In this document: positions 1-61,674 of the stretch, in pieces
How the letters are laid out: each line of letters opens with the position of its first letter
Position numbering within the stretch: position 1 is the first letter of the stretch
Origin: an uncultured Lachnospiraceae bacterium
GTDB lineage: Bacteria > Bacillota > Clostridia > Lachnospirales > Lachnospiraceae
Direction of reading: 5' to 3'
Length of the DNA stretch: 61,674 nt
NCBI GenBank assembly: GCA_964648695.1
Contig: CAZYLH010000002.1
Span: forward strand, 1 to 61,674
Notes under the pieces: generated by a model
Seen by the model: only the letters and a program-made list of their open reading frames with translations
What the model was told of the DNA's origin: nothing
Databases searched by the model: none
Program-made: the position numbers and the translations under genes

Positions 1-9
1 GGTGAAGAA

Positions 10-1287
10 ATGACAGGTGGCACAAGAAAACGTGGTTCTACATGGTATTATTACTTTGAGCTAGGAAGGGTTGATGGAAAACGCCAGCGGAAGGAAAAAG
101 GTGGGTTCAGAACCAAGAAGCAAGCGGAAGCTGCTCTGGCCCAGGCGATCAACGAATATAACAACGCCGGGGCAGTATTTGAGCCCTCTGGTATAACGGT
201 ATTTGACTATTTAGATCAATGGTATGAGCTATACTGCAAACCTAACCTGAAATATAATACGCAGGTTGGCTATCTGCGGATCATAGAAGGACATTTAAAG
301 CCTAAATTCGGAAGATACCGCCTGAAGGCCATAACTTCTGCCATATTACAGGAATATGCAAATGATCTGAAAATGAATGGCTTTTCCAAAAGCCACATTA
401 GCGGGATCCTCTCCGTGTTTGGAACTGCCATGGATTATGCGGTTGAACCGCTGCATTATTTGAACACCAACCCCATGCGCTATGTGAAATATCCCAAAGT
501 GGAAAAAGAGCCCCGTGAACGAATCGTTTTGACTTTGGAAGAGTGGCAGCGGATCATCGATCGCTTCCCCGCTGGTTCCCGGTTTCACATTCCCTTGATG
601 ATAGGCTTTTATACTGGCCTACGTATTTCAGAAGCCTTTGCCCTTACATGGGATGATATTGATTTTGAAAAGCGCACGATCACGGTTTCAAAGCAGGTCG
701 TAAAACGGAACTTTGGAGCTGATGTTCGGAAGGTGGTAGAACAGAAAGGGAAGCGGGAAATGAATGCTTCTTGGTACTTCACCACACCTAAAACCCTATC
801 TTCCAGGCGCACCGTACAATTTGGAGATACTCTTTATCAGGCATTAAGAGCAGCACAGATCGAACAGATCAAAAACGAATTGAATTATGGGGAATGTTAC
901 ACTGTTCACATCTTAAAAAAGGAATTGGACGAAAAGGGTAATGATATGTTCCGCATTGTACCCATCCAAAAATTTGTGGAAACGGAATATCCCCGTGTCC
1001 GTATGGTATGCACTGCGGAAAACGGAGATTATACTTCCACCGATTCCTTCAAATACTGTTCCCGGATCATCCACAAGGAGTTGCAGCTTGCTTTTGATTA
1101 TCATTCATTAAGACATACACACGCCACGCTTTTAATCGAGTCCGGCGCCGATGTGAAAGATGTTCAGGTAAGGTTAGGACACTCAAACATTCAAACTACG
1201 CTGCAAACCTATGTGCACGACACGGAAGTGATGGCAGCACGTTCCGTTGAACTATTTGAACAGGCAGCACGCTTTAAAATCTCATAG
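10..1287 (+). CDS. int: tyrosine site-specific recombinase (phage/ICE-type integrase with N-terminal arm-type DNA-binding domain)
   Basis: 425-aa ORF. The catalytic set is visible: GLRISEAFAL (Arg), HSLRHTHATLL (His-x-x-Arg), LGHSNIQTTLQTYVH (His...Tyr). The N-terminal KRGSTWYYYFELG...FRTKKQAEAAL is typical of integrase N-domains. Confidence 0.9.
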   Translation: MTGGTRKRGSTWYYYFELGRVDGKRQRKEKGGFRTKKQAEAALAQAINEYNNAGAVFEPSGITVFDYLDQWYELYCKPNLKYNTQVGYLRIIEGHLKPKFGRYRLKAITSAILQEYANDLKMNGFSKSHISGILSVFGTAMDYAVEPLHYLNTNPMRYVKYPKVEKEPRERIVLTLEEWQRIIDRFPAGSRFHIPLMIGFYTGLRISEAFALTWDDIDFEKRTITVSKQVVKRNFGADVRKVVEQKGKREMNASWYFTTPKTLSSRRTVQFGDTLYQALRAAQIEQIKNELNYGECYTVHILKKELDEKGNDMFRIVPIQKFVETEYPRVRMVCTAENGDYTSTDSFKYCSRIIHKELQLAFDYHSLRHTHATLLIESGADVKDVQVRLGHSNIQTTLQTYVHDTEVMAARSVELFEQAARFKIS

Positions 1288-1297
1288 ATCGCAAAAA

Positions 1298-1342
1298 ACA
1301 GGACTGAAACTCCGAAAGTTCAACGGGGTCAGTCCTGTTTTT
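1298..1342 (+). terminator. rho-independent terminator after int
   Basis: ACAGGACTGA (1298-1307) pairs with TCAGTCCTGT (1329-1338), followed by TTTTT. The loop is rather large at 21 nt. Confidence 0.6.
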
Positions 1343-1369
1343 ACATTTGAAGGCAGTTCTCAAAATTAG

Positions 1370-1391
1370 GGTGGCAAATGGGTGGCAAATG
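1370..1391. repeat. perfect 11-bp tandem direct repeat GGTGGCAAATG x2 (followed by the partial GCAAAAT)
   Basis: Read directly from the sequence. It lies between the int terminator and the rlmD stop codon. Confidence 0.9.
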
Positions 1392-1424
1392 GCAAAATTT
1401 CATGCCAAAACACAGCGCAAACCC

Positions 1425-2816
1425 TTATTTTATAAGGATCAAACTGCACACCGTCTCCACATTCCCAGTCCCTGGAAACATATCCACGCAGCTGATTTTC
1501 TCAATCCGATACCCTGCCGCACGCAGAGCAACCAGGTCTCTTGCAAGGCTGGTTGGCTTACAGGATATGTAGACAATCTTTTTAACCCCGTAGGCGATGA
1601 TTTTGGGAAGGGCCTTTGGGTGAATGCCATCCCTTGGTGGGTCGAGAATAATGATATCCGGCTTTTCGCTGATCTCGTCCAAAACTTTAAGCACATCCCC
1701 GGCGATAAACTCACAGTTTGTCAGGCCGTTTTTCTTAGCATTTTCCCTGGCGGCCTTTACCGCCTCCTCAACGATCTCAACTCCGATCACCTTTTTTGCC
1801 ACCGGTGCTGCGATCTGGGCGATGGTGCCGGTTCCGCTGTAGAGATCAAAAACCAGCTTATCCTTTGTCTCACCTATATAGTCGCGGGCGAGAGTGTATA
1901 AAACCTCCGCCCCCCGTGAATTGGTCTGAAAGAACGAGAAGGGGGTAATCTGAAACTCCAATCCGAGAAGTTTTTCTGTGATGACGTCCGTCCCGTAGAG
2001 GATATGGGTCTCATCGCTTTTTACCACATCGGCAAGGGAATTGTTTGTGATATGTAAAATGCCAGTGATGCTTCCCGTATACTTAAGAGAAGTAAGTCGC
2101 TCTGTCAACTCATAAAGCCTTAGATACTGGGTCAGTTCCTCATACGTCCGTCCCTCATCCGCTGTCACCAAAGCTACTAAAATCTGGCCTGTAAAGGCGC
2201 TTTTTCTCACTAAGAGATGGCGCAAGGTCCCGGTGTGCTGTTTTTTGTGGTAATGGGGCACCTCTAACTTTCTGTAAAAATCCAAAACAGCACCTAGGAT
2301 TTTTCTAAAATCCTCGTCCACAATCCGGCAGCCAGTTACATTTACGATGTCATATGTGCTGTTTCTTTTGTGCTGTCCTAAAGCGAGAGGCCCGTCCTTA
2401 AACTCATCCCCGAAGGAAAACTCCATCTTATTTCGATACCCCTCGCGGGTGGGACTTGGGAGAATATTTCCAAAGGTGTAGGGCTCTTTATAGACCTCAT
2501 CTATCAGCGCCTTCACCTGCTCGCGCTTAATTTCAAGCTCTTTTTCGTAGGGAAGACTCTGATAAAGGCATCCGCCGCATATATTAAAATGAGGGCAAAT
2601 CTCCTCCTTACAAAGCTCATCATCTGAGGGCGCAAGCACCTCTAAGAGTCCCGCCTCTATGCGTCCATGCCTCTTTTTTAGAACTCTTACTGATACGCTC
2701 TGCCCGGGAAGGGCATTTTTCACAATTATCTTTTCATCTTCATCCGTGTAAAAAATGCCTCTGTTGGGATATTCTATTTTACAGATCTTCCCGGTCAAAA
2801 TATCACCTTTTTTCAT
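1425..2816 (-). CDS. rlmD: 23S rRNA (uracil-5-)-methyltransferase RlmD/RumA family
   Basis: TRAM-like N-terminus, Cys cluster CPHFNICGGCLYQ, SAM-MTase motifs DLYSGTGTI and ILDPPRDG, C-terminal DMFPGTGNVETV. The ORF-track GTG (2819) sits too close to the GAGG RBS, so the ATG at 2816 is preferred. Confidence 0.9.
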   Translation of the reverse strand: MKKGDILTGKICKIEYPNRGIFYTDEDEKIIVKNALPGQSVSVRVLKKRHGRIEAGLLEVLAPSDDELCKEEICPHFNICGGCLYQSLPYEKELEIKREQVKALIDEVYKEPYTFGNILPSPTREGYRNKMEFSFGDEFKDGPLALGQHKRNSTYDIVNVTGCRIVDEDFRKILGAVLDFYRKLEVPHYHKKQHTGTLRHLLVRKSAFTGQILVALVTADEGRTYEELTQYLRLYELTERLTSLKYTGSITGILHITNNSLADVVKSDETHILYGTDVITEKLLGLEFQITPFSFFQTNSRGAEVLYTLARDYIGETKDKLVFDLYSGTGTIAQIAAPVAKKVIGVEIVEEAVKAARENAKKNGLTNCEFIAGDVLKVLDEISEKPDIIILDPPRDGIHPKALPKIIAYGVKKIVYISCKPTSLARDLVALRAAGYRIEKISCVDMFPGTGNVETVCSLILIK

Positions 2817-2833
2817 CACGCACCTCTTTAATC

Positions 2834-2865
2834 TAAAACAGGGGCTTCCATTACGAAAGCCCCTG
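2834..2865 (-). terminator. rho-independent terminator downstream of the small acidic-tail gene
   Basis: CAGGGGCTT (2839-2847) pairs with AAGCCCCTG (2857-2865). On the minus strand it is followed by TTTTAG. Confidence 0.6.
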
Positions 2866-2910
2866 CCTATCTCACTATTACTCTAATACCAATTTTTTTG
2901 ACTATCCGCT

Positions 2911-3120
2911 TTACTCCTCGGTATCAGCAGCCTTTACGTCCTCTTCCTCATCGTCAAAGAAGTCGTCGTCAAAATCCTCGTCAAACTCATCATCAAAGTC
3001 ATCCAAATAGTCCGGTGTAAGGAATTTGTATACGCCATATGCGATAGCGCCGATCACAACAATGGCACCGATCAGTGCCAGCACCACATATAGTCCCTTG
3101 CTCTTTTCTTTGCTCTCCAT
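2911..3120 (-). CDS. small single-pass membrane protein with an extremely acidic C-terminal tail (hypothetical)
   Basis: 69 aa. Contains one hydrophobic helix (LYVVLALIGAIVVIGAIAYGVY), then DYLDDFDDEFDEDFDDDFFDDEEED. GGAGGG-type RBS (AAGGAGGGTTATT) before the ATG. Confidence 0.55.
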   Translation of the reverse strand: MESKEKSKGLYVVLALIGAIVVIGAIAYGVYKFLTPDYLDDFDDEFDEDFDDDFFDDEEEDVKAADTEE

Positions 3121-3217
3121 AATAACCCTCCTTCATCTATGAGAGAAATATTCTTGCACACATTCTAGCACATTTTATTTTAAAATCCTAGTACTAATTT
3201 ATCCAAATTTCTAAATT

Positions 3218-5461
3218 TTACTCTAGTCTCAGCTTCGCAAATCCTGCCATCAACTTTCTTCTATCTCCGCTGTCAAAGTCAACCGTCACCACAAAATCCT
3301 TCGGCTGTTTTTCCACTTTTATGACAGTCCCAGAACCAAAGGTGGCATGTACAACCCTATCTCCCTCGCCGTAATCCAGATGGTCAAGCTTTAAGCTTGC
3401 CACATCCTTGCCAAAGCCGGGATTGGTGCCGGTGATACTGTATCTGCCAGATCTTTTTGTCCACTCTTTTGGCTCTCTGGTTTCCTTAAACTCTCTAAAG
3501 CCCTCTTTCATACCGCCGCCTTCGATTTCTATGTCCAAAAGGCCATCCGGTATCTCCTTTATAAAGCGAGATGGCTTGTGAAACCAGGTCTCGGCGTGGA
3601 TCATCCTCATTTTTGCGCCGGTGAGCGTTAGATGGTTCATCGCTCTGGTGATGCCCACATAAGCCAGTCTTCTCTCCTCCTCTATATCCTGTGGATTGTC
3701 GGAGTTTATTGCCATGCTGCTAGGAAAAAGCTCCTCCTCCATGCCGCACAGATAAACACGAGGAAACTCCAGCCCCTTTGCGCCGTGCAGCGTCATGAGG
3801 AGCACACGGTCGTCATTATCCTCAACACTGTCGATGTCAGCAATCAGCGCCACATCCTCCAAAAATCCGGCAAGCGTTGGTGCCTCGCCCATATCCTCAC
3901 ATTGCTTCTGATACTCCGCTGCTTTGCTCGTAAACTCCTGAAGGTTTTCCTTTTTCACATCAGCCTGCTCCGCGTCCAGCTTATCAAACTCCGCCTCGTA
4001 GTTGACATCACGGATAATCTCCTCTATCAGCTCGTCGATATCCATAAACTCGGCCTTTGCCCGAAGCACCCTTATCTGGTTGACAAATCCAGCTATCTTT
4101 GAAGCTGCCCGGGAGACAGAATGTATCTCATCCACCCTCATTAAAGCGTCCATAAGGCTGATACCCTCTTTTTCTGCAAACTCGGCAACATGCTCTAATG
4201 AGGTTACTCCGATACCCCTTTTGGGGACGTTTATGATGCGGCGCACCGCCAGATCATCCCGGCCGTTTGCGATAGTCTTTAGATATGCCAGTATATCCTT
4301 GATCTCCGCTCTCTGATAAAAGTTGACGCCCCCGACAATTTTATATGGGACATTTCTTAGAATGCACTCCTCCTCAAACGCTCTGGACTGCGCGTTGGTG
4401 CGGTATAAAATGGCTATGTCCTTATAGCTCTCACCGCGGCGCACGCGGCTTTCAAGGTCCGCTATAACCCCGCGCGCTTCCTGTCTGTTATCCTGATAAA
4501 GGTGATAGCTCACCCTCTCACCCTCGGGCTTATCAGACCACAGGCGCTTACTCTTTCGCCCCGTATTGTTCTTTATAATGGCGTTTGCAACTTCTAAGAT
4601 ATTCGGAGTGGAGCGGTAATTTTGCTCTAACTTTATCACCTTTGCCGCCGGAAAGTGCTTCTCAAAGCTTAGGATATTTCTGATATCTGCCCCGCGGAAT
4701 TTATAGATGGACTGATCATCATCTCCCACCACACAGAGGTTTGGATGATTTCCCGCCAGCTGGGCGATGAGCATAAACTGAACCGCGTTTGTGTCCTGAT
4801 ACTCATCCACATGTATATACTGAAAGCGCTTCTGATAATTCTCCAAAATCTCCGGAGCCTCCTTAAAAAGCTCCACCGTCTTTACCAAAAGATCATCAAA
4901 ATCAAGGGCGTTATTTTTCCTCAGCTCATTCTGATACTCATGGTAGACCATTGCCACCTTCTTTTCCCAAAATTCCGTGATAGTATTCTCATACTCTAAC
5001 GGTGAGATGAACTGGTTTTTACAGTCCGAGATCACTTTTAAAGCTGCCCTCTCCTTTATCTTCTTTGTGTCGATATCAAGCCGCTTCATAATGCCCTTGA
5101 TTAAGGTTCTCGCATCATCCGTGTCATAGATGGTAAAGCTGTTATCATATCCCAGTCTGTCAATATGGCGTCTTAAGATCCTCACGCACATTGAGTGAAA
5201 GGTTGACACCCAGATCTGAGCCGCATCTATACCACCGATGAGATTATCCACACGCTCCCTCATCTCACCCGCCGCCTTGTTGGTAAAGGTGATCGCCAGT
5301 ATATTATAGGGGTTTACTCCCTGTTCCTCGATTAGATAGGCAATCCTGTGAGTCAAAACTCTGGTCTTTCCAGAGCCAGCTCCCGCCAAAAGCAAAAGAG
5401 GGCCCTCCGTGCAAAAGACCCCCTCGCGCTGCTGAGGATTTAAGGAATCATAGATACTCAT
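3218..5461 (-). CDS. pcrA: ATP-dependent DNA helicase PcrA (UvrD family)
   Basis: AGAGSGKTRVLTHR, VDEYQDTN, GDDDQSIYKFRGA, TLHGAKGLEF, EERRLAYVGITRA; C-terminal GDRVVHATFGSGTV Tudor-like tail. Confidence 0.93.
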   Translation of the reverse strand: MSIYDSLNPQQREGVFCTEGPLLLLAGAGSGKTRVLTHRIAYLIEEQGVNPYNILAITFTNKAAGEMRERVDNLIGGIDAAQIWVSTFHSMCVRILRRHIDRLGYDNSFTIYDTDDARTLIKGIMKRLDIDTKKIKERAALKVISDCKNQFISPLEYENTITEFWEKKVAMVYHEYQNELRKNNALDFDDLLVKTVELFKEAPEILENYQKRFQYIHVDEYQDTNAVQFMLIAQLAGNHPNLCVVGDDDQSIYKFRGADIRNILSFEKHFPAAKVIKLEQNYRSTPNILEVANAIIKNNTGRKSKRLWSDKPEGERVSYHLYQDNRQEARGVIADLESRVRRGESYKDIAILYRTNAQSRAFEEECILRNVPYKIVGGVNFYQRAEIKDILAYLKTIANGRDDLAVRRIINVPKRGIGVTSLEHVAEFAEKEGISLMDALMRVDEIHSVSRAASKIAGFVNQIRVLRAKAEFMDIDELIEEIIRDVNYEAEFDKLDAEQADVKKENLQEFTSKAAEYQKQCEDMGEAPTLAGFLEDVALIADIDSVEDNDDRVLLMTLHGAKGLEFPRVYLCGMEEELFPSSMAINSDNPQDIEEERRLAYVGITRAMNHLTLTGAKMRMIHAETWFHKPSRFIKEIPDGLLDIEIEGGGMKEGFREFKETREPKEWTKRSGRYSITGTNPGFGKDVASLKLDHLDYGEGDRVVHATFGSGTVIKVEKQPKDFVVTVDFDSGDRRKLMAGFAKLRLE

Positions 5462-5498
5462 AAATTATCATGCCTTCCTATTGTATTTTTAATAATTT

Positions 5499-6464
5499 TT
5501 AAACCAACTTATTTCCGCAGTTTCCGCAAAAACGCATTCCGTTCGTTGGATTGCCGCAGTTTGGACAGAAGTTCGGTACCTGTCCGTTCACCCCGCTGGC
5601 CTGGGATACGCCATCCGGCTTGGCATTCATCTGGTTTACCATGTTTGAGGCCATCTGCATTCCCATCATCATACCCGCCATCTGGGTCGCTGTGCTGGCT
5701 GCTGATCCGCCCTTGTCAAGATTATCCGCCATCTGCATCTGCGTATAGCGGTTTACATCGCCCACCATGGACTGAGCGGCAGCCCTCTTCTGAAGCTTTG
5801 CAACCTCCTCCGGATATGAGAAGCTCTGAACAGAGAAATCTGTCACGGTGATGCCGATATCACACAGCTCCGCGCCCAAATCATCCATGATACCCCTGCC
5901 AATCTCATCCGCATTGGCCTGAAGGTTAAACATATCCTTCCCTTCCGTAGATATCCAGCGCATCAAGAGCTGATCGAGCTTTGATACAACACGCTCCCTA
6001 ACATTCTCAACACTATAGCGTTGCTTTACTCCCGCTATCTTGTCAATCAGCGTGACATAATCTGAAACCTTAAAGCTAAAGGTTCCAAATGCTCTTATTG
6101 GCATTCCTCCGGGAAGTCCGGGCGCCGGAATATTTACGGCGTTCTTTGTCCCCCACTTTACGGTAAACTCCTTCGTGTTTACAAAGAGTACCTCTGCCCT
6201 CATTCCGCTGTTAAATCCAAAACGGAAACCCTTAAGAGTTGAGAGGAAAGGGATGATTTCAGATTCAATGTCAAAGCTGCCCTCATCTGAAAAAACTCCC
6301 TCTATTCTTCCGTTATACAAAAAAATGGCGTTCTGCCCGGGGCGAATGATCAAACGGCTTCCCCTTTTGATCTCATCATTTGCCCACTTCCAGAAGATCA
6401 TCTGATCACTAAATTCCTCATTCCACTCGACAACATTAGCAAACTGTCCGCTAAACAATCCCAT
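5499..6464 (-). CDS. SPFH/band-7 domain protein (YdjI-like) with a Met/Gln-rich linker and a C-terminal CxxC...CxxC zinc ribbon
   Basis: 321 aa. SPFH-like core (FANVVEWNE...IIRPGQNAIFLYNG), low-complexity QMAGMMMGMQMASNMVNQM, then a terminal FCPNCGNPTNGMRFCGNCGNKL. Confidence 0.7.
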   Translation of the reverse strand: MGLFSGQFANVVEWNEEFSDQMIFWKWANDEIKRGSRLIIRPGQNAIFLYNGRIEGVFSDEGSFDIESEIIPFLSTLKGFRFGFNSGMRAEVLFVNTKEFTVKWGTKNAVNIPAPGLPGGMPIRAFGTFSFKVSDYVTLIDKIAGVKQRYSVENVRERVVSKLDQLLMRWISTEGKDMFNLQANADEIGRGIMDDLGAELCDIGITVTDFSVQSFSYPEEVAKLQKRAAAQSMVGDVNRYTQMQMADNLDKGGSAASTATQMAGMMMGMQMASNMVNQMNAKPDGVSQASGVNGQVPNFCPNCGNPTNGMRFCGNCGNKLV

Positions 6465-6716
6465 CGCCTATTCCTCCATTACATTAAGATTTTATCTGCA
6501 CCCTTCCACAAATGTCACTCTTATGGAAGTGACTTTCATTATAACTTAATTTTTCCCATATGTCACCGAAAAAACTCAGGTTTATAAAATTGTAAGCACC
6601 TTTACAAAATGCTTAGAAACTTTGCCGAAAAATTATAGACTTTTGTACTTTATTGTGTTAAAATTCAAGGAACTTTAGACATAAGTCTACTCTCAACAAA
6701 GAAAGGAAAATCCATT

Positions 6717-7022
6717 ATGAATAATAAAATCCATGTGCCAGAGGTAGATCAGCTTTTAGAGGCAATCCTCACTCTAAGTACCAAGGAGGAAGCATACGCC
6801 TTCTTTGAGGATATCTGCACCGTAAATGAGCTGTTAGCCATCGCCCAGCGCTATGCGGTGGCACGAATGCTAAGAGAAAAGAGAACCTACCAGGAAATCT
6901 CAGAGTCAACTGGAGCCTCCACAGCCACCATCAGCCGTGTAAACCGCAGCCTAAACTTTGGAAATGACGGCTACGACTTGACCTTTAGCCGCCTTGGAAT
7001 TAAGCCTTCCGAGGATGAGTAG
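6717..7022 (+). CDS. yerC: TrpR-like YerC/YecD family DNA-binding protein
   Basis: 101 aa. LLEAILTL...EEAYAFFEDICTVNELLAIAQRYAVARML...TYQEISESTGASTATISRVNRSL matches the YerC/YecD pattern. Confidence 0.85.
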   Translation: MNNKIHVPEVDQLLEAILTLSTKEEAYAFFEDICTVNELLAIAQRYAVARMLREKRTYQEISESTGASTATISRVNRSLNFGNDGYDLTFSRLGIKPSEDE

Positions 7023-7028
7023 CTCTTA

Positions 7029-7658
7029 CTATTTTTCTCTATCCTTACCCGTCTCTGCCTGCTGCTCCTTTCTCATCTCGTCCACAATTTTTTCCATGAC
7101 CACCTTTTTCATGTAGATGTCAAAGCCCAGCAGGCAGAGATATGTAAACTTTCTAATATACTCTGTCTCTGCACTGCTCTCTTCCTCATCCTTCGGGAAC
7201 ACCTCGCATGCCGCCTTATATTTATTTATTATATCCTTAACATAGCTGCTGCGCTGCTTTCTGCAGAGTTCATAAACTTTTTCGTATATATCTTCCAGCT
7301 TTCTGCTTCCCTCGCTGTCAAAATAATACTCCTTTAACGGGGCAAGAAGCGTCTCGATATCTCCGATGGAGAGCAGCTTTTTATAGTAGTAAATCCAGGT
7401 GAGGATCAGCATGTGATCTTTAGAGTATTTCTTTTTGTCCGGAGAAGGCAAAAGGTCATTTTTCGCATAGTTATTGATCATGGTCTTAGTAAGGATCTTA
7501 TCATCCGGATAGCGCTTGCTGTTTTCCAGATGGCTTTCCATGAAGGTTATCACCTGATCCATGTAAAGATCTATATTTGGTATTGTACCAGGCTCAATGT
7601 AATCCAGCTTTCCAAGATGATCCAATATATCAACAAGCATCTCTCGCTCCGTCTTCAT
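7029..7658 (-). CDS. DUF1836 domain protein
   Basis: LTKTMINNYAKNDLLPSPDKKKYSKDHMLILTWIYYYKKLLSIGDIETLL is the DUF1836 signature as I recall it. Trimmed to the ATG at 7658, which is preceded by GAAGGAGG plus 6 nt; the ORF-track start at 7676 is a TTG with no RBS. Confidence 0.65.
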   Translation of the reverse strand: MKTEREMLVDILDHLGKLDYIEPGTIPNIDLYMDQVITFMESHLENSKRYPDDKILTKTMINNYAKNDLLPSPDKKKYSKDHMLILTWIYYYKKLLSIGDIETLLAPLKEYYFDSEGSRKLEDIYEKVYELCRKQRSSYVKDIINKYKAACEVFPKDEEESSAETEYIRKFTYLCLLGFDIYMKKVVMEKIVDEMRKEQQAETGKDREK

Positions 7659-7755
7659 GGCACGCCTCCTTCCCAAGTTTTTTCTAAATTATAATCTAAT
7701 TTTACACAGATGACAAGCTAAACTTCCCCCGGCTATTTTATCTGTCTGGCTTTCT

Positions 7756-8994
7756 TTACAAGCTTGTAAAAGCCTCAAAGCTTGAGCGGTCAAAGTGTAT
7801 CGGAAGACCACAGCGCATGATGAGCTTTACATCCCCTTGAATCAGCGGCAAAAAGTAGCTGATGGCAGCATCTGTCACATTATTTTGACTAGGAGTGATC
7901 CATTCTGCCGGGAATTTTTTCTCAAGATTTGCGCATTTATATGCGTCCGTCATCTCGATCACCATCTCATATGGCACATCGCTTATGCGGCGAAAATACA
8001 TCATCTTGCCGGTATGTCCGGACAATGCCGCAGATAGTCCCGCTGCACCTATAGCCTCCGCCTCCTCAATGTCAGTCTTTGAGCAAAGGTGTGACGAACA
8101 GCGCTGCATAACATTTAGCTCTATGGAGCGAACCTTGCAGCCAAATTCCTTTGCGATGATGCGCTCAAGCACCTTTCCCACTCCATTTTGAAATTTATGT
8201 CCAAAGGCGTCAACTCCTGCCATGGTAACTCCGGCGCTCTCCGCTAAGGAGCTTACATCAATTCCTTCTGACACCGCCACGATCACCGCCTGATGCTTTG
8301 CCCTCTCCCTTCTGATATCCTCTAAGATACGAGAAACATTTACATCCGCCTCAGGCAGATATATAAGGTGCGGTGCTTCCTGGCCGATAGCCCTTAACAC
8401 GCAGCTTGAAGCCGTAAGCCAGCCCGCATTTCGTCCCATAATCTCAATGACAGTGACTGAATCTATACTGTAAACTGAGCTGTCCCGGATGATCTCCTGG
8501 ACAGTGGTAGCCACATATTTAGCGGCAGAGCCAAAGCCCGGGGTATGATCCGTGATTGGCAGGTCATTATCTATGGTCTTTGGAACGCCGATCACACGGT
8601 AAGGCTTTTTCGTCTTTTCAAAGTATGAGGAGAGCTTTACCACCGTGTCCATGGAATCATTTCCACCTATATAGACAAAGCACTCAATCATATGCCTTTC
8701 AAAGCACGCCGCTATCTTCTCATACACTTCAGGTTCGGTCTCATAATCCGGAAGCTTATATCTACATGAGCCAAGCACCGTGGACGGGGTCTGGCGAAGC
8801 AGCTCCATATCTTCATTACTGCGGATCACGGATTTTAGGTTTATCAGATTATCTCCAATCATTCCCTCAATTCCGTTGATTGAGCCAAAGATAGCGTCCA
8901 CCTTACTGCTCTTAAATGCCTCCCTGAAAACTCCAAGCAGGGACGCGTTGATAGCGCATGTGGGCCCTCCGGACTGTGCAATGGCGATGTTCAT
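7756..8994 (-). CDS. pfp: phosphofructokinase, PPi-dependent type (diphosphate--fructose-6-phosphate 1-phosphotransferase)
   Basis: PFK fold (SGGPTCAINASL). It has IGGNDS where ATP-PFKs have GGDGS (Gly104-equivalent is Asp) and VPKTIDND where ATP-PFKs have PGTIDND (Gly124-equivalent is Lys). Both changes are hallmarks of PPi-dependent enzymes. RBS GAGGGAGG. Confidence 0.8.
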   Translation of the reverse strand: MNIAIAQSGGPTCAINASLLGVFREAFKSSKVDAIFGSINGIEGMIGDNLINLKSVIRSNEDMELLRQTPSTVLGSCRYKLPDYETEPEVYEKIAACFERHMIECFVYIGGNDSMDTVVKLSSYFEKTKKPYRVIGVPKTIDNDLPITDHTPGFGSAAKYVATTVQEIIRDSSVYSIDSVTVIEIMGRNAGWLTASSCVLRAIGQEAPHLIYLPEADVNVSRILEDIRRERAKHQAVIVAVSEGIDVSSLAESAGVTMAGVDAFGHKFQNGVGKVLERIIAKEFGCKVRSIELNVMQRCSSHLCSKTDIEEAEAIGAAGLSAALSGHTGKMMYFRRISDVPYEMVIEMTDAYKCANLEKKFPAEWITPSQNNVTDAAISYFLPLIQGDVKLIMRCGLPIHFDRSSFEAFTSL

Positions 8995-9018
8995 CGTTTT
9001 TCCTCCCTCAAATCAAGC

Positions 9019-9522
9019 TTAAGTTTCTGACAGCAAATTAAGAAGCGTATCATAAACAAAGTCTACGCTCTTTTTCCTTACAATATTTCTCCCTATGCCT
9101 CCAAATTGTTTTGTAAAGGCGTAGCTTTCACCGTTTATATAAAAGCCAAAGCAGACCATGCCGACAGGCTTTAGTTTAGTCCCACCTCCGGGCCCTGCCA
9201 CCCCGGTGATGCCAACGCCCACCTCGGCGTCATTTTTTGTTGCAGCGCCCTCTGCCATCTCCTTAGCAACCTGCTCGCTTACCACGCCGCAGCTTCCTAT
9301 CGTCTCCGGGCTCACTCCTAGATAGGTTATCTTTGCCTCATTTGAATAGGTCACAAAGGAGACATCAAAAACCTTTGATGCATCCGGCACGCCAACCAGC
9401 ATAGCCGCCGCCATGCCGCCGGTGCAGGATTCCGCAAAGGAAATATGCCATCCCTTCCTTATAAGAAGCTCGGCCACCTGCCTGTACGTTGGTTTTTTAA
9501 CCACTGCCTTTAAGCTTTTCAC
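9019..9522 (-). CDS. CinA C-terminal domain protein / nicotinamide-nucleotide amidase (PncC-like), stand-alone
   Basis: 167 aa. ISFAESCTGGMAAAML and GITGVAGPGGG motifs of the CinA-C family. Confidence 0.8.
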   Translation of the reverse strand: MKSLKAVVKKPTYRQVAELLIRKGWHISFAESCTGGMAAAMLVGVPDASKVFDVSFVTYSNEAKITYLGVSPETIGSCGVVSEQVAKEMAEGAATKNDAEVGVGITGVAGPGGGTKLKPVGMVCFGFYINGESYAFTKQFGGIGRNIVRKKSVDFVYDTLLNLLSET

Positions 9523-9523
9523 A

Positions 9524-11515
9524 TTACTCCTCCAGATTCATCTCCTCATTTAAGGGAAGTGTGAAGGTAAAGATAGAGCCGTTAGGCGTATTATCCGTTA
9601 GCGAAATCTCTCCTCCATGCGCCTGAATTATGGATTTGCACAGCGAAAGCCCCAGTCCGATGCTTGTAGTGTCTTTTCCGGTTTTTCCTACCCCTGTAAA
9701 GAACATGTCAAACACGTAGGGCTTAATGTTATCCGGTATACCCTCGCCCTCATCTGCGATGCTTACAGAGATAACGTCCTCATTTTGAGACGCACTTATA
9801 CTTATCTTTGAGCCCGCAGGCGAAAACTTCACCGCGTTATCAATGATGTTTACAATCACACGCAAAATAAGCTCATGGTCCATATTTACAAACAGCAGGC
9901 CATCGTTTAGCCAAAGCTCTATCTCATGGTCTGTATTTTTTATGTCGACCTGTGCGATCGCCTCCTTTATCACGTCATCCACCAGCTGGTATGACATGTT
10001 AAAGTCCATATTGCCCTCCTCAAGGCGCGTCACAAGCTGGAGATTTTTTGCATACTCCATAAGGCTCCTGGCACTTGCTGCAATGCTATGAAATGCTCTC
10101 TTTCTTTTTTCTTCGCCTACCAGGGCATAATCAGACAGATTTCTGCCTGCCTGATTATATATATAGTCCAGAGGCTTATAAAAATCATTTGAGATTGCCT
10201 GCAAGAGGTTTGCGCGAAGCTTTTCGCTCTTTTCAAGAACAATGGAAAGCTCATGAGCGTTTTGTTCGCGGATATGCTCGATCGCAAGCGCACAGCCACC
10301 AAGCACGGACATTAAAATGCTTTCCTCAAACGCACTTAGGGGCTTTCCTTCAAGATTGATGCCTACCACCCCGTTCATTTTGTTATTCGCACGCACGCCC
10401 ACATATATGCAGTTTGCATCCCCAAGCGTCTCTGTAAACGCGCCCGCTCTTGCCTTATATGTCATGGCCCACTCAGCCGCGGCTCTGTCCTTTTCTGAAA
10501 AGAACACATCGCTTTTTGCATCGGGCACAACGGTTGAGATATATCCTTTGCCGATGGAACCGTTTATCTCAGGATACGCGATAATGTCGCGGTTTAAAAG
10601 CTTCATCAGCTGGCTTGCCGTGATGCTCATAATCTCGTTTTCATCCTTGGCCTTTTTTAAGAGCTGATCCGTGTCAAACAAAACACGTGTCTGGAATGCA
10701 TACTGGCCCGCCACATGCGCCTGCTCAGAAAGCCTTGGAATAACGCCTGCAATAACTAAAGCAAGAACAAAAAATATAAGCAGGCTGGAAAAAGCGTTTA
10801 TGTCCCCTACTCCAATTTCTGCCGGCGCTACTAAAAGCAAAAAGCTCCATAACCCCAGTCCCAGTATACTTGATGCTATGCTACATACATAGTCCCTGGT
10901 TAAAAGCGCGGTTAAAAATACTCCAAGCAGATAAAGCGCCAGCGCTGCCGTACTGCCAAGACCGACCATGACGCAACCCACTCCCAAAAGTGTGGCCGCC
11001 ACAAGGAGAATAAAAGTCACCGCCATATCCCTAAGACTGGGACACAGACTCCTTTTAGCGGCAGGGTTTTTCATCTTATAGCTTTTTTCAACAAAGACAT
11101 CCGGAATGATGTAGATGTCCAGATTCGGAGCGATCTCTGTGAGTCTCTCCGTCAAGGTTGGCTTACTCCAAAAGTGCCTGCGCTTGACACTGCTTCGTCC
11201 AACCACCACCTTGGTGGCCCCGGCGGTTCTGGCAAACTCTGCAATCTGATGGGATACATCCTCCCCGTAGACCGTGGTCAGCTCCGCCCCAAGCTTTTGC
11301 GCAAGGCGCGTGTTGTTTTCCAGACGCTTTTTGTTCTCCTCACTCATCTTATCTGCGCCGGGCGTCTCAACATAGAGCGCTGTAAAACGCGCCCCAAAAG
11401 CGGCTGCCATCCTCGCCGCTGTTCTCACAATCTTTGCGTTAGAGGGTGATGATGATAGTCCCACAAGAATATGATCCGTAACGATCTTTTCACCGGACAC
11501 CTTTTCATGATCCAT
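9524..11515 (-). CDS. KdpD-like membrane sensor (Usp-TM-GAF-HisKA-HATPase) lacking the KdpD N-domain and the phospho-acceptor His
   Basis: Usp-like start ILVGLSSSPSNAKIVRTAARMA, GRSSVKRRHFWSKPTLTERL, four hydrophobic helices. The H-box position reads LLQAISNDFYKPL (Asn, not His). N/G1/G2 boxes are intact: IIDNAVKFSP, DEGEGIP, GLGLSLCKSI. Confidence 0.8.
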   Translation of the reverse strand: MDHEKVSGEKIVTDHILVGLSSSPSNAKIVRTAARMAAAFGARFTALYVETPGADKMSEENKKRLENNTRLAQKLGAELTTVYGEDVSHQIAEFARTAGATKVVVGRSSVKRRHFWSKPTLTERLTEIAPNLDIYIIPDVFVEKSYKMKNPAAKRSLCPSLRDMAVTFILLVAATLLGVGCVMVGLGSTAALALYLLGVFLTALLTRDYVCSIASSILGLGLWSFLLLVAPAEIGVGDINAFSSLLIFFVLALVIAGVIPRLSEQAHVAGQYAFQTRVLFDTDQLLKKAKDENEIMSITASQLMKLLNRDIIAYPEINGSIGKGYISTVVPDAKSDVFFSEKDRAAAEWAMTYKARAGAFTETLGDANCIYVGVRANNKMNGVVGINLEGKPLSAFEESILMSVLGGCALAIEHIREQNAHELSIVLEKSEKLRANLLQAISNDFYKPLDYIYNQAGRNLSDYALVGEEKRKRAFHSIAASARSLMEYAKNLQLVTRLEEGNMDFNMSYQLVDDVIKEAIAQVDIKNTDHEIELWLNDGLLFVNMDHELILRVIVNIIDNAVKFSPAGSKISISASQNEDVISVSIADEGEGIPDNIKPYVFDMFFTGVGKTGKDTTSIGLGLSLCKSIIQAHGGEISLTDNTPNGSIFTFTLPLNEEMNLEE

Positions 11516-11703
11516 GTCTATACCACCTTTTTATTTCCGTTAGCTTATGTCTTTAGCCTTAACGGATAATTAAGCCCGCATACTCTGGCTTTTTTTACGC
11601 AGTGTATTGTAGCACAGATTGATTTTAAACGCCACCGCTTTTTTTATATGATGCCAGGTTCAAAAGGTCTGAGCCCACATGAGCCCTCTCATAAGTGGGT
11701 GAT

Positions 11704-11740
11704 CAAAAACGGCATAGCCCACCATAAATGAGCTATGCCG
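11704..11740 (-). terminator. rho-independent terminator ending the RR-HK-VTC-DUF4956-lipoprotein operon
   Basis: CGGCATAGC (11710-11718) pairs with GCTATGCCG (11732-11740). Minus-strand T-run TTTTTG follows. Confidence 0.75.
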
Positions 11741-11752
11741 TATAAATTTTTA

Positions 11753-13573
11753 TCAGCTTGCCGAAACATCTCCGGAAATAGTTCCGACTGAAATAGTGTA
11801 GGTATCTCCGGACACAAGCTCCGGACTACTAAAGATAAATACCTGATATGACAACTCAGGCTCATACTCTAAAACGACATTTCCGTCCGAGTCCGTAACC
11901 GTGATAAGGGTTCCCGCACTCTGAGTCCCGACACTTACTGCAATAACGCCCTGCTCTGAGTCGCTAAAGGTCTCTGCCATAGATGAAGCACCTGTTCCGA
12001 TAAAGGTACCGCCGGTGATCACCGCAGAGACATCATAATCTAAGGTTGATGTATCGCCCTGTGTCGGCCCAACCACCGTGATATATCCGCCGGAGATTTC
12101 AATAGTGCCGTTTGCATCCATGCCATCGCCGGAAGCGTTGATATACAGAGTTCCTCCGGATATAACCATGGTGCCGTTCGAGGAGGAGCTGTCCCCCCAT
12201 CCTCCGCCAAACATTCCGTCGCGTCCGCCAGTGGTGCCGCTTGAATCAGTACCCCCAGCTGCGTTTAGTCCGTCATCCGTCGCCACGATACTTATATCGC
12301 CGCCCTCTATGCAAAGGTTAAGCGCCTCGAGTCCTTCATAACTGGTGGTGATGTCGATTGCCCCGTCTGTGATAGTCAGGGTGTCATCCGCATGGAAGCC
12401 GTCATCGCCCGTCGCAATCTCAAAGCTGCCTCCGCTAACCGTGATCGACGAATTTGAATGAACAGCGTCATCCGCCGAGTCAATTAAAAAGCTTCCGGCG
12501 TATATGTACATGTCTCCGGCCGCTTTTAAGCCCTTCATGCTGGTGCTGCTGTCATCATCAGATGAGGTTGAAGACGAAGATGACGATGATTCGCTTCTTC
12601 CGCCGCCTCCCATAAAGCCGCCCCAGGAATCAGAGGATTCCTCTTCGGCATTCTCATATCCTCCGCCTGTCAGAAGCTCAAATACGCCCCCATAAATCTG
12701 CATATATGCTCCGGCGCTTATCCCATCACCCTCTGCCTCAATGTCAAAGGTGCCTCCTGAAATGTATACAAATCCCAGCGAGGAATCGTCATCGTTTTCT
12801 GCGTGCAGTCCGTCCTTTCCCGCATCAACGCTTATGCTTGTATCTCCGGTAATGCGGATGCTGTCGTTAGCCTGCAGTCCATGTGAGGCTGAGGTGATGA
12901 TATATGTTCCGCTGGTGATCACTAAATCGTCTTTTCCAACAATTCCGTGCCCCGCGGGCGATGTGACAGTCAAGCTGCCGTACCCGTTTAAGGTAAGATC
13001 CTGCTTTGAGTAGATAGCCCCGTCGATATTATTGTCATCAATCGCAGTAAAGGTGCCTCCGTTTGAGAGATAATTTTCACTTCCCTCAGCTAAGGTGATA
13101 AAAACCTTATCCGCCTCCAAAATATAGATGGCAGCACTACTCTCGCTGTTTATCGTCACCCCGTCAAGCACCAGCTGGATCTTGGCATCGTCCGGTGCAT
13201 CAACTATCACCATGCCGTCATCTAACGTACCTGACAGGATATAAGTTGCCTCCGCCGTGATTGTTACAGTGGAGCCATCTATTATCACAGTTTCTGAGGT
13301 GGCAGTGGCGCTATCACCGTCTAGCACTATCTGCACAGCATCACTCTCATCATACTCCGTCCTGCTATCACGGTTTGTAAACATCTCTTCATCTGCCTCG
13401 GAAGCATCCGCTATAACCGTAACAGAATCTGTATCCGTTGTTGAATCAGTGCTGTCATTGTCACTTGTCTGCGCCTGTGTGGTAGTAGTGGTGCTGCTTT
13501 CTTCAAGAGCACAACCGCCAAGTGATGAGCATATGAGCATAGCACTGATTATAATCGCTCCTCTCTTCTTCAT
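11753..13573 (-). CDS. secreted lipoprotein, Cthe_2159-like parallel beta-helix carbohydrate-binding domain protein
   Basis: Lipobox LICSSLGGC, a Thr/Asp/Ser linker, many repeats of the type DG(I/L/F/M)xA...I.GG..., and an internal Gly/Ser-rich segment (GGGGRSESSSSSSSTSSDDDSSTS). Confidence 0.65.
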   Translation of the reverse strand: MKKRGAIIISAMLICSSLGGCALEESSTTTTTQAQTSDNDSTDSTTDTDSVTVIADASEADEEMFTNRDSRTEYDESDAVQIVLDGDSATATSETVIIDGSTVTITAEATYILSGTLDDGMVIVDAPDDAKIQLVLDGVTINSESSAAIYILEADKVFITLAEGSENYLSNGGTFTAIDDNNIDGAIYSKQDLTLNGYGSLTVTSPAGHGIVGKDDLVITSGTYIITSASHGLQANDSIRITGDTSISVDAGKDGLHAENDDDSSLGFVYISGGTFDIEAEGDGISAGAYMQIYGGVFELLTGGGYENAEEESSDSWGGFMGGGGRSESSSSSSSTSSDDDSSTSMKGLKAAGDMYIYAGSFLIDSADDAVHSNSSITVSGGSFEIATGDDGFHADDTLTITDGAIDITTSYEGLEALNLCIEGGDISIVATDDGLNAAGGTDSSGTTGGRDGMFGGGWGDSSSSNGTMVISGGTLYINASGDGMDANGTIEISGGYITVVGPTQGDTSTLDYDVSAVITGGTFIGTGASSMAETFSDSEQGVIAVSVGTQSAGTLITVTDSDGNVVLEYEPELSYQVFIFSSPELVSGDTYTISVGTISGDVSAS

Positions 13574-13585
13574 AAATATCCCCCT

Positions 13586-14287
13586 CTAAAGCTCTGCCAT
13601 GGAGCTCTCCTGTCTGGAAACTGAGATCTCCAGATTTCCATTTCTGCAGCGAATCAGATCTATCATCTCCTTTTCCTTCGTGATATCCCGAAGTACAACA
13701 TTATATTTAAGGCGGAACATACTTCCCATATTTGTAGTTTTTACATTCACAAGGTCATGGGAGGTGGTGTAGTCCTCAAAAATATCCTCAAAAACCTCTG
13801 TGTAATCAAGATCCTCCGGAATAGTGACTGATATAACCTTGTAAGCCTCGTTGTTTTTTTTTGCTCCAAAATCAAGATGGCTGTAGAGAAGAAATATCGC
13901 GCACAGTATCAGGGTAAAGAGTATCGCATAACCAAGATATCCCATTCCTGAAATAAGACCAGCTCCCATCGCCAAAAACAGAGCGCAAATCTCCTTTGCA
14001 CTTCCGGGCGCAGAGCGAAAACGCACTAAGCTGAACGCTCCTGCGACAGCCACACCTGTTCCCACATTTCCGTTTACCATCATGATCACCACACACACCG
14101 CAGCCGGCAAAAGCGCAAGGGTCATCACAAAACTCTTGGTGTAATGTGAGTGATACATATAGACAAGCGCCATAATCAGTCCTATGATGATCGAGCATCC
14201 TAAACACAATAGAAAGTTTGTCACGCTGATCACCGATGTCAAATCCGTATCAAATAATCCACTAAACAATGATGATGCATTAAGCAC
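13586..14287 (-). CDS. DUF4956 domain membrane protein
   Basis: 233 aa. Four to five hydrophobic helices, GAFSLVRFRSAPGSAKE motif, soluble C-terminal ~90 aa. Overlaps the VTC gene by 8 nt. Confidence 0.7.
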   Translation of the reverse strand: MLNASSLFSGLFDTDLTSVISVTNFLLCLGCSIIIGLIMALVYMYHSHYTKSFVMTLALLPAAVCVVIMMVNGNVGTGVAVAGAFSLVRFRSAPGSAKEICALFLAMGAGLISGMGYLGYAILFTLILCAIFLLYSHLDFGAKKNNEAYKVISVTIPEDLDYTEVFEDIFEDYTTSHDLVNVKTTNMGSMFRLKYNVVLRDITKEKEMIDLIRCRNGNLEISVSRQESSMAEL

Positions 14288-14999
14288 AGCCTACTACCTC
14301 CTTTTTCTTTCTCGGGTAAATTATTTTTTTATATGCTGTTCCATATTTTGAAAATGATGTCTTATAGATATGCTCCTCAGATAGGACATCAATCATCCAG
14401 AGCGGAATTGCGCCCGAGCACTTTATCTCCATGAGCGTTGTGCCCTCTGGAAGAAGCGAAATGCCATATGGCTCAGAATTAAGGGAAAGCTCATTCTCCC
14501 TGCATAAGATATTTTCATCAAGCGTCACCCTAAAATCGGACTTGTCTTTTGAGTAATATGCCTCCCTCTCGTATGAGAGATACACCGCCGGATGGATCCC
14601 CTTGTAGTACTGCAGGAAATACTCTATCTCTCTGGCAATCTGGCTATCTAAACGTTTCCCCCCATCCAAAAGCCACCTTGTGGCGTCCTTTCTTGGCATT
14701 GCGATACGGCGCTTATATACCACCTTTTCGTATTTCTTTTTCAGCTCCACAAAGACAGTGGTCGCCTCATTTGCCTTACAATAGCTGCGGACGCGAAGCT
14801 TTTCCTTATACTGCGGTCCCTCTATAGAATGGCGGATCAGGCGATAGTCATCCGTGTCAAAATAGATGTTTCGTATTATCGTGCGTCCATACTTATCAAG
14901 CGCCATATATGGCTCCATCGCACTTAAAAGCTTTTGCTTTTGCTCTTTTGAGAGTAGGTATTTCTGTTCATATCTCTTAAAAATAGCTTGATAAGCCAT
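14280..14999 (-). CDS. VTC-domain (polyphosphate polymerase-like triphosphate tunnel) protein
   Basis: FKRYEQKYLL, KLRVRSY, VFVELKKKY and LMEIKC are tunnel-strand motifs of the VTC/CYTH superfamily. Trimmed to the ATG at 14999, preceded by AGGAGG plus 5 nt; the ORF-track ATG at 15017 contains that RBS. Confidence 0.75.
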   Translation of the reverse strand: MAYQAIFKRYEQKYLLSKEQKQKLLSAMEPYMALDKYGRTIIRNIYFDTDDYRLIRHSIEGPQYKEKLRVRSYCKANEATTVFVELKKKYEKVVYKRRIAMPRKDATRWLLDGGKRLDSQIAREIEYFLQYYKGIHPAVYLSYEREAYYSKDKSDFRVTLDENILCRENELSLNSEPYGISLLPEGTTLMEIKCSGAIPLWMIDVLSEEHIYKTSFSKYGTAYKKIIYPRKKKEVVGCA

Positions 15000-15068
15000 A
15001 AAAAACCTCCTGTACATTTGATATAAGTAAATGTACAGGAGAAACCTTGAAATTTGATTGAAAAACCT

Positions 15069-16307
15069 TTACTTTTTTTTGCGATTTATCGGCAGGGTGA
15101 CGATAAATGTGACCTTGCCGCCCGAACACTGAACGCGAATACTTCCCTTATGCCCGGTCACGATAGCCTTTGCGATGGCAAGCCCTAACCCATAGTGATG
15201 GGAATCACCCGTTCTGACTGAATCTACGCGGTAGAAGCGGTCAAACAAATACTTTCGCTGCTCCGGAGGGATCCGCTCGCCATCGTTTATCACGCAAAGA
15301 CACGCCTGAGCCTTTTCTTTTTTTAGCTGAATGCACACCTCATTTCCATTTAAACTGTGCTGGATTGCGTTATCCACCAGAATTGTCATAAGCTGCTTTA
15401 GCTGCACATCATTTCCATGCACCAGTATGTTCTCAGCAACATCCACCTTAAGCTTTAGCCCGCGCTCATAAGCCATGGTCTCAAACGGGAGAATTTCCCC
15501 GTAGACCAGGCGGCTTAAATCAACCGTTCCCATTTGCACACGCACGTTTTCCGTCCTTGCAAGCTCAAGAAGCTGCGCGATAAGCTCTGACATTCTATCA
15601 TTCTCATAGCGAATATTTGAAAGCCATGGGCTCTCTCCTGTTTCCTGGCTTAAAAGCTCTAAGTTTGTCTGAATAACCGCCACCGGGGTCTTTAGCTCAT
15701 GACCGGCATCCGAAATAAACTGCCTCTGTCCCTTATATCTCTCCTCTAGAGGAGTGACAATCCAGTTTGCCAAAAACACGGAGAGGAAAAAGAGAAGTAC
15801 CAAGGCAGCACCTCCAAAAATCATCGTGTAGTAAAACAATGTTCCTGCGCTTTCCATCATCAGGGTGTTATCTAAGAATGCCACCAGCATATATCCGCCC
15901 TTATCCTCCACAAGATATAGGAGATTATTCTCCATCCCCTCGCGCTTATCGCTTTCTATAATATCCAGTGCAAGCGCTGTAAGCGCCTCCTCATCCAGGA
16001 TTTCAAGATTGGCCGTGTCAACATTTAACACCTGATTTGACTTTGAAACGGCAACAGAATAAAAAGTGGAAAGCTCTGCCCGGGGCATGTCAAACGGCCC
16101 GGTTTCAGCCGAATTAAACTGTGCATAAAGCTCACCGGATTTTTCCTCTAAAGTATACGACCTTACATACTGCTCTAAAAGCGCCCTGTTCTCATTTGTG
16201 AGATCTCTGTAGCTGGCAAGATATATAACGCAAAAGGTTCCCGCAAGCAGCAGTAACAGTATCGCCAAGATCGAGAGTATTATCTTCCATCTGGATCTTT
16301 TAAACAT
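15069..16307 (-). CDS. sensor histidine kinase (two TM helices, HAMP-less periplasmic loop, HisKA/HATPase)
   Basis: FISDAGHELKTPVAVI H-box, VDNAIQHS N-box, GLGLAIAKAIV G2. Overlaps the RR gene by 8 nt. Confidence 0.9.
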   Translation of the reverse strand: MFKRSRWKIILSILAILLLLLAGTFCVIYLASYRDLTNENRALLEQYVRSYTLEEKSGELYAQFNSAETGPFDMPRAELSTFYSVAVSKSNQVLNVDTANLEILDEEALTALALDIIESDKREGMENNLLYLVEDKGGYMLVAFLDNTLMMESAGTLFYYTMIFGGAALVLLFFLSVFLANWIVTPLEERYKGQRQFISDAGHELKTPVAVIQTNLELLSQETGESPWLSNIRYENDRMSELIAQLLELARTENVRVQMGTVDLSRLVYGEILPFETMAYERGLKLKVDVAENILVHGNDVQLKQLMTILVDNAIQHSLNGNEVCIQLKKEKAQACLCVINDGERIPPEQRKYLFDRFYRVDSVRTGDSHHYGLGLAIAKAIVTGHKGSIRVQCSGGKVTFIVTLPINRKKK

Positions 16308-16986
16308 TTACATACCTCAGCTCATAGCCAACCCCGCGCACCGCCTTAATCTGCGTCTTGGCGTGGATAAAATTTAACTTCTTTCTGACAAAGGACATAT
16401 ACACCTCTACGTTATTATACTCTGCGTTGCTGTCATATCCCCAGATCTTTACCGCCAACTGCTCCCTTGTAAGAACCTGCCCCTGATTGATGATCAGATA
16501 TTCCAAAATATGCATTTCCTTCTCACTAAGGCGCACATGCTCCTTGTCACAGGTAAGCATTAAACTGTCCTTTTTTAACGTGATGTCCCCAAACTTTAGC
16601 TCACTGCTGTCTAATACAGCGCTCCCTCTGCGGCTTAGGGCTCTTAAGCGCGCGAGAAGCTCCTCCGTCATAAAGGGCTTTGTCAGATAATCATCCGCCC
16701 CGCAGTCAAGACCCTTTACCTTATCCTCCAGCTCACTCTTTGCCGTGAGCATTAAAATCGACGTCCTGATACCCTGATTTCTGGCGCTCTTTGCGATCTC
16801 ATAGCCGTTTTTTCCAGGAAGCATGACATCTAAGATGGCAAGATCATAGATTGCGGTCTCTAATGCTATCAAGCCCTCCTCACCGTCTGAAAAATGATCC
16901 ACCTCATAGCCCGCATTTTTCAAAACCGCACACAGCGCCTGCGCCATGCGATGCTCATCCTCCACCAAAAGGAGCCTCATTTTCAA
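16300..16986 (-). CDS. OmpR/PhoB-family response regulator
   Basis: LLVEDE...DLAILDVMLPG...LMLTAK receiver domain. C-terminal winged helix: LTLKKDSL...LSEKEMHILEYL...VRGVGYEL. Confidence 0.92.
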   Translation of the reverse strand: MKMRLLLVEDEHRMAQALCAVLKNAGYEVDHFSDGEEGLIALETAIYDLAILDVMLPGKNGYEIAKSARNQGIRTSILMLTAKSELEDKVKGLDCGADDYLTKPFMTEELLARLRALSRRGSAVLDSSELKFGDITLKKDSLMLTCDKEHVRLSEKEMHILEYLIINQGQVLTREQLAVKIWGYDSNAEYNNVEVYMSFVRKKLNFIHAKTQIKAVRGVGYELRYVNV

Positions 16987-17002
16987 ACACCTCCTATCAA
17001 AT

Positions 17003-17051
17003 CAGGGTAGTCACGCCCTCACTTGCTTTACGTAAGGACATAACTACCCTG
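17003..17051 (-). terminator. 9-bp-stem hairpin between the DD-carboxypeptidase gene and the RR gene (weak terminator or attenuator)
   Basis: CAGGGTAGT (17003-17011) pairs with ACTACCCTG (17043-17051). The 31-nt loop contains the palindrome TTACGTAA. The minus-strand T-run is poor (ATTTGAT), and the hairpin ends only 16 nt from the RR start codon. Confidence 0.35.
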
Positions 17052-17062
17052 TTTTTTATAGA

Positions 17063-18496
17063 CTACTTATACCACTCATCCGTGTCGATGCGGTGTTTGC
17101 GCCTTTTTCTTCGCTTCTTTTCCGACATGGTTACATAGGCAAAGCCTGTTGCAAGCAAAATCATCAGCACAACGCACACAATCAAAATCACACGGATAAT
17201 GCTTCCCTTACTGCCATCGGACAGATTGTCGCTCTGATCATCCACATCCACACCGGGGATTCGCGTATACTCCTCCTCCGTTGTCGCTGTAGCCACCGCG
17301 TCATCATCCGCTTCCTCGGCAACACTTGCGAGGAGCTGCTCTATGTCTACGGATTCTCTGGTGGTTTCCTGCTGGCTCTGGGATGGATCATATTCATCCT
17401 CAGGCTCTTGTGTAGTGAGATAGTCGCTGTGCACATAATAGTAGGAGCTCATATACTCGATCATACTCCACTCGCCCCAAGTGGCAACCCGTGTAACGGC
17501 CTGTCCGTACTGCAGTGAGCCAAGGACGCTTGTCCCAACAGAGCTTGGATATGAGCGCACCTTTAAGGAGTTTGTTTTATAGACGTAAACTGTCTCCTCA
17601 TTCTCCTCCCAGGTCATGTCCGTATACTCACCGTCAAAATATCCCCTGGCGTATTCTAAAAGCTTTAAGGTGTCGTTGTAAAACTCATCATCCGTGGATC
17701 CCATGATAACGATCACCACATCGTGTCCGTTAAACTGCGCCGCAGTACAAAGAGTTCTTCCCGCCTCTGTGGTGCGGCCTGTTTTTCCCGCATACACCTC
17801 CGGATAGATGATGGTGCCATTCACAATAGAATGGCTGGAAGAGATCTCCCTGCTTGCAGAGTAATTTGTGGCACTTATCTCATATTCGTAGGTGGTCGCC
17901 ATCTGAAGAAAGGCCTGATTTTTTATCGCCTCACCAAAGATAAGCGCCATGTCTCTGGCTGTGGTGTAGTGATCCTCACTGTGGAGACCGTGAGCGTTGA
18001 CAAAGTTGGTATTCACACAGCCAATCTCCTGTGCGCGCTCATTCATAAGCTCTGCAAACGCCTCTGTGCTTCCCGCAACCGTGATTCCAAGCTGTGCGGC
18101 GCACTCATTTGCGGAGACTAAAAACATACCGTACAAAGCGTCCTCCACAGTCATCACCTCGCCGACTGACGCCGAAGGCTCAAGAGTGGAGCTGTCGCTT
18201 GTCATCTCGCTAAGAGCCGCCTCTGTAAAGGTGATCTCCTCATCCAAATCCTCTATAAGCTCGCAAACCAAAAGCGCTGTCATAATTTTTGTTATGCTGG
18301 CAGGGTAATATACCGTATCCTCATTCTTTCCCAAAATCACGGTGCCATCAGTAACATCATAGATAACAAATCCCTCAGCCGCGGTCTCCACGGTGGTCGG
18401 GTATGGTAAATCATCTGCAAGAGCTGTTAAGGGCATAGTGCAGATCATTAACACTGTCAAAACCAGGCAGGATATATGTCTGATTGTTTTTTTCAT
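17063..18496 (-). CDS. D-alanyl-D-alanine carboxypeptidase (S11) with SH3b-like domain and C-terminal membrane anchor
   Basis: Signal peptide, SITK (SxxK), VSANE (SxN), AGKTGRT (KTG), SH3-like LKVRSYPS...WSMIEY, acidic linker, TM helix, basic tail KKRRKRRKHR. Confidence 0.88.
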   Translation of the reverse strand: MKKTIRHISCLVLTVLMICTMPLTALADDLPYPTTVETAAEGFVIYDVTDGTVILGKNEDTVYYPASITKIMTALLVCELIEDLDEEITFTEAALSEMTSDSSTLEPSASVGEVMTVEDALYGMFLVSANECAAQLGITVAGSTEAFAELMNERAQEIGCVNTNFVNAHGLHSEDHYTTARDMALIFGEAIKNQAFLQMATTYEYEISATNYSASREISSSHSIVNGTIIYPEVYAGKTGRTTEAGRTLCTAAQFNGHDVVIVIMGSTDDEFYNDTLKLLEYARGYFDGEYTDMTWEENEETVYVYKTNSLKVRSYPSSVGTSVLGSLQYGQAVTRVATWGEWSMIEYMSSYYYVHSDYLTTQEPEDEYDPSQSQQETTRESVDIEQLLASVAEEADDDAVATATTEEEYTRIPGVDVDDQSDNLSDGSKGSIIRVILIVCVVLMILLATGFAYVTMSEKKRRKRRKHRIDTDEWYK

Positions 18497-18610
18497 CTTA
18501 AATAGTGCTCCTTACTGTTTTGCACGTCCAAGCCGTGCTCACTTTCGCATGACTTTTTGACATCCGTCTCATTATATGACATTTCTTTTTAATAGGCAAC
18601 CCGTTTTCGC

Positions 18611-18653
18611 CCAAAAAATAATGTTGGAGTCAAAAGCCCCCCAACATTATTTT
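18611..18653 (-). terminator. rho-independent terminator after the APH-like gene
   Basis: AAAATAATGTTGG (18615-18627) pairs with CCAACATTATTTT (18641-18653). Minus-strand TTTTTTGGG follows. Confidence 0.75.
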
Positions 18654-18657
18654 ACAG

Positions 18658-19611
18658 TCACAGATTCAGATGCATGGTCGCGTCCGCATACTGCTTCCAC
18701 ATGTTTTTAAAAAAGAATTCATCCTGATATTCCCTACAATAATACTCCACGATCCAAGTAAGACAGAGGTATAGATCATACCAGTAAACCCTCCTCTGCT
18801 CCGTGGGGGAAAATGGAACCATTCCGTACCCCCTGTAGAACGCCTCGTTGTGGTTATGCGTCCTAAATCCGGACTCCATCAGAGGATCCGCCCAGAGACA
18901 TCTCTCCCAGTCAATGATCCCCTGTATCTCGCCATCCTTAATAAAGATGTTCCCATCCCAAAGGTCCCAGTGCACAAGGCAGGGAGTCTTAACCTCGTCA
19001 AAACAGCTCCTGTCCTTTTCCAAGTGCTTTACAAAGGTACTCTGGTCATAGTGCAGGTCGATATTATAGTGCCGACAGTCCCCCAATATATCATTAAGCA
19101 TCGCATAAAAAGCCTCATACCAGCTGGAGCGCTGGCGGGTTTTTCTCCCAAAATACCCAAATTTGGTACCGTGGACACTGTTTATTAGCCGGTTTACTTT
19201 TCCTAACTCCTCGTCGATGGTTTTTTGCGTCTCCTTTGTAAGAGACTTTCTCACCTTATGAAGGCTGTCTCCGTCTAGGTATTCCATAAAGAAATACTCG
19301 GAGTCAAGGATCGTTTTGGCCGCGTCATAATAATACATGGCAGGAACCGCTACGCTGGTGAAGTTTTTCATCTTCTGGAGCATTGTCACCTCGGTGTACA
19401 TGATGTTCTTCTCATAACTCATGACACGGACATTGTCCTTAGGCGCCACCTTTAAAACCACATCCTTACCTGACTCAAGCCGAATGTGATAGGTGGCGTT
19501 AAAATACCCCTCGTGCATCTCCTCCACCGTCTGCGGCTTACAAAAGAAAGTCTTTTGCACCATCAGATGGATCTTGTCATAGGGAACCTCTTGTTTTGTC
19601 AAGCTCTGCAT
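18658..19611 (-). CDS. aminoglycoside phosphotransferase (APH)/choline-kinase-fold small-molecule kinase, substrate unknown
   Basis: LVHWDLWDGNIF catalytic loop (H-x-D-x4-N) and IIDWERCLWADP (metal-binding Asp). Confidence 0.75.
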   Translation of the reverse strand: MQSLTKQEVPYDKIHLMVQKTFFCKPQTVEEMHEGYFNATYHIRLESGKDVVLKVAPKDNVRVMSYEKNIMYTEVTMLQKMKNFTSVAVPAMYYYDAAKTILDSEYFFMEYLDGDSLHKVRKSLTKETQKTIDEELGKVNRLINSVHGTKFGYFGRKTRQRSSWYEAFYAMLNDILGDCRHYNIDLHYDQSTFVKHLEKDRSCFDEVKTPCLVHWDLWDGNIFIKDGEIQGIIDWERCLWADPLMESGFRTHNHNEAFYRGYGMVPFSPTEQRRVYWYDLYLCLTWIVEYYCREYQDEFFFKNMWKQYADATMHLNL

Positions 19612-19632
19612 GAGATAACCCCCTAAGACGTC

Positions 19633-21621
19633 TTAAAACAGCCCCTTCATGGCGGTGGCAACATTTTTTGCCGTAATGCCAAATTTTTCAAAAAGTACGC
19701 TCGCCGGAGCGGATGCGCCAAAGCTATGCATCGTCACGTACGCACCGTCAAGACCTATGTATTTGCCCCATCCAAAATCAGATAAGGCCTCGGCAGCCAC
19801 TCTCCTTCTGACTGACCCCGGAAGCACCGACTCCTTGTACTCATCGCTCTGTGCATCAAACACATCCGTGCACGGCATGGAAACAACTGACACATCAATC
19901 CCTTCCGTTAAAAGCGTCTTCTGAGCCTCCACGGAAATTGAAACCTCGGAGCCGCTGGCGATGATGATGCCGTCCGGCGTATCCTTCTTTGAGGGTGAGA
20001 TCACATATCCGCCCTTTAGTGCCTCCTTAGAGGAGCCCTCCATCTGAGGAAGATTTTGGCGTGTCAGCACCAGCGCGGTGGGCGTGGTTCTTGATGTAAC
20101 CGCGTAGTACCATGCAGCGGCAGTCTCCGTGGCATCACACGGGCGGAAAACAGAGAAATTTGGCATTGCCCTTAGCATTGCAAGCTGCTCTATGGGCTCG
20201 TGGGTGGGGCCATCCTCGCCAACGCCAATGCTGTCATGCGTCAACACATAGGTTAAAGGCACGCCCATGATGGATGAGAGCCTCGCCATGGGCTTTACAT
20301 AATCCGAGAACACAAAGAAAGTGGAAACAAATGCCCTAAGCCCTCCGTGAAGCATTATGCCGTTTCCAATAGCCGCCATAGCAAGCTCACGAACACCAAA
20401 GTGGATGTTTCGTCCCGCATAAGTGTCTTTGCTAAAATCACCGCAGTCATTCATATATGTCTTGGTAGAAGGAGCCAGATCCGCAGCGCCTCCAAAGAGG
20501 TTTGGCAGTATCTCCTTTAGCTTTTGCAACTGCTTTCCGGAAAGATTTCTTGTAGCCTCCGGCTTATCATCATAGGCCCAGAAAGCCTCATTATCTATCA
20601 GCTTATCAGCAGCTCCCTCATCGTGGTACTGCTCCCAGAGTTTTTTAAGCTCGGGGTAAGCCGCGCAGTAAGCCGCAAACATACTCTGCCACTCCTGCTC
20701 CTTTTCCTCACCCTTCTTTGCTAATTTGTCGTAATTTTTATAAACCTCATCCGGCACAACAAAGGCTTCCTTTTCCGGCCAGCCTAAGTTTTCCCTAAGA
20801 GCCGCAACGTTATCTGCGCCAAGAGGCTCGCCGTGAGCGCTTGCCTTACCTTGCTTTTCCGGGCAACCGTAGCCGATCTGGGTCTTCACCGTTATAAATG
20901 AGGGGCGTGTGTGATCCGCCTTTGCCGCCTCTATAGCCATCGCGATGGCATCAAGGTCATTTCCGTCCTCCACGGTAAGAGTCTGGAAGCCAAACGCCTG
21001 CATACGCTTTTCTACATTTTCGGTAAATGCGATGTCGGTGCTTCCCTCGATTGAGATTTTGTTAGAATCGTAGAGCACGATAAGCTTAGAAAGCCCCAGC
21101 GTTCCTGCCAGCGAAAATGCCTCTGAAGAAATCCCCTCCATCATGCAGCCGTCGCCGCCAAGCACAAATGTATAGTGATCGACTACCGGGTATCCTTCAC
21201 GGTTAAACACTGCCGCCAGATGAGCCTCCGCCATAGCCATTCCCACAGCCATTCCCATGCCTGCTCCTAAAGGACCCGTGGTTGCCTCCACGCCGACAGT
21301 GTGGCGATACTCCGGATGTCCGGGGGTTAAGGATCCATCCTGTCTAAAGTTCTTTAAATCCTCCACCGTAAGCCCATATCCGAACAGGTGAAGCAGTGAG
21401 TAAAGAAGTGTGGAACCATGACCTCCGGAGAGGATAAAGCGATCCCTGTTCTCCCAGTTTGGATCTTTCGGGTTATGCCTCATGTGATTAGCCCAGAGCT
21501 CATATGCCATCGCCGCACTTCCTAAGGGAAGCCCTGGATGACCGGAATTTGCCTTCTGCACTGCATCCGCTGACAGCACTCGAATGGCGTTTACTGACAG
21601 GGTGTCTATCGTTTTGCTCAT
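19633..21621 (-). CDS. tkt: transketolase
   Basis: [22 protein letters not shown] (ThDP motif), [15 protein letters not shown]. 662 aa. Confidence 0.95.
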
Positions 21622-21643
21622 AGTCGATCTCCTTTATTTCCTT

Positions 21644-23605
21644 TTATTTATCCTGGCAAGTCTCCACCTGGCGGATCGCCTTGGTGTCAATCTCCTCCCT
21701 GATGGCACTTATAAACTCTGCTAAAGGCTTTGTGCCCTCGTTTCCGGCAAAGCGACTGCTTACAGAAACGCTGCCCTCTGCCTGCTCCTTCTCTCCCACG
21801 ATCAGCCAATAAGGCAGACGGTCATTTCTAGCCTCACGTATCTTATAGCCGATCTTTTCTGAGCGGTTGTCCACCGTGGCGTCAATCTTGTTCTTCTTAA
21901 GCTCTGCGCAAACCTGCTCTGCATACTCCGTAAACTTTTCGGAGATCGGAAGCACCCTTACCTGCTCCGGGCACAGCCATGTGGGGAATTTTCCCGCATA
22001 ATGCTCTATAAGCCATGCCAGAGTTCTCTCATAGCAGCCGATTGATGTCCTGTGAATGATGTAAGGACGCACCTTCTCACCCTTCTGGTCGATGTAGTAC
22101 ATATCAAACTGCTCTGCAAGCAGAGCGTCCCACTGAATGGTGATCATGGTGTCTTCCTTGCCGTATACATTTTTGGCATTGATATCCACCTTTGGACCGT
22201 AAAAGGCTGCCTCGCCCACATCCTCGACAAACGGAATATCAAGCTCCGTCATGACGCGGCGGATATGGCCCTCTGTCTCCTCCCAAACCGCAGCATCCCC
22301 AATATACTTTTCGCGGTTATTGGGATCCCACTTTGAGAGATGATATGTCACCTCATCGTTTAAGCCTAATGTTGTAAGACAGTGCTTTGCAAGCGCAAGG
22401 CAGTTTTTAAACTCCTCCACCATCTGATCCGGACGCACAATCAAATGTCCCTCCGAGATGGTAAACTGGCGCACTCTGGTAAGACCGTGCATCTCACCGG
22501 AATCCTCATTTCTAAAGAGCGTGGAAGTCTCGCCCATGCGGATGGGAAGATCTCTGTAGGAGTGCTGCTCACTCTTATACACATAGTACTGGAACGGGCA
22601 GGTCATTGGACGAAGCGCAAAAACCTCTTTATCCTTTTCCTCATCCCCGAGGACAAACATCCCTTCCTGATAGTGATCCCAGTGACCAGAGATCTTATAC
22701 AGATCTGACTTTGCCATCAAAGGGGTCTTTGTGCGAACATATCCCCACTCATTATCCTCCAGATCCTCGATCCACCTCTGCATCTTCATCACCATCTTTG
22801 TTCCCTTAGGTGTAAGAAGCGGCAGACCCTGTCCGATGACATCCACCGTGGTAAAAAGCTTCATCTCCCGTCCAAGACGGTTGTGATCGCGCAGCTTTGC
22901 ATCCTCAAGCTTTGCCAAATACTCTGCCAGCTCATCCTTAGTGCCAAATGCAGAGCCGTAAATTCTCTGAAGCCTTGCTTTTGAAGAATCTCCTCTCCAG
23001 TATGCCATGGATGAGCTTGTGAGCTTAAACGCCTTAATCCCCTTTGTACTCATCAGATGTGGGCCGGCGCACAGATCGACAAAACCTCCCTGATCATAAA
23101 AGGAAATCTCGGCCGCCTCCGGTAGCTCCTCTATAAGTTCTACCTTAAACGGCTCGTTCTTCTCCTTCATAAGGGCGATGGCCTCATTCCTTGGAAGCGT
23201 AAAGCGGGTGATCTTCTTTCCTTCCTTGATGATCTTTTTCATCTCCGCCTCAATCCTGTCCAAATCCTCTCTGGAGAAGGGGCAAGCCTCAAAGTCATAA
23301 TAAAAGCCCTCGTCGATGGCAGGCCCGATTGTAACCTTCGCATCCGGAAATAAGCGCTTTACTGCCTCCGCCATAACATGGGATGCGGTGTGACGAAGCA
23401 CGCGAAGTCCCTCCGGATCCTTTGCGGTTAAGATATTAAGACTGCAGTCTCTATCTATCACAGTCCGCAAGTCCTTCACTTCACCGTCAACCTCTCCGGC
23501 ACATGCAGCTCTTGCCAGCCCTTCACTGATGTCCGTGGCGATCTCGATAATACTCTTTGCCTCATCATACTCCTTTACGGAGCCGTCTTTTAAAATGATC
23601 TTCAT
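21644..23605 (-). CDS. thrS: threonine--tRNA ligase
   Basis: TGS N-domain, editing-site HTASHVMAEA, class II core FRNEDSGEMHGLTRVRQF, anticodon-binding C-domain. Confidence 0.95.
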   Translation of the reverse strand: MKIILKDGSVKEYDEAKSIIEIATDISEGLARAACAGEVDGEVKDLRTVIDRDCSLNILTAKDPEGLRVLRHTASHVMAEAVKRLFPDAKVTIGPAIDEGFYYDFEACPFSREDLDRIEAEMKKIIKEGKKITRFTLPRNEAIALMKEKNEPFKVELIEELPEAAEISFYDQGGFVDLCAGPHLMSTKGIKAFKLTSSSMAYWRGDSSKARLQRIYGSAFGTKDELAEYLAKLEDAKLRDHNRLGREMKLFTTVDVIGQGLPLLTPKGTKMVMKMQRWIEDLEDNEWGYVRTKTPLMAKSDLYKISGHWDHYQEGMFVLGDEEKDKEVFALRPMTCPFQYYVYKSEQHSYRDLPIRMGETSTLFRNEDSGEMHGLTRVRQFTISEGHLIVRPDQMVEEFKNCLALAKHCLTTLGLNDEVTYHLSKWDPNNREKYIGDAAVWEETEGHIRRVMTELDIPFVEDVGEAAFYGPKVDINAKNVYGKEDTMITIQWDALLAEQFDMYYIDQKGEKVRPYIIHRTSIGCYERTLAWLIEHYAGKFPTWLCPEQVRVLPISEKFTEYAEQVCAELKKNKIDATVDNRSEKIGYKIREARNDRLPYWLIVGEKEQAEGSVSVSSRFAGNEGTKPLAEFISAIREEIDTKAIRQVETCQDK

Positions 23606-23664
23606 GCTTTTCCTTTCTCTTATAAGACTACTGTAAGCTCTATATCAGGCACATAACGCACAAA

Positions 23665-24288
23665 TCAAACCGTAATTTCCTGGCGCGCCTCCTGCTCAAA
23701 CTCCTGAATCTGTTCGGAAGTAGTTTTCGGAAGCGACTCCACACTGTTAAGCCCAAAGCGGCGTAGGAACTCCTCCGTGGTGGCAAATAATATCGGTCTT
23801 CCAGGGGCGTCAAGCCTGCCAACCTCCTCAACCAAACCGTATTCTACCAGCTTGTTTACCGCAAAATCACTTTTTACTCCGCGGATACGCTCTACATCCC
23901 CCTTTGTCACCGGCTGCTTATAGGCGATAATGCTTAAGGTCTCCAGTGCAGTCTGCGTAAGCTGCGGCTTTTTAGGCTGAGCCGCAATGCGGATAAGCTG
24001 GGGATAATATTCCTTTTTTGTGCAAAGCTGTACGTGATCCTCAAAAATCTGTATAAAGATACCCCTTCTCTGCTCCTTATAAGAATCCGAAAGCCACTTG
24101 AGAAGTATCACAATATTTTCTTTGTCCATCCCTAAAGCGGCCGCGATTTTATCTATCTTTACGGACTTACCCATGGCAAATAAAATCGCCTCTATGGCTC
24201 CCATCGCTTCATCATCCGAAAGCTCGGCAAAAAGCTCCTCCTGTTTATAGCCCTCCACCATGATATCCTCTTTCATCTCATCACTCAT
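23665..24288 (-). CDS. scpB: segregation and condensation protein B
   Basis: IEAILFAMGKSV...TQTALETLSIIAYKQPVTKGDVERIRGV...LVEYGLVEEVGR. Overlaps scpA by 8 nt. Confidence 0.92.
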   Translation of the reverse strand: MSDEMKEDIMVEGYKQEELFAELSDDEAMGAIEAILFAMGKSVKIDKIAAALGMDKENIVILLKWLSDSYKEQRRGIFIQIFEDHVQLCTKKEYYPQLIRIAAQPKKPQLTQTALETLSIIAYKQPVTKGDVERIRGVKSDFAVNKLVEYGLVEEVGRLDAPGRPILFATTEEFLRRFGLNSVESLPKTTSEQIQEFEQEARQEITV

Positions 24289-25069
24289 ACTGCTCCAGTT
24301 CCTCCCTGCTGATGGCAGTCTCGGCCCCCTCGTTCCAATCCATAATTATGTCCCCGAAGGTCTCCTCCTGGCTTGCGCTTATCGCTCCGACCTTCATCAG
24401 CTCCAAAATAGCCAAAAAAGTCACCACAAGTCCGTGACGGCTTTCTTCCCTCACGAGGAGCTTTTTAAAGGAAAAGTGCTTCTCCTTTTTTGCATAATCA
24501 CATACATGCGTCAGCTTGTCGGCAAGCTTTACAGGCTCATGCCGTATATTTCCAAAGCGGCTCCTTATTGGATCAAGCTTATCCACCTGTCTGTGCATGA
24601 GCATGGAAAAGATCTGCTGCATTTTTTGTAGCGTCAGATCTGCCAAAAGCTCATCCATATCCACCTCGGGTTCGTATTTTTCCACCTCTTTTGGAAGGGT
24701 GGGATCTTTATAGAAATATTTTTGCGCATCATCCTGACCCGCCACCAAGCCGCTCGCCAGCATCTTGTACGTCTTGTACTCGACAAGCCTTGCCACCAGC
24801 TCCTCTCTTGGGTCAATCTCCTCCCCATTCTCATCCTCTTCTGGCGGAAGGAGCATCTTAGTCTTGATGTCGATGAGCGTCGCCGCCATCACCATAAACT
24901 CGCTGACAAGATTTAAATCCTCTTTGTCCATGTGGCTTACATAGTCAAGATATTGCTCTGTGATCAGCACGATGGGGATATCATAAATGCTGACCTTATT
25001 TTTTTCAATCAGGTGTAAAAGCAGGTCTAAAGGCCCCTCAAACACCTCAAGCTTTACCGATAACTTCAT
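24281..25069 (-). CDS. scpA: segregation and condensation protein A
   Basis: FEGPLDLLLHLIEKNKVSIYDIPI...VVTFLAILELMK. Confidence 0.92.
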   Translation of the reverse strand: MKLSVKLEVFEGPLDLLLHLIEKNKVSIYDIPIVLITEQYLDYVSHMDKEDLNLVSEFMVMAATLIDIKTKMLLPPEEDENGEEIDPREELVARLVEYKTYKMLASGLVAGQDDAQKYFYKDPTLPKEVEKYEPEVDMDELLADLTLQKMQQIFSMLMHRQVDKLDPIRSRFGNIRHEPVKLADKLTHVCDYAKKEKHFSFKKLLVREESRHGLVVTFLAILELMKVGAISASQEETFGDIIMDWNEGAETAISREELEQYE

Positions 25070-25974
25070 AGATCATCATTCCATTCCTCCGGAAAAAGAT
25101 CTATAACAACCAGTTCCGGCTTGTTAAATAAACGAAAATTTATTGAATGGGTGCCAAGTCCGGCGCTGACCGCACACTTCCCCACTCCATTTTTTTCTTC
25201 ATACCATCCCTTTGCATATCTTGGAAAAAGAGATGGCTGCGGGGATATGAGCGGCCCGATAATGGGAAGCACCACCGTGCCCCCGTGAAAATGCCCCGAC
25301 AGCACAAAATCCGCTCCTCCCTGCCAGTAGCTCTCCATATACTGAGGGGTGTGCGCCATCACAATGTTAAAGCGCTCCTTATTTTCGAAGATACCATTTT
25401 TAAGATGCCGCTTTAGATAAGAAGCTCTCATCCTTTTTCTTATAGGAAATCTTTTGTAATACTTTTTAGTTATGCATAAGCCCCAGAGATTAACTCCCTC
25501 TCCTAAGCTTACACCCTTATCCGCAAGGTATTCCACTTTATACTTCTTAAGAAGCTTGCTAAACTCCCACCACCAGCCGGGGTAACGCCCAGCCTCTATC
25601 TTCATTCTCTGCTCATGGTTTCCTTCTGCATAATAAACAGGAAAACGCCCAGAAAGACCTTTTAGTACGCTCTCAAGCGCAAAAAAATCCATCTTTTGAT
25701 ATGGCTTTACCACCATCATATCTCCGCCGATGAGCACCACATCCGGTTTTGCGTCTATGATTCTTTTAAGGAGCTTTTCATTATCTTTTCCAAAGGTATT
25801 CCCATGAAGATCTGTCAAAAAAGCTATTCTAAGGGGCTTTTTTATGCGCGAATCCCTAAGGCTATAGTATTTTACGGTCAAATCTTTTTTTTCATATGCT
25901 GAGCGCATAAGCGCTGCCGCAACTAAAGCTCCCGTTAAGGGCAACAACCATTTATTGATCTTTCTTGCGCTCAA
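25066..25974 (-). CDS. membrane-anchored metallophosphoesterase (YkuE-like)
   Basis: N-terminal TM helix, then LTDLHG, GGDMM, GNHE and SGHFHGG calcineurin-like motifs. 4-nt overlap with scpA. Confidence 0.85.
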   Translation of the reverse strand: MSARKINKWLLPLTGALVAAALMRSAYEKKDLTVKYYSLRDSRIKKPLRIAFLTDLHGNTFGKDNEKLLKRIIDAKPDVVLIGGDMMVVKPYQKMDFFALESVLKGLSGRFPVYYAEGNHEQRMKIEAGRYPGWWWEFSKLLKKYKVEYLADKGVSLGEGVNLWGLCITKKYYKRFPIRKRMRASYLKRHLKNGIFENKERFNIVMAHTPQYMESYWQGGADFVLSGHFHGGTVVLPIIGPLISPQPSLFPRYAKGWYEEKNGVGKCAVSAGLGTHSINFRLFNKPELVVIDLFPEEWNDDL

Positions 25975-26019
25975 CTAAAGCTCCTTTCATAGACTCCTAA
26001 GGCTTTTCATAAGTCGCTG

Positions 26020-27306
26020 TCAAAAACCGTGGGACGGATAAACTCCAAACTCATATCCCGCCTCGCGAACTCCATCGATCAAATCCGCAAGAATATTGGT
26101 GTTAGTAGATGATACTCCGTGCAGCAGGAATATCTCGCCGGGATGGAGGCTGTCTAGACAGTCCTGAAGGGCAGTCTCCTCATCTGGCTGATCATCCACT
26201 ATCCAGTCCCTATGGGCATAACTCCAAAAAACTGCGTGATAGCCCATGGAATTTATAAGCGCTAAGGACTGCTCACTAAAGATACCTGCGGGGTAACGGA
26301 AAAGCGTCATCTCATAGCCAAACTCTTCTAATACATAGTCATGAACCCAGGAGATATCCTCATACTCCTCCTCAAGCCCCAGTGAGGGCATACCAGCTGA
26401 GGGGTGTGAGCTTGAGTGATTTCCCAGCTGATGTCCCTCGTCTATGATTCTCTGCACCAGGTCGGGATTTTCCGTGACAAACTGCTTCGTCACAAAGAAC
26501 ACCGCTTTTACATCCTTCTCTTTTAAGATGTCCAAGATCGTCGGCGTATATCCCGCCTCATAGCCCTCGTCAATGGTAAGGTAAACTAGATTTTCCGTGC
26601 TTGGGCCGATAAAATCAACACCGTAATCTCCGTATAAACTCTCGTAATATAAAACGCCGGTGGGGCGGTTTTGCTCATCAACGCTTGTGCCATAGCCGTA
26701 AGGAATGGTTTCATTTGAGATGGCTGCCAGCTCGTCCATGCTTTTAGATTCTAACTCGCATGCCTCATCCTGGGCATCATCTGATTCTTCTGTGGTTTCC
26801 GCCTCATCAGCTGGCATGGTGATAACCACATCATCCTCCACCACCAAAAGGTAGTCACTTGCCGCATAGCATACAGTGCCATCATAGATAACCTGGCTCC
26901 ACGTACCGTCATCGCTTATGCTTATACGCTCTATTTGCTCCTGTGCGATCAAAAGCCCATAGCTTTCATACTCCGTTCCCGGGCCGCTTCGCAAATTTAT
27001 ATTTACCTTTGCCTCCACAATCTGGTTGACTCTAATGTAGCCGTCAGCGATCGCATAAGTCTGCTCTGTCGCCTCTTCCGTCTCATCTTCCACGGACACG
27101 GTGGCTGTGACCTCCTCAGTTGTTAGGCCCTCAGCTTCCTCCTCATCATCCTCTTCTTCTACATCATTTGCGGAGGTGCTTACCGTTTCTGAAAGCGTGG
27201 GCGCTGTATCCGGCAAAATATGTGAGCATGCCGTTATAAAAAGCGCTGCCAAGAGTATAGCCAAGAACAAATTTATACCCTGACGCTTTTGTCTGTTTGT
27301 AGTCAT
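26020..27306 (-). CDS. polysaccharide deacetylase (CE4) lipoprotein with SH3b-like domain
   Basis: Lipobox FITAC, acidic linker, SH3-like VNINLRSGPGTEY...WSQVIY, CE4 motifs TIDEGYE, LGNHSSSHP, FRYPAG, LLH. Confidence 0.85.
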   Translation of the reverse strand: MTTNRQKRQGINLFLAILLAALFITACSHILPDTAPTLSETVSTSANDVEEEDDEEEAEGLTTEEVTATVSVEDETEEATEQTYAIADGYIRVNQIVEAKVNINLRSGPGTEYESYGLLIAQEQIERISISDDGTWSQVIYDGTVCYAASDYLLVVEDDVVITMPADEAETTEESDDAQDEACELESKSMDELAAISNETIPYGYGTSVDEQNRPTGVLYYESLYGDYGVDFIGPSTENLVYLTIDEGYEAGYTPTILDILKEKDVKAVFFVTKQFVTENPDLVQRIIDEGHQLGNHSSSHPSAGMPSLGLEEEYEDISWVHDYVLEEFGYEMTLFRYPAGIFSEQSLALINSMGYHAVFWSYAHRDWIVDDQPDEETALQDCLDSLHPGEIFLLHGVSSTNTNILADLIDGVREAGYEFGVYPSHGF

Positions 27307-27396
27307 CTTAAAATACTTCCTCTCTCTTAAAAGTCCACTGCATTATACACTACAGGCAAAAAATAGTCAATCAATGCCGGGCTTTATTCACTCTTA

Positions 27397-29229
27397 CTAC
27401 TGCTGATTTTTCTTATTCATCGCCCGCTTTCTTAAGGTGGAATCCAGTATCTTCTTTCTTATTCGAAGGTTCTTTGGCGTCACCTCCAAAAGCTCGTCAT
27501 CGTCTATAAACTCCATGCACTGCTCAAGGCTCATATTTATTGGCGGAACCAGTCGCAGAGCGTCGTCAGCGGAGGAGGATCTGGTGTTTGTCAGATGCTT
27601 TGCCTTGCATACATTTACCTCGATATCCTCGCTTCGTCCCGTCTGACCTACTATCATTCCCGCATAGACCTGTTCGCCGGGCCCAATAAAGAGGTTTCCC
27701 CTCTCCTGTGCATTATAAAGACCATATGTAAGACTCTCACCGGACTCATAGGCGATTAAGGAGCCTGACTTTCTAAACTGGATCGGCCCCCGGTATGGCT
27801 CATAGCCATCAAAGATGGTGTTCATGATGCCATTACCCTTGGTGTCCGTCATAAATTCTCCCCGATAGCCGATAAGTCCTCTTGAGGGAATTCGAAACTC
27901 AAGCCTTGTATAGCCTCCAGAGGCGCTTCCCATGCCAGAAAGCTCACCCTTTCTATTGGAAAGCTTTTGGATCACGCTTCCGGAAAACTCATCCGGAACA
28001 TCCACATATACTAACTCCATGGGCTCAAGAACTCTGCCGCGCTCATCAAGCTTAGTTAAAACTTCCGCTCTGCTTACCGCAAATTCATAGCCCTCGCGCC
28101 TCATATTCTCGACAAGGACGGATAAGTGAAGCTCTCCTCTTCCGGACACCTTGAATGCGTCCGTGTTTTCCGTCTCCTCCACACGAAGGGAGACATCTGT
28201 GTTAAGCTCCCTAAAAAGGCGGTCTCTAAGATGCCTTGATGTGACATACTTTCCTTCCTTGCCGGCGAGAGGACTGTCATTTACCATAAAGTGCATGGCG
28301 ATGGTTGGCTCGGAAATCTTCTGGAACGGGATTGGCTCCGGGTTTTGCACATCGCAGATGGTATCTCCGATGTGCAGATCGCTTATACCGGAAATTGCCA
28401 CAATCGAGCCAAAGCCCGCCTCCATAACCTCCACCTTATTAAGCCCGTTGTACTCATAGAGCCTTCCGATCTTTACTTTCATTTTCTTGTCCAGATCATG
28501 GGCGTTTACCACAATCAAATCCTGATTTGTGCGTATCACACCGTCCTCCACCTTGCCAACGCCTATACGCCCAACATACTCATTATAGTCGATGGTGCTT
28601 ATGAGCATTCTGGCGGGGGCGTCCATATCACCTTCCGGTGCTGGAATGCTCTTAACGATGGTCTCAAACAGGGGCTCCATGTCCTTTTTCTCATCCGCAA
28701 GGTCGCTTAGCGCAAATCCCTCCTTTGCGGAGGCAAAGATAAACGGGCAATCTAACTGCTTATCATTAGCATCTAAGTCCATCAAAAGCTCAAGCACCTC
28801 ATCCACAACCTCCTCGGGTCTTGCCCCGGGGCGGTCTATCTTGTTGATGCATACGACCACGGACAGATCTAACTCAAGCGCTTTTTTTAGCACAAATTTT
28901 GTCTGCGGCATCGGCCCCTCAAAGGCGTCAACAACCAGCACAACGCCGTCCACCATCTTTAACACGCGCTCCACCTCGCCGCCAAAATCGGCATGTCCTG
29001 GGGTGTCCACAATATTTATCTTTATATCCTTATAATATACGGCAGTGTTCTTAGAAAGAATAGTTATTCCTCTCTCCCGCTCGATGTCATTAGAGTCCAT
29101 CACACGCTCCGCCACCTCCTGGTTTTCCCTAAAAACTCCGCTCTGCTTTAAGAGCTCATCCACCAGAGTGGTCTTTCCATGATCCACATGCGCAATGATG
29201 GCTATATTTCTTATCTCTTCTCTCTTCAT
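27397..29229 (-). CDS. typA: translational GTPase TypA/BipA
   Basis: AIIAHVDHGKTTLVD, DTPGHADFGGEVER, NKIDR. Trimmed to the ATG at 29229, preceded by AGAGGAAG plus 7 nt; the ORF-track start adds 28 non-homologous residues. Confidence 0.95.
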   Translation of the reverse strand: MKREEIRNIAIIAHVDHGKTTLVDELLKQSGVFRENQEVAERVMDSNDIERERGITILSKNTAVYYKDIKINIVDTPGHADFGGEVERVLKMVDGVVLVVDAFEGPMPQTKFVLKKALELDLSVVVCINKIDRPGARPEEVVDEVLELLMDLDANDKQLDCPFIFASAKEGFALSDLADEKKDMEPLFETIVKSIPAPEGDMDAPARMLISTIDYNEYVGRIGVGKVEDGVIRTNQDLIVVNAHDLDKKMKVKIGRLYEYNGLNKVEVMEAGFGSIVAISGISDLHIGDTICDVQNPEPIPFQKISEPTIAMHFMVNDSPLAGKEGKYVTSRHLRDRLFRELNTDVSLRVEETENTDAFKVSGRGELHLSVLVENMRREGYEFAVSRAEVLTKLDERGRVLEPMELVYVDVPDEFSGSVIQKLSNRKGELSGMGSASGGYTRLEFRIPSRGLIGYRGEFMTDTKGNGIMNTIFDGYEPYRGPIQFRKSGSLIAYESGESLTYGLYNAQERGNLFIGPGEQVYAGMIVGQTGRSEDIEVNVCKAKHLTNTRSSSADDALRLVPPINMSLEQCMEFIDDDELLEVTPKNLRIRKKILDSTLRKRAMNKKNQQ

Positions 29230-29494
29230 CCTATACTTCCTCTTATCTAAAATCTGTACTCCAAAGAAGACGCGTCTGTAAATGTCCCCTTCTCGCCCGT
29301 CTAATTCTAGCACATATCCGGCTTATTGCAAGCATTTTTTCTTGCCAAAACCTTTAGCACAAAGGCTTAAGAGTCCCTCTTATCTCGCGGAAACTGCAAT
29401 ATTAAATTCATATTTTATTAACATATATGGGTTACAATAAGTGCGATTTAGTAGCGATTATTCTATCCTGCCATCGGCAGAGAAAGTGTGGACT

Positions 29495-32239
29495 ATGAAT
29501 TATAACCGTAAAGGCGTTTTAGATAAGATTAAGGCTTTGGCCCCACGAAGAGGGCGGCTTTATAGAAAGCTTCTGGTAAATACGCTTGTGCTCCTCATCA
29601 TAGCTGTGTTTTTGACAAGCGCATTTGCTGGCTCCTTTATCCTTGGCGCTTTTGACTCGCTTATGGATAACTCCCGTGAAATCAGCTATGAGGACATCTC
29701 CTCTGACAGCTACTACACTGTCCTCTATGACAGCGAGAACAATGTAATGGCAAAGCTGGTGATGGAGGGCTCAAACAGAGAGGAAGTCACCCTTTCAGAG
29801 ATACCCGATAATCTGATCAATGCATTTGTCGCCATTGAGGATGAGCGTTTCTGGACACATAACGGCATTGACCTTAAAGGTATTGTCCGCGCCGCCATAG
29901 TGGGAATCACAACCCTAAATTTCAGTCAGGGGGCCAGCACCATCACCCAGCAGCTGATCAAAAACAGCATTTTTGACGGCGGTGCAGAGACAAGCTTTGG
30001 CGCACGCTTAGAGCGAAAGCTTCAGGAGCAGGCGCTTGCCATCAGCCTAGAGGAGCAGCTCTCAAAGAGCGTGATACTTGAAAATTATCTAAACAGCATA
30101 AATCTTGGTAGCAATTGCCTTGGAGTTCAGGCGGCGGCAAACAGGTATTTTAATAAAGATGTAAGCGACCTGACCCTCTCAGAATGCGCGGTCATCGCCG
30201 CCATCACCCAAAACCCCAGCTCTCTAAACCCCATCCGCTATCCCGAAAACAACCAGAAGCGTCAGCAGCTGGTGCTACAGAAGATGCTTGAGCTTGGCTA
30301 TATCACCCAGGAGGAGTACGATGAGGCAATAGCGGACGATGTCTATTCAAGAATTCAGATCACCTCAAGCATCAGCTCCTCAAGCGATGTCTACAGCTAT
30401 TTTACTGACGCGGTGATTGAGCAGGTAATAGAGGATCTTCAAACCGAGTTAGGCTACACTCAGACGCAGGCCTATAACCTGCTCTACAGCGGCGGCCTCA
30501 CCATCTACACCACTATGGATCCGGATATTCAGCAGATAGTTGACGAGGAGATAAATGACCTTGACAACTACCCTTACGAATACTACACCATCAGCTATCG
30601 CTTAAAAGTCACGCATGAGGATGGAACGTCCGAGAGCTTTTCGGAAACCTCCGTTCAGACCTTTATACAGGAGGTTTGCGGTATAACGGACTTTGACCTT
30701 ATGTTTAACTCAGAGGAGGAGATCGACGAATATATTGAGCTTTTTAAGGAATACTACCTTACAGATACGGATACAATAGAAAGCGAGGATCTTGCTGTGA
30801 CGCTCCAGCCACAGGTCTCCATGGTGGTAATCGACCAGTCCACCGGATATGTTAAGGCCATCAGCGGCGGCAGAGGAGAAAAGACAACAAACCTGGCGCT
30901 AAACCGCGCGACACAAAGTACCCGTCAGCCGGGCTCCACATTTAAGGTTTTAAGCGTCTTCGCGCCGGCCCTAGACACCTGCGGGGCAACCCTCGCCTCC
31001 GTATACTATGACTCCCCCGTTAGCGCGGACGGCCAGAACTTCTCCAACTGGTGGGGCGATGAATATCTGGGGTACGTAAATCTCAGGGACGCCACCGCCT
31101 ACTCCATGAATTTGGTATCCCTGCACTGTCTACTTGAGACTGTGACGGTGGATCTTGCCTATGAGTATGTGGAAAAATTCGGTATCACGACACTGGTTGA
31201 CAGCGAGAAGGGCTCTGATGGCAGCATCTACACTGACCGTGTGGCATCCTTAGCTCTTGGCGGCATAACAAAGGGTGTCACAAATCTTGAGCTGACCGCG
31301 GCATACGCCGCCATCGCAAACGACGGCGTCTACAACAAGCCAGTCTTTTACACCAAGATTTTAAGCCATGACGGAACGGTTTTACTGGAAAACACGACAG
31401 AATCCACGCGGGTCATCAAATCCACAACCGCTTCCCTTCTGACCTCCGCCATGGAATCCACCTTCGGAAGAAACCTGACATCGGACTATACGGATATCAA
31501 CCCAAACATCAATCCTACCGGTACAAATCATGATTTTTCCACCATGACTCTGGCGGGAAAATCCGGTTCCACCACTGACAACAATGACGTGTGGTTTGTC
31601 GGATACTCGCCCTACTACACTTGCGGTATCTGGTCAGGATACGACCAGGGAAAAACCCTCACCACTGGCCAGGAATATCACAAGGATATATGGGAACGGG
31701 TGATGGAGCGCATCCATGAGGATCTGGAGGATATCGGCTGGGCGGTAAATGATGATATCGTCTCCGCCACGATTTGCAGTAAGAGCGGTCTTTTGGCGGT
31801 TGACGGCGTCTGCGACCTTGCCGAGGACAACGGCACCGTATACACGGAATACTTTGCCAGCGGAACAGAACCGACAGATTACTGCGATGTGCATACAAAG
31901 GTATCCGTCTGCACCGTCTCAAATCGACTTGCCGGAGATTCCTGTCCCAAAAGCGCAGTGGAGGAAAAGGTGTATCTGGTGCTGGATCAGAGCCTGCTTG
32001 ATACGGACTACGAGACGGATGACCAGCTCTACGCTCTCCCAGAGTCCCTGCTGTACGGCTATACCTGCACCACCCACTCAAGCACCACTGAAACCACATC
32101 GGAAACAACCTCCGGCTCAGAAGCGTCGTCTCAGAGTTCCTCTTCTACAAACAAGAGTGATGAGGATGACGAGGATGAAAGCAGCTCTTCCACTAAGACT
32201 GATAATGACAACGAGGATTTGACAGAGTCGGATGAATAA
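29495..32239 (+). CDS. class A (bifunctional GT51 transglycosylase/transpeptidase) penicillin-binding protein with acidic Ser/Thr-rich tail
   Basis: EDERFWTHNGID, RKLQE, RQPGSTFK (SxxK), YSMN (SxN), AGKSGST (KTG-like). The ATG at 29495 (MNYNRKG...) is preferred over the upstream GTG at 29441. Confidence 0.9.
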   Translation: MNYNRKGVLDKIKALAPRRGRLYRKLLVNTLVLLIIAVFLTSAFAGSFILGAFDSLMDNSREISYEDISSDSYYTVLYDSENNVMAKLVMEGSNREEVTLSEIPDNLINAFVAIEDERFWTHNGIDLKGIVRAAIVGITTLNFSQGASTITQQLIKNSIFDGGAETSFGARLERKLQEQALAISLEEQLSKSVILENYLNSINLGSNCLGVQAAANRYFNKDVSDLTLSECAVIAAITQNPSSLNPIRYPENNQKRQQLVLQKMLELGYITQEEYDEAIADDVYSRIQITSSISSSSDVYSYFTDAVIEQVIEDLQTELGYTQTQAYNLLYSGGLTIYTTMDPDIQQIVDEEINDLDNYPYEYYTISYRLKVTHEDGTSESFSETSVQTFIQEVCGITDFDLMFNSEEEIDEYIELFKEYYLTDTDTIESEDLAVTLQPQVSMVVIDQSTGYVKAISGGRGEKTTNLALNRATQSTRQPGSTFKVLSVFAPALDTCGATLASVYYDSPVSADGQNFSNWWGDEYLGYVNLRDATAYSMNLVSLHCLLETVTVDLAYEYVEKFGITTLVDSEKGSDGSIYTDRVASLALGGITKGVTNLELTAAYAAIANDGVYNKPVFYTKILSHDGTVLLENTTESTRVIKSTTASLLTSAMESTFGRNLTSDYTDINPNINPTGTNHDFSTMTLAGKSGSTTDNNDVWFVGYSPYYTCGIWSGYDQGKTLTTGQEYHKDIWERVMERIHEDLEDIGWAVNDDIVSATICSKSGLLAVDGVCDLAEDNGTVYTEYFASGTEPTDYCDVHTKVSVCTVSNRLAGDSCPKSAVEEKVYLVLDQSLLDTDYETDDQLYALPESLLYGYTCTTHSSTTETTSETTSGSEASSQSSSSTNKSDEDDEDESSSSTKTDNDNEDLTESDE

Positions 32240-32249
32240 ATGCGAAAAT

Positions 32250-32285
32250 AAGGCAGCCCGGTATTTTAGGCTGTCTTATTTTTTT
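32250..32285 (+). terminator. rho-independent terminator after the class A PBP gene
   Basis: AAGGCAGCC (32250-32258) pairs with GGCTGTCTT (32269-32277, one G:U), then ATTTTTTT. Confidence 0.75.
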
Positions 32286-32286
32286 A

Positions 32287-32327
32287 CAAAAAAAGACAGC
32301 CCCGGCGCATGCTTAAGGACTGTCTTT
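32287..32327 (-). terminator. rho-independent terminator after ftsZ
   Basis: AAGACAG (32293-32299) pairs with CTGTCTT (32320-32326). Minus-strand run TTTTTTTGT follows. Confidence 0.65.
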
Positions 32328-32349
32328 AAATTATCTAACCTTTTTTATC

Positions 32350-33579
32350 TTATTTCTTTAAAAAGCTCGGAATGCGAACTGTCTGCTGCTCAGTCTTTCT
32401 TGTGTGAGTGGGAGGCGTGTAGCTTGGCGCCTTATATGTGTGGCGAGAGGAAGCCTCTCCCATCTCCGATGATGTGTCTGCTGCCAGAGGATCTGCCCCA
32501 GACTTCTCCTCATAAGACGGTGCCGTCTCAAAACCTGTGTCCGCTCCGGTGACTGAACTGTGAAGGGCTCCGTAAGATGCGCGGGCACTGCTCTTTGGCT
32601 TATATTCAACAGCGCTGTCCGCATTATTATTCATAACGCCTGTGGCAATCAGAGTGATGCGCACTGTATCCTGGAAGTTCTCATCATAGGCTGTTCCAAA
32701 GATAATATTTGCGTCCTCTCCCGCCAGCTCCTGTATGGCGCTGATAGATTCGTAAATCTCCGGAAGGCTCACATCACATCCAGTGATATTTACCAGCACA
32801 TGTGAAGCCCCCTCAATGGTTGTCTCAAGAAGCGGACTTGAAAGAGCGCCCTTCATGGCATCAATAGCCTTATCATCACCCTTTGCCTCGCCGATACCGA
32901 TATGTGCGATGCCCTTGTCCTTCATAACCGTCTGCACATCCGCAAAATCAAGGTTAATAAGACCGGGGTTGTTGATCAAATCTGTGATTCCCTGTACGCC
33001 CTGCTGAAGAACCTCATCAGCCTTCTTAAAAGCGTCCATAACGGAGGTTCTCCTGTCAGAAATCTGCAATAAGCGGTCGTTTGGAATGACGATTAATGTG
33101 TCCACGGAGGCCTTTAACCTCTCCACGCCGGAGGCAGCATTGTTCATGCGCACCTTTCCCTCAAAAGAAAAAGGCTTGGTTACCACACCGACTGTCAGAA
33201 TACCCATCTTTTTTGCGATGGCAGCCACAATAGGAGCCGCCCCTGTACCGGTGCCGCCTCCCATACCGCAGGTGATGAAAACCATATCCGCATCCTTAAG
33301 CATCTCAGCGAGCTCTTCCTGACTCTCCTCTGCCGCCTTCTGCCCAATCTCAGGCTTTGCGCCAGCGCCAAGACCCTTTGTAAGCTTCTCTCCGATCTGG
33401 ATGGCCTTGGGAGCCTTGCAAAGCTGTAATGCCTGCTTATCTGTATTGACGCCGATAAACTCAACGCCAACTATATTCTCTTCAATCATGCGATTTACTG
33501 CGTTGTTGCCGGCTCCTCCCACACCTACAACAATAATTTTCGCCGCGCCTTCATTCTCATTAATCTTGATTTCTAACAA
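32350..33579 (-). CDS. ftsZ: cell division protein FtsZ (TTG start)
   Basis: [22 protein letters not shown] tubulin signature, C-terminal IPSFLKK. TTG at 33579 is preceded by GAAGGAGGAAAATCCC. The resulting N-terminus (M)[21 protein letters not shown] parallels the MLEF... start of known FtsZ proteins. Confidence 0.93.
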
Positions 33580-33609
33580 GGGATTTTCCTCCTTCACCGA
33601 TTCTACCCA

Positions 33610-33631
33610 ATATATATATATATATATATAT
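33610..33631. repeat. (AT)11 dinucleotide microsatellite 31 nt upstream of the ftsZ start
   Basis: Read directly: a tatatatata tatatatata t. In the long ORF-track reading it translates as the artefactual YIYIYIY. Confidence 0.95.
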
Positions 33632-33656
33632 CTTATTCCCTTTTTCTTACCCCCAT

Positions 33657-33684
33657 AAATCACAGTTAATACTATATGTGATTT
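33657..33684. repeat. perfect 8-bp inverted repeat AAATCACA-N12-TGTGATTT in the ftsQ-ftsZ spacer
   Basis: Read directly. Possible operator or RNA hairpin. Confidence 0.6.
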
Positions 33685-33744
33685 CTCCGAAATAATCAAC
33701 CTAAAAATCAAAAAAATTTTGGTTTTTTCGGGGTACCTTATCCG

Positions 33745-34488
33745 CTAGTCGTTCGCACTCGCATCCCTCTTAAAAAAGTATTCCACGACATCATTTACAG
33801 TGGAATAACTGTCAAGATAAAGGGTTCCCTGCTCTCCCGAAAGATTTGGCAAAATATCAAACAGCGTGTTAAGCTTGGTCTCAAGCTGCGTTCCCTGTCC
33901 GAGATAGACGCTGATATCCCCCACATAGAGCGTGATATTTAAATCTCTGTCAATGTAGACGCTCTCAACCTCAATCTCTTCCTGGTTTATAAGCTTGCTT
34001 AAGGTGAGGAGCTTATCAAAGATAGTGGGATCCTCTACCTGTAGCTGACCATTTAGCACATAGTAACTAAAGCTGATCCCTTCAATATACAACAGCTCAT
34101 CAATCTCCTGTGTGGATGTTTCCACGATATACCCTTCAGAATCAAAATATAGGTAATTTCCCATATAGGAAATATATCCCACCATGCTCTTTTCATAGAC
34201 CTGAATTTCTACGGAGTTAGGCCCCGTGAGGGTTATATCATAGCTCTTTATAAAGGGAATATCCTCCCGTTCTCCAAAACTATAGTTTAAGATACAGTAA
34301 AGCGTCCTGTAATACTTCTCCTCAGGAAATATGATGGCAATCAGCTCCTCATCCGAATAATAGCTGTTTCCGGTAACGGTAATCTCTGTAAGCTTCACCT
34401 CACAGGCAAGATACACCCCTCCGGCCACAATCATTATCAAAGCAGCTAGAAGCGGGAAGATTACTCTTAGAAGTCTTTTTTTCTTCAT
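33745..34488 (-). CDS. ftsQ: cell division protein FtsQ/DivIB (POTRA)
   Basis: Short cytoplasmic tail, one TM helix (IFPLLAALIMIVAGGVYLA), POTRA-like LTEITVTGNSYYSDEELI. Position is immediately upstream of ftsZ. Confidence 0.8.
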   Translation of the reverse strand: MKKKRLLRVIFPLLAALIMIVAGGVYLACEVKLTEITVTGNSYYSDEELIAIIFPEEKYYRTLYCILNYSFGEREDIPFIKSYDITLTGPNSVEIQVYEKSMVGYISYMGNYLYFDSEGYIVETSTQEIDELLYIEGISFSYYVLNGQLQVEDPTIFDKLLTLSKLINQEEIEVESVYIDRDLNITLYVGDISVYLGQGTQLETKLNTLFDILPNLSGEQGTLYLDSYSTVNDVVEYFFKRDASAND

Positions 34489-34632
34489 TAACCGCCTCCA
34501 TGCTGCCTTTATTTCCTTGCCATTTAGGTCCCCAAGGTTATGACTATTTGCGTGTCGTCACATTATATCACTTTTCTAAAAAAAATACAACTATGTGAAA
34601 AATTTTTTCAGGTACTTTCGCTCACTTTTCCA

Positions 34633-34675
34633 ATCTAAAAGTGCGGGCCAAAAAATCCCTACCGCCCGCACTTTT
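34633..34675 (-). terminator. rho-independent terminator after ftsW, splitting the dcw cluster
   Basis: AAAAGTGCGGGC (34637-34648) pairs with GCCCGCACTTTT (34664-34675). The T-run continues on the minus strand. Confidence 0.75.
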
Positions 34676-34696
34676 AGTAAATTAAGGGATGAGCTT

Positions 34697-35872
34697 TTAC
34701 TCATCCACTATCTGATTTGAGACGCTTAGGACAATGCCCATCTCTGTAAACAGGCACAAAAGCGCCGAACCGCCGTAGCTTATAAACGGCAAAATGACAC
34801 CGGTGTTTGGCATGGTATTAGTCACAACCGCGATGTTCATCACCACCTGTAAGCCTATGTGAACCATCACCCCGGATACGAGTAAAGACCCGCTCATATC
34901 GGGTGCTCTGTTCGCAATATGCATCAGTCTGCCAAGCAAAAACACGTACAGAACCATCAAAAGAAAGGCACCAAAAAGTCCCAGCTCCTCGCAGACTATC
35001 GAAAATATCATATCATTTTGCGCTTCCGGCAAAAATCCAAGCTTTTGTATGCTGCTCCCTAGCCCCTTTCCAAAAAGTCCTCCGGAGCCAATGGCATAAA
35101 GCCCCTGTAAAATCTGATAGGCGGTATCGTCGCTGCTTGCCTCCGGATTTAGCCATGCCTCCACTCTAGCCACCTGATAATCCTGTAGGAGTTCCTGCAA
35201 AATACCGCTGTTCCAAGATACAACCAAAAGCGCCACCAGCCCGATAATAAGGATCTGAAAGGCATATTTATAGCGGCTTGATATGTAAGTCATAAAAAAC
35301 CCGATTCCGGCTATGATAAGACCCGTGCTTAGGTTTTCCAAAATGACAGGCAGAGTAAATGCCAGTGTAATGACGGCTGCCCCACAAGCGTAAGAAAACT
35401 CCTGCCCTATACTGGTTTGTTTCTTACTCTTAAACTGCAGTGTGAGATACCTGGCAAGTACCATAATTAAGGCAGGCTTAGCAAACTCGGAAGGCTGAAT
35501 ACTGTTTCCAGCCACGCTAAGCCACCTTGTCGCGCCATTAGAGCTACTTCCAATGACAAGTACCGCAAGCGAGGCACCAAGGACCAGCACTCCTATCGCC
35601 GGGGCACACTTTAGCATAAAGTGGTAATCCACCTTGGAGATGGCAAACATAAAGACTATAGACATTAGAGCTATCTTTCCCTGACGTTTAAGTGAATACA
35701 GTGCGTCAGAGTATTCTAAGGCGTCAGAGTATGCGGTGGTGGAATAAACCATAACCAGGCCAAATGCCATGAGAAACATCACCACAAAGATCAGCGTATA
35801 ATCATAGTATTCATGTAAACCGCCATAAAACACCGTGTTAAGCGCTCTCTTGGCCTTTTTTGCTAACCTCAT
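34697..35872 (-). CDS. ftsW: SEDS-family peptidoglycan glycosyltransferase FtsW/SpoVE
   Basis: About 10 TM helices. IQPSEFAKP and LPEAQNDMIFS motifs. 4-nt overlap with murD. Confidence 0.88.
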   Translation of the reverse strand: MRLAKKAKRALNTVFYGGLHEYYDYTLIFVVMFLMAFGLVMVYSTTAYSDALEYSDALYSLKRQGKIALMSIVFMFAISKVDYHFMLKCAPAIGVLVLGASLAVLVIGSSSNGATRWLSVAGNSIQPSEFAKPALIMVLARYLTLQFKSKKQTSIGQEFSYACGAAVITLAFTLPVILENLSTGLIIAGIGFFMTYISSRYKYAFQILIIGLVALLVVSWNSGILQELLQDYQVARVEAWLNPEASSDDTAYQILQGLYAIGSGGLFGKGLGSSIQKLGFLPEAQNDMIFSIVCEELGLFGAFLLMVLYVFLLGRLMHIANRAPDMSGSLLVSGVMVHIGLQVVMNIAVVTNTMPNTGVILPFISYGGSALLCLFTEMGIVLSVSNQIVDE

Positions 35873-37293
35873 GCCCTATCCCTCTCCAAAAAGTCCTGGA
35901 CGATTTTCTTAAAAGCCCGCCCTCTCTGCTCGTAATTTTCAAACATCCCCCAGCTGGCACAGGCCGGAGACAATAAAACGGCTTCCTTAGGCTTTGCAAG
36001 TAAAAAAGCCCGCTCCATCGCATCCTCAAAGCTGTCCATCAGCTCATAATCACAAAATCCAATCTTATCACAGGTCTTAGCAATCTTTTCCCTGGTCGCG
36101 CCGATAAGCAGTAGCTTTTTTACCTTTCCGTCAAAAGCCTTTATCCACTCATCATATGTAGAATCCTTATCGTATCCTCCCCCGATGAGTATCGTGGGAG
36201 CTATCATAGCCTTAATACCCTGAATGGCAGCGTCAGGATTAGTTGCCTTTGAGTCGTTGTAATATTTTACGCCCCTCACCGTGTCCACATATTCTATCCT
36301 ATGCTCCACAGCCTTAAAGCGCCTCACCGCCTCAAGTATGACGGTAAGCGGTATTCCCATTGAGAGGCTTACGCCGATGGCAGCCATGACATTTTCATAG
36401 TTGTGGACCCCTAAGAGGTTCATCTCATCGACATCCATCAGCTTTTTATGGGTGTTTTCTTTTGCGAGGTAGATACTCCCCTCTTTATAATACAGCCCCT
36501 CATCAAGCACCTGCTCACTGGAAAAAAACAGCACCTGGCATTTCTTCTTATTCTTAAGTTCTTTGCCAAAATCACGCAGCACCAGATCCCTGTGGTTTAA
36601 CACGCACACATCCTCCATGGTTTGGCGCTTTGTGATATTCTTCTTCATCTTAATGTAGCACTCCATGGTCTTATGCCTGTTTAGATGATCCGGAGTGATA
36701 TTTAGTATGGCTGAAACTTTTGGATGAAAGTCCTTCGTGGTCTCTAGCATAAAGCTGCTGATCTCCGCGGCAATAAGACTGTCCTCATCCGTCTTTAACG
36801 CTTCATCCGAAAAAGGAAGTCCGATATTTCCCACCACGAAGGTGTTTTTAGTATATGCCTTAAAAATCTCCCCCACCAAAGCGGTGGTTGTCGTTTTTCC
36901 ATTGGTTCCCGTGATAGCGGAAAGCTTGCCCTTTGAGAAGCGGTACGCCAACTCCACCTCTCCGATTATTTCGATTTTGCCATCAAGAAATTCTTTTGAA
37001 AATGCATCAAGCGAAACTCCCGGGCTCATGACACACACATCGATTCCATTAAAATCATCCGGAGTGGGAAGTGAGCCATCTCCTATCTTAATGCTTAGCA
37101 GGTGCCCCTCAGCTTTCAGCTCATCATGGCCCTCAAACACCTTTTTTTCCATGCGCTCTCTTTGCTCTATGGCCTCATCCTCGCTTTTGCATGGCTTTGG
37201 CTCAAACAACAGCACAGGATATTCCAGTTTAAGTAGGAGCCTCACCGCACTGATCCCGCTGACTCCGCTTCCCACAACCATATAATTTGTCAT
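35869..37293 (-). CDS. murD: UDP-N-acetylmuramoyl-L-alanine--D-glutamate ligase
   Basis: VVGSGVSGIS Rossmann start, ITGTNGKTTTTAL P-loop, NDSKATNPDA. Confidence 0.93.
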   Translation of the reverse strand: MTNYMVVGSGVSGISAVRLLLKLEYPVLLFEPKPCKSEDEAIEQRERMEKKVFEGHDELKAEGHLLSIKIGDGSLPTPDDFNGIDVCVMSPGVSLDAFSKEFLDGKIEIIGEVELAYRFSKGKLSAITGTNGKTTTTALVGEIFKAYTKNTFVVGNIGLPFSDEALKTDEDSLIAAEISSFMLETTKDFHPKVSAILNITPDHLNRHKTMECYIKMKKNITKRQTMEDVCVLNHRDLVLRDFGKELKNKKKCQVLFFSSEQVLDEGLYYKEGSIYLAKENTHKKLMDVDEMNLLGVHNYENVMAAIGVSLSMGIPLTVILEAVRRFKAVEHRIEYVDTVRGVKYYNDSKATNPDAAIQGIKAMIAPTILIGGGYDKDSTYDEWIKAFDGKVKKLLLIGATREKIAKTCDKIGFCDYELMDSFEDAMERAFLLAKPKEAVLLSPACASWGMFENYEQRGRAFKKIVQDFLERDRA

Positions 37294-37312
37294 TTTTTCC
37301 TCCTAAAGTCGC

Positions 37313-38266
37313 CTACAGCGCAAGATAGCCCAGAATGCACAAAACAGCTGTCACAATGGTAAACACACCGACAACCTGTGTCTCAGACCAGCCCCCAAGC
37401 TCAAAGTGATGATGGATGGGCGCCATGCGAAAAACTCTTTTCCCATGGGTGGCTTTAAAATATGCCACCTGAATGATAACAGATAGCATCTCCACCAGAT
37501 AAACCAGTCCCACTATCAAAATAAAAAGAGGCAGCTTCATGTAAAGAGCAACAGCTCCCACAAAGCCCCCCAACGCCAGAGAGCCGGTGTCCCCCATAAA
37601 GACCTTTGCGGGATGTACATTAAAAAGCAAAAATCCCATCAGCGCGCCCACAACTGCCCCCATTATGGGTGTAAGGCTGTAGCCGCCCGTTAGGGATACC
37701 ACACCAAAAAACGCCGCCACTAAGATGGTTACGCTACTGCAAAGTCCGTCCACTCCATCGGTAAAATTTACACCATTGTCCGTGCCCAGCATTACAATAT
37801 AGAAGAAAGGAATATAAAGCCACCCAAGGTCAATGGTTTTTCCTCCGGTAAACGGCACCACTATATCCGTCCCAATCTGCCCGACCTTTAAGATATATAC
37901 AAGAAACACCGTGGCGATGACAAATTGCCCAAACATCTTCATGGCGGGGGACAAGCCGTCAGTGTTTTTCTTTACCACTTTTAAATAGTCATCTAGGAAA
38001 CCTATGATGGCAAAACCAACCATGACAAAGAGCACCGGCAATACTCCGGCGTTTTCCCTCATAAAAAACAGTGCTGTAATGGTCGCCGCAAGCACAAAAG
38101 CGATACCTCCCATCGTGGGGGTTCCGGCCTTTTTTAAATGCTCCTTTGGGCCGTCGCTTCGCTCCTGCTGTCCAAACTTCAGTCTTTTAAGATGCGGAAT
38201 CAGCACCGGACAAAACACCGCGCTAAGTCCAAACGAAATCAATACCGCAAACAATGATTCTCTCAC
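37313..38266 (-). CDS. mraY: phospho-N-acetylmuramoyl-pentapeptide transferase
   Basis: GTPTMGG, FLDDYLKV, NFTDGVDGL, MGDTGSLALGG, APIHHHFE. Confidence 0.95.
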   Translation of the reverse strand: MRESLFAVLISFGLSAVFCPVLIPHLKRLKFGQQERSDGPKEHLKKAGTPTMGGIAFVLAATITALFFMRENAGVLPVLFVMVGFAIIGFLDDYLKVVKKNTDGLSPAMKMFGQFVIATVFLVYILKVGQIGTDIVVPFTGGKTIDLGWLYIPFFYIVMLGTDNGVNFTDGVDGLCSSVTILVAAFFGVVSLTGGYSLTPIMGAVVGALMGFLLFNVHPAKVFMGDTGSLALGGFVGAVALYMKLPLFILIVGLVYLVEMLSVIIQVAYFKATHGKRVFRMAPIHHHFELGGWSETQVVGVFTIVTAVLCILGYLAL

Positions 38267-38351
38267 GTCTATTACCCCTTTCTTCAGGAAATTCCGCTTT
38301 TTAGTTCTGTAAACCTCCCGAATGCGGTAATTATATCACAAATGCAAGGGA

Positions 38352-40565
38352 TTATCCATCCCCTGCATCATCTTGCGTCGTTTCAGTCTCTTCGGTTGTC
38401 TCAGTTTCCTCGTAAACTTCCTGCGTTGTCTCTGTTTCTTCAGAAATTTGTGAGGTTTCTTCTATGGCCTCTGTGGTTTCTGATGTCTCTTCAGTCTCAC
38501 CCTCATCCGAAAGAGTTTCTACGATACTTCCCTCATAGGAATCATCGATCGCCGCGGTGCTCTCCTCTGTTACAAGGTAATCATAATCCTCCAGGTTTGA
38601 CTGGATATTATAGTAAGGCAAAAGCTTTTCCCAGATTGCCTTGGAGATATCCTGCGCGGGCTTGCTGGAATTGTAATACTCCTCGTCGCTTGTGCGGTCC
38701 ACAACCACATATATCATAATCTCAGGATCATCAATAGGTGCGGCGGAGATAAAGGATAAAACCCACTCATCGTCAAGACGCTCTCCGTCCTCCACCATCT
38801 CGGCTGTACCGGTTTTTCCGCCGATATCATAGCCGGCGATCTGTGCATAAGTCGCAGTACCCTCCTCCACAACTGTAAGAAGAGCTTCCTTAAGATACTC
38901 GCTGGTAAGCGAGCTGATGGTTCTAAACTGAGCGGTGGTGTCAATAGTCTCGATCGTCACCCCGTCAGCAGTCTGAATCTCTTTTACAACGTGGGGAGTG
39001 TAATAATATCCGCCGTTAAAAATGGATGCCATGGCTGCCGCCATCTGAACCATCGTTACGTTAAAGCCCTGTCCAAAAGAAGCACATGCCAGCGTTACAT
39101 CCGGCTGAGTGGTAAAATCAGAGTACACAAGCGTAGCACAGTCAACCTCTCCGGGCAAATCTATTCCCGTCTTTTGACCAAAGCCGAATAAATTAAAATA
39201 TGTTGTAAATGTCTCCTTTCCCACAAGGCTTGCAATCTCCATCAGGGAAACATTACAGGAGTTTGCAAGAGATTCAAAGATGCTTATGGTTCCGCAGCCG
39301 TCCGTATTATGGCAATGAATGGTCCAGTCGTTTACAATGGAATACCCGCCGCAGTAAAAAATCTCACTGCCGGTCAAAATCCCCTCCTCAAGCGCCATGG
39401 CGATTGTAAGAGGTTTAAATACGGAGCCTGGCTCATACGAGGAGCTGATACAGTAATTCTGATAGATCTCGTTTAGTACCGCGGACTGTTCTTCCGAGGA
39501 TAGGGCATTCCACTCGCTCTCTGTATACCCGTCCGGCATGGCGGTCGGATCATTTAGATTATACGATGTGCCGGTCGCCATCGCAAGTATCTCCCCATTG
39601 TTCGGGTTCATCACAATGGCTGCAAGATTTTCCGTCTCATACTGCTCACTGTATTCCTGAAGAACCTCCTCCACAATGGCCTGTATCTCTACGTCAATGG
39701 TGGACACGACGGTATAGCCCTGCTCCGCCTCCACGGTCTCTGTTATTTTGTTATAATCGCTGTTGATATAGCCGTAGGTCACCCCCGCAGTACCGGTAAG
39801 CTCAGTGTCATAGCTCTTTTCGATTCCTGTGGAGGCATCGGTATAGTTTTCTGAATAGTGTCCGATAACCAGACACGCTAGGGAATCGTAAGGGTAGACT
39901 CTGTCATAACGGCGCTCAAACCACACACCCTGCAGCTGAAAGCTGGCATAGTCCTCATATGTGGCCTTGACCTCGTCCTCAGTCATATCAAAAAGATCCG
40001 CCAGCGCCGAAAGCTTTTCCGAGGTCTTTGAGACATTGACAGCGCTCACCTGCTCCTCATAGGCGGTCTTGACATCTGTGGAGACAACCAGGGCGGTCCC
40101 GTCCTCATCCCGGTATCTGTAATAAAGCGAGGATGAATTCTCCTCCAGAGTCTCAATAAGCTCCTCCCTGTCCACTCCGATGATCTTACAGAGCGCCTGA
40201 ATTGTCGCTTCATAGTAACTGCTGTCCTCATCCAAAATGATCTTTGGCTCTAATATTAACAGATATGAGGTCTCGCTGTAGGCGAGTATATTCCCGTTTC
40301 TGTCGGTGATGGTTCCTCTCGGTGCTGCCTCCTCTGTTCCGGAATAGCTGTAATTTGAGAGAACCTGTACAGAGTAGTCATCATAGTTCTCCGTATATAT
40401 CATGACAATTCTTCCAGCCAAAAGCAATAAAGCCAGCATCATCAATACAAACAGAAATGCCAGCTTTTTTGACATATAAGAATAAAATTTCCTGTTTTTT
40501 AATACCCAGATGCGCTTCCTGCCGGGAAGCGCGCGTCTGTCATCACTCTTGGGGTATTGCTTCAT
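38352..40565 (-). CDS. class B penicillin-binding protein (FtsI/SpoVD-like) with acidic Glu/Thr-rich C-terminal tail
   Basis: TM anchor, SVFK (SxxK), NSCN (SxN), GGKTGTAE (KTG). The start is uncertain: 40565 overlaps ftsL by 23 nt, and the alternative is the ATG at 40475. Confidence 0.9.
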   Translation of the reverse strand: MKQYPKSDDRRALPGRKRIWVLKNRKFYSYMSKKLAFLFVLMMLALLLLAGRIVMIYTENYDDYSVQVLSNYSYSGTEEAAPRGTITDRNGNILAYSETSYLLILEPKIILDEDSSYYEATIQALCKIIGVDREELIETLEENSSSLYYRYRDEDGTALVVSTDVKTAYEEQVSAVNVSKTSEKLSALADLFDMTEDEVKATYEDYASFQLQGVWFERRYDRVYPYDSLACLVIGHYSENYTDASTGIEKSYDTELTGTAGVTYGYINSDYNKITETVEAEQGYTVVSTIDVEIQAIVEEVLQEYSEQYETENLAAIVMNPNNGEILAMATGTSYNLNDPTAMPDGYTESEWNALSSEEQSAVLNEIYQNYCISSSYEPGSVFKPLTIAMALEEGILTGSEIFYCGGYSIVNDWTIHCHNTDGCGTISIFESLANSCNVSLMEIASLVGKETFTTYFNLFGFGQKTGIDLPGEVDCATLVYSDFTTQPDVTLACASFGQGFNVTMVQMAAAMASIFNGGYYYTPHVVKEIQTADGVTIETIDTTAQFRTISSLTSEYLKEALLTVVEEGTATYAQIAGYDIGGKTGTAEMVEDGERLDDEWVLSFISAAPIDDPEIMIYVVVDRTSDEEYYNSSKPAQDISKAIWEKLLPYYNIQSNLEDYDYLVTEESTAAIDDSYEGSIVETLSDEGETEETSETTEAIEETSQISEETETTQEVYEETETTEETETTQDDAGDG

Positions 40566-41091
40566 ACTGACTCACATACTCACTTTCCGTAGAATTAAAC
40601 CATATAACCTGATCCTTGCCGGGATACGACATTCCCAGCTCCTCAATTGCATACTCAAAGATCTCTGTGTAGTCAATTGAGGCCTCTATCGAGAGAAGAT
40701 TCGCATCATTTTGTTCCTGCTCAGTCTGAAGCTGCGAGGTCAGCGACTTAATATTTCTGATATGGTCATCAAGCTCACTCCTTGCTCCCACATAGTTGAT
40801 AAGGGAAACAGCCGCCGCTATCATGCATATGCCAACCACAATGAGTGACGGCAGATTAAACGCCTTTGCGTGAAGCAGCGCTCTGTCCTGTTTCTTTTTT
40901 CTACGCTTTGCCGGGACTGGTTGCCTGCTTGGTTCCTCAATCGGGGACCACTGGGGCTGCGCAGAACTGCGCACAGTGTTTCCGTCGATAACATTGCGTG
41001 TATTACCATAGTAGTATCTTGGATAAACCTCTGTTATTCTTCCTGTCCGCGAGGTTCTTTCTCTTGCCATATTTTGCCGCCTTTCTGTCAT
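40543..41091 (-). CDS. ftsL: FtsL-like cell division protein (single TM plus coiled coil)
   Basis: Its position between rsmH and the class B PBP, a basic N-tail, a TM helix ([19 protein letters not shown]), then a heptad-like region. 4-nt overlap with rsmH. Confidence 0.7.
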
Positions 41092-42032
41092 GCCTCGCGC
41101 ACAAAGCAGCGAAGCTTAGCACTTCTGGAGCGTGGGTTTTGCTCCATCTCCTCCTCTGTAGGAATAACTGGCTTTCGATAAGCCACATGCCCTTTTGATA
41201 CCCGCCCGCAAACGCAGACCGGAAAGTCCGAAGGACAAATGCAAGGGTTTTCATTTTTCTTAAACGCAGCCTTTACAATCCTATCCTCAAGCGAGTGAAA
41301 CGTGATGATTGAAAGCCTTCCGCCCGGCTTTAACATATCTATCATGCCGTCAATTGAATTTTCTAAAACCTCAAGCTCCCTGTTGCATGCAATCCTAAGA
41401 GCCTGAAATGTTCGTTTTGCCGGATGCCCTCCACTAATCTGCGCCTTCTTTGGCATTGCACTGCGGATAATCTCTAAAAGCTGACCGGTGGAGTTCACGG
41501 CTTGCTTTTTTCTCTCTCGCACGATTGCCCTGGCTATATTTTTTGCAAAGTGCTCCTCCCCGTAATCACGAATGATACGGTAAAGCTCCTGCTCCTCATA
41601 GGTGTTTACAATATCCGCTGCCGTAAGAGGCGCCTGCTGATCCATGCGCATATCAAGAGGAGAGTCCTCTCTGTACGAAAAGCCTCTGGCAGGGTCGTCA
41701 AACTGGTGCGATGAAACGCCAAGATCCAGTAATATTCCGTCCACAGTACAGTATCCAAGCTCATAGAGAACCTCTTTCATCCTCTCAAAATTACTGTGAA
41801 CAATCAAAACTCTTTCCTTAAACGGCTCTAAGCGGGACGATGCGGCCTCTATAGCTTCCATATCCTGGTCAAGCCCGATAAGCCTTCCCTCTCCCTCAAG
41901 TCTTTTTACAATCTCTGTAGAATGACCTGCGCCTCCGAGAGTCCCGTCCACATAAATACCGTCCGGGCGTATATTAAGGCTCTCTATACTCTCCCAAAGT
42001 AAAACTGGAATGTGTGCAAATTCCATGATCAC
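41088..42032 (-). CDS. rsmH: 16S rRNA (cytosine1402-N4)-methyltransferase
   Basis: [38 protein letters not shown]. Confidence 0.95.
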
Positions 42033-42475
42033 ATACCCTTTGAGGCAAGGGCCTTTCCACTCTCAGCCATGGAAAAACCTTCATTATAAGCCTCCCAATT
42101 TTCTGGATTCCAAATTTCTAGGTGGTCTCCCACACCTTTTACTATCACTTCCATCTCCTGTTCCATGGAAGCATATTTGCGGTGCTCCGGCGTTAGCAGA
42201 ATTCTTCCCTGCTTATCTAAATCAAGCGGTTCTGCGCTTGAGAAGACATTTCTCTGCAGCTTTCTGATATTCTCATCTGAAAAAAACGGGGTATCCTCAA
42301 ACTTGTCCATGAGGGCCTCAAAATCCTCCTCACGGTAGAGATTTAAGCAGTCTTCCATTCCGATCGTTACGATCACATGCTCTCCGAGCTGCTCACGCCA
42401 CTTCGCGGGCACTGCCACTCTTCCCTTGGTGTCCAGCTTATTGCTGCGCGTTCCAATCATTCGTATTGCGCTCAT
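42029..42475 (-). CDS. mraZ: transcriptional regulator MraZ
   Basis: Two SpoVT/AbrB-like halves with [10 protein letters not shown] and [22 protein letters not shown]. Confidence 0.95.
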
Positions 42476-42501
42476 CTGGACACCTCCTTTCAGGAATTTT
42501 C

Positions 42502-42525
42502 CCCACTTTTCACCTCAGATTCACC
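42502..42525 (-). promoter_or_regulatory. three GTG-rich direct repeats (GGTGA-N6-GGTGA-N3-GTGGG) downstream of the mraZ -10: candidate MraZ operator
   Basis: Minus strand reads GGTGAatctgaGGTGAaaaGTGGGG. MraZ proteins bind arrays of GTG-containing direct repeats near their own promoter. The spacing here is irregular (11 and 8 nt). Confidence 0.3.
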
Positions 42526-42536
42526 GCTTACGGCCT

Positions 42537-42565
42537 ATTTTATAGCAATTTTTGAAAAAATTCAA
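42537..42565 (-). promoter_or_regulatory. sigmaA-type promoter of the dcw cluster (Pmra)
   Basis: Minus strand TTGAAT (42560-42565), 17-nt spacer, TAAAAT (42537-42542), about 60 nt upstream of the mraZ ATG. Confidence 0.6.
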
Positions 42566-42675
42566 TAGCCAAATGCGATTCTTCACATTTTTTTCGGGTA
42601 AAAAAATCGATTTCCTTGATCCTGCGCCGCAACGAAGGCTTTGAATAAGCTTCTTTTTGCGCTTCTCTTGCCATA

Positions 42676-42704
42676 TTGCGTCCTGCCTTTTTTGGTGATA
42701 TAAT
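42676..42704 (+). promoter_or_regulatory. sigmaA-type promoter with extended -10 for the helicase IV-like gene
   Basis: TTGCGT (42676-42681), 17-nt spacer, TGaTATAAT (42696-42704), 50 nt upstream of the ATG at 42754. Confidence 0.6.
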
Positions 42705-42753
42705 TAAAAACATCGAACTGACACTTAAAATTTGAGGGGTTGGATTTGAGAAG

Positions 42754-45700
42754 ATGGATACATATATAGGATTGATTTCCAAAATCTTTAAAAATAAAAG
42801 AACGACAGCCAATAAAGTCGCTGATAAGAATTCATTTAAGGATCCAAAATGCCAGAGTTTGCGAAACTTAAATGCTTATATGGACTCACTATTATCACAA
42901 AATCGCTATATTGCAAAAAGTGAATATCGCCAGGAGCTGCTTAGTGGCAAGAAAACCATTGAGTATTTTGGTGTACTTCAGAGCAGTCGGTTATTAAATG
43001 ATTTCTGTAAAAAGAACCGCCTTTCACTTTCCGCTGTCGAAAGAGCATTGTCAAAATATATGAACTTTGAAGCTCTTGTAGATAAGCATAATGAAACTTT
43101 TATTAGCCGCGCGATGATTGAAGAACAGGATTATCTGGATAATATTCTTCGTGATGTCGATCCCCAGATCAAGCTTGATGAGGATCAGCGCCGTGTTGTC
43201 CTGACGGATGAGGACTATTGTCTTGTCATTGCCGGCGCAGGTGCGGGAAAAACCACCACAGTTGCGGCAAAGGTCAAATATCTGGTTGAGAAAAAAGGCG
43301 TTAAACCCTCCCAGATTCTTGTTGTATCCTTCACCAATAAGGCCGTTCAGGAACTCCAAGATAAAGTCAACAAAGATTTGGCGATAGATTGTCCTATTGC
43401 CACCTTCCACTCAACCGGATATGCCATCTTAAGAAAGCGGTCACCGGAAAAACTTAATATTGTCGATGATTCTAAGCTATACTTTGTTTTGCAGGATTAT
43501 TTCAAAAGCTCTATATTAAAGAACGAAAGCCTCGTAAATAACCTGATTTTGTTCTTTGCCTCATATTTTGACGCTCCATATGAAGGGGACGATCTCAATA
43601 ATTTCTTCAACAAAATTGCAAAATCAAATTTTTCCACGATGCGAAGTGATCTTGAAGACTTTAAGCGAGATGTCCTTGACACCCGCACTAAGAAATCAGT
43701 TACGATTCAAAGTGAGGTATTGCGCTCCCATCAGGAGGTGGAGATCGCAAATTTTTTGTATTTGAATAATATCGACTATGAATATGAGCCGCTGTATAAG
43801 TATGATATCCTTTTATCAAGAAAGCCCTATACGCCCGACTTTATTATTCGCCAGGGCGATAGAGTTGCATATATTGAGCATTTTGGCATTACAGAGGACG
43901 GCAGAAACGATCGCTATAGCAGCGATCAGCTTGCGGCCTATAAAAGGGCTGTAAACGACAAAATCATTTTGCACAGGGACCATGGGACAGCTCTTATCTA
44001 TACCTTCTCGCAGTATTTAGACCGCAGACCCCTACTGGAGCATCTGCAGGAGGAGCTGGAAAAGAACGGCTTTGAATTACATCCCCGTTCAAACAAAGAG
44101 GTAATGGAAAAGCTTGTATCCTCTGAAGAGAGCCGTTATATAAGGAGACTCATCAGTCTGATATGCCGTTTTATCTCCAACTTTAAGGTAAACGGTTTTT
44201 CCGAGGACGAGTTTACCCGTATGTACCATTCAACCCAGAATGTGCGCACAAGGTTGTTTCTAAACATTTGCAATGACTGCTATCTGGAATATGCGCGTTA
44301 TCTGAAGGAAAATAATGCCATTGACTTCGAGGATATGATAAATGAATCCGCACGGTTCCTCAGAAAAGTCAAGGAAATGAAGCAAACCCTTGACTTCAAA
44401 TATATTATCGTAGACGAGTATCAGGATATTTCACGGCAAAGGTTTGATCTGGTGACAGCACTATCCGAGGTTACAGATGCCAAAATAATTGCTGTCGGCG
44501 ATGATTGGCAGTCGATTTATGCGTTTAGCGGCTCCGATATAACGCTCTTTACAAAGTTTGAAGAAAAAATGGGTTATGCAAAGCTTCTAAAGATTGTGAA
44601 GACCTATCGCAACTCGCAGGAGGTAATTGACATTGCCGGTAACTTTATCCAGAAAAACAAAGCGCAAATTCCAAAGGCACTAAAGTCTCCCAAAAATATC
44701 GTTGACCCTGTTATTATCTACACATATGACGGAAGCCGAAAAAGACTAAATGCCAATAATAGAAGCGGCGCAAATTACGCAATTGCACATGCCGTAGAGG
44801 TTGCGATTGAGCAGATCATTAAATTTAACAAACAGGAAGGAAAGCCTGAGAATTCTTCTATCCTACTGCTTGGCAGGTATGGCTTTGATGGTGATAAATT
44901 AGAAAAATCGGGGTTGTTTGAATACATCGCCAGGGGAAATAAACTCAGAAGCGTAAAATATCCGAGACTCAACATCACGTTTATGACAGCCCACGCCTCA
45001 AAGGGCTTAGGATATGATAATGTCATTGTTGTAAATGGGCGCAATGAGACATACGGCTTTCCTTCAAAGATTGAGGATGACCCCGTTCTTGCGTTTGTGA
45101 TCAAAGGTGATCGCTCCATCGATTACGCCGAAGAACGCCGTCTGTTTTACGTTGCAATGACAAGAACTAAGAATCGCGTTTATTTTATTGCCCCCGAGCA
45201 AAACCCCTCTGAATTTCTACTCGAGCTAAAGCGCGATTATAAAAATGTCATCCTGCGCGGTAATTGGAACGAAGAACCGCCACAAAATAATCTTGCGAGA
45301 AAAACCTGTCCCATTTGTGGTTATCCTTTGCAATTACGCTATAAAAATGCCTATGGATTACGGTTGTTTCTCTGTACTAACGATCCTGAGGTTTGTTCAT
45401 TTATGACCAATGACTATAAGGGCGGGAAGCTCTCTATTCTTAAATGTGATCGGTGCCAAGATGGCTATCTTGTCGTCAAACCAGGAATAAACAACGGTTA
45501 TTTTCTTGGATGCACAAATTACCAGAAAAACGGCACGGGATGTGGAAGTTTTATTTCTTCTACGAGTTATTATAGAATGTTCAAGCTTGAGCCTGATCCT
45601 GCTCCTGCAAAAGAGTCTGCTTCACCGTCAAATACAAGTCGGTCGGCTGGATCTAAACACAAAAAAAGCGTGTCATCATCTGCGTCAGCATCAAATGCTA

Positions 45701-46131
45701 AACAATCGTCAGAATCCAAGCACGAGGAAAGCACGGTGATAAAGGAGGCAAATGTTAAAGCGGTTATGTTCAATGATGAGGATCTGAATGACATTGTCCA
45801 TACTGTTTTGCAATGCCTCTCTCACATCAATGAGAAACATTTTTACGGCATACATTTTTTAGCAGATGTGCTTCGCGGAGCAGGCGATGGGACAAACGGC
45901 GAGCGTATTATAGAGGCTGGGTTTGACAAACTGCCGGAGTATGGAAAACTAAGCCCGATCAGTCGTGATGATGTGATTACCATCATAGGGTGGTTAATCG
46001 AAAATCACTTTATACTGAGAACAAAGCATTATAGATACCCTGTTCTTCACCTGACTTATGAGGGTATACATTATGATGAAACCATCACGGCAAATAAGCT
46101 TAAAAAGCTTCTCGCAAAATTAAATTCCTAG
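42754..46131 (+). CDS. helicase IV (HelD)-like SF1 helicase with nuclease-like insert, two topoisomerase-type C4 zinc ribbons and an RQC-like winged-helix tail
   Basis: 1125 aa. LDEDQRRVV, AGAGAGKTTT, TFHS, VDEYQD, GDDWQSIYAFSGSD, YRNSQEV, TAHASKGLGYDNVIVV, EERRLFYVAMTRTKNRVY. The RBS is weak (GAGGGG is 14 nt away), so the exact start is uncertain. Confidence 0.85.
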   Translation: MDTYIGLISKIFKNKRTTANKVADKNSFKDPKCQSLRNLNAYMDSLLSQNRYIAKSEYRQELLSGKKTIEYFGVLQSSRLLNDFCKKNRLSLSAVERALSKYMNFEALVDKHNETFISRAMIEEQDYLDNILRDVDPQIKLDEDQRRVVLTDEDYCLVIAGAGAGKTTTVAAKVKYLVEKKGVKPSQILVVSFTNKAVQELQDKVNKDLAIDCPIATFHSTGYAILRKRSPEKLNIVDDSKLYFVLQDYFKSSILKNESLVNNLILFFASYFDAPYEGDDLNNFFNKIAKSNFSTMRSDLEDFKRDVLDTRTKKSVTIQSEVLRSHQEVEIANFLYLNNIDYEYEPLYKYDILLSRKPYTPDFIIRQGDRVAYIEHFGITEDGRNDRYSSDQLAAYKRAVNDKIILHRDHGTALIYTFSQYLDRRPLLEHLQEELEKNGFELHPRSNKEVMEKLVSSEESRYIRRLISLICRFISNFKVNGFSEDEFTRMYHSTQNVRTRLFLNICNDCYLEYARYLKENNAIDFEDMINESARFLRKVKEMKQTLDFKYIIVDEYQDISRQRFDLVTALSEVTDAKIIAVGDDWQSIYAFSGSDITLFTKFEEKMGYAKLLKIVKTYRNSQEVIDIAGNFIQKNKAQIPKALKSPKNIVDPVIIYTYDGSRKRLNANNRSGANYAIAHAVEVAIEQIIKFNKQEGKPENSSILLLGRYGFDGDKLEKSGLFEYIARGNKLRSVKYPRLNITFMTAHASKGLGYDNVIVVNGRNETYGFPSKIEDDPVLAFVIKGDRSIDYAEERRLFYVAMTRTKNRVYFIAPEQNPSEFLLELKRDYKNVILRGNWNEEPPQNNLARKTCPICGYPLQLRYKNAYGLRLFLCTNDPEVCSFMTNDYKGGKLSILKCDRCQDGYLVVKPGINNGYFLGCTNYQKNGTGCGSFISSTSYYRMFKLEPDPAPAKESASPSNTSRSAGSKHKKSVSSSASASNAKQSSESKHEESTVIKEANVKAVMFNDEDLNDIVHTVLQCLSHINEKHFYGIHFLADVLRGAGDGTNGERIIEAGFDKLPEYGKLSPISRDDVITIIGWLIENHFILRTKHYRYPVLHLTYEGIHYDETITANKLKKLLAKLNS
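43705..43908 (+). other. restriction-endonuclease-like (PD-(D/E)xK-like) insert within helicase domain 1
   Basis: RSHQEVEIANFLYLNNIDYEYEPLY...YTPDFIIRQGDRVAYIEHFG. It has the Glu...PD...E-x-x layout, but no Lys after the Glu, so catalytic competence is uncertain. Confidence 0.4.
45304..45546 (+). other. two topoisomerase-type C4 zinc-ribbon modules
   Basis: CPICGYPLQLRYKNAYGLRLFLCTNDPEVC and CDRCQDGYLVVKPGINNGYFLGCTNYQKNGTGC. Confidence 0.65.
45766..46068 (+). other. RecQ RQC-like winged-helix module
   Basis: FLADVLRGAGDGTNGERIIEAGFDKLPEYGKLSPISRDDVITIIGWLIENHFILRTKHYRYPVLHLTYEG parallels the RecQ VLRG...L..yG.g...s...W...i..Li..g.l...........L.LT..g pattern. Confidence 0.5.
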
Positions 46132-46196
46132 CCCCCTTTGAAAAAAGCTTTCCAAAAGGCCTCCTGCCAAAAAAGAATCAGAAAGGAGCAATGTAT

Positions 46197-49139
46197 ATGA
46201 AGACTATTTTCCAGGAATTTCAAAAGCCCGGCATAGACAGCCGCGGCATGTTTCGCTGCTGGTTTCCGGATGCCGGTGCAGATTTAGATCGGGTTTCCCA
46301 TCAGGTTCGAAGCGTCTATGAAGCCGGATTTAGCGGCATGGAGATCGCCATGGTGCCACAGTACGCCGAATTTGACCAGCGAGAATACGGCTGGGCAACA
46401 CCTCGCTGGAAGGAAATGCTTCGCACCATTTTGCGCACAGCAGACAGCCTCCCGGAGGCTTTTAAGATCGATCTTACCATCACCGCCCACTGGCCCCCTG
46501 CGCTAAATACCATTGACCCAAACCATCCTGCAGCTCAAAAAGAACTGCGCCACACCGTCACAAAGATCACCTCAGGCGGCACTTTGGAACTGCCCCTGCC
46601 CGAAACTCGCGTGTGTGATGATGACGGCGACGATGCTGCACACTTTATCTTTACGGACACCTTCTTATGCGCCATCACAGGCACCATTGTCGGCAGGAAG
46701 GATGATAAGTACATCTTAGCGCAGGACTCCCTTCGGGATGTCTCAGAATTTGTAACCGTATTAGATAAAACTACGCCCGCAGGCATTGCTCTGGATGAAA
46801 ACCGTTTCGGTTCAAAGCCAAAGCTGGCTGACACACAGCACTACTACGCCATCGACCTTGACGCCGCCGGGATCCCCGCCTGTTCAGAAAGCGACTGGCA
46901 GGAGGGTGATACTCTGCTCTTTGCATATTTCACCCGCGGCACCGGTCAGACCCTGTCCGGCAGATCCATGCCAGAGGTTCATATGCATCTGCCAATGGCT
47001 GATAAAATGTATGCCGCCGACTACTACTCTGCGGAAGGAACCGATGCCATCATCGACGTATGGGAAAGTCAGATCCTTAACGATCCCGAAATCCGCACTC
47101 TGCTTAACAAAAACGGCGGCGCTATTTTTGAGGATTCCATTGAGCTGGCATGTGCCACCATTCCCTGGACCAACAGGTTTGCCAAGGAGTTTCGCCGCTT
47201 CCGGGGCTATGATATTCTGCCGTTTTTGCCGGTGCTGCAGAGCCTTAAAGGAAGTCCCGTCCGGTTTCTGGTGGACAGCCGCATAGAAAAGCTTCTGGTG
47301 GATGATTACTATACCACTTTAAACGACTTGTACCTGCGCGACCATGTTGAGCGGCTTAAAACCTGGACCCGTACCTTTGGCTATCAGTACCGGGCTCAAT
47401 CCTACGGCGGCGACGTAAACACCGCCGCAGCCTCATGCGTTTTAGACATCGCTGAGGGCGAAAGCCTGGGCTTTGGAGAAATGCGGGAGTTTTTCCGCAA
47501 TATTTCAGGCGGTGTCCACATGACGGGGCGGAAATTTTTCTCAGACGAGATCTTGGCTGACCTGATGAAAGGCTATGCCTTAGACTGGAAATGTGCCACC
47601 GCCACCTTTAACAGCAACTGGGCTGCCGGTGTCAACCGGGTTGTTATCCATGGTATGAGCTTCGAGAGGGAGGTCTCTGACAAGTACAACCAGTGGCCCG
47701 GCTGGCACGCATTCCAGGATACATTTGCTGATCCCTGGGGCGAACGTCAGCCGTATTGGGAGCATATAAGGAGCCTCTCCGATATGATCGCTCGGACTCA
47801 GGCGGTACTGCAGTCCGGCAAGCCGAAAATAGATCTGGCAATCTATAAGGGCCAGCGGGCCTATGGCTGTGGATATACCCGCCTGTTAGACTTTGGCTAC
47901 AGCTACGACGTCATATCAAATCCTCACTTATTCCTTCCCCAGTGCGTGGTGCAGTACGGAAGTTTATGTCCCGATGGACCGGCTTACAGAGCGCTACTCA
48001 TCGTGGATCAGGAAATGCTGCCATCATCCGCCGCCGAAAAGCTAAAGGCCTTAGCCGCTGATGGTCTGCCCATCATCTTTGTGGGACGTCTGCCAGTACA
48101 GGCTACCGGCGCATTTACACCAAACAGTAACGTCACAGATGCCGTTAAAACCATGCTTAGCATGCCAGGCGTCTTTTATGTCCGTGACTTAGACGAGGCA
48201 GTGGCCACATTAAAAACGCTTAGCATCACTGCCCGGGCTTCTTACAGAGACGTAAAACTTGAATCCATCTGCCGTGCTGATGAGAGCGGCACTTACTACT
48301 TCCTGTTTAACAATGACACGGACGATGTATCCGCCAACATTACGCTTAAAGGCTCCGGCCGTCCCGTAATTCTAAACGCCTGGACCGGTGCCATAACGCC
48401 GATCCCCTTCACTCAAGTAGAAGAAGGCGTTATGATAAATGTCTCCCTGGCATCAAAAGACGCGATGATTCTGGCTCTGCTTCCGGATGCACAGACGCCG
48501 CAGGTACGTGAAGATCTGCCATCCATTACACTTAGGGCTCTAGACACCACCGTGGAGTCCTGGGGGCCGGATGAGGATGCCGCAGTTCCAACACAGGCTA
48601 AAAGAACCACCGTTTCTTTTGGCGCTCAGCCCGTCGGCCCCTGGGATGCTCTTCCGGCTACCAAAGAGCAATTAGCAGAGCTTGGCGTGGATGGCATGCA
48701 CCATGTCTCCGGCCGCGGCTTCTACCGCACCGCTTTCTCCCTGCCCGCCTGTGACGGGGCAGTGCTTACCGTTTCCACTGGTGAGTGCATGGTGGTTGGC
48801 GGCAGCATCAATGGCAAAAACCTGCCTGCAATAAACCAGCGCAGCGGACAGGTGGATCTTACCGGTCTGGTACATGAAGGGGACAACCAGCTAGAGCTGG
48901 TGTTAGCCACCACCTTAATCAACCGCCTGCGAATTTCTCATCCACTTTTTGACGGCAATGGAGATATCCCCGCGCCGCCGTCCGGCCATGACGCTAACAG
49001 CGATGATACTATTGGCAATGAGGACTATGAGCTGCCCGGTGCTCCCGCGGTTATACCAACGCCCACCTTTGGGCCTTTTACCTACGGTTTGTACAGTGCA
49101 GTGATCACGCCGTATGTGGCGTTAAAGAATCTGAAGTAA
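46197..49139 (+). CDS. large intracellular glycoside hydrolase (GH106-like / rhamnosidase-type with C-terminal galactose-binding-like jelly roll); specificity unknown
   Basis: No signal peptide. N-terminal SRGMFRCWFPDAG motif, C-terminal GRGFYRTAFSLP...INGKNL...GDNQLELVL sugar-binding-like domain. The second ATG (46197) has AAAGGAG plus 8 nt. Family assignment is from memory only. Confidence 0.5.
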   Translation: MKTIFQEFQKPGIDSRGMFRCWFPDAGADLDRVSHQVRSVYEAGFSGMEIAMVPQYAEFDQREYGWATPRWKEMLRTILRTADSLPEAFKIDLTITAHWPPALNTIDPNHPAAQKELRHTVTKITSGGTLELPLPETRVCDDDGDDAAHFIFTDTFLCAITGTIVGRKDDKYILAQDSLRDVSEFVTVLDKTTPAGIALDENRFGSKPKLADTQHYYAIDLDAAGIPACSESDWQEGDTLLFAYFTRGTGQTLSGRSMPEVHMHLPMADKMYAADYYSAEGTDAIIDVWESQILNDPEIRTLLNKNGGAIFEDSIELACATIPWTNRFAKEFRRFRGYDILPFLPVLQSLKGSPVRFLVDSRIEKLLVDDYYTTLNDLYLRDHVERLKTWTRTFGYQYRAQSYGGDVNTAAASCVLDIAEGESLGFGEMREFFRNISGGVHMTGRKFFSDEILADLMKGYALDWKCATATFNSNWAAGVNRVVIHGMSFEREVSDKYNQWPGWHAFQDTFADPWGERQPYWEHIRSLSDMIARTQAVLQSGKPKIDLAIYKGQRAYGCGYTRLLDFGYSYDVISNPHLFLPQCVVQYGSLCPDGPAYRALLIVDQEMLPSSAAEKLKALAADGLPIIFVGRLPVQATGAFTPNSNVTDAVKTMLSMPGVFYVRDLDEAVATLKTLSITARASYRDVKLESICRADESGTYYFLFNNDTDDVSANITLKGSGRPVILNAWTGAITPIPFTQVEEGVMINVSLASKDAMILALLPDAQTPQVREDLPSITLRALDTTVESWGPDEDAAVPTQAKRTTVSFGAQPVGPWDALPATKEQLAELGVDGMHHVSGRGFYRTAFSLPACDGAVLTVSTGECMVVGGSINGKNLPAINQRSGQVDLTGLVHEGDNQLELVLATTLINRLRISHPLFDGNGDIPAPPSGHDANSDDTIGNEDYELPGAPAVIPTPTFGPFTYGLYSAVITPYVALKNLK

Positions 49140-49190
49140 AAAACACCGCTGTAATGCCTTTATAAGATAGGCGTTACAGCGGTGTTTTAC
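49138..49190. terminator. bidirectional terminator between the convergent GH and lgt genes
   Basis: 17-bp stem AACACCGCTGTAATGCC (49142-49158) pairs with GGCGTTACAGCGGTGTT (49170-49186, one mismatch). It is flanked by A-run and T-run and overlaps the lgt stop. Confidence 0.75.
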
Positions 49191-50098
49191 TGCTCCTCTG
49201 CTATTTTCTCCTGAGGCTCCTCCCTAGGCACTTCCTCCACTCTATTCTTTGCCCTTGCGTGGCCAATAGCCAGAGCAGCAATCCCCACAAGTACCAGTAT
49301 GGCGGATAAAATCTGTGAAACAGCCCAGTCTGTGTTCCAGAGCTTTAGCTGATCCGTCCTAAGGCCCTCTATAAAGAAACGCCCCAGACCGTAGCCCACA
49401 AAGTAGATGTACAAAAGCTCACCCTTAAATTTTCTGTGCTTTCTGTAGATGAGCATAAAGACAAGCACGCACAGGTTCCACACGGATTCGTAAAGAAAGG
49501 TCGGATGCACCTGAATATACTCTGCGGCAATATCCTGAAGATTTGCCTCCATGGCTTCCTCAAGCTCCTGGGTTATCAGGCTGGAATTTACAAGCGTCCT
49601 CTTAATCCTCATGGCAAACAAACTGTCCGTATATCCCCCGAACGCCTCACAGTTAAAGAAATTTCCCCATCTGCCGATTGCCTGCCCAAGTATCAGCCCG
49701 CAGATTCCGCAATCCGCCAGCTGCCAGGGACTGATCTTTTTCACCCTTACAAAGACTGCAAGAACGATCAGGCTCATAAGCACCGCGCCGTAGATGGCAA
49801 GTCCCCCTCCTCTTATGTTAAAGATCTGCAACGGATTTTCAGAATAGTAATCCCATTCAAAGATCACATAGTAAATGCGAGCGCCGATGATACATAAGGG
49901 TACCTCAAAGATGGCAAGATCATAGATGATTTCATCCCCCATGCCCTCCAGCTTTGCAAGCTTTGCCGCCAGGGCAATCCCTGCCAGAATACCTATGGCG
50001 ATTATGATCCCATAGAACATGATATCAAATCCAAATACGCTGATGTAGTTCTTTAAATTTTCAATCTCAATGCCAAGATTCACAAATTCGATATCCAT
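49187..50098 (-). CDS. lgt: prolipoprotein diacylglyceryl transferase
   Basis: GRWGNFFNCEAFG signature, seven hydrophobic helices, charged C-tail. Confidence 0.92.
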   Translation of the reverse strand: MDIEFVNLGIEIENLKNYISVFGFDIMFYGIIIAIGILAGIALAAKLAKLEGMGDEIIYDLAIFEVPLCIIGARIYYVIFEWDYYSENPLQIFNIRGGGLAIYGAVLMSLIVLAVFVRVKKISPWQLADCGICGLILGQAIGRWGNFFNCEAFGGYTDSLFAMRIKRTLVNSSLITQELEEAMEANLQDIAAEYIQVHPTFLYESVWNLCVLVFMLIYRKHRKFKGELLYIYFVGYGLGRFFIEGLRTDQLKLWNTDWAVSQILSAILVLVGIAALAIGHARAKNRVEEVPREEPQEKIAEEQ

Positions 50099-50107
50099 AC
50101 ATACTCC

Positions 50108-51676
50108 TTACAGCTCCATTACCTGCTGGATCTTTATCTGCCCTGCGCCGTTCTCATCAGCCCCATCCTTAGAGCTTGTTCTAAACGGTGCCACGGGTAT
50201 CTTGTTTTTGCCGTATAGGGTAACCTCACCGTAATTGGTCCAAAGATAGCGGGCATACTTTGGAGCCTCTACGCTCTCTGCCCTTAAAATGATCTTTCCC
50301 GGTAAGATCTTTACCTCTGCCAAAACGTATTTTTTATCTTCACCCGCAATCTCAAATCCGCTTAAGTCCCCATCTATGACAAAGCCATCCTGTGCATGGT
50401 CAAAGAAGACTTCAATTGTATCCCCTCTGTGAACGCAGGAGCGATATATAGGGCCAAAAGCCTCATTTTCAGAAATCTTTTTATAGACATGATACAAAGC
50501 CTGCCTTGCAAGCCTATCTCCCACAGGTCTCTTGTCCTTTGGATGAATCTCGTCAAACTCACCGCTGTCTATGATCACAGCGATACCCGTATTTTTTACT
50601 GTCTCAAAGACGCGCATCTGCGCCTCGCGCACAAAGCACCAGTGCTTATAATCCGGATCTGCCTTGTAGCGGTGCATGGGAAGTTGCACAAAGAGGAAGG
50701 GCAGTGTATCATCCTCCCAGTCATTCCTCCAGTGCTGTATAAGGCGCGACAAAAGCTTAAAATACATCTGCGGCTTGTGGTCATCGCTCTCACCCTGATA
50801 ATATATAAATCCCCTTAAGGTGTATGGCATTACGCGCTTTAACATGCACTCATAAAGCCCCGCCGGTCGGTATGGGCTGATGCAGCACATCGGGCCGGGC
50901 CAGATATTTACCCCACAGATTTCCTGCAGCTCATCCCAGCCAATGTCAGGGCGCGTTTCATAGATCTTATTTGCCTTTTCATTCCACGCAGCCTCATACG
51001 CCTCATATTCCTTGTATTCTCTGATCTGTTGCTCTACGGATTTTCCGGCAATCTCCTCCTCATACTCATCCACATAGCTTCTAAGCTGTGCGTCTTCTAA
51101 AAGGCTCTCCCTGCTTATCCAAGCACTGCTGCTGCTACCACCCCAATTACAGCCGATAATTCCCACTGTAACGCCGAGCTCATCTGCGATTCTTTTTGCA
51201 AAAAGGTAGCCAACCGCAGACCAGGTCTTAGCGCTCTCCTCTCCAAACAGGCTCCATCCGGTCTTCTTCTCCTGCTCAAAAAAGTTCTCATCCATATTTG
51301 CAATCTTTTGGGTATAGTAAAAGCGCACGTTTTCAGTCCGGTCGTTTTTTAGCATAACTTTGCCGTCCTTCGCGTTCTGGAGCTCTAACTCCATATTGGA
51401 CTGACCACCCGCAAGCCATACCTCGCCCACAGCGACGTTTTCAAAACGCTTCTCACATCCGGCACAGCTTACCACCATCTCCAGCCCGTCATTTGCCTCC
51501 ATGGGCTCTAAGGTTACCATCCATTTGCCGTTTTTTACCGTACCGCAAAAAGTTTTGCCCAAGATCTGCACAGTTACCAGAGCTCCCTCCGGGCCCTCGC
51601 CAAAAATTTTTACTTCCTTTTGTCTTTGCAAAACCATATTGCTGCTAAACACCGCAGCCACACTAAAATCAGCCAT
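50108..51676 (-). CDS. sialate O-acetylesterase-like (SASA/DUF303) carbohydrate esterase
   Basis: VWLAGGQSNME nucleophile motif, no signal peptide. Trimmed to the ATG at 51676, preceded by AAAGGAG plus 5 nt. Confidence 0.75.
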   Translation of the reverse strand: MADFSVAAVFSSNMVLQRQKEVKIFGEGPEGALVTVQILGKTFCGTVKNGKWMVTLEPMEANDGLEMVVSCAGCEKRFENVAVGEVWLAGGQSNMELELQNAKDGKVMLKNDRTENVRFYYTQKIANMDENFFEQEKKTGWSLFGEESAKTWSAVGYLFAKRIADELGVTVGIIGCNWGGSSSSAWISRESLLEDAQLRSYVDEYEEEIAGKSVEQQIREYKEYEAYEAAWNEKANKIYETRPDIGWDELQEICGVNIWPGPMCCISPYRPAGLYECMLKRVMPYTLRGFIYYQGESDDHKPQMYFKLLSRLIQHWRNDWEDDTLPFLFVQLPMHRYKADPDYKHWCFVREAQMRVFETVKNTGIAVIIDSGEFDEIHPKDKRPVGDRLARQALYHVYKKISENEAFGPIYRSCVHRGDTIEVFFDHAQDGFVIDGDLSGFEIAGEDKKYVLAEVKILPGKIILRAESVEAPKYARYLWTNYGEVTLYGKNKIPVAPFRTSSKDGADENGAGQIKIQQVMEL

Positions 51677-51767
51677 GCCTTCTCCTTTCAAACAATTTAC
51701 CCCCGCATCTTTGTCAAAAAAAGGCGATTCTCCTTAACTTTTGTGAGAACCGCCTTATGCGCTATCT

Positions 51768-52793
51768 TTACTTAATCTCCTTAATCCAGCCCTCGGGCGC
51801 CTCTATGGTACCCATCTGGATACCCGTCAATGTCTCTCGCAGCTTTGTGATAACCGGGCCCATCTCCTCCATTCCGGTGGGGAAGCATATTTCCTTTCCG
51901 TGGTCATTAATCTTACCCACTGGGGAGATAACTGCCGCCGTACCGCAAAGACCGCACTCTGCAAAATCCCCTACCTCATCAAAGTAAACCTCTCGCTGCT
52001 CCACCTTCAGCCCTAAATAGTGCTCTGCAACATACATGAGCGAACGGCGGGTGATGGATGGCAGAATGCTGTCGGACTTTGGCGTCACAATCGTGCCGTC
52101 CTTTGTCACAAAAAGGAAGTTAGCACCGCCCGTCTCCTCCACCTTTGTCCTGGTGGCTGCGTCCAGATACATATTTTCATCAAAGCCTTTTCGATGGGCA
52201 TCCATGATGGGGAAAAGACTCATAGCGTAATTTAAGCCTGCCTTGATATGCCCCGTCCCGCGAGGTGCTGCTCTGTCATAGTCGCACACTCTTAAGGTAA
52301 TGGGCTTTACGCCGCCCTTAAAATAGGGGCCGACAGGTGTCACAAACATCCTAAACTGATACTCGCTTGAAGGCTTTACGCCGATCACCGCGTCGCTTCC
52401 AAACATATATGGTCTTATGTAAAGCGTTGCGCCGCTACCATATGGAGGAACATATCCCTCATTTGCCCGCACAACCTGACAAACTGTATCGATAAAACGC
52501 TCCTTTGGAAATACTGGCATCTCAAGCCTGTTGCAGCTGTCAATCATGCGCTCTGCGTTTAGATCAGGGCGAAAGCATACGATACGCCCATCCACTGTGG
52601 TATATGCCTTTAAGCCCTCAAAACAGGTCTGCGCATACTGCAAAACACCGGCACATTCGCTGATAGTCACATTCGCATCGGATGTCATAACGCCCTCATC
52701 CCATGCGCCGTCCTTATAATAGGAGACATAACGCTTGTCAGTCACAATATACTCAAAGCCAAGATTTTCCCAGTCAATGTTCTTTTTTTCCAT
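51768..52793 (-). CDS. ilvE: branched-chain amino acid aminotransferase
   Basis: Fold-type IV pattern (FEGLKAY, LYIRPY, VRANEGYVPPYG, KAGLNYA, EETGGANFL). The ATG at 52793 is preceded by ACGGAGG plus 6 nt. Confidence 0.9.
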   Translation of the reverse strand: MEKKNIDWENLGFEYIVTDKRYVSYYKDGAWDEGVMTSDANVTISECAGVLQYAQTCFEGLKAYTTVDGRIVCFRPDLNAERMIDSCNRLEMPVFPKERFIDTVCQVVRANEGYVPPYGSGATLYIRPYMFGSDAVIGVKPSSEYQFRMFVTPVGPYFKGGVKPITLRVCDYDRAAPRGTGHIKAGLNYAMSLFPIMDAHRKGFDENMYLDAATRTKVEETGGANFLFVTKDGTIVTPKSDSILPSITRRSLMYVAEHYLGLKVEQREVYFDEVGDFAECGLCGTAAVISPVGKINDHGKEICFPTGMEEMGPVITKLRETLTGIQMGTIEAPEGWIKEIK

Positions 52794-52920
52794 AAGAAAC
52801 CTCCGTGACAAACCAGATTTAGTAAAGCCCATGCTCTGCACTTTGCTCTTGGGTCATTCTACCACTATGCCCCTTTAACGTCAAGAAGTTTAAGGCGTGG
52901 TTATAGCGATCTTATCCGCT

Positions 52921-53622
52921 CTACCACTCAATCTCACTGATCGGAGTGGGTGCTTCATTTACCTCCATCTTTGTGACAGTTCCGCTCTTAAACCTGATGA
53001 TCCGATCAGCCATGGGGGCGATGGCAGAGTTATGTGTGATGATCACAACAGTGATCCCGTCCTTGCGGCATGTATCCTGTAGGAGCTGTAAAATCTGCTT
53101 GCCGGTGTTATAGTCAAGCGCTCCGGTTGGCTCATCGCAAAGTAAAAGCTTTGGATTTTTTGCCAGAGCCCTTGCGATGGCGACTCTCTGCTGTTCTCCT
53201 CCGGAAAGTTGCGCCGGAAAGTTTGCCATACGTTTTCCAAGACCGACTTTCTTTAACACTGTCATGCAGTCCAAGCTGTTTGGACAAATCTGACTTGCCA
53301 GCTCCACGTTTTCAAGCGCGGTTAAGTTTGGCACCAGATTATAAAACTGAAACACAAAGCCGATCTCTAACCTTCTGTACTTGATAAGCTCTCTCTCAGT
53401 AAGCTTTGTGATATCTCTTCCGTCCACCATCACTGTGCCGGAGGTGACAGTGTCCATCCCCCCGAGGATATTAAGCGCGGTGGTTTTTCCCGCACCGGAT
53501 GCGCCGAGTATCACCGCCAGCTCTCCCTCATCCACCTGAAAAGAAGCTTCATCAAGCGCCCTGATAGTGGCACTCTCCTCTCCGTATTGCTTAACTACTT
53601 TGTTAAATTCTATAAATGCCAT
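52921..53622 (-). CDS. ABC transporter ATP-binding protein (MacB/LolD/FtsE-like) with no adjacent permease
   Basis: GASGAGKTT Walker [16 protein letters not shown] signature, [12 protein letters not shown] Walker B, ITHN H-loop. Confidence 0.9.
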
Positions 53623-53670
53623 GTTTGCTCCTCTTTAACCAAGCGCGGCTGTAATAAGGCCACCTTTTCA

Positions 53671-53733
53671 TAAAAAATCCTGACAGTGTGGGTGCGATAA
53701 ACTCTGATTTTTATCATACCCACACTGTCAGGA
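53671..53733 (-). terminator. strong rho-independent terminator after larC
   Basis: Perfect 16-bp stem: TCCTGACAGTGTGGGT (53678-53693) pairs with ACCCACACTGTCAGGA (53718-53733), extendable imperfectly into the loop. Minus-strand TTTTTTA follows. Confidence 0.8.
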
Positions 53734-53746
53734 TAATGCAAGCACT

Positions 53747-55045
53747 TTAGAAAGTCTTAATCTCTTCTAGCACCTCATGAAAAGCACAGCCCCTCTCTCT
53801 GGCAATCCTCGCCACATCCTCATATTCCGGATAGCTGCGCTTACTTCCATCCGGGAGAGTTACCTCTTTTACGTGTATCGGCCCAAAAGCCGTATCGCGG
53901 ACACTTTCCTTACGCGAAAGTATTGTCCTTTTGTACTTTGTGCGGCGAATGCCGATGGTGGTGGTGTGAGCAAAAATAATGCGCTCAAGCGCCGCGCGGC
54001 GCTCCTCATCGCAGAGGACATTTAACTCATAGCCCGGACGGTTTTTCTTCATATAGACAGGGCTGTAATACACATCCTTAGCACCCGCCGCAAAAAGCTC
54101 CTCCATGCAAAATCCCAAAGCCTCACCGCCACAGTCATCCACATTTGTCTCAAGCTTCCAGATATAGTCTTCCTCGCTCACTCCGACACGCTCCGCCTTA
54201 GACAAATCCTCTATAAGCATTGCCCGCAGGATACTTGGGATTTCATAAGCCCGTTTACCCGCGCCCATGCCGCTTGCAGTGATTCTATATCGCTTTGGCA
54301 GTGTGCTTTTTGTCATAACCGCCGCTAAAATTGCCGCTCCGGTGGGAGTTACTAGCTCGCCTGTCCTCTCCACTCTCTTAAGAACAATCCCAGATTCTCC
54401 CATGATGTTTAACACCGCCGGAACCGGAACTGGAAGAAAGCCGTGAGCACAGCGAACCATGCCCGTTCCCTCGCTCACCTCAGTGACGATCCCTTCCGTA
54501 ATGTTTAGATTGTCCAGACAGACCGCCGCCGCCACCACATCGACGATGGAATCCACCGCCCCAACCTCGTGAAAGTGAACTTCCTCCACGGTGGTAGCGT
54601 GAGCCTTTGCCTCCGCCCGGGCGATGATCTCAAAAATCTTTAGCGCCAGGCTTTTTGCACCAGATGTGAGATCCGCCGCCTCTATGATGGCGCGAATTTC
54701 TCTCATTCCCCTATGATGGTGGTGTCCGGCTTTTTCATGGTGGTGTACGTGTTTCTCCCCATGGTGATGGTGATCTCCAGCTTCCTCTCCGTGGTGATGA
54801 TGCTCATGCCCATAAAGATACTCCATATCATGGTCATGATTTTCCTCATCAAGGATAACGTTAAAATCACACACATCAAGGCTTGATACCTTTTTTCGCG
54901 TAATCTCCACCCGGTAGCCAGAAAGAGGCAGGCTCTTAAGTGCTTTCATAAGGGCGCTCTCATCCGCCCCCAAATCAAGCAGTGCCGCCACTGTCATGTC
55001 TCCGCTGATCCCCGTCTGACATTCCAGATACAATGTATTTCCCAT
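53747..55045 (-). CDS. larC: nickel-pincer cofactor biosynthesis protein LarC (nickel insertion), single full-length ORF
   Basis: N-terminal LYLECQTGISGDMTVAALLDLG (DUF111/LarC). His-rich tract HDHD...HEHHHHGEEAGDHHHHGEKHVHHHEKAGHHHH (nt 54713-54838). Confidence 0.88.
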   Translation of the reverse strand: MGNTLYLECQTGISGDMTVAALLDLGADESALMKALKSLPLSGYRVEITRKKVSSLDVCDFNVILDEENHDHDMEYLYGHEHHHHGEEAGDHHHHGEKHVHHHEKAGHHHHRGMREIRAIIEAADLTSGAKSLALKIFEIIARAEAKAHATTVEEVHFHEVGAVDSIVDVVAAAVCLDNLNITEGIVTEVSEGTGMVRCAHGFLPVPVPAVLNIMGESGIVLKRVERTGELVTPTGAAILAAVMTKSTLPKRYRITASGMGAGKRAYEIPSILRAMLIEDLSKAERVGVSEEDYIWKLETNVDDCGGEALGFCMEELFAAGAKDVYYSPVYMKKNRPGYELNVLCDEERRAALERIIFAHTTTIGIRRTKYKRTILSRKESVRDTAFGPIHVKEVTLPDGSKRSYPEYEDVARIARERGCAFHEVLEEIKTF

Positions 55046-55794
55046 TAGTTTCCCTTACCTTCCGCCAGTCTGTTGATCTGGGCAGCCATATAGCCCGCGC
55101 CGTAGCCGTTATCTATATTCACCACCGCGATTCCGTTGGCACATGAATTGATCATGGTGAGAAGCGCGGAAATTCCGCCCATGCTGGCACCATATCCCAC
55201 GGATGTTGGCACAGCAAGCACTGGCTTATCCACCAGACCGCCTATCACGCTTGCAAGGGCCCCCTCCATGCCTGCAACCGCTATCACACAGTTGGCTTTC
55301 TGGATTAGCTTGGTCCTTGCTAAAAGCCTGTGCAGACCGCTAACGCCTACATCATAGATACGCTCTACCGCAGTCCCAAAATGCTCCGCCGTCTGTGCGG
55401 CTTCCTCCGCTACCGGGATATCCGCCGTCCCAGCGGTACACACCGCGATCATGCCGGTGCGCTCTTTTTCTTTTTCTATCTTTAAGATTCTGGAGACAGG
55501 GTCATAGCTCACCTGCGAAAGGACACTCCTCACCACTTCATATTGGTGAGCGTCCGCTCTAGTGCCAAAGACCTCGCCCTCCTCCTCATAGAGTCTCTGA
55601 TAGATCTTTTTTAGATGTTCATCCGCCTTTCCCTGACAGAAGACCACCTCCGCGCATCCTGAGCGCAGCTTCCTGTGATGGTCAAGCTTTGCAAAGCCCA
55701 TCTCCTCAAACGGCTCACGGCGAAGCTGCAACTGGGCTTCTTCTACGCTCACCTTACCGTCCCTGACGGCCTCAAGAATATCTCTTACTTCCAT
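55045..55794 (-). CDS. larB: nickel-pincer cofactor biosynthesis protein LarB (PurE-like NaAD carboxylase/hydrolase)
   Basis: PurE-like core MIAVCTAGTADIPVAEEA...VAGMEGALASVIGG. Its stop overlaps the larC ATG (TAATG). The start is either 55794 (preferred) or 55830, which overlaps the AKR gene. Confidence 0.85.
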   Translation of the reverse strand: MEVRDILEAVRDGKVSVEEAQLQLRREPFEEMGFAKLDHHRKLRSGCAEVVFCQGKADEHLKKIYQRLYEEEGEVFGTRADAHQYEVVRSVLSQVSYDPVSRILKIEKEKERTGMIAVCTAGTADIPVAEEAAQTAEHFGTAVERIYDVGVSGLHRLLARTKLIQKANCVIAVAGMEGALASVIGGLVDKPVLAVPTSVGYGASMGGISALLTMINSCANGIAVVNIDNGYGAGYMAAQINRLAEGKGN

Positions 55795-55807
55795 CTTCTT
55801 CACTTCT

Positions 55808-56944
55808 TTACACAGCTGCCTTATCCTCAAATGCTTCCCTTATCTTCTTTAAATTTTCCACAACGGGGAGCTTTTGAGGGCACATTCTCTCGCATTTACG
55901 GCACTGAATGCAGCTTGACGCCGCGCCGTGAGTCTTTGTAAGCGTCTGATATCTCTCAAAGAGGGGCTTTCTCTCCTCCTTAGCGGTATTTTGATGGTCA
56001 TTGTAGAGCTGGAAGTACTCCGGAATAGCAATCTCCTTAGGGCAATCCTTCGTACAATAGTGACATGCGGTGCAGCCGATGGCGCTTCGAGTCTTTATCA
56101 TGGATACCGCCTTCCACACTGCCTCCTGCTCTTTCTCAGACAGAGGCTTTGGATCCTTCATGTACGATGTGTTATCCATAAGCTGCTCGTAATTGCTCAT
56201 GCCGCTAAGTACCATCATCACTCCTGGAAGACCTGCCGCAAAGCGGATAGCCCATGAGGGTATGCTCATCTGCGGCTGAATGCTCTTATAGAGCGTCTCA
56301 ACGCCCTCAAAGACATTTGCAAGCGTCCCGCCCTTTACAGGCTCCATGACAATTATCGGCTTATTATGCTTTCGCGCTACCTCATAGCATTTGCGGGACT
56401 GTACGTTCTCATCCTCCCAGTCCAGATAGTTAATCTGCAGCTGCACAAACTCCATCTCCGGATGCTCCGTTAGTATGGTGTCTAAAACCTCAGCTCTGTC
56501 ATGGAAGGAAAAGCCGATTTTCTTTGCCTTTCCAGTCCTCTTTAACTCCTGAACAAACTCAAACACATGGAACTTCTTAGCGACCTCATAGAGGTCTTTT
56601 CCCAGACAGTGGATCAGGTAGTAGTCAAAGTAGTCGACGCCGCATTTTTCGCACTGCTCATTAAATATCCTCTCCACATCCTCTTCCTTTTTCAGCTGCA
56701 TCGTGGGCATTTTTGTCGCCAGTGTGTAGCTATCCCTGGCGTGGCGGCTGGTCAGCACATCCTTTACAGCGCTCTCGCTACTGCCATCGTGATACATATA
56801 CGCAGTATCAAAGTATGTGAAGCCCTGCTCTATAAAGCTGTCCACCATCCTGCATACCTGCTCCTTGTCGATGCTGGTGGGATCATCACCGTTTAACAGG
56901 GGAAGTCTCATCAAACCAAAACCCAATTTTTGTGCACTCATCAA
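55808..56944 (-). CDS. aldo/keto reductase fused to a C-terminal 2x[4Fe-4S]-type Cys-motif domain
   Basis: AKR N-terminus KLGFGLMRLP...FDTAYMYHDG. C-terminal CTACHYCTKDCP and CIQCRKCERMCP motifs. Confidence 0.85.
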   Translation of the reverse strand: MMSAQKLGFGLMRLPLLNGDDPTSIDKEQVCRMVDSFIEQGFTYFDTAYMYHDGSSESAVKDVLTSRHARDSYTLATKMPTMQLKKEEDVERIFNEQCEKCGVDYFDYYLIHCLGKDLYEVAKKFHVFEFVQELKRTGKAKKIGFSFHDRAEVLDTILTEHPEMEFVQLQINYLDWEDENVQSRKCYEVARKHNKPIIVMEPVKGGTLANVFEGVETLYKSIQPQMSIPSWAIRFAAGLPGVMMVLSGMSNYEQLMDNTSYMKDPKPLSEKEQEAVWKAVSMIKTRSAIGCTACHYCTKDCPKEIAIPEYFQLYNDHQNTAKEERKPLFERYQTLTKTHGAASSCIQCRKCERMCPQKLPVVENLKKIREAFEDKAAV

Positions 56945-57019
56945 ACATCCTCCTTTAACTTACTTGTAATGTGATTCTATTTCTATAGCTAGAATGCTGT
57001 TTAAAGAAATTCCAAGAAG

Positions 57020-57544
57020 CTATTCCTCCCACAGGCAGACCTTTTCCGGTGTGGATTTTTTTACGTCAATTAACCTCTGATTCTCAGAGCCCCTAAAGCG
57101 CAGAGTAATATTTTTTTGTTCCTCTATAAATTCCCCGTCCACCAGCACATCAAGCATACCAAGGATTTCTTCTGTGTATTCTGTATAGACAACTCCACCG
57201 GGCATAAGATCTGCCTCGTAGGTGTAGCCGCTGTAGCACCAGATATTCTTTTTTGGAAAAAGCTTTTTTACTGCCCGCAAAAGCCCAAGAACCACCGGCT
57301 GATTTTCCGGCTCCATGGGCTCTCCGCCAAGAAGTGTAAGCCCAACTATATATGAAGGCTCAAGAGCCTTTAGTATCTCCTCCTGTACTTCCTCTGTGTA
57401 GGAACTTCCATATGTAAAGCTCCATGTCTCGGGCTGGAAGCAGCCCTTACAGTGATGTCTGCATCCCGACACAAATAAGCTCACCCGCACTCCGGGGCCG
57501 TTTGCTATATCGTGTTTTTTTATAGCTCCGTAATTCATAGACAC
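57020..57544 (-). CDS. nrdG: anaerobic ribonucleoside-triphosphate reductase activating protein (radical SAM)
   Basis: DIANGPGVRVSLFVSGCRHHCKGCF (CxxxCxxC). Confidence 0.92.
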   Translation of the reverse strand: MSMNYGAIKKHDIANGPGVRVSLFVSGCRHHCKGCFQPETWSFTYGSSYTEEVQEEILKALEPSYIVGLTLLGGEPMEPENQPVVLGLLRAVKKLFPKKNIWCYSGYTYEADLMPGGVVYTEYTEEILGMLDVLVDGEFIEEQKNITLRFRGSENQRLIDVKKSTPEKVCLWEE

Positions 57545-57588
57545 CTCCCCCTTTTATGCACCGATGCCAGTTTTACCTAAGTACAATA

Positions 57589-57611
57589 AGGCGGACAAAT
57601 ATGTCCGCCTT
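57589..57611 (-). terminator. hairpin between nrdD and nrdG (weak terminator or processing site)
   Basis: AAGGCGGACA (57589-57598) pairs with TGTCCGCCTT (57602-57611). The minus-strand T-run is poor. Confidence 0.35.
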
Positions 57612-57650
57612 AAATTTATCACTTTCTGCAATCACTTACAAGACGCATTT

Positions 57651-59813
57651 TTATAAATGCAGCACTCGCTCCCTGATTTCCTGTGTACGTCCCTGATTCC
57701 AGAACTGGGTTCCGATATAACCGCATGTGCGGCGCGCCACATTCATCTTGTCCTGATCGGTATTCCCACAACTCGGGCACCTCCATACCAGCTTGCCGTT
57801 TTCGTCCTCTATGATCTCTATCTCTCCGTCATAGCCGCACTCCTGACAGTAGTCGCTCTTTGTGTTTAACTCCGCATACATTATGTGATTATATATATGC
57901 TTCATCACCGCAAGTACCGCATCAATGTTATTCTTCATGTCTGGAACCTCAACGTAGCTGATCGCTCCGCCGGGAGAGAGCCTTTGAAACTGCGCCTCAA
58001 ACTCCAGCTTGGCAAACGCGTCGATTGGCTCTGTCACATGCACATGGTAGCTGTTTGTTATATAGTTCTTATCCGTTACACCGGGAATGATGCCAAAACG
58101 CTTCTGAAGGCACTTCGCAAACTTATATGTGGTGGACTCTAAGGGGGTGCCGTAAAGGCTAAAGGCAATAGTCGTCTCCTTTGCCCATTTCTGGCAAGCC
58201 TCATTTAAGTACTCCATCACCTGCAGCGCAAAAGGCGTTGCCTCCGGGTCCGTGTGGGACTTTCCTGTCATATAGCGTGTGCACTCGCAAAGCCCCGCAT
58301 ATCCTAAGGAGATAGTGGAATATCCATTGTAGAGAAGCTTATCTATCTTCTCACCCTTCTTTAGACGGGCAAGCGCACCGTTTTGCCAAAGTATTGGTGC
58401 GACATCGGACGGCGTCCCCTTAAGGCGGTCATGTCTGCACATCAGCGCCCGCCTGCATAGCTCTAATCTCTCGTCAAGCACCTCCCAGAAGCGATCCATA
58501 TCCCCCTGTGAGGAGCATGCCACATCGACCAGATTTAGGGTTACTACCCCCTGGTTAAAACGGCCGTAGAACTTATACTGGTCGTTCTCATCTTTATATA
58601 CGGACAAAAATGAGCGGCAGCCCATGCATGTGTAGCAGTTGCCCTCCTTTAGCTCCTTCATGATCTTCTCTGAGATATAGTCCGGAACCAAGCGCTTTGC
58701 GGTACACTGGGCCGCAAGCTTTGTAAGATACCAGTAAGGGCTGTCCTCCTTAATGTTATCTTCCTCCAGCACATAGATCAGCTTGGGAAATGCCGGAGTG
58801 ATAAACACACCCTTCTCATTCTTTACGCCCTGAATTCTCTGTTGCAGCATCTCCTCAATGATAAGCGCCAAATCATCCCTGGTCTGTCCTTTGGGCACCT
58901 CGTTTAAATACATAAACACGGTGATAAAAGGCGCCTGCCCGTTGGTGGTCATCAGGGTGATAACCTGATACTGTATCATCTGAACGCCCTGCTTGATCTC
59001 TCTTCGCACACGCTTCTCAGCGATGTCGTTGATGATACTCTCATCTATCTCAAGGCGCTCCTGCTCAAACTCCTCCCGCACCTCTCTTCGGTATTTCTCA
59101 CGGCTGATCTGCACAAACGGTGCCAGATGTGAGAGCGTGATACTCTGCCCGCCATACTGGGAGCTTGCGATCTGCGCTACCGCCTGCGTTGCGATATTGC
59201 ATGCGGTGGAAAAAGAGTGGGGCTTATCTATCATGGTCTCGCTGATGACTGTGCCGTTCTGGAGCATGTCCTCCAAATTTACCAGACAGCAGTTGTGCAT
59301 ATGCTGCGCAAAATAGTCGGAATCATGGAAATGGATAATTCCCTCCTCGTGCGCCCTGACAATGTCCTCCGGGAGGAGAAATCTTCTGGTGATATCCTTG
59401 CTGACCTCACCCGCCATATAGTCGCGCTGCACGCTGTTTACCGTGGGATTCTTGTTGGAGTTTTCCTGTTTAACCTCCTCGTTGTTGCACTCGATAAGGC
59501 TTAATATCTGCTGGTCAGTGGTGTTTGACTTACGCACCAGTGCCCTCTTATAGCGATATGTGATATAGCGGTTTGCAACCTTGTATGCGCCCTGGCGCAT
59601 AATCTGCTCCTCCACCATATCCTGAATTTCCTCCACATTGGCAGCTCTGTTCATACCGCGGCATATCTCAACAACGCTATTGGTAATCTCCCGTATCTGC
59701 TGATCCGTCATCCGATCCGTGCGATACACGCTTTGATTTGCCTTTTCAACCGCAGCCTTTATTTTGTCACTGTCAAAGACATCTTCTTTTCCGCTTCTCT
59801 TTATAATATTCAT
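57651..59813 (-). CDS. nrdD: anaerobic ribonucleoside-triphosphate reductase
   Basis: N-terminal ATP-cone (IIKRSGKEDVFDSDKI), C-terminal Zn ribbon CQECGY...CPSCGN and glycyl-radical motif RRTCGYIG. Confidence 0.95.
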   Translation of the reverse strand: MNIIKRSGKEDVFDSDKIKAAVEKANQSVYRTDRMTDQQIREITNSVVEICRGMNRAANVEEIQDMVEEQIMRQGAYKVANRYITYRYKRALVRKSNTTDQQILSLIECNNEEVKQENSNKNPTVNSVQRDYMAGEVSKDITRRFLLPEDIVRAHEEGIIHFHDSDYFAQHMHNCCLVNLEDMLQNGTVISETMIDKPHSFSTACNIATQAVAQIASSQYGGQSITLSHLAPFVQISREKYRREVREEFEQERLEIDESIINDIAEKRVRREIKQGVQMIQYQVITLMTTNGQAPFITVFMYLNEVPKGQTRDDLALIIEEMLQQRIQGVKNEKGVFITPAFPKLIYVLEEDNIKEDSPYWYLTKLAAQCTAKRLVPDYISEKIMKELKEGNCYTCMGCRSFLSVYKDENDQYKFYGRFNQGVVTLNLVDVACSSQGDMDRFWEVLDERLELCRRALMCRHDRLKGTPSDVAPILWQNGALARLKKGEKIDKLLYNGYSTISLGYAGLCECTRYMTGKSHTDPEATPFALQVMEYLNEACQKWAKETTIAFSLYGTPLESTTYKFAKCLQKRFGIIPGVTDKNYITNSYHVHVTEPIDAFAKLEFEAQFQRLSPGGAISYVEVPDMKNNIDAVLAVMKHIYNHIMYAELNTKSDYCQECGYDGEIEIIEDENGKLVWRCPSCGNTDQDKMNVARRTCGYIGTQFWNQGRTQEIRERVLHL

Positions 59814-59853
59814 GTATTTCCTCCTTATGCGAAGATTAACCCTTCGCTACCAT

Positions 59854-59869
59854 CTACTATATCTTGTGT
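59854..59869 (-). promoter_or_regulatory. candidate NrdR box
   Basis: Minus strand ACACAAGATATAGTAG matches 13 of 16 positions of the acaCwAtATaTwGtgt consensus as I recall it. A much weaker second box overlaps 59882-59900. Confidence 0.35.
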
Positions 59870-59900
59870 TTCTTGCCGAGGCACACCCTCTATATGTGGT

Positions 59901-59928
59901 ATTATAGCATGGCTCCTTGGAATTACAA
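59901..59928 (-). promoter_or_regulatory. sigmaA-type promoter with extended -10 for nrdDG
   Basis: Minus strand TTGTAA (59923-59928), 16-nt spacer, TGcTATAAT (-10 hexamer at 59901-59906). Confidence 0.55.
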
Positions 59929-59981
59929 GAGGAAATACCAAATATTTTTACATGTTTGTAATTTTAGACAAAGACTTACCC

Positions 59982-60674
59982 TTATCCCTTCTGCCCGTAG
60001 TAGGCGTTTGCCCCGTGCTTTCTAAGATAATGCTTATCCTGAAGGTAGTCCGGAGCGGCCTGTACTCCTGGCCTAAGCTGTTCTGTGCGGTATGCCATCT
60101 TGGCAACCTCCTCAAGGACAACTGCGTGATACACCGCATCTGCGGCGTCCTTACCCCAGGTAAATGGGCCGTGGTTTGCGCAGAGAATTCCGGGAAGTTC
60201 TAACGGAGCGCGCTCTCCTAAGGTTTCAATGATAACCTCTCCCGTGTTTAGCTCATACGCCTCCTCTATCTCCTGCTTTGTAAGGCTTCGCGTGCACGGT
60301 ATCTCTCCATAAAAATAGTCCGCGTGTGTTGTTCCGTAGCAGGGAATAGCCCTGCACGCCTGCGCCCAACTGGTTGCCCAGGAAGAGTGCGTGTGCACCA
60401 CTCCGCCTATCTGTTTATATGCCTGGTAAAGTTTTAAATGCGTAGGCATATCTGTGGATGGACGATATTTTCCCTCAACCACATTTCCGCTAAGATCCAC
60501 CAAAACCATATCCTCTGGCTTAAGCTTATCATAGTCAACGCCGCTTGGCTTGATCGCAAAAATGCCCGTCTTCCTATCAATCTCACTTACATTTCCCCAT
60601 GTAAAGGTAACAAGTCCGTAATGGGGAAGCAGCATATTTGCATCATAAACCCGTTTTTTTAATTCCTCAAGCAT
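59982..60674 (-). CDS. araD: L-ribulose-5-phosphate 4-epimerase
   Basis: [20 protein letters not shown], class II aldolase/adducin fold, 230 aa. No araA or araB in the window. Confidence 0.88.
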
Positions 60675-60741
60675 AATACTCCTCTTTCTTTTGAAATTTT
60701 TTTATGACTTTACCGCCTGTGCCGCCCAAATAAACTACCGA

Positions 60742-60769
60742 CTAAAACGGCGGTGGAAAATCCACCGCC
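60742..60769 (-). terminator. rho-independent terminator downstream of the BlaI-like gene
   Basis: GGCGGTGGA (60749-60757) pairs with TCCACCGCC (60761-60769). Minus-strand GTTTTAG follows. Confidence 0.55.
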
Positions 60770-60873
60770 CTATACTCTCCCCGCTCCTAAGCCCAATCAC
60801 CCGGAACGCGTTTACTTTTGTAATTAAAAAACGTATGCCAGCCATTATCTAAAGCTAACAGGCTTTTTTCTTC

Positions 60874-61263
60874 TTAGACCTCCTTAAGCAATGCCTTGAT
60901 TTTTTCGGTCTCCTCCTCTGACAGCTCGTCAAGAGATATGAGCGAGGAAATCAGGCTGCTTGCTGAACCCTTAAACCAGAAATCCCTGGCGATGCGAAGC
61001 TGATCCGCACGGTAGCTCTCCTCATCTCTGGCGGGAATAAACCATGTCACACCTCTGCGATAAGAGTCAACAAAGCCCTTCTCCTTGAGCTTCTTTAAAA
61101 ATGTATAAACTGTGGTATCCTTATAATCCAACTTATATTTATCTCTGAGAACCTCCATAATCTCAGAACAGGATACCTCATGACCCGCGTCCCAGATGCA
61201 CTTCATCGTGATCAATTCACATTCTGAAAGCTCAGAATGCTGAGCGTTTACTTTCCATCTCAT
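60874..61263 (-). CDS. BlaI/MecI/CopY-family transcriptional repressor
   Basis: 129 aa. ELITMKCIWD...TTVYTFLKKLKEKGFV winged helix. Confidence 0.85.
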   Translation of the reverse strand: MRWKVNAQHSELSECELITMKCIWDAGHEVSCSEIMEVLRDKYKLDYKDTTVYTFLKKLKEKGFVDSYRRGVTWFIPARDEESYRADQLRIARDFWFKGSASSLISSLISLDELSEEETEKIKALLKEV

Positions 61264-61319
61264 TTTATGACCTCCATCTGTTAATAAGTCGTGTCCGTTC
61301 CGCCTCTAACTTGACTGTA

Positions 61320-61348
61320 ATTTTAACATTTTACTCGATACATGTCAA
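61320..61348 (-). promoter_or_regulatory. near-consensus sigmaA promoter in front of the BlaI-like gene
   Basis: Minus strand TTGACA (61343-61348), 17-nt spacer, TAAAAT (61320-61325). Confidence 0.5.
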
Positions 61349-61379
61349 CTAATTTTGTCTGAAATAGACAGTGCCGGCA

Positions 61380-61674
61380 TCACAAAGTCTCTTTGCTTTT
61401 CTTCGCCACTCTAAGCGCTCTTTTATATAGATTTCCCTGCTTTTTTCTAAACATCCTCACAGGCGTCTGACAGAGACTGTTTATTTTTAAGAACAGCTCA
61501 AGGTATTCCCTTACGCTATATCTCCTGCAGCACAGTGCGTCACACTGCTCCTCAGACCACTTACAGACCGCATCCCTCATCAGACGTGACAGCGGCATAA
61601 ACCAAAATATAATTGCAATGTTTTCAAAAAGCATTTTCCACGCAAAGTCATTCTTTTTGATATGCGACAGCTCA
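61380..61674 (-). CDS. M56 (BlaR1-like) peptidase family protein, 5'-truncated by the window edge
   Basis: The reading frame stays open to the edge. The first visible residues, ELSHIKKNDFAWK, are the tail of an HExxH...D M56 motif. Only about 97 aa follow it. Confidence 0.6.
   Translation of the reverse strand, partial: ELSHIKKNDFAWKMLFENIAIIFWFMPLSRLMRDAVCKWSEEQCDALCCRRYSVREYLELFLKINSLCQTPVRMFRKKQGNLYKRALRVAKKSKETL

Follow-up and report, generated by a model that had tools for sequence, protein, structure and literature searches.

The question raised by this locus, from the chromosome of a gut Clostridia bacterium, is whether five neighbouring genes form a functional unit and whether such a unit could make polyphosphate (polyP) and pass it to the cell surface. 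All five genes are located on the minus strand, within positions 11753-16986 of the window, which is the whole 61.7-kb stretch of DNA that was analysed. The features were as follows:

16300..16980, minus strand: OmpR/PhoB-family response regulator (RR), 226 aa from the ATG at 16980
15069..16307, minus strand: sensor histidine kinase (HK) with HisKA and HATPase_c domains
15046..15062, minus strand: candidate response-regulator box TTCAAT-N5-TTCAAG, a direct repeat with 11-bp periodicity
15030..15035, minus strand: candidate -10 hexamer TACATT of the VTC promoter, from sequence reading and conserved alignment columns
15006..15042, minus strand: 14-bp hairpin whose 3' arm holds the VTC Shine-Dalgarno sequence AGGAGG (15006-15011)
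14280..14999, minus strand: VTC protein, 239 aa, ATG start after AGGAGG
13586..14287, minus strand: DUF4956 membrane protein, 233 aa, GTG start with GAGG upstream
11753..13573, minus strand: lipoprotein with two Cthe_2159 domains (PF14262) and an LGGC lipobox
11709..11741, minus strand: intrinsic terminator closing the cassette, 15-bp stem with 7 GC pairs, 3-nt loop and T-run

The sequence-only reading had described five co-directional genes with short overlaps, a 12-nt gap and a closing terminator, and this layout was confirmed in the sequence. The RR and HK genes share 8 nt. The VTC and DUF4956 genes also share 8 nt, GTGCTTAA, and through this overlap DUF4956 is, judging from the gene arrangement, translationally coupled to VTC. 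The 12-nt gap between the DUF4956 and lipoprotein genes contains AGGGGG. The RR open reading frame was listed as 16300-16986 with a TTG start at 16986, but the ATG at 16980, which AGGAGG precedes by 8 nt, is the more likely start. The motifs RYEQKY, KLRVRSY, VFVELKKK and LMEIKC, the DUF4956 motif GAFSLVRFRSAPG and LGGC were all found in the translations, and the three proposed family assignments were borne out by Pfam (PF09359, PF16316 and PF14262).

To define the linkage of these genes, 80 species-level Clostridia genomes were surveyed. DUF4956 followed VTC in 77 of the 80 genomes, including each of the 74 loci that had space for it, and Cthe_2159 was next in order in 64/67 loci, so the predicted co-occurrence proved to be tight. 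The -8 overlap of VTC and DUF4956 was kept in 47/77 loci. The cassette recurred in differing genomic flanks in dozens of species, and the trio persisted at 26-50% identity and in three gene orders. No other family recurred in more than 8 loci in the flanks of the 80 loci; none of the cassette neighbours in the window (dacB, an APH-type kinase, tkt, a KdpD-like HK and CinA) was recurrent among them, and CotH was absent from them. In S. rifensis, a GT2/GtrA gene preceded the trio. Apparent VTC-DUF4956 fusion proteins were considered as Rosetta-stone evidence and rejected as partial-domain chimeras. The arrangement is thus no product of chance, and the cassette is a real, coherent module.

The VTC protein is soluble and basic (pI 9.3) and matched PF09359 with an E-value of 5.6e-39 and 134.5 bits (cut-off 23) over profile positions 1-233 of 235. 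When its profile was compared with PDB entries, Vtc4 (E 1.8e-14) ranked above Vtc2 (4e-8) and Vtc3 (2e-7). For the AF2 model (pLDDT 69), the best Foldseek match was also Vtc4 (3g3q, E 3.4e-11, TM 0.62), and CYTH hydrolases were secondary fold matches (E ~1e-6 to 1e-5). In yeast Vtc4, mutations of K200, R264, R266, K281, Y359, R361, E426, S457 and K458 were found to lower polyP (bioRxiv 10.1101/2023.01.27.525886). These nine residues aligned to K13, R69, R71, K87, Y143, R145, E191, S217 and K218 of the VTC protein, the correspondence of E426 and S457/K458 being drawn from a collinear second HMM segment that is non-significant on its own. All nine were invariant, among just 28 invariant columns of a diverse alignment, as had been expected for a conserved tunnel; they include the equivalent of K458, a lysine that active Vtc4 has and the inactive Vtc2/3 lack. 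In contrast to Thr198 of yeast Vtc4, the bacterial protein has an invariant glutamate, E11, left over from the ExExK motif that characterises hydrolytic CYTH/TTM enzymes; hydrolysis instead of polymerisation is therefore possible. From the fold and residues, we infer that the VTC protein is a putative polyphosphate polymerase.

The DUF4956 protein (PF16316, E 8e-17) has 4-5 hydrophobic helices followed by a soluble C-terminal beta-alpha-beta-beta-alpha-beta domain (~150-225). Its homologues were 73-79% identical; G83 and R91 were invariant family-wide, and R89, GAFSLVRFRSxPG and RxRNGNL were near-invariant. The transmembrane region showed weak similarity of modest significance to MgtC/SapB (hhalign Prob 73%, E 3.1e-5). 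The structure model was poor (pLDDT 54), and from this low-confidence model the tail gave weak PII/ACT/CutA fold matches; it looks like an ACT/PII-type ligand-binding domain in this prediction. MgtC, the nearest relative, is known for regulation and not for transport. Similarity of DUF4956 to Vtc1/DUF202 or any solved channel was not detectable, and the proposed analogy with the eukaryotic translocase was not upheld. Considering the lack of Vtc1 likeness, the MgtC-like transmembrane region and the ACT/PII-like tail, the designation "translocase" derives from gene context only.

The lipoprotein consists of a signal peptide with the LGGC lipobox, two Cthe_2159 beta-helix domains (PF14262, E 7.5e-96 in two stretches) and Ser/Asp/Gly-rich linkers, and its residues 80-304 matched PDB 4PEU/4PHB (Cthe_2159; E 6e-34). 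The mature protein is extremely acidic (pI 4.05; D+E 98 vs. K+R 12). With a net charge of ~-86, it would repel polyP unless cations formed bridges. A signal peptide with Cys and an acidic composition were found in the lipoprotein partners of all 62 loci inspected, in agreement with an extracytoplasmic partner. Cthe_2159 itself has been described as a protein that binds cellulose and polygalacturonic acid and resembles PL9 pectate lyases (PMC6712302). The founding Cthe_2159 gene lies directly 3' of a large secreted CotH gene, inside an exopolysaccharide locus.

The RR matched Response_reg (E 1e-26) and Trans_reg_C (E 4e-21) in Pfam and scored below the cut-off of all NCBIfam equivalogs (e.g., PhoB, 185 vs. 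296); its orthologues adjoined the cassette in 20 other species (phmmer scores 311-362). In HK, HisKA (E 7e-14) and HATPase_c (E 1e-20) were recognised by Pfam, and a hydropathy scan placed hydrophobic segments at ~4-34 and ~154-188 that bracket an extracytoplasmic loop of ~120 aa. HK residues 1-190 gave no Pfam match even at E<=10.

The 69-nt spacer between HK and VTC holds the direct repeat, the -10 box and the 14-bp hairpin including the VTC Shine-Dalgarno sequence. Its regulatory nature, which is not that of a simple operon junction, was missed by the sequence-only reading. The candidate RR box was the single match across the 61.7-kb window at <=1 mismatch, and its columns were invariant or near-invariant in 26 species. 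It ends 10 nt upstream of the candidate -10 box, an arrangement that resembles a Pho box. The -10 hexamer, which is TACAAT in most homologous loci, sits within the hairpin's 5' arm, and the hairpin is followed by U6 (15000-15005) and then by the VTC ATG. The RNA fold had an energy of -18.6 kcal/mol (z -5.3; equally stable shuffles 0/200). Across 26 species a 10-bp core was kept, and 98% of its cells are paired; its changes were mostly G-U plus one compensatory change, and covariation was not significant (90/500 shuffles). For transcripts that read through from the genes of the two-component system (TCS), the hairpin could serve as an insulator or terminator and could sequester the RBS. Instead of the single operon claimed previously, the five genes probably form two transcription units.

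Three classes of 11-bp-spaced repeats were found upstream of VTC, each with one RR lineage (20/20, 5/5 and 2/2) and with no cross-combinations; the TTCAAT box was confined to the orthologous RR lineage, in 20/20 loci with the RR visible. Because the repeat classes track the RR lineage, the adjacent TCS looks like a dedicated switch of the cassette in this predicted regulation. This part of the earlier claim stood, but the pairing is frequent and not universal: a TCS adjoined the cassette in 41/56 determinable loci, 15 loci lack a neighbouring TCS despite having space for one, and the adjacent systems represent three unrelated lineages and positions.

Related modules have been described. VTC, annotated as "polyphosphate polymerase", occurs with DUF4956 and CotH beside Gram-positive pel loci (PMC7112168) and in C. 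perfringens NELoc-2 (PMC2879425). In S. intermedius, the module genes were knocked out; deletion of DUF4956 or CotH altered Pel levels and aggregation, and an aggregation phenotype was absent from the VTC knockout (PMC12345266). Thus, the lipoprotein partners and the CotH linkage tie the cytoplasmic/membrane pair repeatedly to extracytoplasmic proteins.

Taken together, the module may make polyP, or a short phosphoanhydride, at the inner membrane face and hand it to the surface under the control of RR-HK; a probability of roughly 0.4 was assigned to this reading. The RR-HK pair would sense an extracytoplasmic signal, and the phosphorylated OmpR-type RR would bind the TTCAAT-N5-TTCAAG repeat and turn on the hairpin-nested VTC promoter; otherwise, the hairpin would stop TCS read-through transcripts and hide the VTC ribosome-binding site. 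The Vtc4-like tunnel enzyme would then make polyP from ATP. DUF4956, whose ACT/PII-like domain would lie in the cytoplasm, would tether this enzyme at the membrane and control it, and it may give a path across the membrane for the product, which the acidic lipoprotein on the outer face would use or retain by bridging through divalent cations. The outer role would fall to a secreted CotH kinase in other lineages. PolyP synthesis with hand-over to the surface is plausible; polymerase activity, binding of VTC to DUF4956, passage of the product across the membrane and a surface function of the lipoprotein are presumed steps.

That the five genes are chance neighbours without a functional unit is extremely improbable: only the gap and possible terminator between HK and VTC favour this, whereas the same order stands in 80 species among unrelated flanking genes, the translational coupling persists, and the cis-element and the RR lineage vary together. 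Bacterial CYTH/TTM enzymes are mostly hydrolases or cyclases, and the VTC protein might be a tunnel metalloenzyme hydrolysing or converting NTPs, triphosphate or polyP, in a module for phosphate scavenging, nucleotide signalling or envelope stress. The secondary fold matches, E11, which restores one ExExK glutamate missing from Vtc4, and the S. intermedius VTC knockout (PMC12345266) would agree with such an activity. It is nevertheless unlikely, since Pfam gave VTC end to end with no CYTH family at E<=0.01, the fold E-value of Vtc4 was five orders of magnitude better than that of any hydrolase, and every one of the nine Vtc4 residues, K458 included, has an invariant counterpart.

It is possible, if doubtful, that polyP is made but stays cytoplasmic, with DUF4956 as an MgtC-like membrane regulator or anchor sensing a metabolite via its ACT/PII-like domain and with a co-regulated but separate lipoprotein, e.g., a glycan or cation binder. 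Both domain likenesses of DUF4956, on which the S. intermedius authors agree (PMC12345266), the lack of channel-like homology and the binding described for Cthe_2159 are consistent with this. However, the near-exceptionless linkage of polymerase and lipoprotein in several gene orders would be left unexplained, as would the link of secreted CotH to VTC and DUF4956 in other lineages. Furthermore, we know of no other case in which an MgtC-family protein is translationally coupled to an enzyme. Alternatively, the module might decorate or cross-link a surface glycopolymer, the exported phosphoanhydride serving as phosphoryl or energy donor for outer enzymes (the Cthe_2159 beta-helix here and CotH kinases elsewhere). 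The setting of the founding Cthe_2159 gene, the GT2/GtrA gene in S. rifensis, the pel-locus linkage, the shifted Pel levels and the likeness to PL9 lyases point to this role, but polysaccharide-synthesis genes are absent from the cassette flanks in the window, the 80 loci contain neither a recurrent window neighbour nor CotH, and no Cthe_2159 protein is known to have enzymatic activity; this role was considered rather improbable.

In comparison with known systems, DUF4956 is unlike the Vtc1 channel of eukaryotes. No biochemical characterisation of bacterial VTC or DUF4956 proteins was found in a literature search, as the sequence-only reading had suggested; the VTC-DUF4956(-CotH) pairing itself is not new, having been reported previously (PMC7112168, PMC2879425, PMC12345266). 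The cassette may represent an uncharacterised bacterial route to polyP at the cell envelope. In streptococci and other clostridia, VTC and DUF4956 are linked to CotH, whereas here the outer partner is a Cthe_2159 lipoprotein.

The five co-directional ORFs described in the sequence-only reading of this DNA were all found on the minus strand, in the following arrangement:

16300-16986 (-): response regulator (RR) gene; ATG at 16980 is the likelier start, with AGGAGG 8 nt before it
15069-16307 (-): histidine kinase (HK) gene, overlapping the RR gene by 8 nt
15046-15062 (-): direct repeat TTCAAT-N5-TTCAAG, ending 10 nt before a -10-like TACATT
14280-14999 (-): VTC gene, 239 aa; ATG after AGGAGG
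13586-14287 (-): DUF4956 gene; GTG start within the final VTC codons, 8-nt overlap GTGCTTAA
11753-13573 (-): lipoprotein gene, preceded by a 12-nt spacer with AGGGGG
11741-11709 (-): strong intrinsic terminator at the end of the five-gene block

The families proposed for the three effector proteins were confirmed by Pfam. The VTC protein matched PF09359 with an E value of 5.6e-39 (134.5 bits, cut-off 23), and its residues 14-231 covered profile positions 1-233 of 235. The membrane protein matched PF16316 (DUF4956; E 8e-17, 61.9 bits, cut-off 30.6), and the lipoprotein matched PF14262 (Cthe_2159) in two stretches with an E value of 7.5e-96. NCBIfam held no model for any of these three proteins, and neither SPX nor DUF202 was matched by any of the five cassette proteins. 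In a screen with the PADLOC anti-phage defence models, the VTC, DUF4956, lipoprotein and HK proteins had no match and the RR gave generic receiver-domain matches only. The Rfam screen was negative.

The cassette lay in an ordinary chromosomal housekeeping neighborhood (dcw cluster, ftsZ, thrS, scpAB, tkt, pfk and uvrD). A Pfam scan of 43 ORFs of the 61-kb window, the only part of the genome covered, detected no pel, CotH, ppk, ppx or pst genes. The window contained a single Polysacc_deac_1+SH3 protein, 12 kb from the cassette, and an lgt gene at 49187-50098. Directly downstream of the cassette, at 9524-11515 (-), an orphan HK built of Usp, DUF4118 and HATPase_c domains, like KdpD in its C-terminal part, was found, with no partner regulator or kdp genes nearby and followed by a CinA-domain gene at 9019-9522. 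The window began, at 10-1287 (+), with a tyrosine recombinase that has Arm DNA-binding, SAM-like and Phage_integrase domains; this may be the border of an integrated element outside the window. There were no tRNA genes anywhere in the window. Two large plus-strand genes at 42754-49139 (+) broke an otherwise minus-strand region; their products were a UvrD-like helicase of 1125 aa that has an RQC domain and a GH106-like rhamnosidase of 982 aa. Because the G+C content fell to 0.41-0.42 and the GC skew shifted there, this segment may have been inserted.

To define the conservation of the cassette, one genome per species was scanned for close relatives of the window VTC protein. At least 575 species-level genomes were found to carry such relatives; the best 80 loci were retained, and the window proteins were searched against every ORF of these loci. 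Nearly all carriers among these best 80 of at least 575 were Clostridia from gut or rumen, with Oscillospiraceae, Lachnospiraceae and Acutalibacteraceae among the families represented. In the same best 80 loci, DUF4956 lay directly 3' of VTC in 77, among them every one of the 74 that had room, and the 8-nt overlap of the two genes was kept in 47 of the 77. Cthe_2159 was the next gene after DUF4956 in 64 of the 67 loci with room, again among the best 80 of at least 575. In the other three loci (L038 4056-5385, L032 4445-5494 and L021 1978-2778), it was replaced, once by two tandem HAD-family hydrolases and twice by ORFs without a Pfam match. A close homologue from Candidatus Merdivicinus, with 67% identity, lay in the identical five-gene order, with wholly different flanks. 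The exact window VTC protein had no entry in the contig index. No other recurrent neighbor family occurred in more than eight of the best 80 loci.

The cassette is a real, conserved module. The co-occurrence of VTC, DUF4956 and the lipoprotein expected by the sequence-only reading was borne out (77/80 and 64/67 loci, best 80 of at least 575). As to gene order, the VTC-DUF4956-Cthe_2159 series was recovered and a two-component system (TCS) was adjacent in 41 of 56 judgeable loci; CotH-like kinases, whose co-occurrence that reading had also suggested measuring, were absent, since no CotH-like ORF was present in any of the 80 loci (best 80 of at least 575).

The catalytic potential of the VTC protein was assessed from an alignment of 22 sequences, some of them divergent bacterial members with as little as 26% identity. 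Only 28 columns were invariant, including R9-E11-K13, K65-K67-R69-R71, E85-K87-K89, K96-R98, Y143-R145, R157, E191-K193 and S217-K218, and they alternated as expected for tunnel-lining strands. When the VTC profile was compared with the PDB, yeast Vtc4 was matched with an E value of 1.8e-14, and the non-catalytic Vtc2 and Vtc3 with 4e-8 and 2e-7, respectively. Addition of 185 to the PDB chain number gave the native Vtc4 number (from the 3g3q and 8i6v rows).

Correspondence of yeast Vtc4 residues with residues of the window VTC protein
Vtc4 R196/K200: R9/K13
Vtc4 R264/R266: R69/R71
Vtc4 K281: K87
Vtc4 K294: K96
Vtc4 Y359/R361: Y143/R145
Vtc4 R373: R157
Vtc4 E426/K428: E191/K193 (E426 from a second HMM segment, collinear, non-significant alone)
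Vtc4 S457/K458: S217/K218 (same second segment)

In yeast, mutation of K200, R264, R266, K281, Y359, R361, E426, S457 or K458 lowers polyphosphate (polyP), and the inactive paralogues Vtc2/3 have Leu or Ile in place of K458 (bioRxiv 10.1101/2023.01.27.525886). According to the residue mapping, all nine of these positions, K458 included, are present in the window VTC protein, and all nine equivalents were invariant in the 22-sequence alignment. The tunnel and catalytic residues are thus conserved among the bacterial VTC proteins of these alignments. An AF2 model of moderate quality (pLDDT 69, pTM 0.68) gave Vtc4, Vtc3 or Vtc2 as the first 13 Foldseek matches, the best being 3g3q (E 3.4e-11, TM 0.62). 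A further residue, E11, was invariant in the bacterial proteins, and its Vtc4 equivalent is Thr198; at the level of the motif, E11 restores part of the ExExK of hydrolytic tunnel enzymes. Enzymology of any bacterial VTC-domain member was not found in the literature, and a review of the distribution of the VTC domain considered eukaryotes only.

The DUF4956 protein was conserved even more than the VTC protein, with 73-79% identity among close homologues. Across the family, G83 and R91 were invariant, and near-invariance was seen at R89, in the loop GAFSLVRFRSxPG, in a helix with GxxxGxG and in the tail motif RxRNGNL. A PF16316-type profile search returned 4167 representative proteins at E<=1e-3. 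The sequence-only reading had suggested that this protein may form, with the VTC protein, a split analogue of the eukaryotic polymerase/translocase; no homology to Vtc1/DUF202 was found. Searches of the PDB with DUF4956 profiles brought up no Vtc chain (E<=10) and no detectable sequence relationship to any solved structure, and the fold matches of the model (pLDDT 54) likewise contained no Vtc chain. A Vtc1-like channel was rejected, having neither sequence nor fold support, and homology does not support a translocase role, which would be argued from gene context.

In the model of DUF4956, four to five helices were followed by a beta-alpha-beta-beta-alpha-beta tail; because the alignment was shallow, the model was poor (pLDDT 54), and its C-terminal topology alone was used. 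In Foldseek, the tail of this model weakly matched IlvN-ACT, PII-like SbtB and CutA (E 0.01-0.07). For the S. intermedius homologue, an MgtC-like transmembrane domain and an ACT domain were described in a 2025 study (PMC12345266). No match of DUF4956 to the Pfam MgtC/SapB model (PF02308) was obtained even at E<=10, and comparison with E. coli YhiD alone gave no significant signal. With an alignment of eight MgtC/SapB sequences (plasmid proteins), hhalign gave a probability of 73% and an E value of 3.1e-5 over 123 columns spanning the whole transmembrane region. From this signal, DUF4956 is probably a distant MgtC/SapB relative.

Several long DUF4956 representatives from metagenomes (P0376, P0391, P0464, P0466 and P0470) combined truncated VTC, DUF4956 or Cthe_2159 pieces. 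Since each domain was only fragmentary, these are probably frameshifted or mis-assembled calls across adjacent genes, and the apparent VTC-DUF4956 and DUF4956-Cthe_2159 fusions were rejected as Rosetta-stone evidence of contact. Such chimeric entries could mislead fusion-based function prediction.

The lipoprotein was also studied. Its residues 80-304 matched the Cthe_2159 crystal structure (4PEU/4PHB) with an E value of 6e-34, and its N-terminus (MKKRGAIIISAMLICSSLGG-C) was a signal peptide with a lipobox and an invariant Cys. Among the partner proteins of related loci, all 62 inspected had a signal peptide and Cys (57 by regex, 5 by eye), and their median content was 81 D+E versus 27 K+R. 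The mature window lipoprotein contained 98 D+E versus 12 K+R (pI 4.05). The proposal that the lipoprotein is the regular outer partner was therefore supported by its presence in 64 of the 67 loci with room (best 80 of at least 575) and by these 62 N-termini. Because of its charge, the lipoprotein would not bind polyP directly, and divalent-cation bridges would be needed. PMC6712302 cites a report of cellulose and polygalacturonic acid binding by the founding Cthe_2159, and it lists both CotH and Cthe_2159 as domains found uniquely in anaerobic gut fungi.

In a wider sample of Cthe_2159 proteins, three members were neighbors of VTC and DUF4956, each in a different gene order, and two were solitary. 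For the founding member from Acetivibrio and a close relative, the gene immediately before encoded a large secreted CotH protein and belonged to an exopolysaccharide locus; this protein has ~800 aa with LTD, Fn3_assoc, CHB_HEX_C_1, CotH and Flg_new_2 domains. The loci with CotH and Cthe_2159, in or beside an exopolysaccharide locus, were as follows:

L085, 4553-7870
L087, 4556-7861
L086, 3003-7870

In A. clariflavus, the CotH gene was split by a DDE transposase. Gene contexts and literature together tie the VTC-DUF4956 core repeatedly to extracytoplasmic Cthe_2159 or CotH proteins. This corrects the present annotation of Cthe_2159 proteins as "carbohydrate-binding": they are usually VTC/DUF4956 or CotH partners and not stand-alone fiber binders.

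Regulation of the cassette was examined next to its effector genes. The RR was of the OmpR type and the HK a standard HisKA/HATPase_c protein according to Pfam. The RR scored 185.3 against PhoB TIGR02154 (cut-off 296.2) and the HK 145.2 against PhoR TIGR02966 (cut-off 334.2); the best NCBIfam matches, RppA and RppB, were likewise below cut-off. Because both proteins were below every NCBIfam equivalog cut-off, the TCS is not PhoBR, and this identity was rejected. In the 41 of 56 judgeable loci with an adjacent TCS, its genes were upstream and co-directional in 23 (as in the window), upstream and divergent in 12 and downstream in 6; in the 15 others, which had room for it, no TCS was present beside the cassette. 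No clear promoter was identified for the RR-HK pair. A hairpin (CAGGGTAGT...ACTACCCTG) was observed at 17003-17048 (-), between the D-Ala-D-Ala carboxypeptidase and RR genes, a few bases ahead of the RR ribosome-binding site.

The 69-nt spacer between the HK and VTC genes, 15000-15069 (-), contained the direct repeat, the -10 box and a hairpin with the VTC Shine-Dalgarno sequence. The TTCAAT-N5-TTCAAG box was unique in the window at <=1 mismatch, and its columns were invariant or nearly so in 26 species. At the same position, other loci had TTTAAG-N5-TTTAAG-like or TCTTTAG-N4-TCTTTAG repeats. These three 11-bp-spaced classes, located ~100 nt upstream of the VTC genes (loci L006-L084), each went with one RR lineage, as defined by score and position (20/20, 5/5 and 2/2), without cross-combinations, and the position of the TCS also differed. 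In locus L010, the orthologous TCS was downstream, and the box was nonetheless upstream of VTC. The effector cassette thus seems to be wired to three unrelated two-component systems. The spacer has the layout of an OmpR/PhoB-type activated promoter, which supports direct control by the neighboring RR through the putative operator. The earlier suggestion of the TCS as a dedicated switch is supported by the adjacency in 41 of 56 loci and by the tracking of RR lineage by repeat class.

The hairpin of the spacer had 14 bp (-18.6 kcal/mol, z -5.3); its 3' arm was the VTC Shine-Dalgarno sequence, followed by U6 up to the ATG, and the -10 box sat in its 5' arm. Across 26 species, the stem was 98% paired; covariation was non-significant, with 90 of 500 shuffles equally good, there being too little variation in these species. 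The promoter appears to be nested in a terminator or ribosome-binding-site-masking hairpin, a design that 26 species share. Transcripts reading through from the TCS genes would be terminated, or their ribosome-binding site would be masked, and RR-activated transcripts would start within the loop and escape the hairpin.

Several readings of the cassette were weighed. The preferred one, to which we assign a probability of about 0.4, is that polyP or a related product is synthesized at the membrane and then passed on to the cell surface; the Vtc4-like active site, the coupled membrane gene and the regular outer lipoprotein are consistent with it. A cytoplasmic polyP polymerase with a regulatory MgtC-like partner would make use of the same active site and of the ACT- or PII-like tail of DUF4956, and the constant outer lipoprotein would have no evident place in it; we regard this as somewhat unlikely. 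That the VTC protein is a hydrolytic tunnel enzyme seems quite improbable. Bacterial CYTH/TTM triphosphatases and class IV adenylate cyclases have the superfold in common with it, and its R-x-E-x-K strand resembles ExExK; however, they are smaller (~175-190 aa), their fold E values were ~1e-6 to 1e-4 versus 3e-11 for Vtc4, and no CYTH match was found in the window VTC protein with Pfam. A role of the cassette in glycopolymer modification, for which the exopolysaccharide loci with CotH and Cthe_2159 could be cited, was judged similarly improbable, and no pel or CotH gene accompanied the window cassette.

Handing of polyP to the surface could take a more specific form, which we consider unlikely as a whole: a third, PPK-free and export-coupled bacterial polyP route, in which a Vtc4-like enzyme is docked on an MgtC-like protein and polyP is delivered to the outer face for extracytoplasmic partners. 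In gut Clostridia, the partners would be the acidic Cthe_2159 lipoproteins; beside pel loci, they would be secreted CotH kinases. To them, outer polyP would donate phosphoryl groups or energy, or it would form a matrix bridged by cations. If true, the route would explain how kinases work extracellularly and how polyP comes to the surface of bacteria. In bacteria, polyP synthesis is ascribed to PPK1 and PPK2, and we know of no defined export route for the polymer. Extracellular polyP is accumulated by some bacteria and affects host cells (PMC10653871; PMC12772234).

The candidate system is widespread, with close VTC relatives in at least 575 species-level genomes and ~4000 representative clusters of DUF4956. 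If synthesis and hand-over of polyP are true, they would constitute a new enzyme route, the first envelope polyP pathway in gut Firmicutes and a rationale for secreted CotH kinases. If the polyP reading is false, the cassette is still tractable for assigning functions to three "unknown" families, with its putative regulator, operator and promoter mapped. The sequence-only reading, a TCS-controlled split VTC-type polyP system, is supported in part, for the families, their co-occurrence, the active site, the outer lipoprotein and the TCS switch; the channel analogy is not backed by homology.

Comparison with known systems places the cassette as follows. In PhoB-dependent promoters, two 11-bp-periodic direct repeats replace the -35 element ~10 nt upstream of the -10 box; this Pho-box layout is established knowledge, and the cassette promoter is alike. 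Unlike the Pho box, the cassette repeat has a different sequence, its RR/HK are not PhoB/PhoR orthologues, and its promoter is nested in a hairpin holding the ribosome-binding site of the downstream gene. MgtC/SapB proteins (Salmonella MgtC, E. coli YhiD) resemble DUF4956 in having a multi-pass N-terminal and a small soluble C-terminal domain, and the alignment of the two families includes a G-x-G...GA...R...A-x-x-G-x-x-x-G-x-G pattern, whereas DUF4956 alone has the GAFSLVRFRSxPG signature and the RxRNGNL tail motif. To our knowledge, MgtC has no tunnel enzyme as its partner. Like the window lipoprotein, Cthe_2159 of Acetivibrio (Clostridium) thermocellum is acidic and beta-helical; the window lipoprotein differs in its two domains, low-complexity linkers and lipid anchor, and its linkage is to VTC-DUF4956, whereas the founding protein is encoded behind a CotH gene in an exopolysaccharide locus.

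The yeast VTC complex (PDB 3G3Q, 7YTJ and 8I6V) has the PF09359 domain, the tunnel fold and the nine polyP residues in common with the window VTC protein, and in both cases, the enzyme is coupled, here genetically, to a membrane protein, with a presumed site of action beyond the membrane. Unlike the yeast complex, the cassette has neither SPX nor a DUF202/Vtc1-type transmembrane domain, its enzyme is a separate 239-aa protein with the extra invariant Glu (E11) in place of Thr198, and its membrane partner is unrelated (DUF4956, MgtC-like). The yeast complex is controlled by inositol pyrophosphates, whereas the control of the cassette would be transcriptional, via the TCS.

A further counterpart is the pel-associated set of CotH, "polyphosphate polymerase" and DUF4956 (with or without DUF4832) in streptococci, clostridia and bifidobacteria, represented by SIR_1592-1594 of S. 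intermedius and NELoc-2 of C. perfringens. It shares the VTC-DUF4956 pair with the cassette and, like it, combines this pair with a secreted or surface protein. The VTC-DUF4956-CotH accessory group was described beside Gram-positive pel operons (PMC7112168), and C. perfringens NELoc-2 contains the set (PMC2879425), with DUF4956 mislabeled as tubulin/FtsZ (PMC2879425; PMC11677781). It is the sole system of the kind with genetic data: in S. intermedius, deletion of DUF4956 or CotH alters Pel levels and aggregation, and deletion of VTC causes no such change; the authors did not find the CotH/VTC/DUF4956 trio outside pel loci (PMC12345266). Unlike that set, the cassette has a Cthe_2159 lipoprotein and not CotH as its outer partner, a dedicated TCS, and no pel genes (pelDEADAFG) or CotH nearby. 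The VTC-DUF4956(-CotH) pairing is already known from the literature, and the Cthe_2159- and TCS-linked cassette is a variant of it, a pel-independent form of the VTC-DUF4956 core pair.

What the first reader, a model, noticed from the sequence alone, without database searches (positions are those of the whole stretch)
42676..46131. Stand-alone, AT-rich helicase IV-like gene fusing an SF1 helicase, a nuclease-like insert, two topoisomerase-type Zn ribbons and an RQC-like tail
Seen directly in the sequence:
- (a) A 1125-aa ORF sits alone on the + strand between the mraZ promoter and a glycoside hydrolase.
- (b) All SF1/UvrD motifs are intact: AGAGAGKTTT, TFHS, VDEYQD, GDDWQSIYAFSGSD, YRNSQEV, TAHASKGLGYDNVIVV, EERRLFYVAMTRTKNRVY.
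- (c) The pre-helicase segment HNETFISRAM...DYLDNIL...LDEDQRRVV resembles the helicase IV clade as I remember it.
- (d) A ~70-aa insert (nt 43705-43908) between motifs Ib and II has an E...PDF...IEH layout like restriction-endonuclease folds.
- (e) After motif VI come two CxxC...C...C ribbons (45304-45546), a ~50-aa Ser/Lys-rich linker, and ~100 aa resembling the RecQ RQC winged helix (45766-46068).
- (f) Composition: hand counts on three 60-nt lines inside the gene (43441, 44401, 45361) gave 19, 24 and 23 G+C. Flanking lines gave 32 (rsmH, 41641) and 38 (GH, 47401).
- (g) The gene has its own TTGCGT-17-TGaTATAAT promoter.
- (h) A housekeeping pcrA is already present at 3218-5461.

Inference: this is a horizontally acquired or fast-evolving single-gene nucleic-acid surveillance enzyme combining unwinding, possibly cleavage, and two extra DNA-recognition modules. 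Single-polypeptide helicase-nuclease anti-phage proteins exist in other families, but I cannot place this domain order in any named system.
Basis: partly seen in the sequence, partly recalled or inferred. Interest (0 to 1): 0.75.

Follow-up and report, generated by a model that had tools for sequence, protein, structure and literature searches.

The report
Mobile helicase with built-in junction nuclease
This gene encodes a horizontally acquired DNA helicase with a phage-T7-endonuclease-I-like DNA-cutting domain inserted into its motor and three extra DNA-binding modules at its end; it belongs to a large family that I found described nowhere, and its cellular role is not established.

Summary
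ORF 42754-46131 (+) encodes a 1125-aa SF1A UvrD-type helicase with intact motifs. Its core is closest to helicase IV but fails the helicase IV equivalog cut-off.

About 225 aa sit where E. coli HelD has 56. Of these, aa 312-446 form a confidently modelled PD-(D/E)xK domain (pLDDT 94.6). Its profile finds T7 endonuclease I as the top four PDB sequences. E328, D362 and E375 are essentially invariant in 91 diverse relatives. The canonical Lys position is always aromatic, while H376 and K403 are about 98% conserved.

Two four-Cys topoisomerase-type Zn ribbons and an RQC winged helix follow.

The gene is foreign at this locus:
- It has the lowest GC and GC3 of 44 window ORFs.
- Relatives with the same flanking genes have lgt and mraZ 414 bp apart, with no helicase.
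- None of 80 homologous loci shares the window's neighbours.
- Copies 93-98% identical occur in species whose flanks range from 38 to 55% GC, and homology stops at the gene borders.

The 'fast-evolving' alternative is wrong, and a defence role is plausible but unproven. I rate it a new variant of a known kind: a helicase-nuclease with an unusual nuclease type and placement.

The parts
42672..42748 (+). Promoter/leader: -35 TTGCGT at 42676-81, extended -10 TGaTATAAT at 42696-704. This is the left edge of DNA homology with relatives' cassettes.
   Evidence: Sequence. It is 77-78% identical to the promoter upstream of the HTH_17-helicase module in L007 and L006. The -35 hexamer matches the consensus at only 3 of 6 positions.
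42754..46131 (+). Helicase-nuclease gene, 1125 aa.
   Evidence: Nucleotide homology to relatives runs 42745-46130 and stops at the stop codon.
42841..43143 (+). N-terminal all-helical domain (aa about 30-130) of unknown function. Only its last helix and linker resemble the pre-helicase segment of helicase IV.
   Evidence: AF2 pLDDT about 85-89 with six helices. No Pfam hit. No significant PDB profile hit. HelD BLASTP alignment starts at aa 111.
43171..43458 (+). Helicase domain 1A, first part (aa 140-235): Walker A AGAGAGKTT (K166), motifs Ia and Ib (TFHS).
43468..43674 (+). Helical segment (aa 239-307) at the position of domain 1B, leading into the nuclease domain.
   Evidence: AF2 secondary structure H239-253, H258-271 and H281-307, with low to moderate confidence.
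43687..44091 (+). T7-endonuclease-I-like PD-(D/E)xK domain (aa 312-446). Candidate active-site residues are E328, E345, D362, E375, H376 and K403. F377 occupies the place of T7 K67.
   Evidence: Profile against PDB: T7 endo I entries 2pfj, 1m0d, 3cae and 1fzr are the top 4 (E 1e-4 to 1.4e-3). Pfam Phage_endo_I matches weakly in 11 of 13 members. AF2 pLDDT 94.6 with alpha-beta-beta-beta-alpha-beta-alpha order. Foldseek returns PD-(D/E)xK nucleases almost exclusively. Residue conservation in 91 diverse representatives.
44092..45243 (+). Rest of 1A and 2A (aa 447-830): motifs II (VDEYQD), III (GDDWQSIYAFSG), IV (YRNSQ), V (TAHASKG) and VI (VAMTRTKNRVY).
   Evidence: 31% identity to HelD 350-674.
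45307..45396 (+). Zn ribbon 1 (C852, C855, C874, C881).
   Evidence: Cys invariant in 62 homologues. One of the two matched stretches of Pfam Zn_ribbon_Top1.
45445..45543 (+). Zn ribbon 2 (C898, C901, C920, C930).
   Evidence: Cys invariant. Best Zn_ribbon_Top1 stretch is aa 897-923. Relatives score 75-78 bits against a cut-off of 32.
45586..45729 (+). Ser/Lys-rich, probably disordered linker (aa 945-992).
   Evidence: Translation. pLDDT below 50. Variable in length and sequence among homologues.
45766..46068 (+). RQC-type winged helix (aa about 1005-1105).
   Evidence: Pfam RQC 37-42 bits against a cut-off of 23. AF2 pLDDT 72-92. The top PDB sequence hits are the RQC regions of RecQ entries 4tmu and 1oyw, but they are not significant (E 0.08-0.15).

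Best explanation
The gene encodes a horizontally acquired, accessory helicase-nuclease.

Architecture (shown):
- The motor is an SF1A UvrD-type helicase of the helicase IV clade.
- A T7-endonuclease-I-like PD-(D/E)xK domain sits where UvrD/PcrA-type helicases have domain 1B.
- Two topoisomerase-type Zn ribbons, a flexible linker and an RQC winged helix follow the motor.

Proposed mechanism (inferred from what these domain families do elsewhere):
- The RQC domain and Zn ribbons bind duplex/branch DNA and single-stranded DNA respectively.
- This loads the enzyme on forks, D-loops or four-way junctions.
- The motor translocates 3'-5' on ssDNA.
- The nuclease domain sits beside the strand-separation point and cuts the branched or unwound DNA using a metal site formed by E328, D362 and E375, with H376 and K403 replacing the canonical lysine.

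Proposed role (inferred from distribution):
- The gene belongs to the flexible, mobile gene pool of gut Clostridia.
- It most likely acts in conflicts between hosts and mobile DNA, by destroying or processing replicating or recombining foreign DNA.

Not shown: catalytic activity, substrate and biological role.
For: Identity of the parts:
- Pfam, NCBIfam and PDB sequence searches.
- BLASTP against E. coli HelD.
- The insert profile finds T7 endonuclease I as the four best PDB sequences, aligning E328 with E20, PD362F with PD55F and E375 with E65.
- The insert model has pLDDT 94.6 and the canonical core topology.
- Foldseek returns almost exclusively PD-(D/E)xK nucleases. Against PDB these are Bax1, the R2 endonuclease, Hjc, RecU and McrC. 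Against BFVD there are 36 hits at E<=1e-3, including DUF2726, Vsr-type homing endonucleases, a junction resolvase and Endonuclease I.

Selection on the active site:
- In 91 representatives with median 41% identity, E328 and D362 are 100% conserved, E375 99%, E345 98%, H376 98% and K403 98%.

Branch-DNA theme:
- Relatives with the same helicase-plus-insert core carry RQC, HRDC or Zn_ribbon_Top1 as interchangeable accessories.

Foreign origin:
- Lowest GC and GC3 of 44 window ORFs.
- The gene is AT-richer than its flanks in 63 of 70 loci.
- Relatives L083 and L084 have SASA-lgt-[414 bp]-mraZ-rsmH with no helicase.
- No shared neighbours in 80 loci.
- Helicases 93-98% identical lie in species with flank GC of 38-55%, and homology ends at the gene borders.

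Conflict-type or mobile context in a minority of loci:
- Type IV restriction enzyme, HNH, Fic (PDC-S04), TnpV, serine and tyrosine recombinases, primase.
- Plasmid homologues lie next to DUF262, GIY-YIG or Lit genes.
Against: - No experiment or publication on this family was found.
- The canonical Lys of the (D/E)xK motif is absent (F377), so the nuclease could be inactive.
- The window sequence is below the Pfam Phage_endo_I cut-off (15 bits against 29.1).
- Foldseek PDB E-values are weak (best 4.6e-3).
- No PADLOC model specific to this protein matches.
- Neighbourhoods are too diverse to show defence-island enrichment, and I ran no background comparison.
- In this window the neighbours are housekeeping genes (dcw cluster, lgt) and a glycosidase.
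- The full-length model is poor (pLDDT 59.9), so the position of the nuclease relative to the DNA path is inferred from the insertion point, not seen.
Confidence: 0.55

Rival explanations
1. It is a mobile-element maintenance gene rather than host defence. The helicase-nuclease works for the element that carries it: it unwinds and resolves branched replication or recombination intermediates of an integrative or conjugative element or plasmid, as T7 endonuclease I does for T7 DNA. The window copy would be a stranded remnant.
For: - In the closest clade the gene is preceded by an excisionase-type HTH_17 gene under a shared promoter.
- In several loci it is flanked by TnpV, DUF6809, a DnaG-like primase and a large serine recombinase.
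- Distant homologues with the insert lie on 51 plasmids, 6 typed conjugative and 28 mobilizable.
- The window copy has lost the HTH_17 gene and lies among housekeeping genes.
Against: - Only a minority of loci show element genes. The primase occurs in 5 of 80 and TnpV in 3 of 149 immediate neighbours.
- Homology between loci stops at the gene borders rather than spanning an element.
- The gene is kept intact and highly conserved in chromosomal contexts with no recombinase nearby.
Confidence: 0.22
2. It is an accessory host DNA-repair or replication-restart enzyme. On this view it is a helicase IV-like paralogue that processes stalled forks or recombination intermediates, possibly together with RecQ and topoisomerase III.
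For: - The core is closest to helicase IV.
- RQC, HRDC and Zn-ribbon accessories come from the RecQ and topoisomerase toolkits.
- RecQ is the immediate downstream gene in several Lachnospiraceae loci, and a topoisomerase gene is the neighbour in two.
- A plasmid homologue lies near UvrX.
Against: - There is no conserved position, and the gene is absent from relatives at this locus.
- Its composition is atypical and near-identical copies occur across species. These are hallmarks of accessory, mobile genes, not of a repair core.
- The genome already has pcrA.
Confidence: 0.13
3. The endonuclease-I-like domain has lost catalysis and serves only as a branch- or junction-recognition module, or as a separation wedge, for a pure helicase or translocase. 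This can combine with any of the biological roles above.
For: - The position equivalent to T7 K67 is aromatic in all 92 sequences examined. From my own knowledge, not a tool result, K67 is needed for T7 endonuclease I catalysis.
- PDB entry 2pfj, a DNA-bound T7 endonuclease I (title), aligns with Ala at that position.
- The domain sits at the 1B position, which in UvrD/PcrA contacts DNA (family knowledge).
Against: - All three acidic metal ligands are 99-100% conserved, as are H376 and K403. Such conservation is hard to explain for a purely binding module.
- Replacement or relocation of the catalytic Lys is, as I recall, a known PD-(D/E)xK variation. I did not check this in the superfamily survey (PMC3424549).
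Confidence: 0.2
4. It is a HelD-like RNA-polymerase recycling factor. On this view the helicase-derived ATPase binds RNAP through its N-terminal domain and the 1B-position insert.
For: - HelD proteins are helicase IV/UvrD relatives in which the 1B position holds an unrelated insert, and they spread by HGT among gut Clostridia (PMC8655204).
- Foldseek gives weak hits to M. smegmatis HelD (E 8e-3 to 3e-2).
Against: - The insert is a nuclease fold, not a clamp arm.
- The N-terminal domain is modelled as six short helices rather than one long coiled-coil arm.
- The accessory domains are DNA-binding (Zn ribbons, RQC).
- At 1125 aa it is far longer than the HelD proteins listed in that paper, which are about 670-870 aa.
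Confidence: 0.04

Closest known systems
E. coli DNA helicase IV (HelD, b0962)
   Same: - It is the best NCBIfam model.
- It is 30-31% identical over the pre-1A segment plus 1A, and over the rest of 1A plus 2A.
- Both end the motor with the same ...NPSxF motif.
- Both are SF1A helicases.
   Different: - The score is below the equivalog cut-off (300.7 against 543).
- The HelD N-terminal 170 aa are not shared.
- About 225 aa, including a nuclease domain, replace 56 aa of HelD.
- About 300 extra C-terminal residues (Zn ribbons, linker, RQC) are present.
- The gene is accessory and mobile rather than a fixed chromosomal gene.
Bacteriophage T7 endonuclease I (gp3; PDB 1m0d, 2pfj)
   Same: - The profile-to-sequence match covers the core.
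- The S..E...(I/V)...L....I.(Y/F)EYE ... YTPDF ... (I/V)E..G pattern is shared, including three of the four catalytic residues.
- Both have the PD-(D/E)xK fold.
   Different: - The Lys of ExK is replaced by an aromatic residue, and a His follows the Glu.
- Here it is one domain inside a helicase. T7 endonuclease I is a free, domain-swapped homodimer (PMC3424549).
- The window sequence is below the Pfam cut-off.
UvrD-type motor plus PD-(D/E)xK nuclease enzymes: AddA/RecB/AdnB
   Same: - An SF1A motor and a PD-(D/E)xK nuclease share one polypeptide.
- They are structural matches of the motor and weaker NCBIfam matches.
   Different: - Their nuclease is RecB-type and C-terminal, and they act in heteromeric end-resection complexes.
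- Here the nuclease is endonuclease-I-type and inserted at the 1B position.
- No partner subunit gene is conserved next to it.
Helicase/nuclease anti-phage systems (Gabija GajA-GajB; Nhi; Hachiman)
   Same: - PADLOC GajB (UvrD-type) models match the motor, at E down to 1e-47.
- The logic of a helicase coupled to a nuclease is shared.
- Both are accessory, mobile genes.
   Different: - There is no GajA-like neighbour. The flanking genes are mraZ and GH106.
- No Nhi or Hachiman model appears among the 25 best of 50 PADLOC hits, all of which are GajB or RTasHel.
- The nuclease type and its placement differ.
- No defence phenotype is known.
Archaeal XPB-Bax1 helicase-nuclease pair
   Same: - Bax1 is the best structural match of the insert domain in the PDB (E 4.6e-3, TM 0.53).
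- It is a PD-(D/E)xK nuclease positioned by a helicase.
   Different: - They are separate polypeptides.
- XPB is an SF2 helicase.
- Similarity is at fold level only (10-18% identity).
RecQ accessory domains (RQC, HRDC) and topoisomerase I C-terminal Zn ribbons
   Same: - RQC is above the Pfam cut-off here.
- HRDC or Zn_ribbon_Top1 are above cut-off in relatives.
   Different: They are attached to an SF1A motor rather than to RecQ (SF2) or a topoisomerase. The RecQ Zn-binding domain is absent.

Membership tests
SF1A UvrD/Rep/PcrA helicase superfamily | Conserved motifs Q, I, Ia, II-VI and a profile match above the curated cut-off. | tested here: met
   Motifs read in the translation. Pfam UvrD-helicase 177 bits against cut-off 23, and UvrD_C 53 against 25.6. 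PDB UvrD/PcrA/Rep at E 1e-36 to 1e-20.
DNA helicase IV (NCBIfam NF008276 equivalog) | Whole-protein score at or above the curated equivalog cut-off (543 bits). | tested here: not met
   300.7 bits. It is the best-scoring model but below the cut-off.
DNA helicase IV (NCBIfam NF008276 equivalog) | Helicase IV N-terminal domain. | tested here: not met
   BLASTP against E. coli HelD aligns only from HelD residue 172. No Pfam N-terminal helicase IV model was hit, even at E<=10.
PD-(D/E)xK nucleases, T7 endonuclease I family (Pfam PF05367) | Restriction-endonuclease-like alpha-beta-beta-beta-alpha-beta core. | tested here: met
   AF2 model with pLDDT 94.6 and elements H15-26, E30-33, E52-56, E59-69, H79-98, E103-109. 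Foldseek matches are almost exclusively PD-(D/E)xK nucleases.
PD-(D/E)xK nucleases, T7 endonuclease I family (Pfam PF05367) | Acidic catalytic residues (T7 E20, D55, E65). | tested here: met
   They align to E328, D362 and E375. These are 99-100% conserved in 91 diverse relatives.
PD-(D/E)xK nucleases, T7 endonuclease I family (Pfam PF05367) | Catalytic Lys of the (D/E)xK motif (T7 K67). | tested here: not met
   The position is F377, and it is F, Y or W in nearly all relatives and never K.
PD-(D/E)xK nucleases, T7 endonuclease I family (Pfam PF05367) | Pfam gathering score (29.1 bits). | tested here: not met
   The window domain scores 15 bits (E 0.019). 11 of 13 diverse inserts match weakly, with best E 2.8e-5. 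A profile of the inserts reaches T7 endonuclease I in the PDB at E 1e-4.
PD-(D/E)xK nucleases, T7 endonuclease I family (Pfam PF05367) | Domain-swapped homodimer with composite active sites. | not testable with these tools
   Only monomer models were made. In the model the first helix packs on its own sheet.
RQC domain (Pfam PF09382) | Profile match above the gathering score. | tested here: met
   37.5 bits in the whole protein and 42 bits as a fragment, against cut-off 23. It is present in almost all close homologues.
Topoisomerase-type C4 Zn ribbon (Pfam PF01396) | Four Zn-ligand Cys per ribbon and a profile match above the gathering score (32 bits). | tested here: inconclusive
   Both sets of four Cys are invariant. 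The window fragment scores 29.1 bits in 2 stretches, just under the cut-off. Relatives score 32.5-78 bits, and many close homologues carry a precomputed PF01396 hit.
Gabija (GajA+GajB) | A GajB-type helicase encoded next to a GajA ATPase-TOPRIM nuclease. | tested here: not met
   GajB models match the motor, but the neighbours are mraZ and GH106. No GajA model is among the 25 most frequent PADLOC families for the 149 neighbours of homologues.
Any catalogued anti-phage system (PADLOC-DB v2.0.0) | A specific model match beyond the generic helicase core. | tested here: not met
   Of 50 matching models the 25 shown are all GajB or RTasHel UvrD-type models. The library dates from 2023, so later systems are not covered.
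HelD RNAP-recycling factors | N-terminal secondary-channel coiled-coil arm and a clamp arm at the 1B position. | tested here: inconclusive
   The 1B position holds a nuclease fold instead of a clamp arm. The N-terminal domain is modelled as six short helices. Foldseek hits to HelD are weak.

The most novel reading that the evidence does not exclude
The helicase-plus-endonuclease-I-like core, found in at least 1460 protein clusters across Bacteria and some Archaea, is an unrecognised single-protein immune or selfish module. On this reading it is a motor-coupled junction nuclease that recognises branched replication or recombination intermediates of invading DNA through swappable RQC, HRDC or Zn-ribbon sensors and cleaves them. 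It spreads between genomes as a one-gene cassette, or a two-gene cassette with HTH_17.
Probability: 0.3. Interest if true: 0.75.

Novelty: new variant of a known kind. Interest (0 to 1): 0.55.

Why it matters
Helicase-nuclease fusions drive DNA end processing (RecBCD, AddAB) and several anti-phage systems. This family puts a Holliday-junction-resolvase-type nuclease at the 1B position of an SF1A motor, where UvrD/PcrA-type helicases contact DNA. It combines that core with RecQ-type and topoisomerase-type DNA sensors.

If the nuclease is active, the enzyme would be a compact branch-specific 'unwind and cut' machine with a non-canonical PD-(D/E)xK active site (E-D-E-H plus a distal K).

The family is widespread in gut Clostridia and on plasmids of other phyla, and it moves between species. 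Its function could therefore bear on phage, plasmid and conjugative-element dynamics in the gut. It might also yield a useful structure-specific nuclease.

Tried and rejected
- **Insert-only homology search.** It returned only fragments of the same family and no other architectures, so it added little.
- **Full-length AF2 model.** Overall quality was poor (pLDDT 59.9). Its Foldseek search only recovered UvrD, PcrA, Rep, AdnB and RecB, so inter-domain geometry cannot be used.
- **N-terminal domain.** It has no Pfam hit and no significant PDB profile hit, so it remains unassigned.
- **Zn-ribbon segment against PDB sequences.** Nothing was found.
- **Exact-sequence look-ups.** The mraZ look-up found only the same strain and the GH106 look-up found nothing. 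Presence/absence therefore rests on more distant relatives (rsmH 67% identical).
- **Insertion scars.** There are no flanking direct repeats around 42.3-49.3 kb and no tRNA genes in the window. The only recombinase found is a tyrosine integrase at 10-1287, 41 kb away. The insertion mechanism is unknown.
- **Phage origin.** Only one near-full-length hit was found, a 4.3-kb unannotated faecal contig. I rejected this as evidence for a phage gene.
- **'Many conjugative plasmids carry it'.** The 1308 plasmid hits are mostly generic UvrD-like helicases. Only 51 plasmids carry the insert.
- **Literature.** Five searches and two papers read found no description of this architecture.
- **Partner protein c1.** It has no Pfam, PADLOC or PDB match.

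Full report
**1. What is in the sequence**

The ORF runs 42754-46131 on the + strand and encodes 1125 aa. It diverges from mraZ (42029-42475, -), which heads an mraZ-rsmH-ftsL-like-PBP cluster. A GH106-family glycoside hydrolase (46191-49139, +) follows 59 bp downstream with no terminator-like site between them. The next gene is lgt (49187-50098, -). A canonical pcrA with a tudor domain is at 3218-5461.

**2. Domain assignments**

*Motor.*
- Pfam gives UvrD-helicase (177 bits), split into aa ~140-235 and 437-605, and UvrD_C.
- The best NCBIfam model is DNA helicase IV, at 300.7 bits against an equivalog cut-off of 543.
- BLASTP against E. coli HelD aligns aa 111-237 with HelD 172-293 and aa 464-826 with HelD 350-674, at 30-31% identity.
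The remaining N-terminal 110 aa are not HelD-like.
- That N-terminal region is modelled as a confident helical domain with no Pfam or PDB relatives.
- Window aa 238-463 stand where HelD has 56 residues.

*Insert.*
- Distant homologues from plasmids of Paenisporosarcina, Vibrio, Acinetobacter, Pseudomonas and a haloarchaeon conserve the insert.
- A profile of 13 diverse inserts finds T7 endonuclease I as the four best PDB sequences (E 1e-4 to 1.4e-3).
- That alignment pairs E328 with E20, the YEYE strand, PD362F with PD55F, and E375 with E65.
- Pfam Phage_endo_I matches 11 of 13 members weakly.
- AlphaFold2 on aa 312-446 gives pLDDT 94.6 and pTM 0.87, with the alpha-beta-beta-beta-alpha-beta-alpha order of the restriction-endonuclease fold.
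- Foldseek against the PDB returns almost only PD-(D/E)xK nucleases: Bax1, the R2 endonuclease, Hjc, RecU, cap-snatching endonucleases, McrC and MunI. The scores are weak, with the best E at 4.6e-3.
- T7 endonuclease I is not among the 50 listed PDB fold matches. It is a domain-swapped dimer (PMC3424549), which may be why.
- Foldseek against predicted viral structures gives 36 hits at E<=1e-3 with TM up to 0.71. They include DUF2726, Vsr-type homing endonucleases, a junction resolvase and Endonuclease I.

*Active site.*
- I examined 91 representatives with median 41% identity.
- S325, E328 and P361-D362-F363 are invariant.
- E375 is 99% conserved, E345 98%, H376 98%, K403 98% and H407 97%.
- The residue aligned with T7 K67 is aromatic in nearly all of them and never Lys.
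- The metal-binding triad is therefore under strong selection, but the site is non-canonical. Activity is likely, not shown.

*C-terminus.*
- The two four-Cys ribbons are invariant in 62 homologues.
- Pfam Zn_ribbon_Top1 is just under its cut-off here (29 against 32 bits, 2 stretches) and well above it in relatives.
- RQC is above its cut-off.
- The top PDB sequence hits of the tail are the RQC regions of RecQ, but they are not significant.

**3. The family**

The full architecture is common.
- More than 4200 proteins match at E<=1e-10. The best 120 are 70-82% identical and of the same length.
- 309 species-representative genomes, mostly Oscillospirales and Lachnospirales, encode a relative.

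The insert alone matches 1460 clusters at 50% identity. All nine diverse representatives I sampled are UvrD-type helicases carrying the same expansion. Their accessory domains vary:
- Zn_ribbon_Top1
- RQC
- an N-terminal HRDC
- an N-terminal IrrE-type peptidase plus HTH

None of these proteins carries a name more informative than 'UvrD-helicase domain-containing protein' or 'DNA helicase-4'. I found no paper describing the architecture.

**4. Is it native to this locus? No.**

- *Composition.* GC is 41.0% against 47.7% for the rest of the window. It has the lowest GC and GC3 of 44 ORFs, with z about -2.65 for each.
- *Presence/absence.* Metagenome relatives L083 and L084 (rsmH 67% and aminotransferase 85% identical) have aminotransferase...SASA-lgt-[414 bp]-mraZ-rsmH-ftsL-PBP. 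They have neither the helicase nor GH106. In the window, 6.7 kb carrying both + strand genes separates lgt from mraZ.
- *Synteny.* None of 80 homologous loci has mraZ, rsmH, GH106 or lgt within 8 kb. Immediate neighbours span 145 Pfam families in 149 ORFs.
- *Composition elsewhere.* Across 70 loci the gene is AT-richer than its flanks in 63, by 5.2 points on average and up to 19.
- *Recent transfer.* Helicases 93-98% identical occur in different species whose flanks range from 38 to 55% GC. DNA homology between such loci ends at the gene, plus 180-330 bp upstream.
- *Window borders.* Homology to relatives runs 42745-46130, plus a promoter block at 42672-42748.

The window copy is about 81% identical to its nearest relatives and somewhat GC-enriched compared with them (41% against 36-37%). 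This fits an older acquisition.

No target-site duplication or tRNA gene marks the insertion. The only recombinase found in the window is a tyrosine integrase 41 kb away.

**5. Context of homologues**

Recurrent neighbours are as follows.
- An unannotated ~195-aa protein overlaps the helicase stop codon in 17 of 80 loci.
- An HNH_4 protein occurs in 14 loci.
- RecQ occurs in 8 loci.
- A PLD-ResIII-DUF3427 protein, which PADLOC scores as a type IV restriction enzyme (E 1.7e-185), occurs in 7 loci.
- A DnaG-like primase occurs in 5 loci.
- TnpV, DUF6809, Fic (PDC-S04), serine and tyrosine recombinases, a Schlafen-like helicase with GIY-YIG, and topoisomerase also appear.

Plasmid homologues sit next to GIY-YIG and DUF262 genes, or next to Lit and IS elements.

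In the closest clade a 60-aa HTH_17 (excisionase-type) gene lies between the conserved promoter and the helicase. In the window this ORF is missing.

These contexts fit the flexible, conflict-related gene pool. They do not discriminate between defence and element maintenance, and I could not run a background-controlled enrichment test.

**6. Mechanism proposed**

Shown:
- an intact SF1A motor;
- a nuclease-fold domain with a conserved acidic triad at the 1B position;
- DNA-binding accessory domains;
- horizontal mobility.

Inferred:
- The enzyme loads on ss/ds junctions or branched DNA through the RQC domain and Zn ribbons.
- It translocates 3'-5'.
- It cleaves at or near the branch.

Biological role, with my estimates:
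- host-mobile DNA conflict, with defence the leading reading (about 0.3-0.4);
- element-serving processing of branched intermediates (about 0.2);
- accessory host repair (about 0.13);
- an RNAP-recycling HelD-like role is unlikely.

**7. Verdict**

- 'Fast-evolving' is wrong.
- 'Surveillance/defence' is plausible but untested.
- The domain combination is not unique to this gene. It marks a large family for which I found no description.
- I class it as a new variant of a known kind (a helicase-nuclease) and rate interest at 0.55.

Noticed in passing
window 42672-42760; compare L007 7718-7983 and L020 7795-7974: Relatives have a 60-aa HTH_17 (excisionase-type) gene between a conserved promoter and the helicase. 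The window keeps the promoter and the helicase, but the ~187-bp ORF is missing. The junction lies at a repeated TTTGAGRRG motif. In L003, L005 and L015 the small gene matches only in part.
   Followed up: yes
window 42754-42774: The ATG start used by relatives corresponds to ATA in the window. The window ORF starts at an ATG 12 nt further upstream, giving a different N-terminus (MDTYIGL against MGL).
   Followed up: partly
L004 11324-11911, L012 3323-3910 and 15 other loci: A ~195-aa protein with no Pfam, PADLOC or PDB match lies immediately downstream of the helicase, usually overlapping its stop codon by 4-9 bp, in 17 of 80 loci. It is a likely functional partner and is absent from the window. 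Its C-terminal half may resemble the C-terminal extension of the neighbouring RecQ proteins, but the match is not significant.
   Followed up: partly
L001-L025 (e.g. L020 7685-11320 against L007, L005, L003): Helicases 93-98% identical at protein level occur in different species with flank GC of 38-55%. DNA homology ends at the gene, plus 180-330 bp upstream. This is a one- or two-gene cassette with no recombinase attached, and how it moves is unexplained.
   Followed up: partly
window 46191-49139 and 49140-49188: The GH106 gene has the highest GC of the window's ORFs (53.6%). It is also absent from the lgt-mraZ interval of relatives L083 and L084, so it may be a second, separate insertion. 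A 20-nt inverted repeat at 49140-49188 looks like a terminator shared with the convergent lgt.
   Followed up: partly
window 10-1287 (+): This ORF is a tyrosine integrase (Arm-DNA-bind_4, SAM-like and Phage_integrase domains) with low GC (44.5%) at the window edge, 41 kb from the helicase. It may mark another integrated element.
   Followed up: no
L071 7957-10431: A second, shorter (824 aa) helicase paralogue lies directly downstream of the main one. Its insert is only 37% identical and has EYFG instead of EHFG.
   Followed up: no
P0263, P0303: Relatives with the same helicase-plus-insert core carry other N-terminal modules. P0263 has an HRDC domain. P0303 has an IrrE-type M78 peptidase plus a sigma-70 region 4 HTH.
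   Followed up: partly
L001 (JAFTWG010000006.1) and L008 (CAVGCY010000040.1): Contigs binned as 'Alphaproteobacteria bacterium' and 'Bacteroidaceae bacterium' carry helicases about 95-98% identical to those of Clostridia bins. This reflects either mis-binned contigs or cross-phylum transfer.
   Followed up: no
L066, L067, L069, L077 (downstream of the helicase): The recurrent gene order is helicase-RecQ-HNH_4 protein, followed in three of these four loci by a small ~100-aa protein with no Pfam match. Other loci have a PLD-ResIII-DUF3427 (type IV restriction-like) gene followed by a NUDIX gene. These may be conserved multi-gene islands in Lachnospiraceae.
   Followed up: partly
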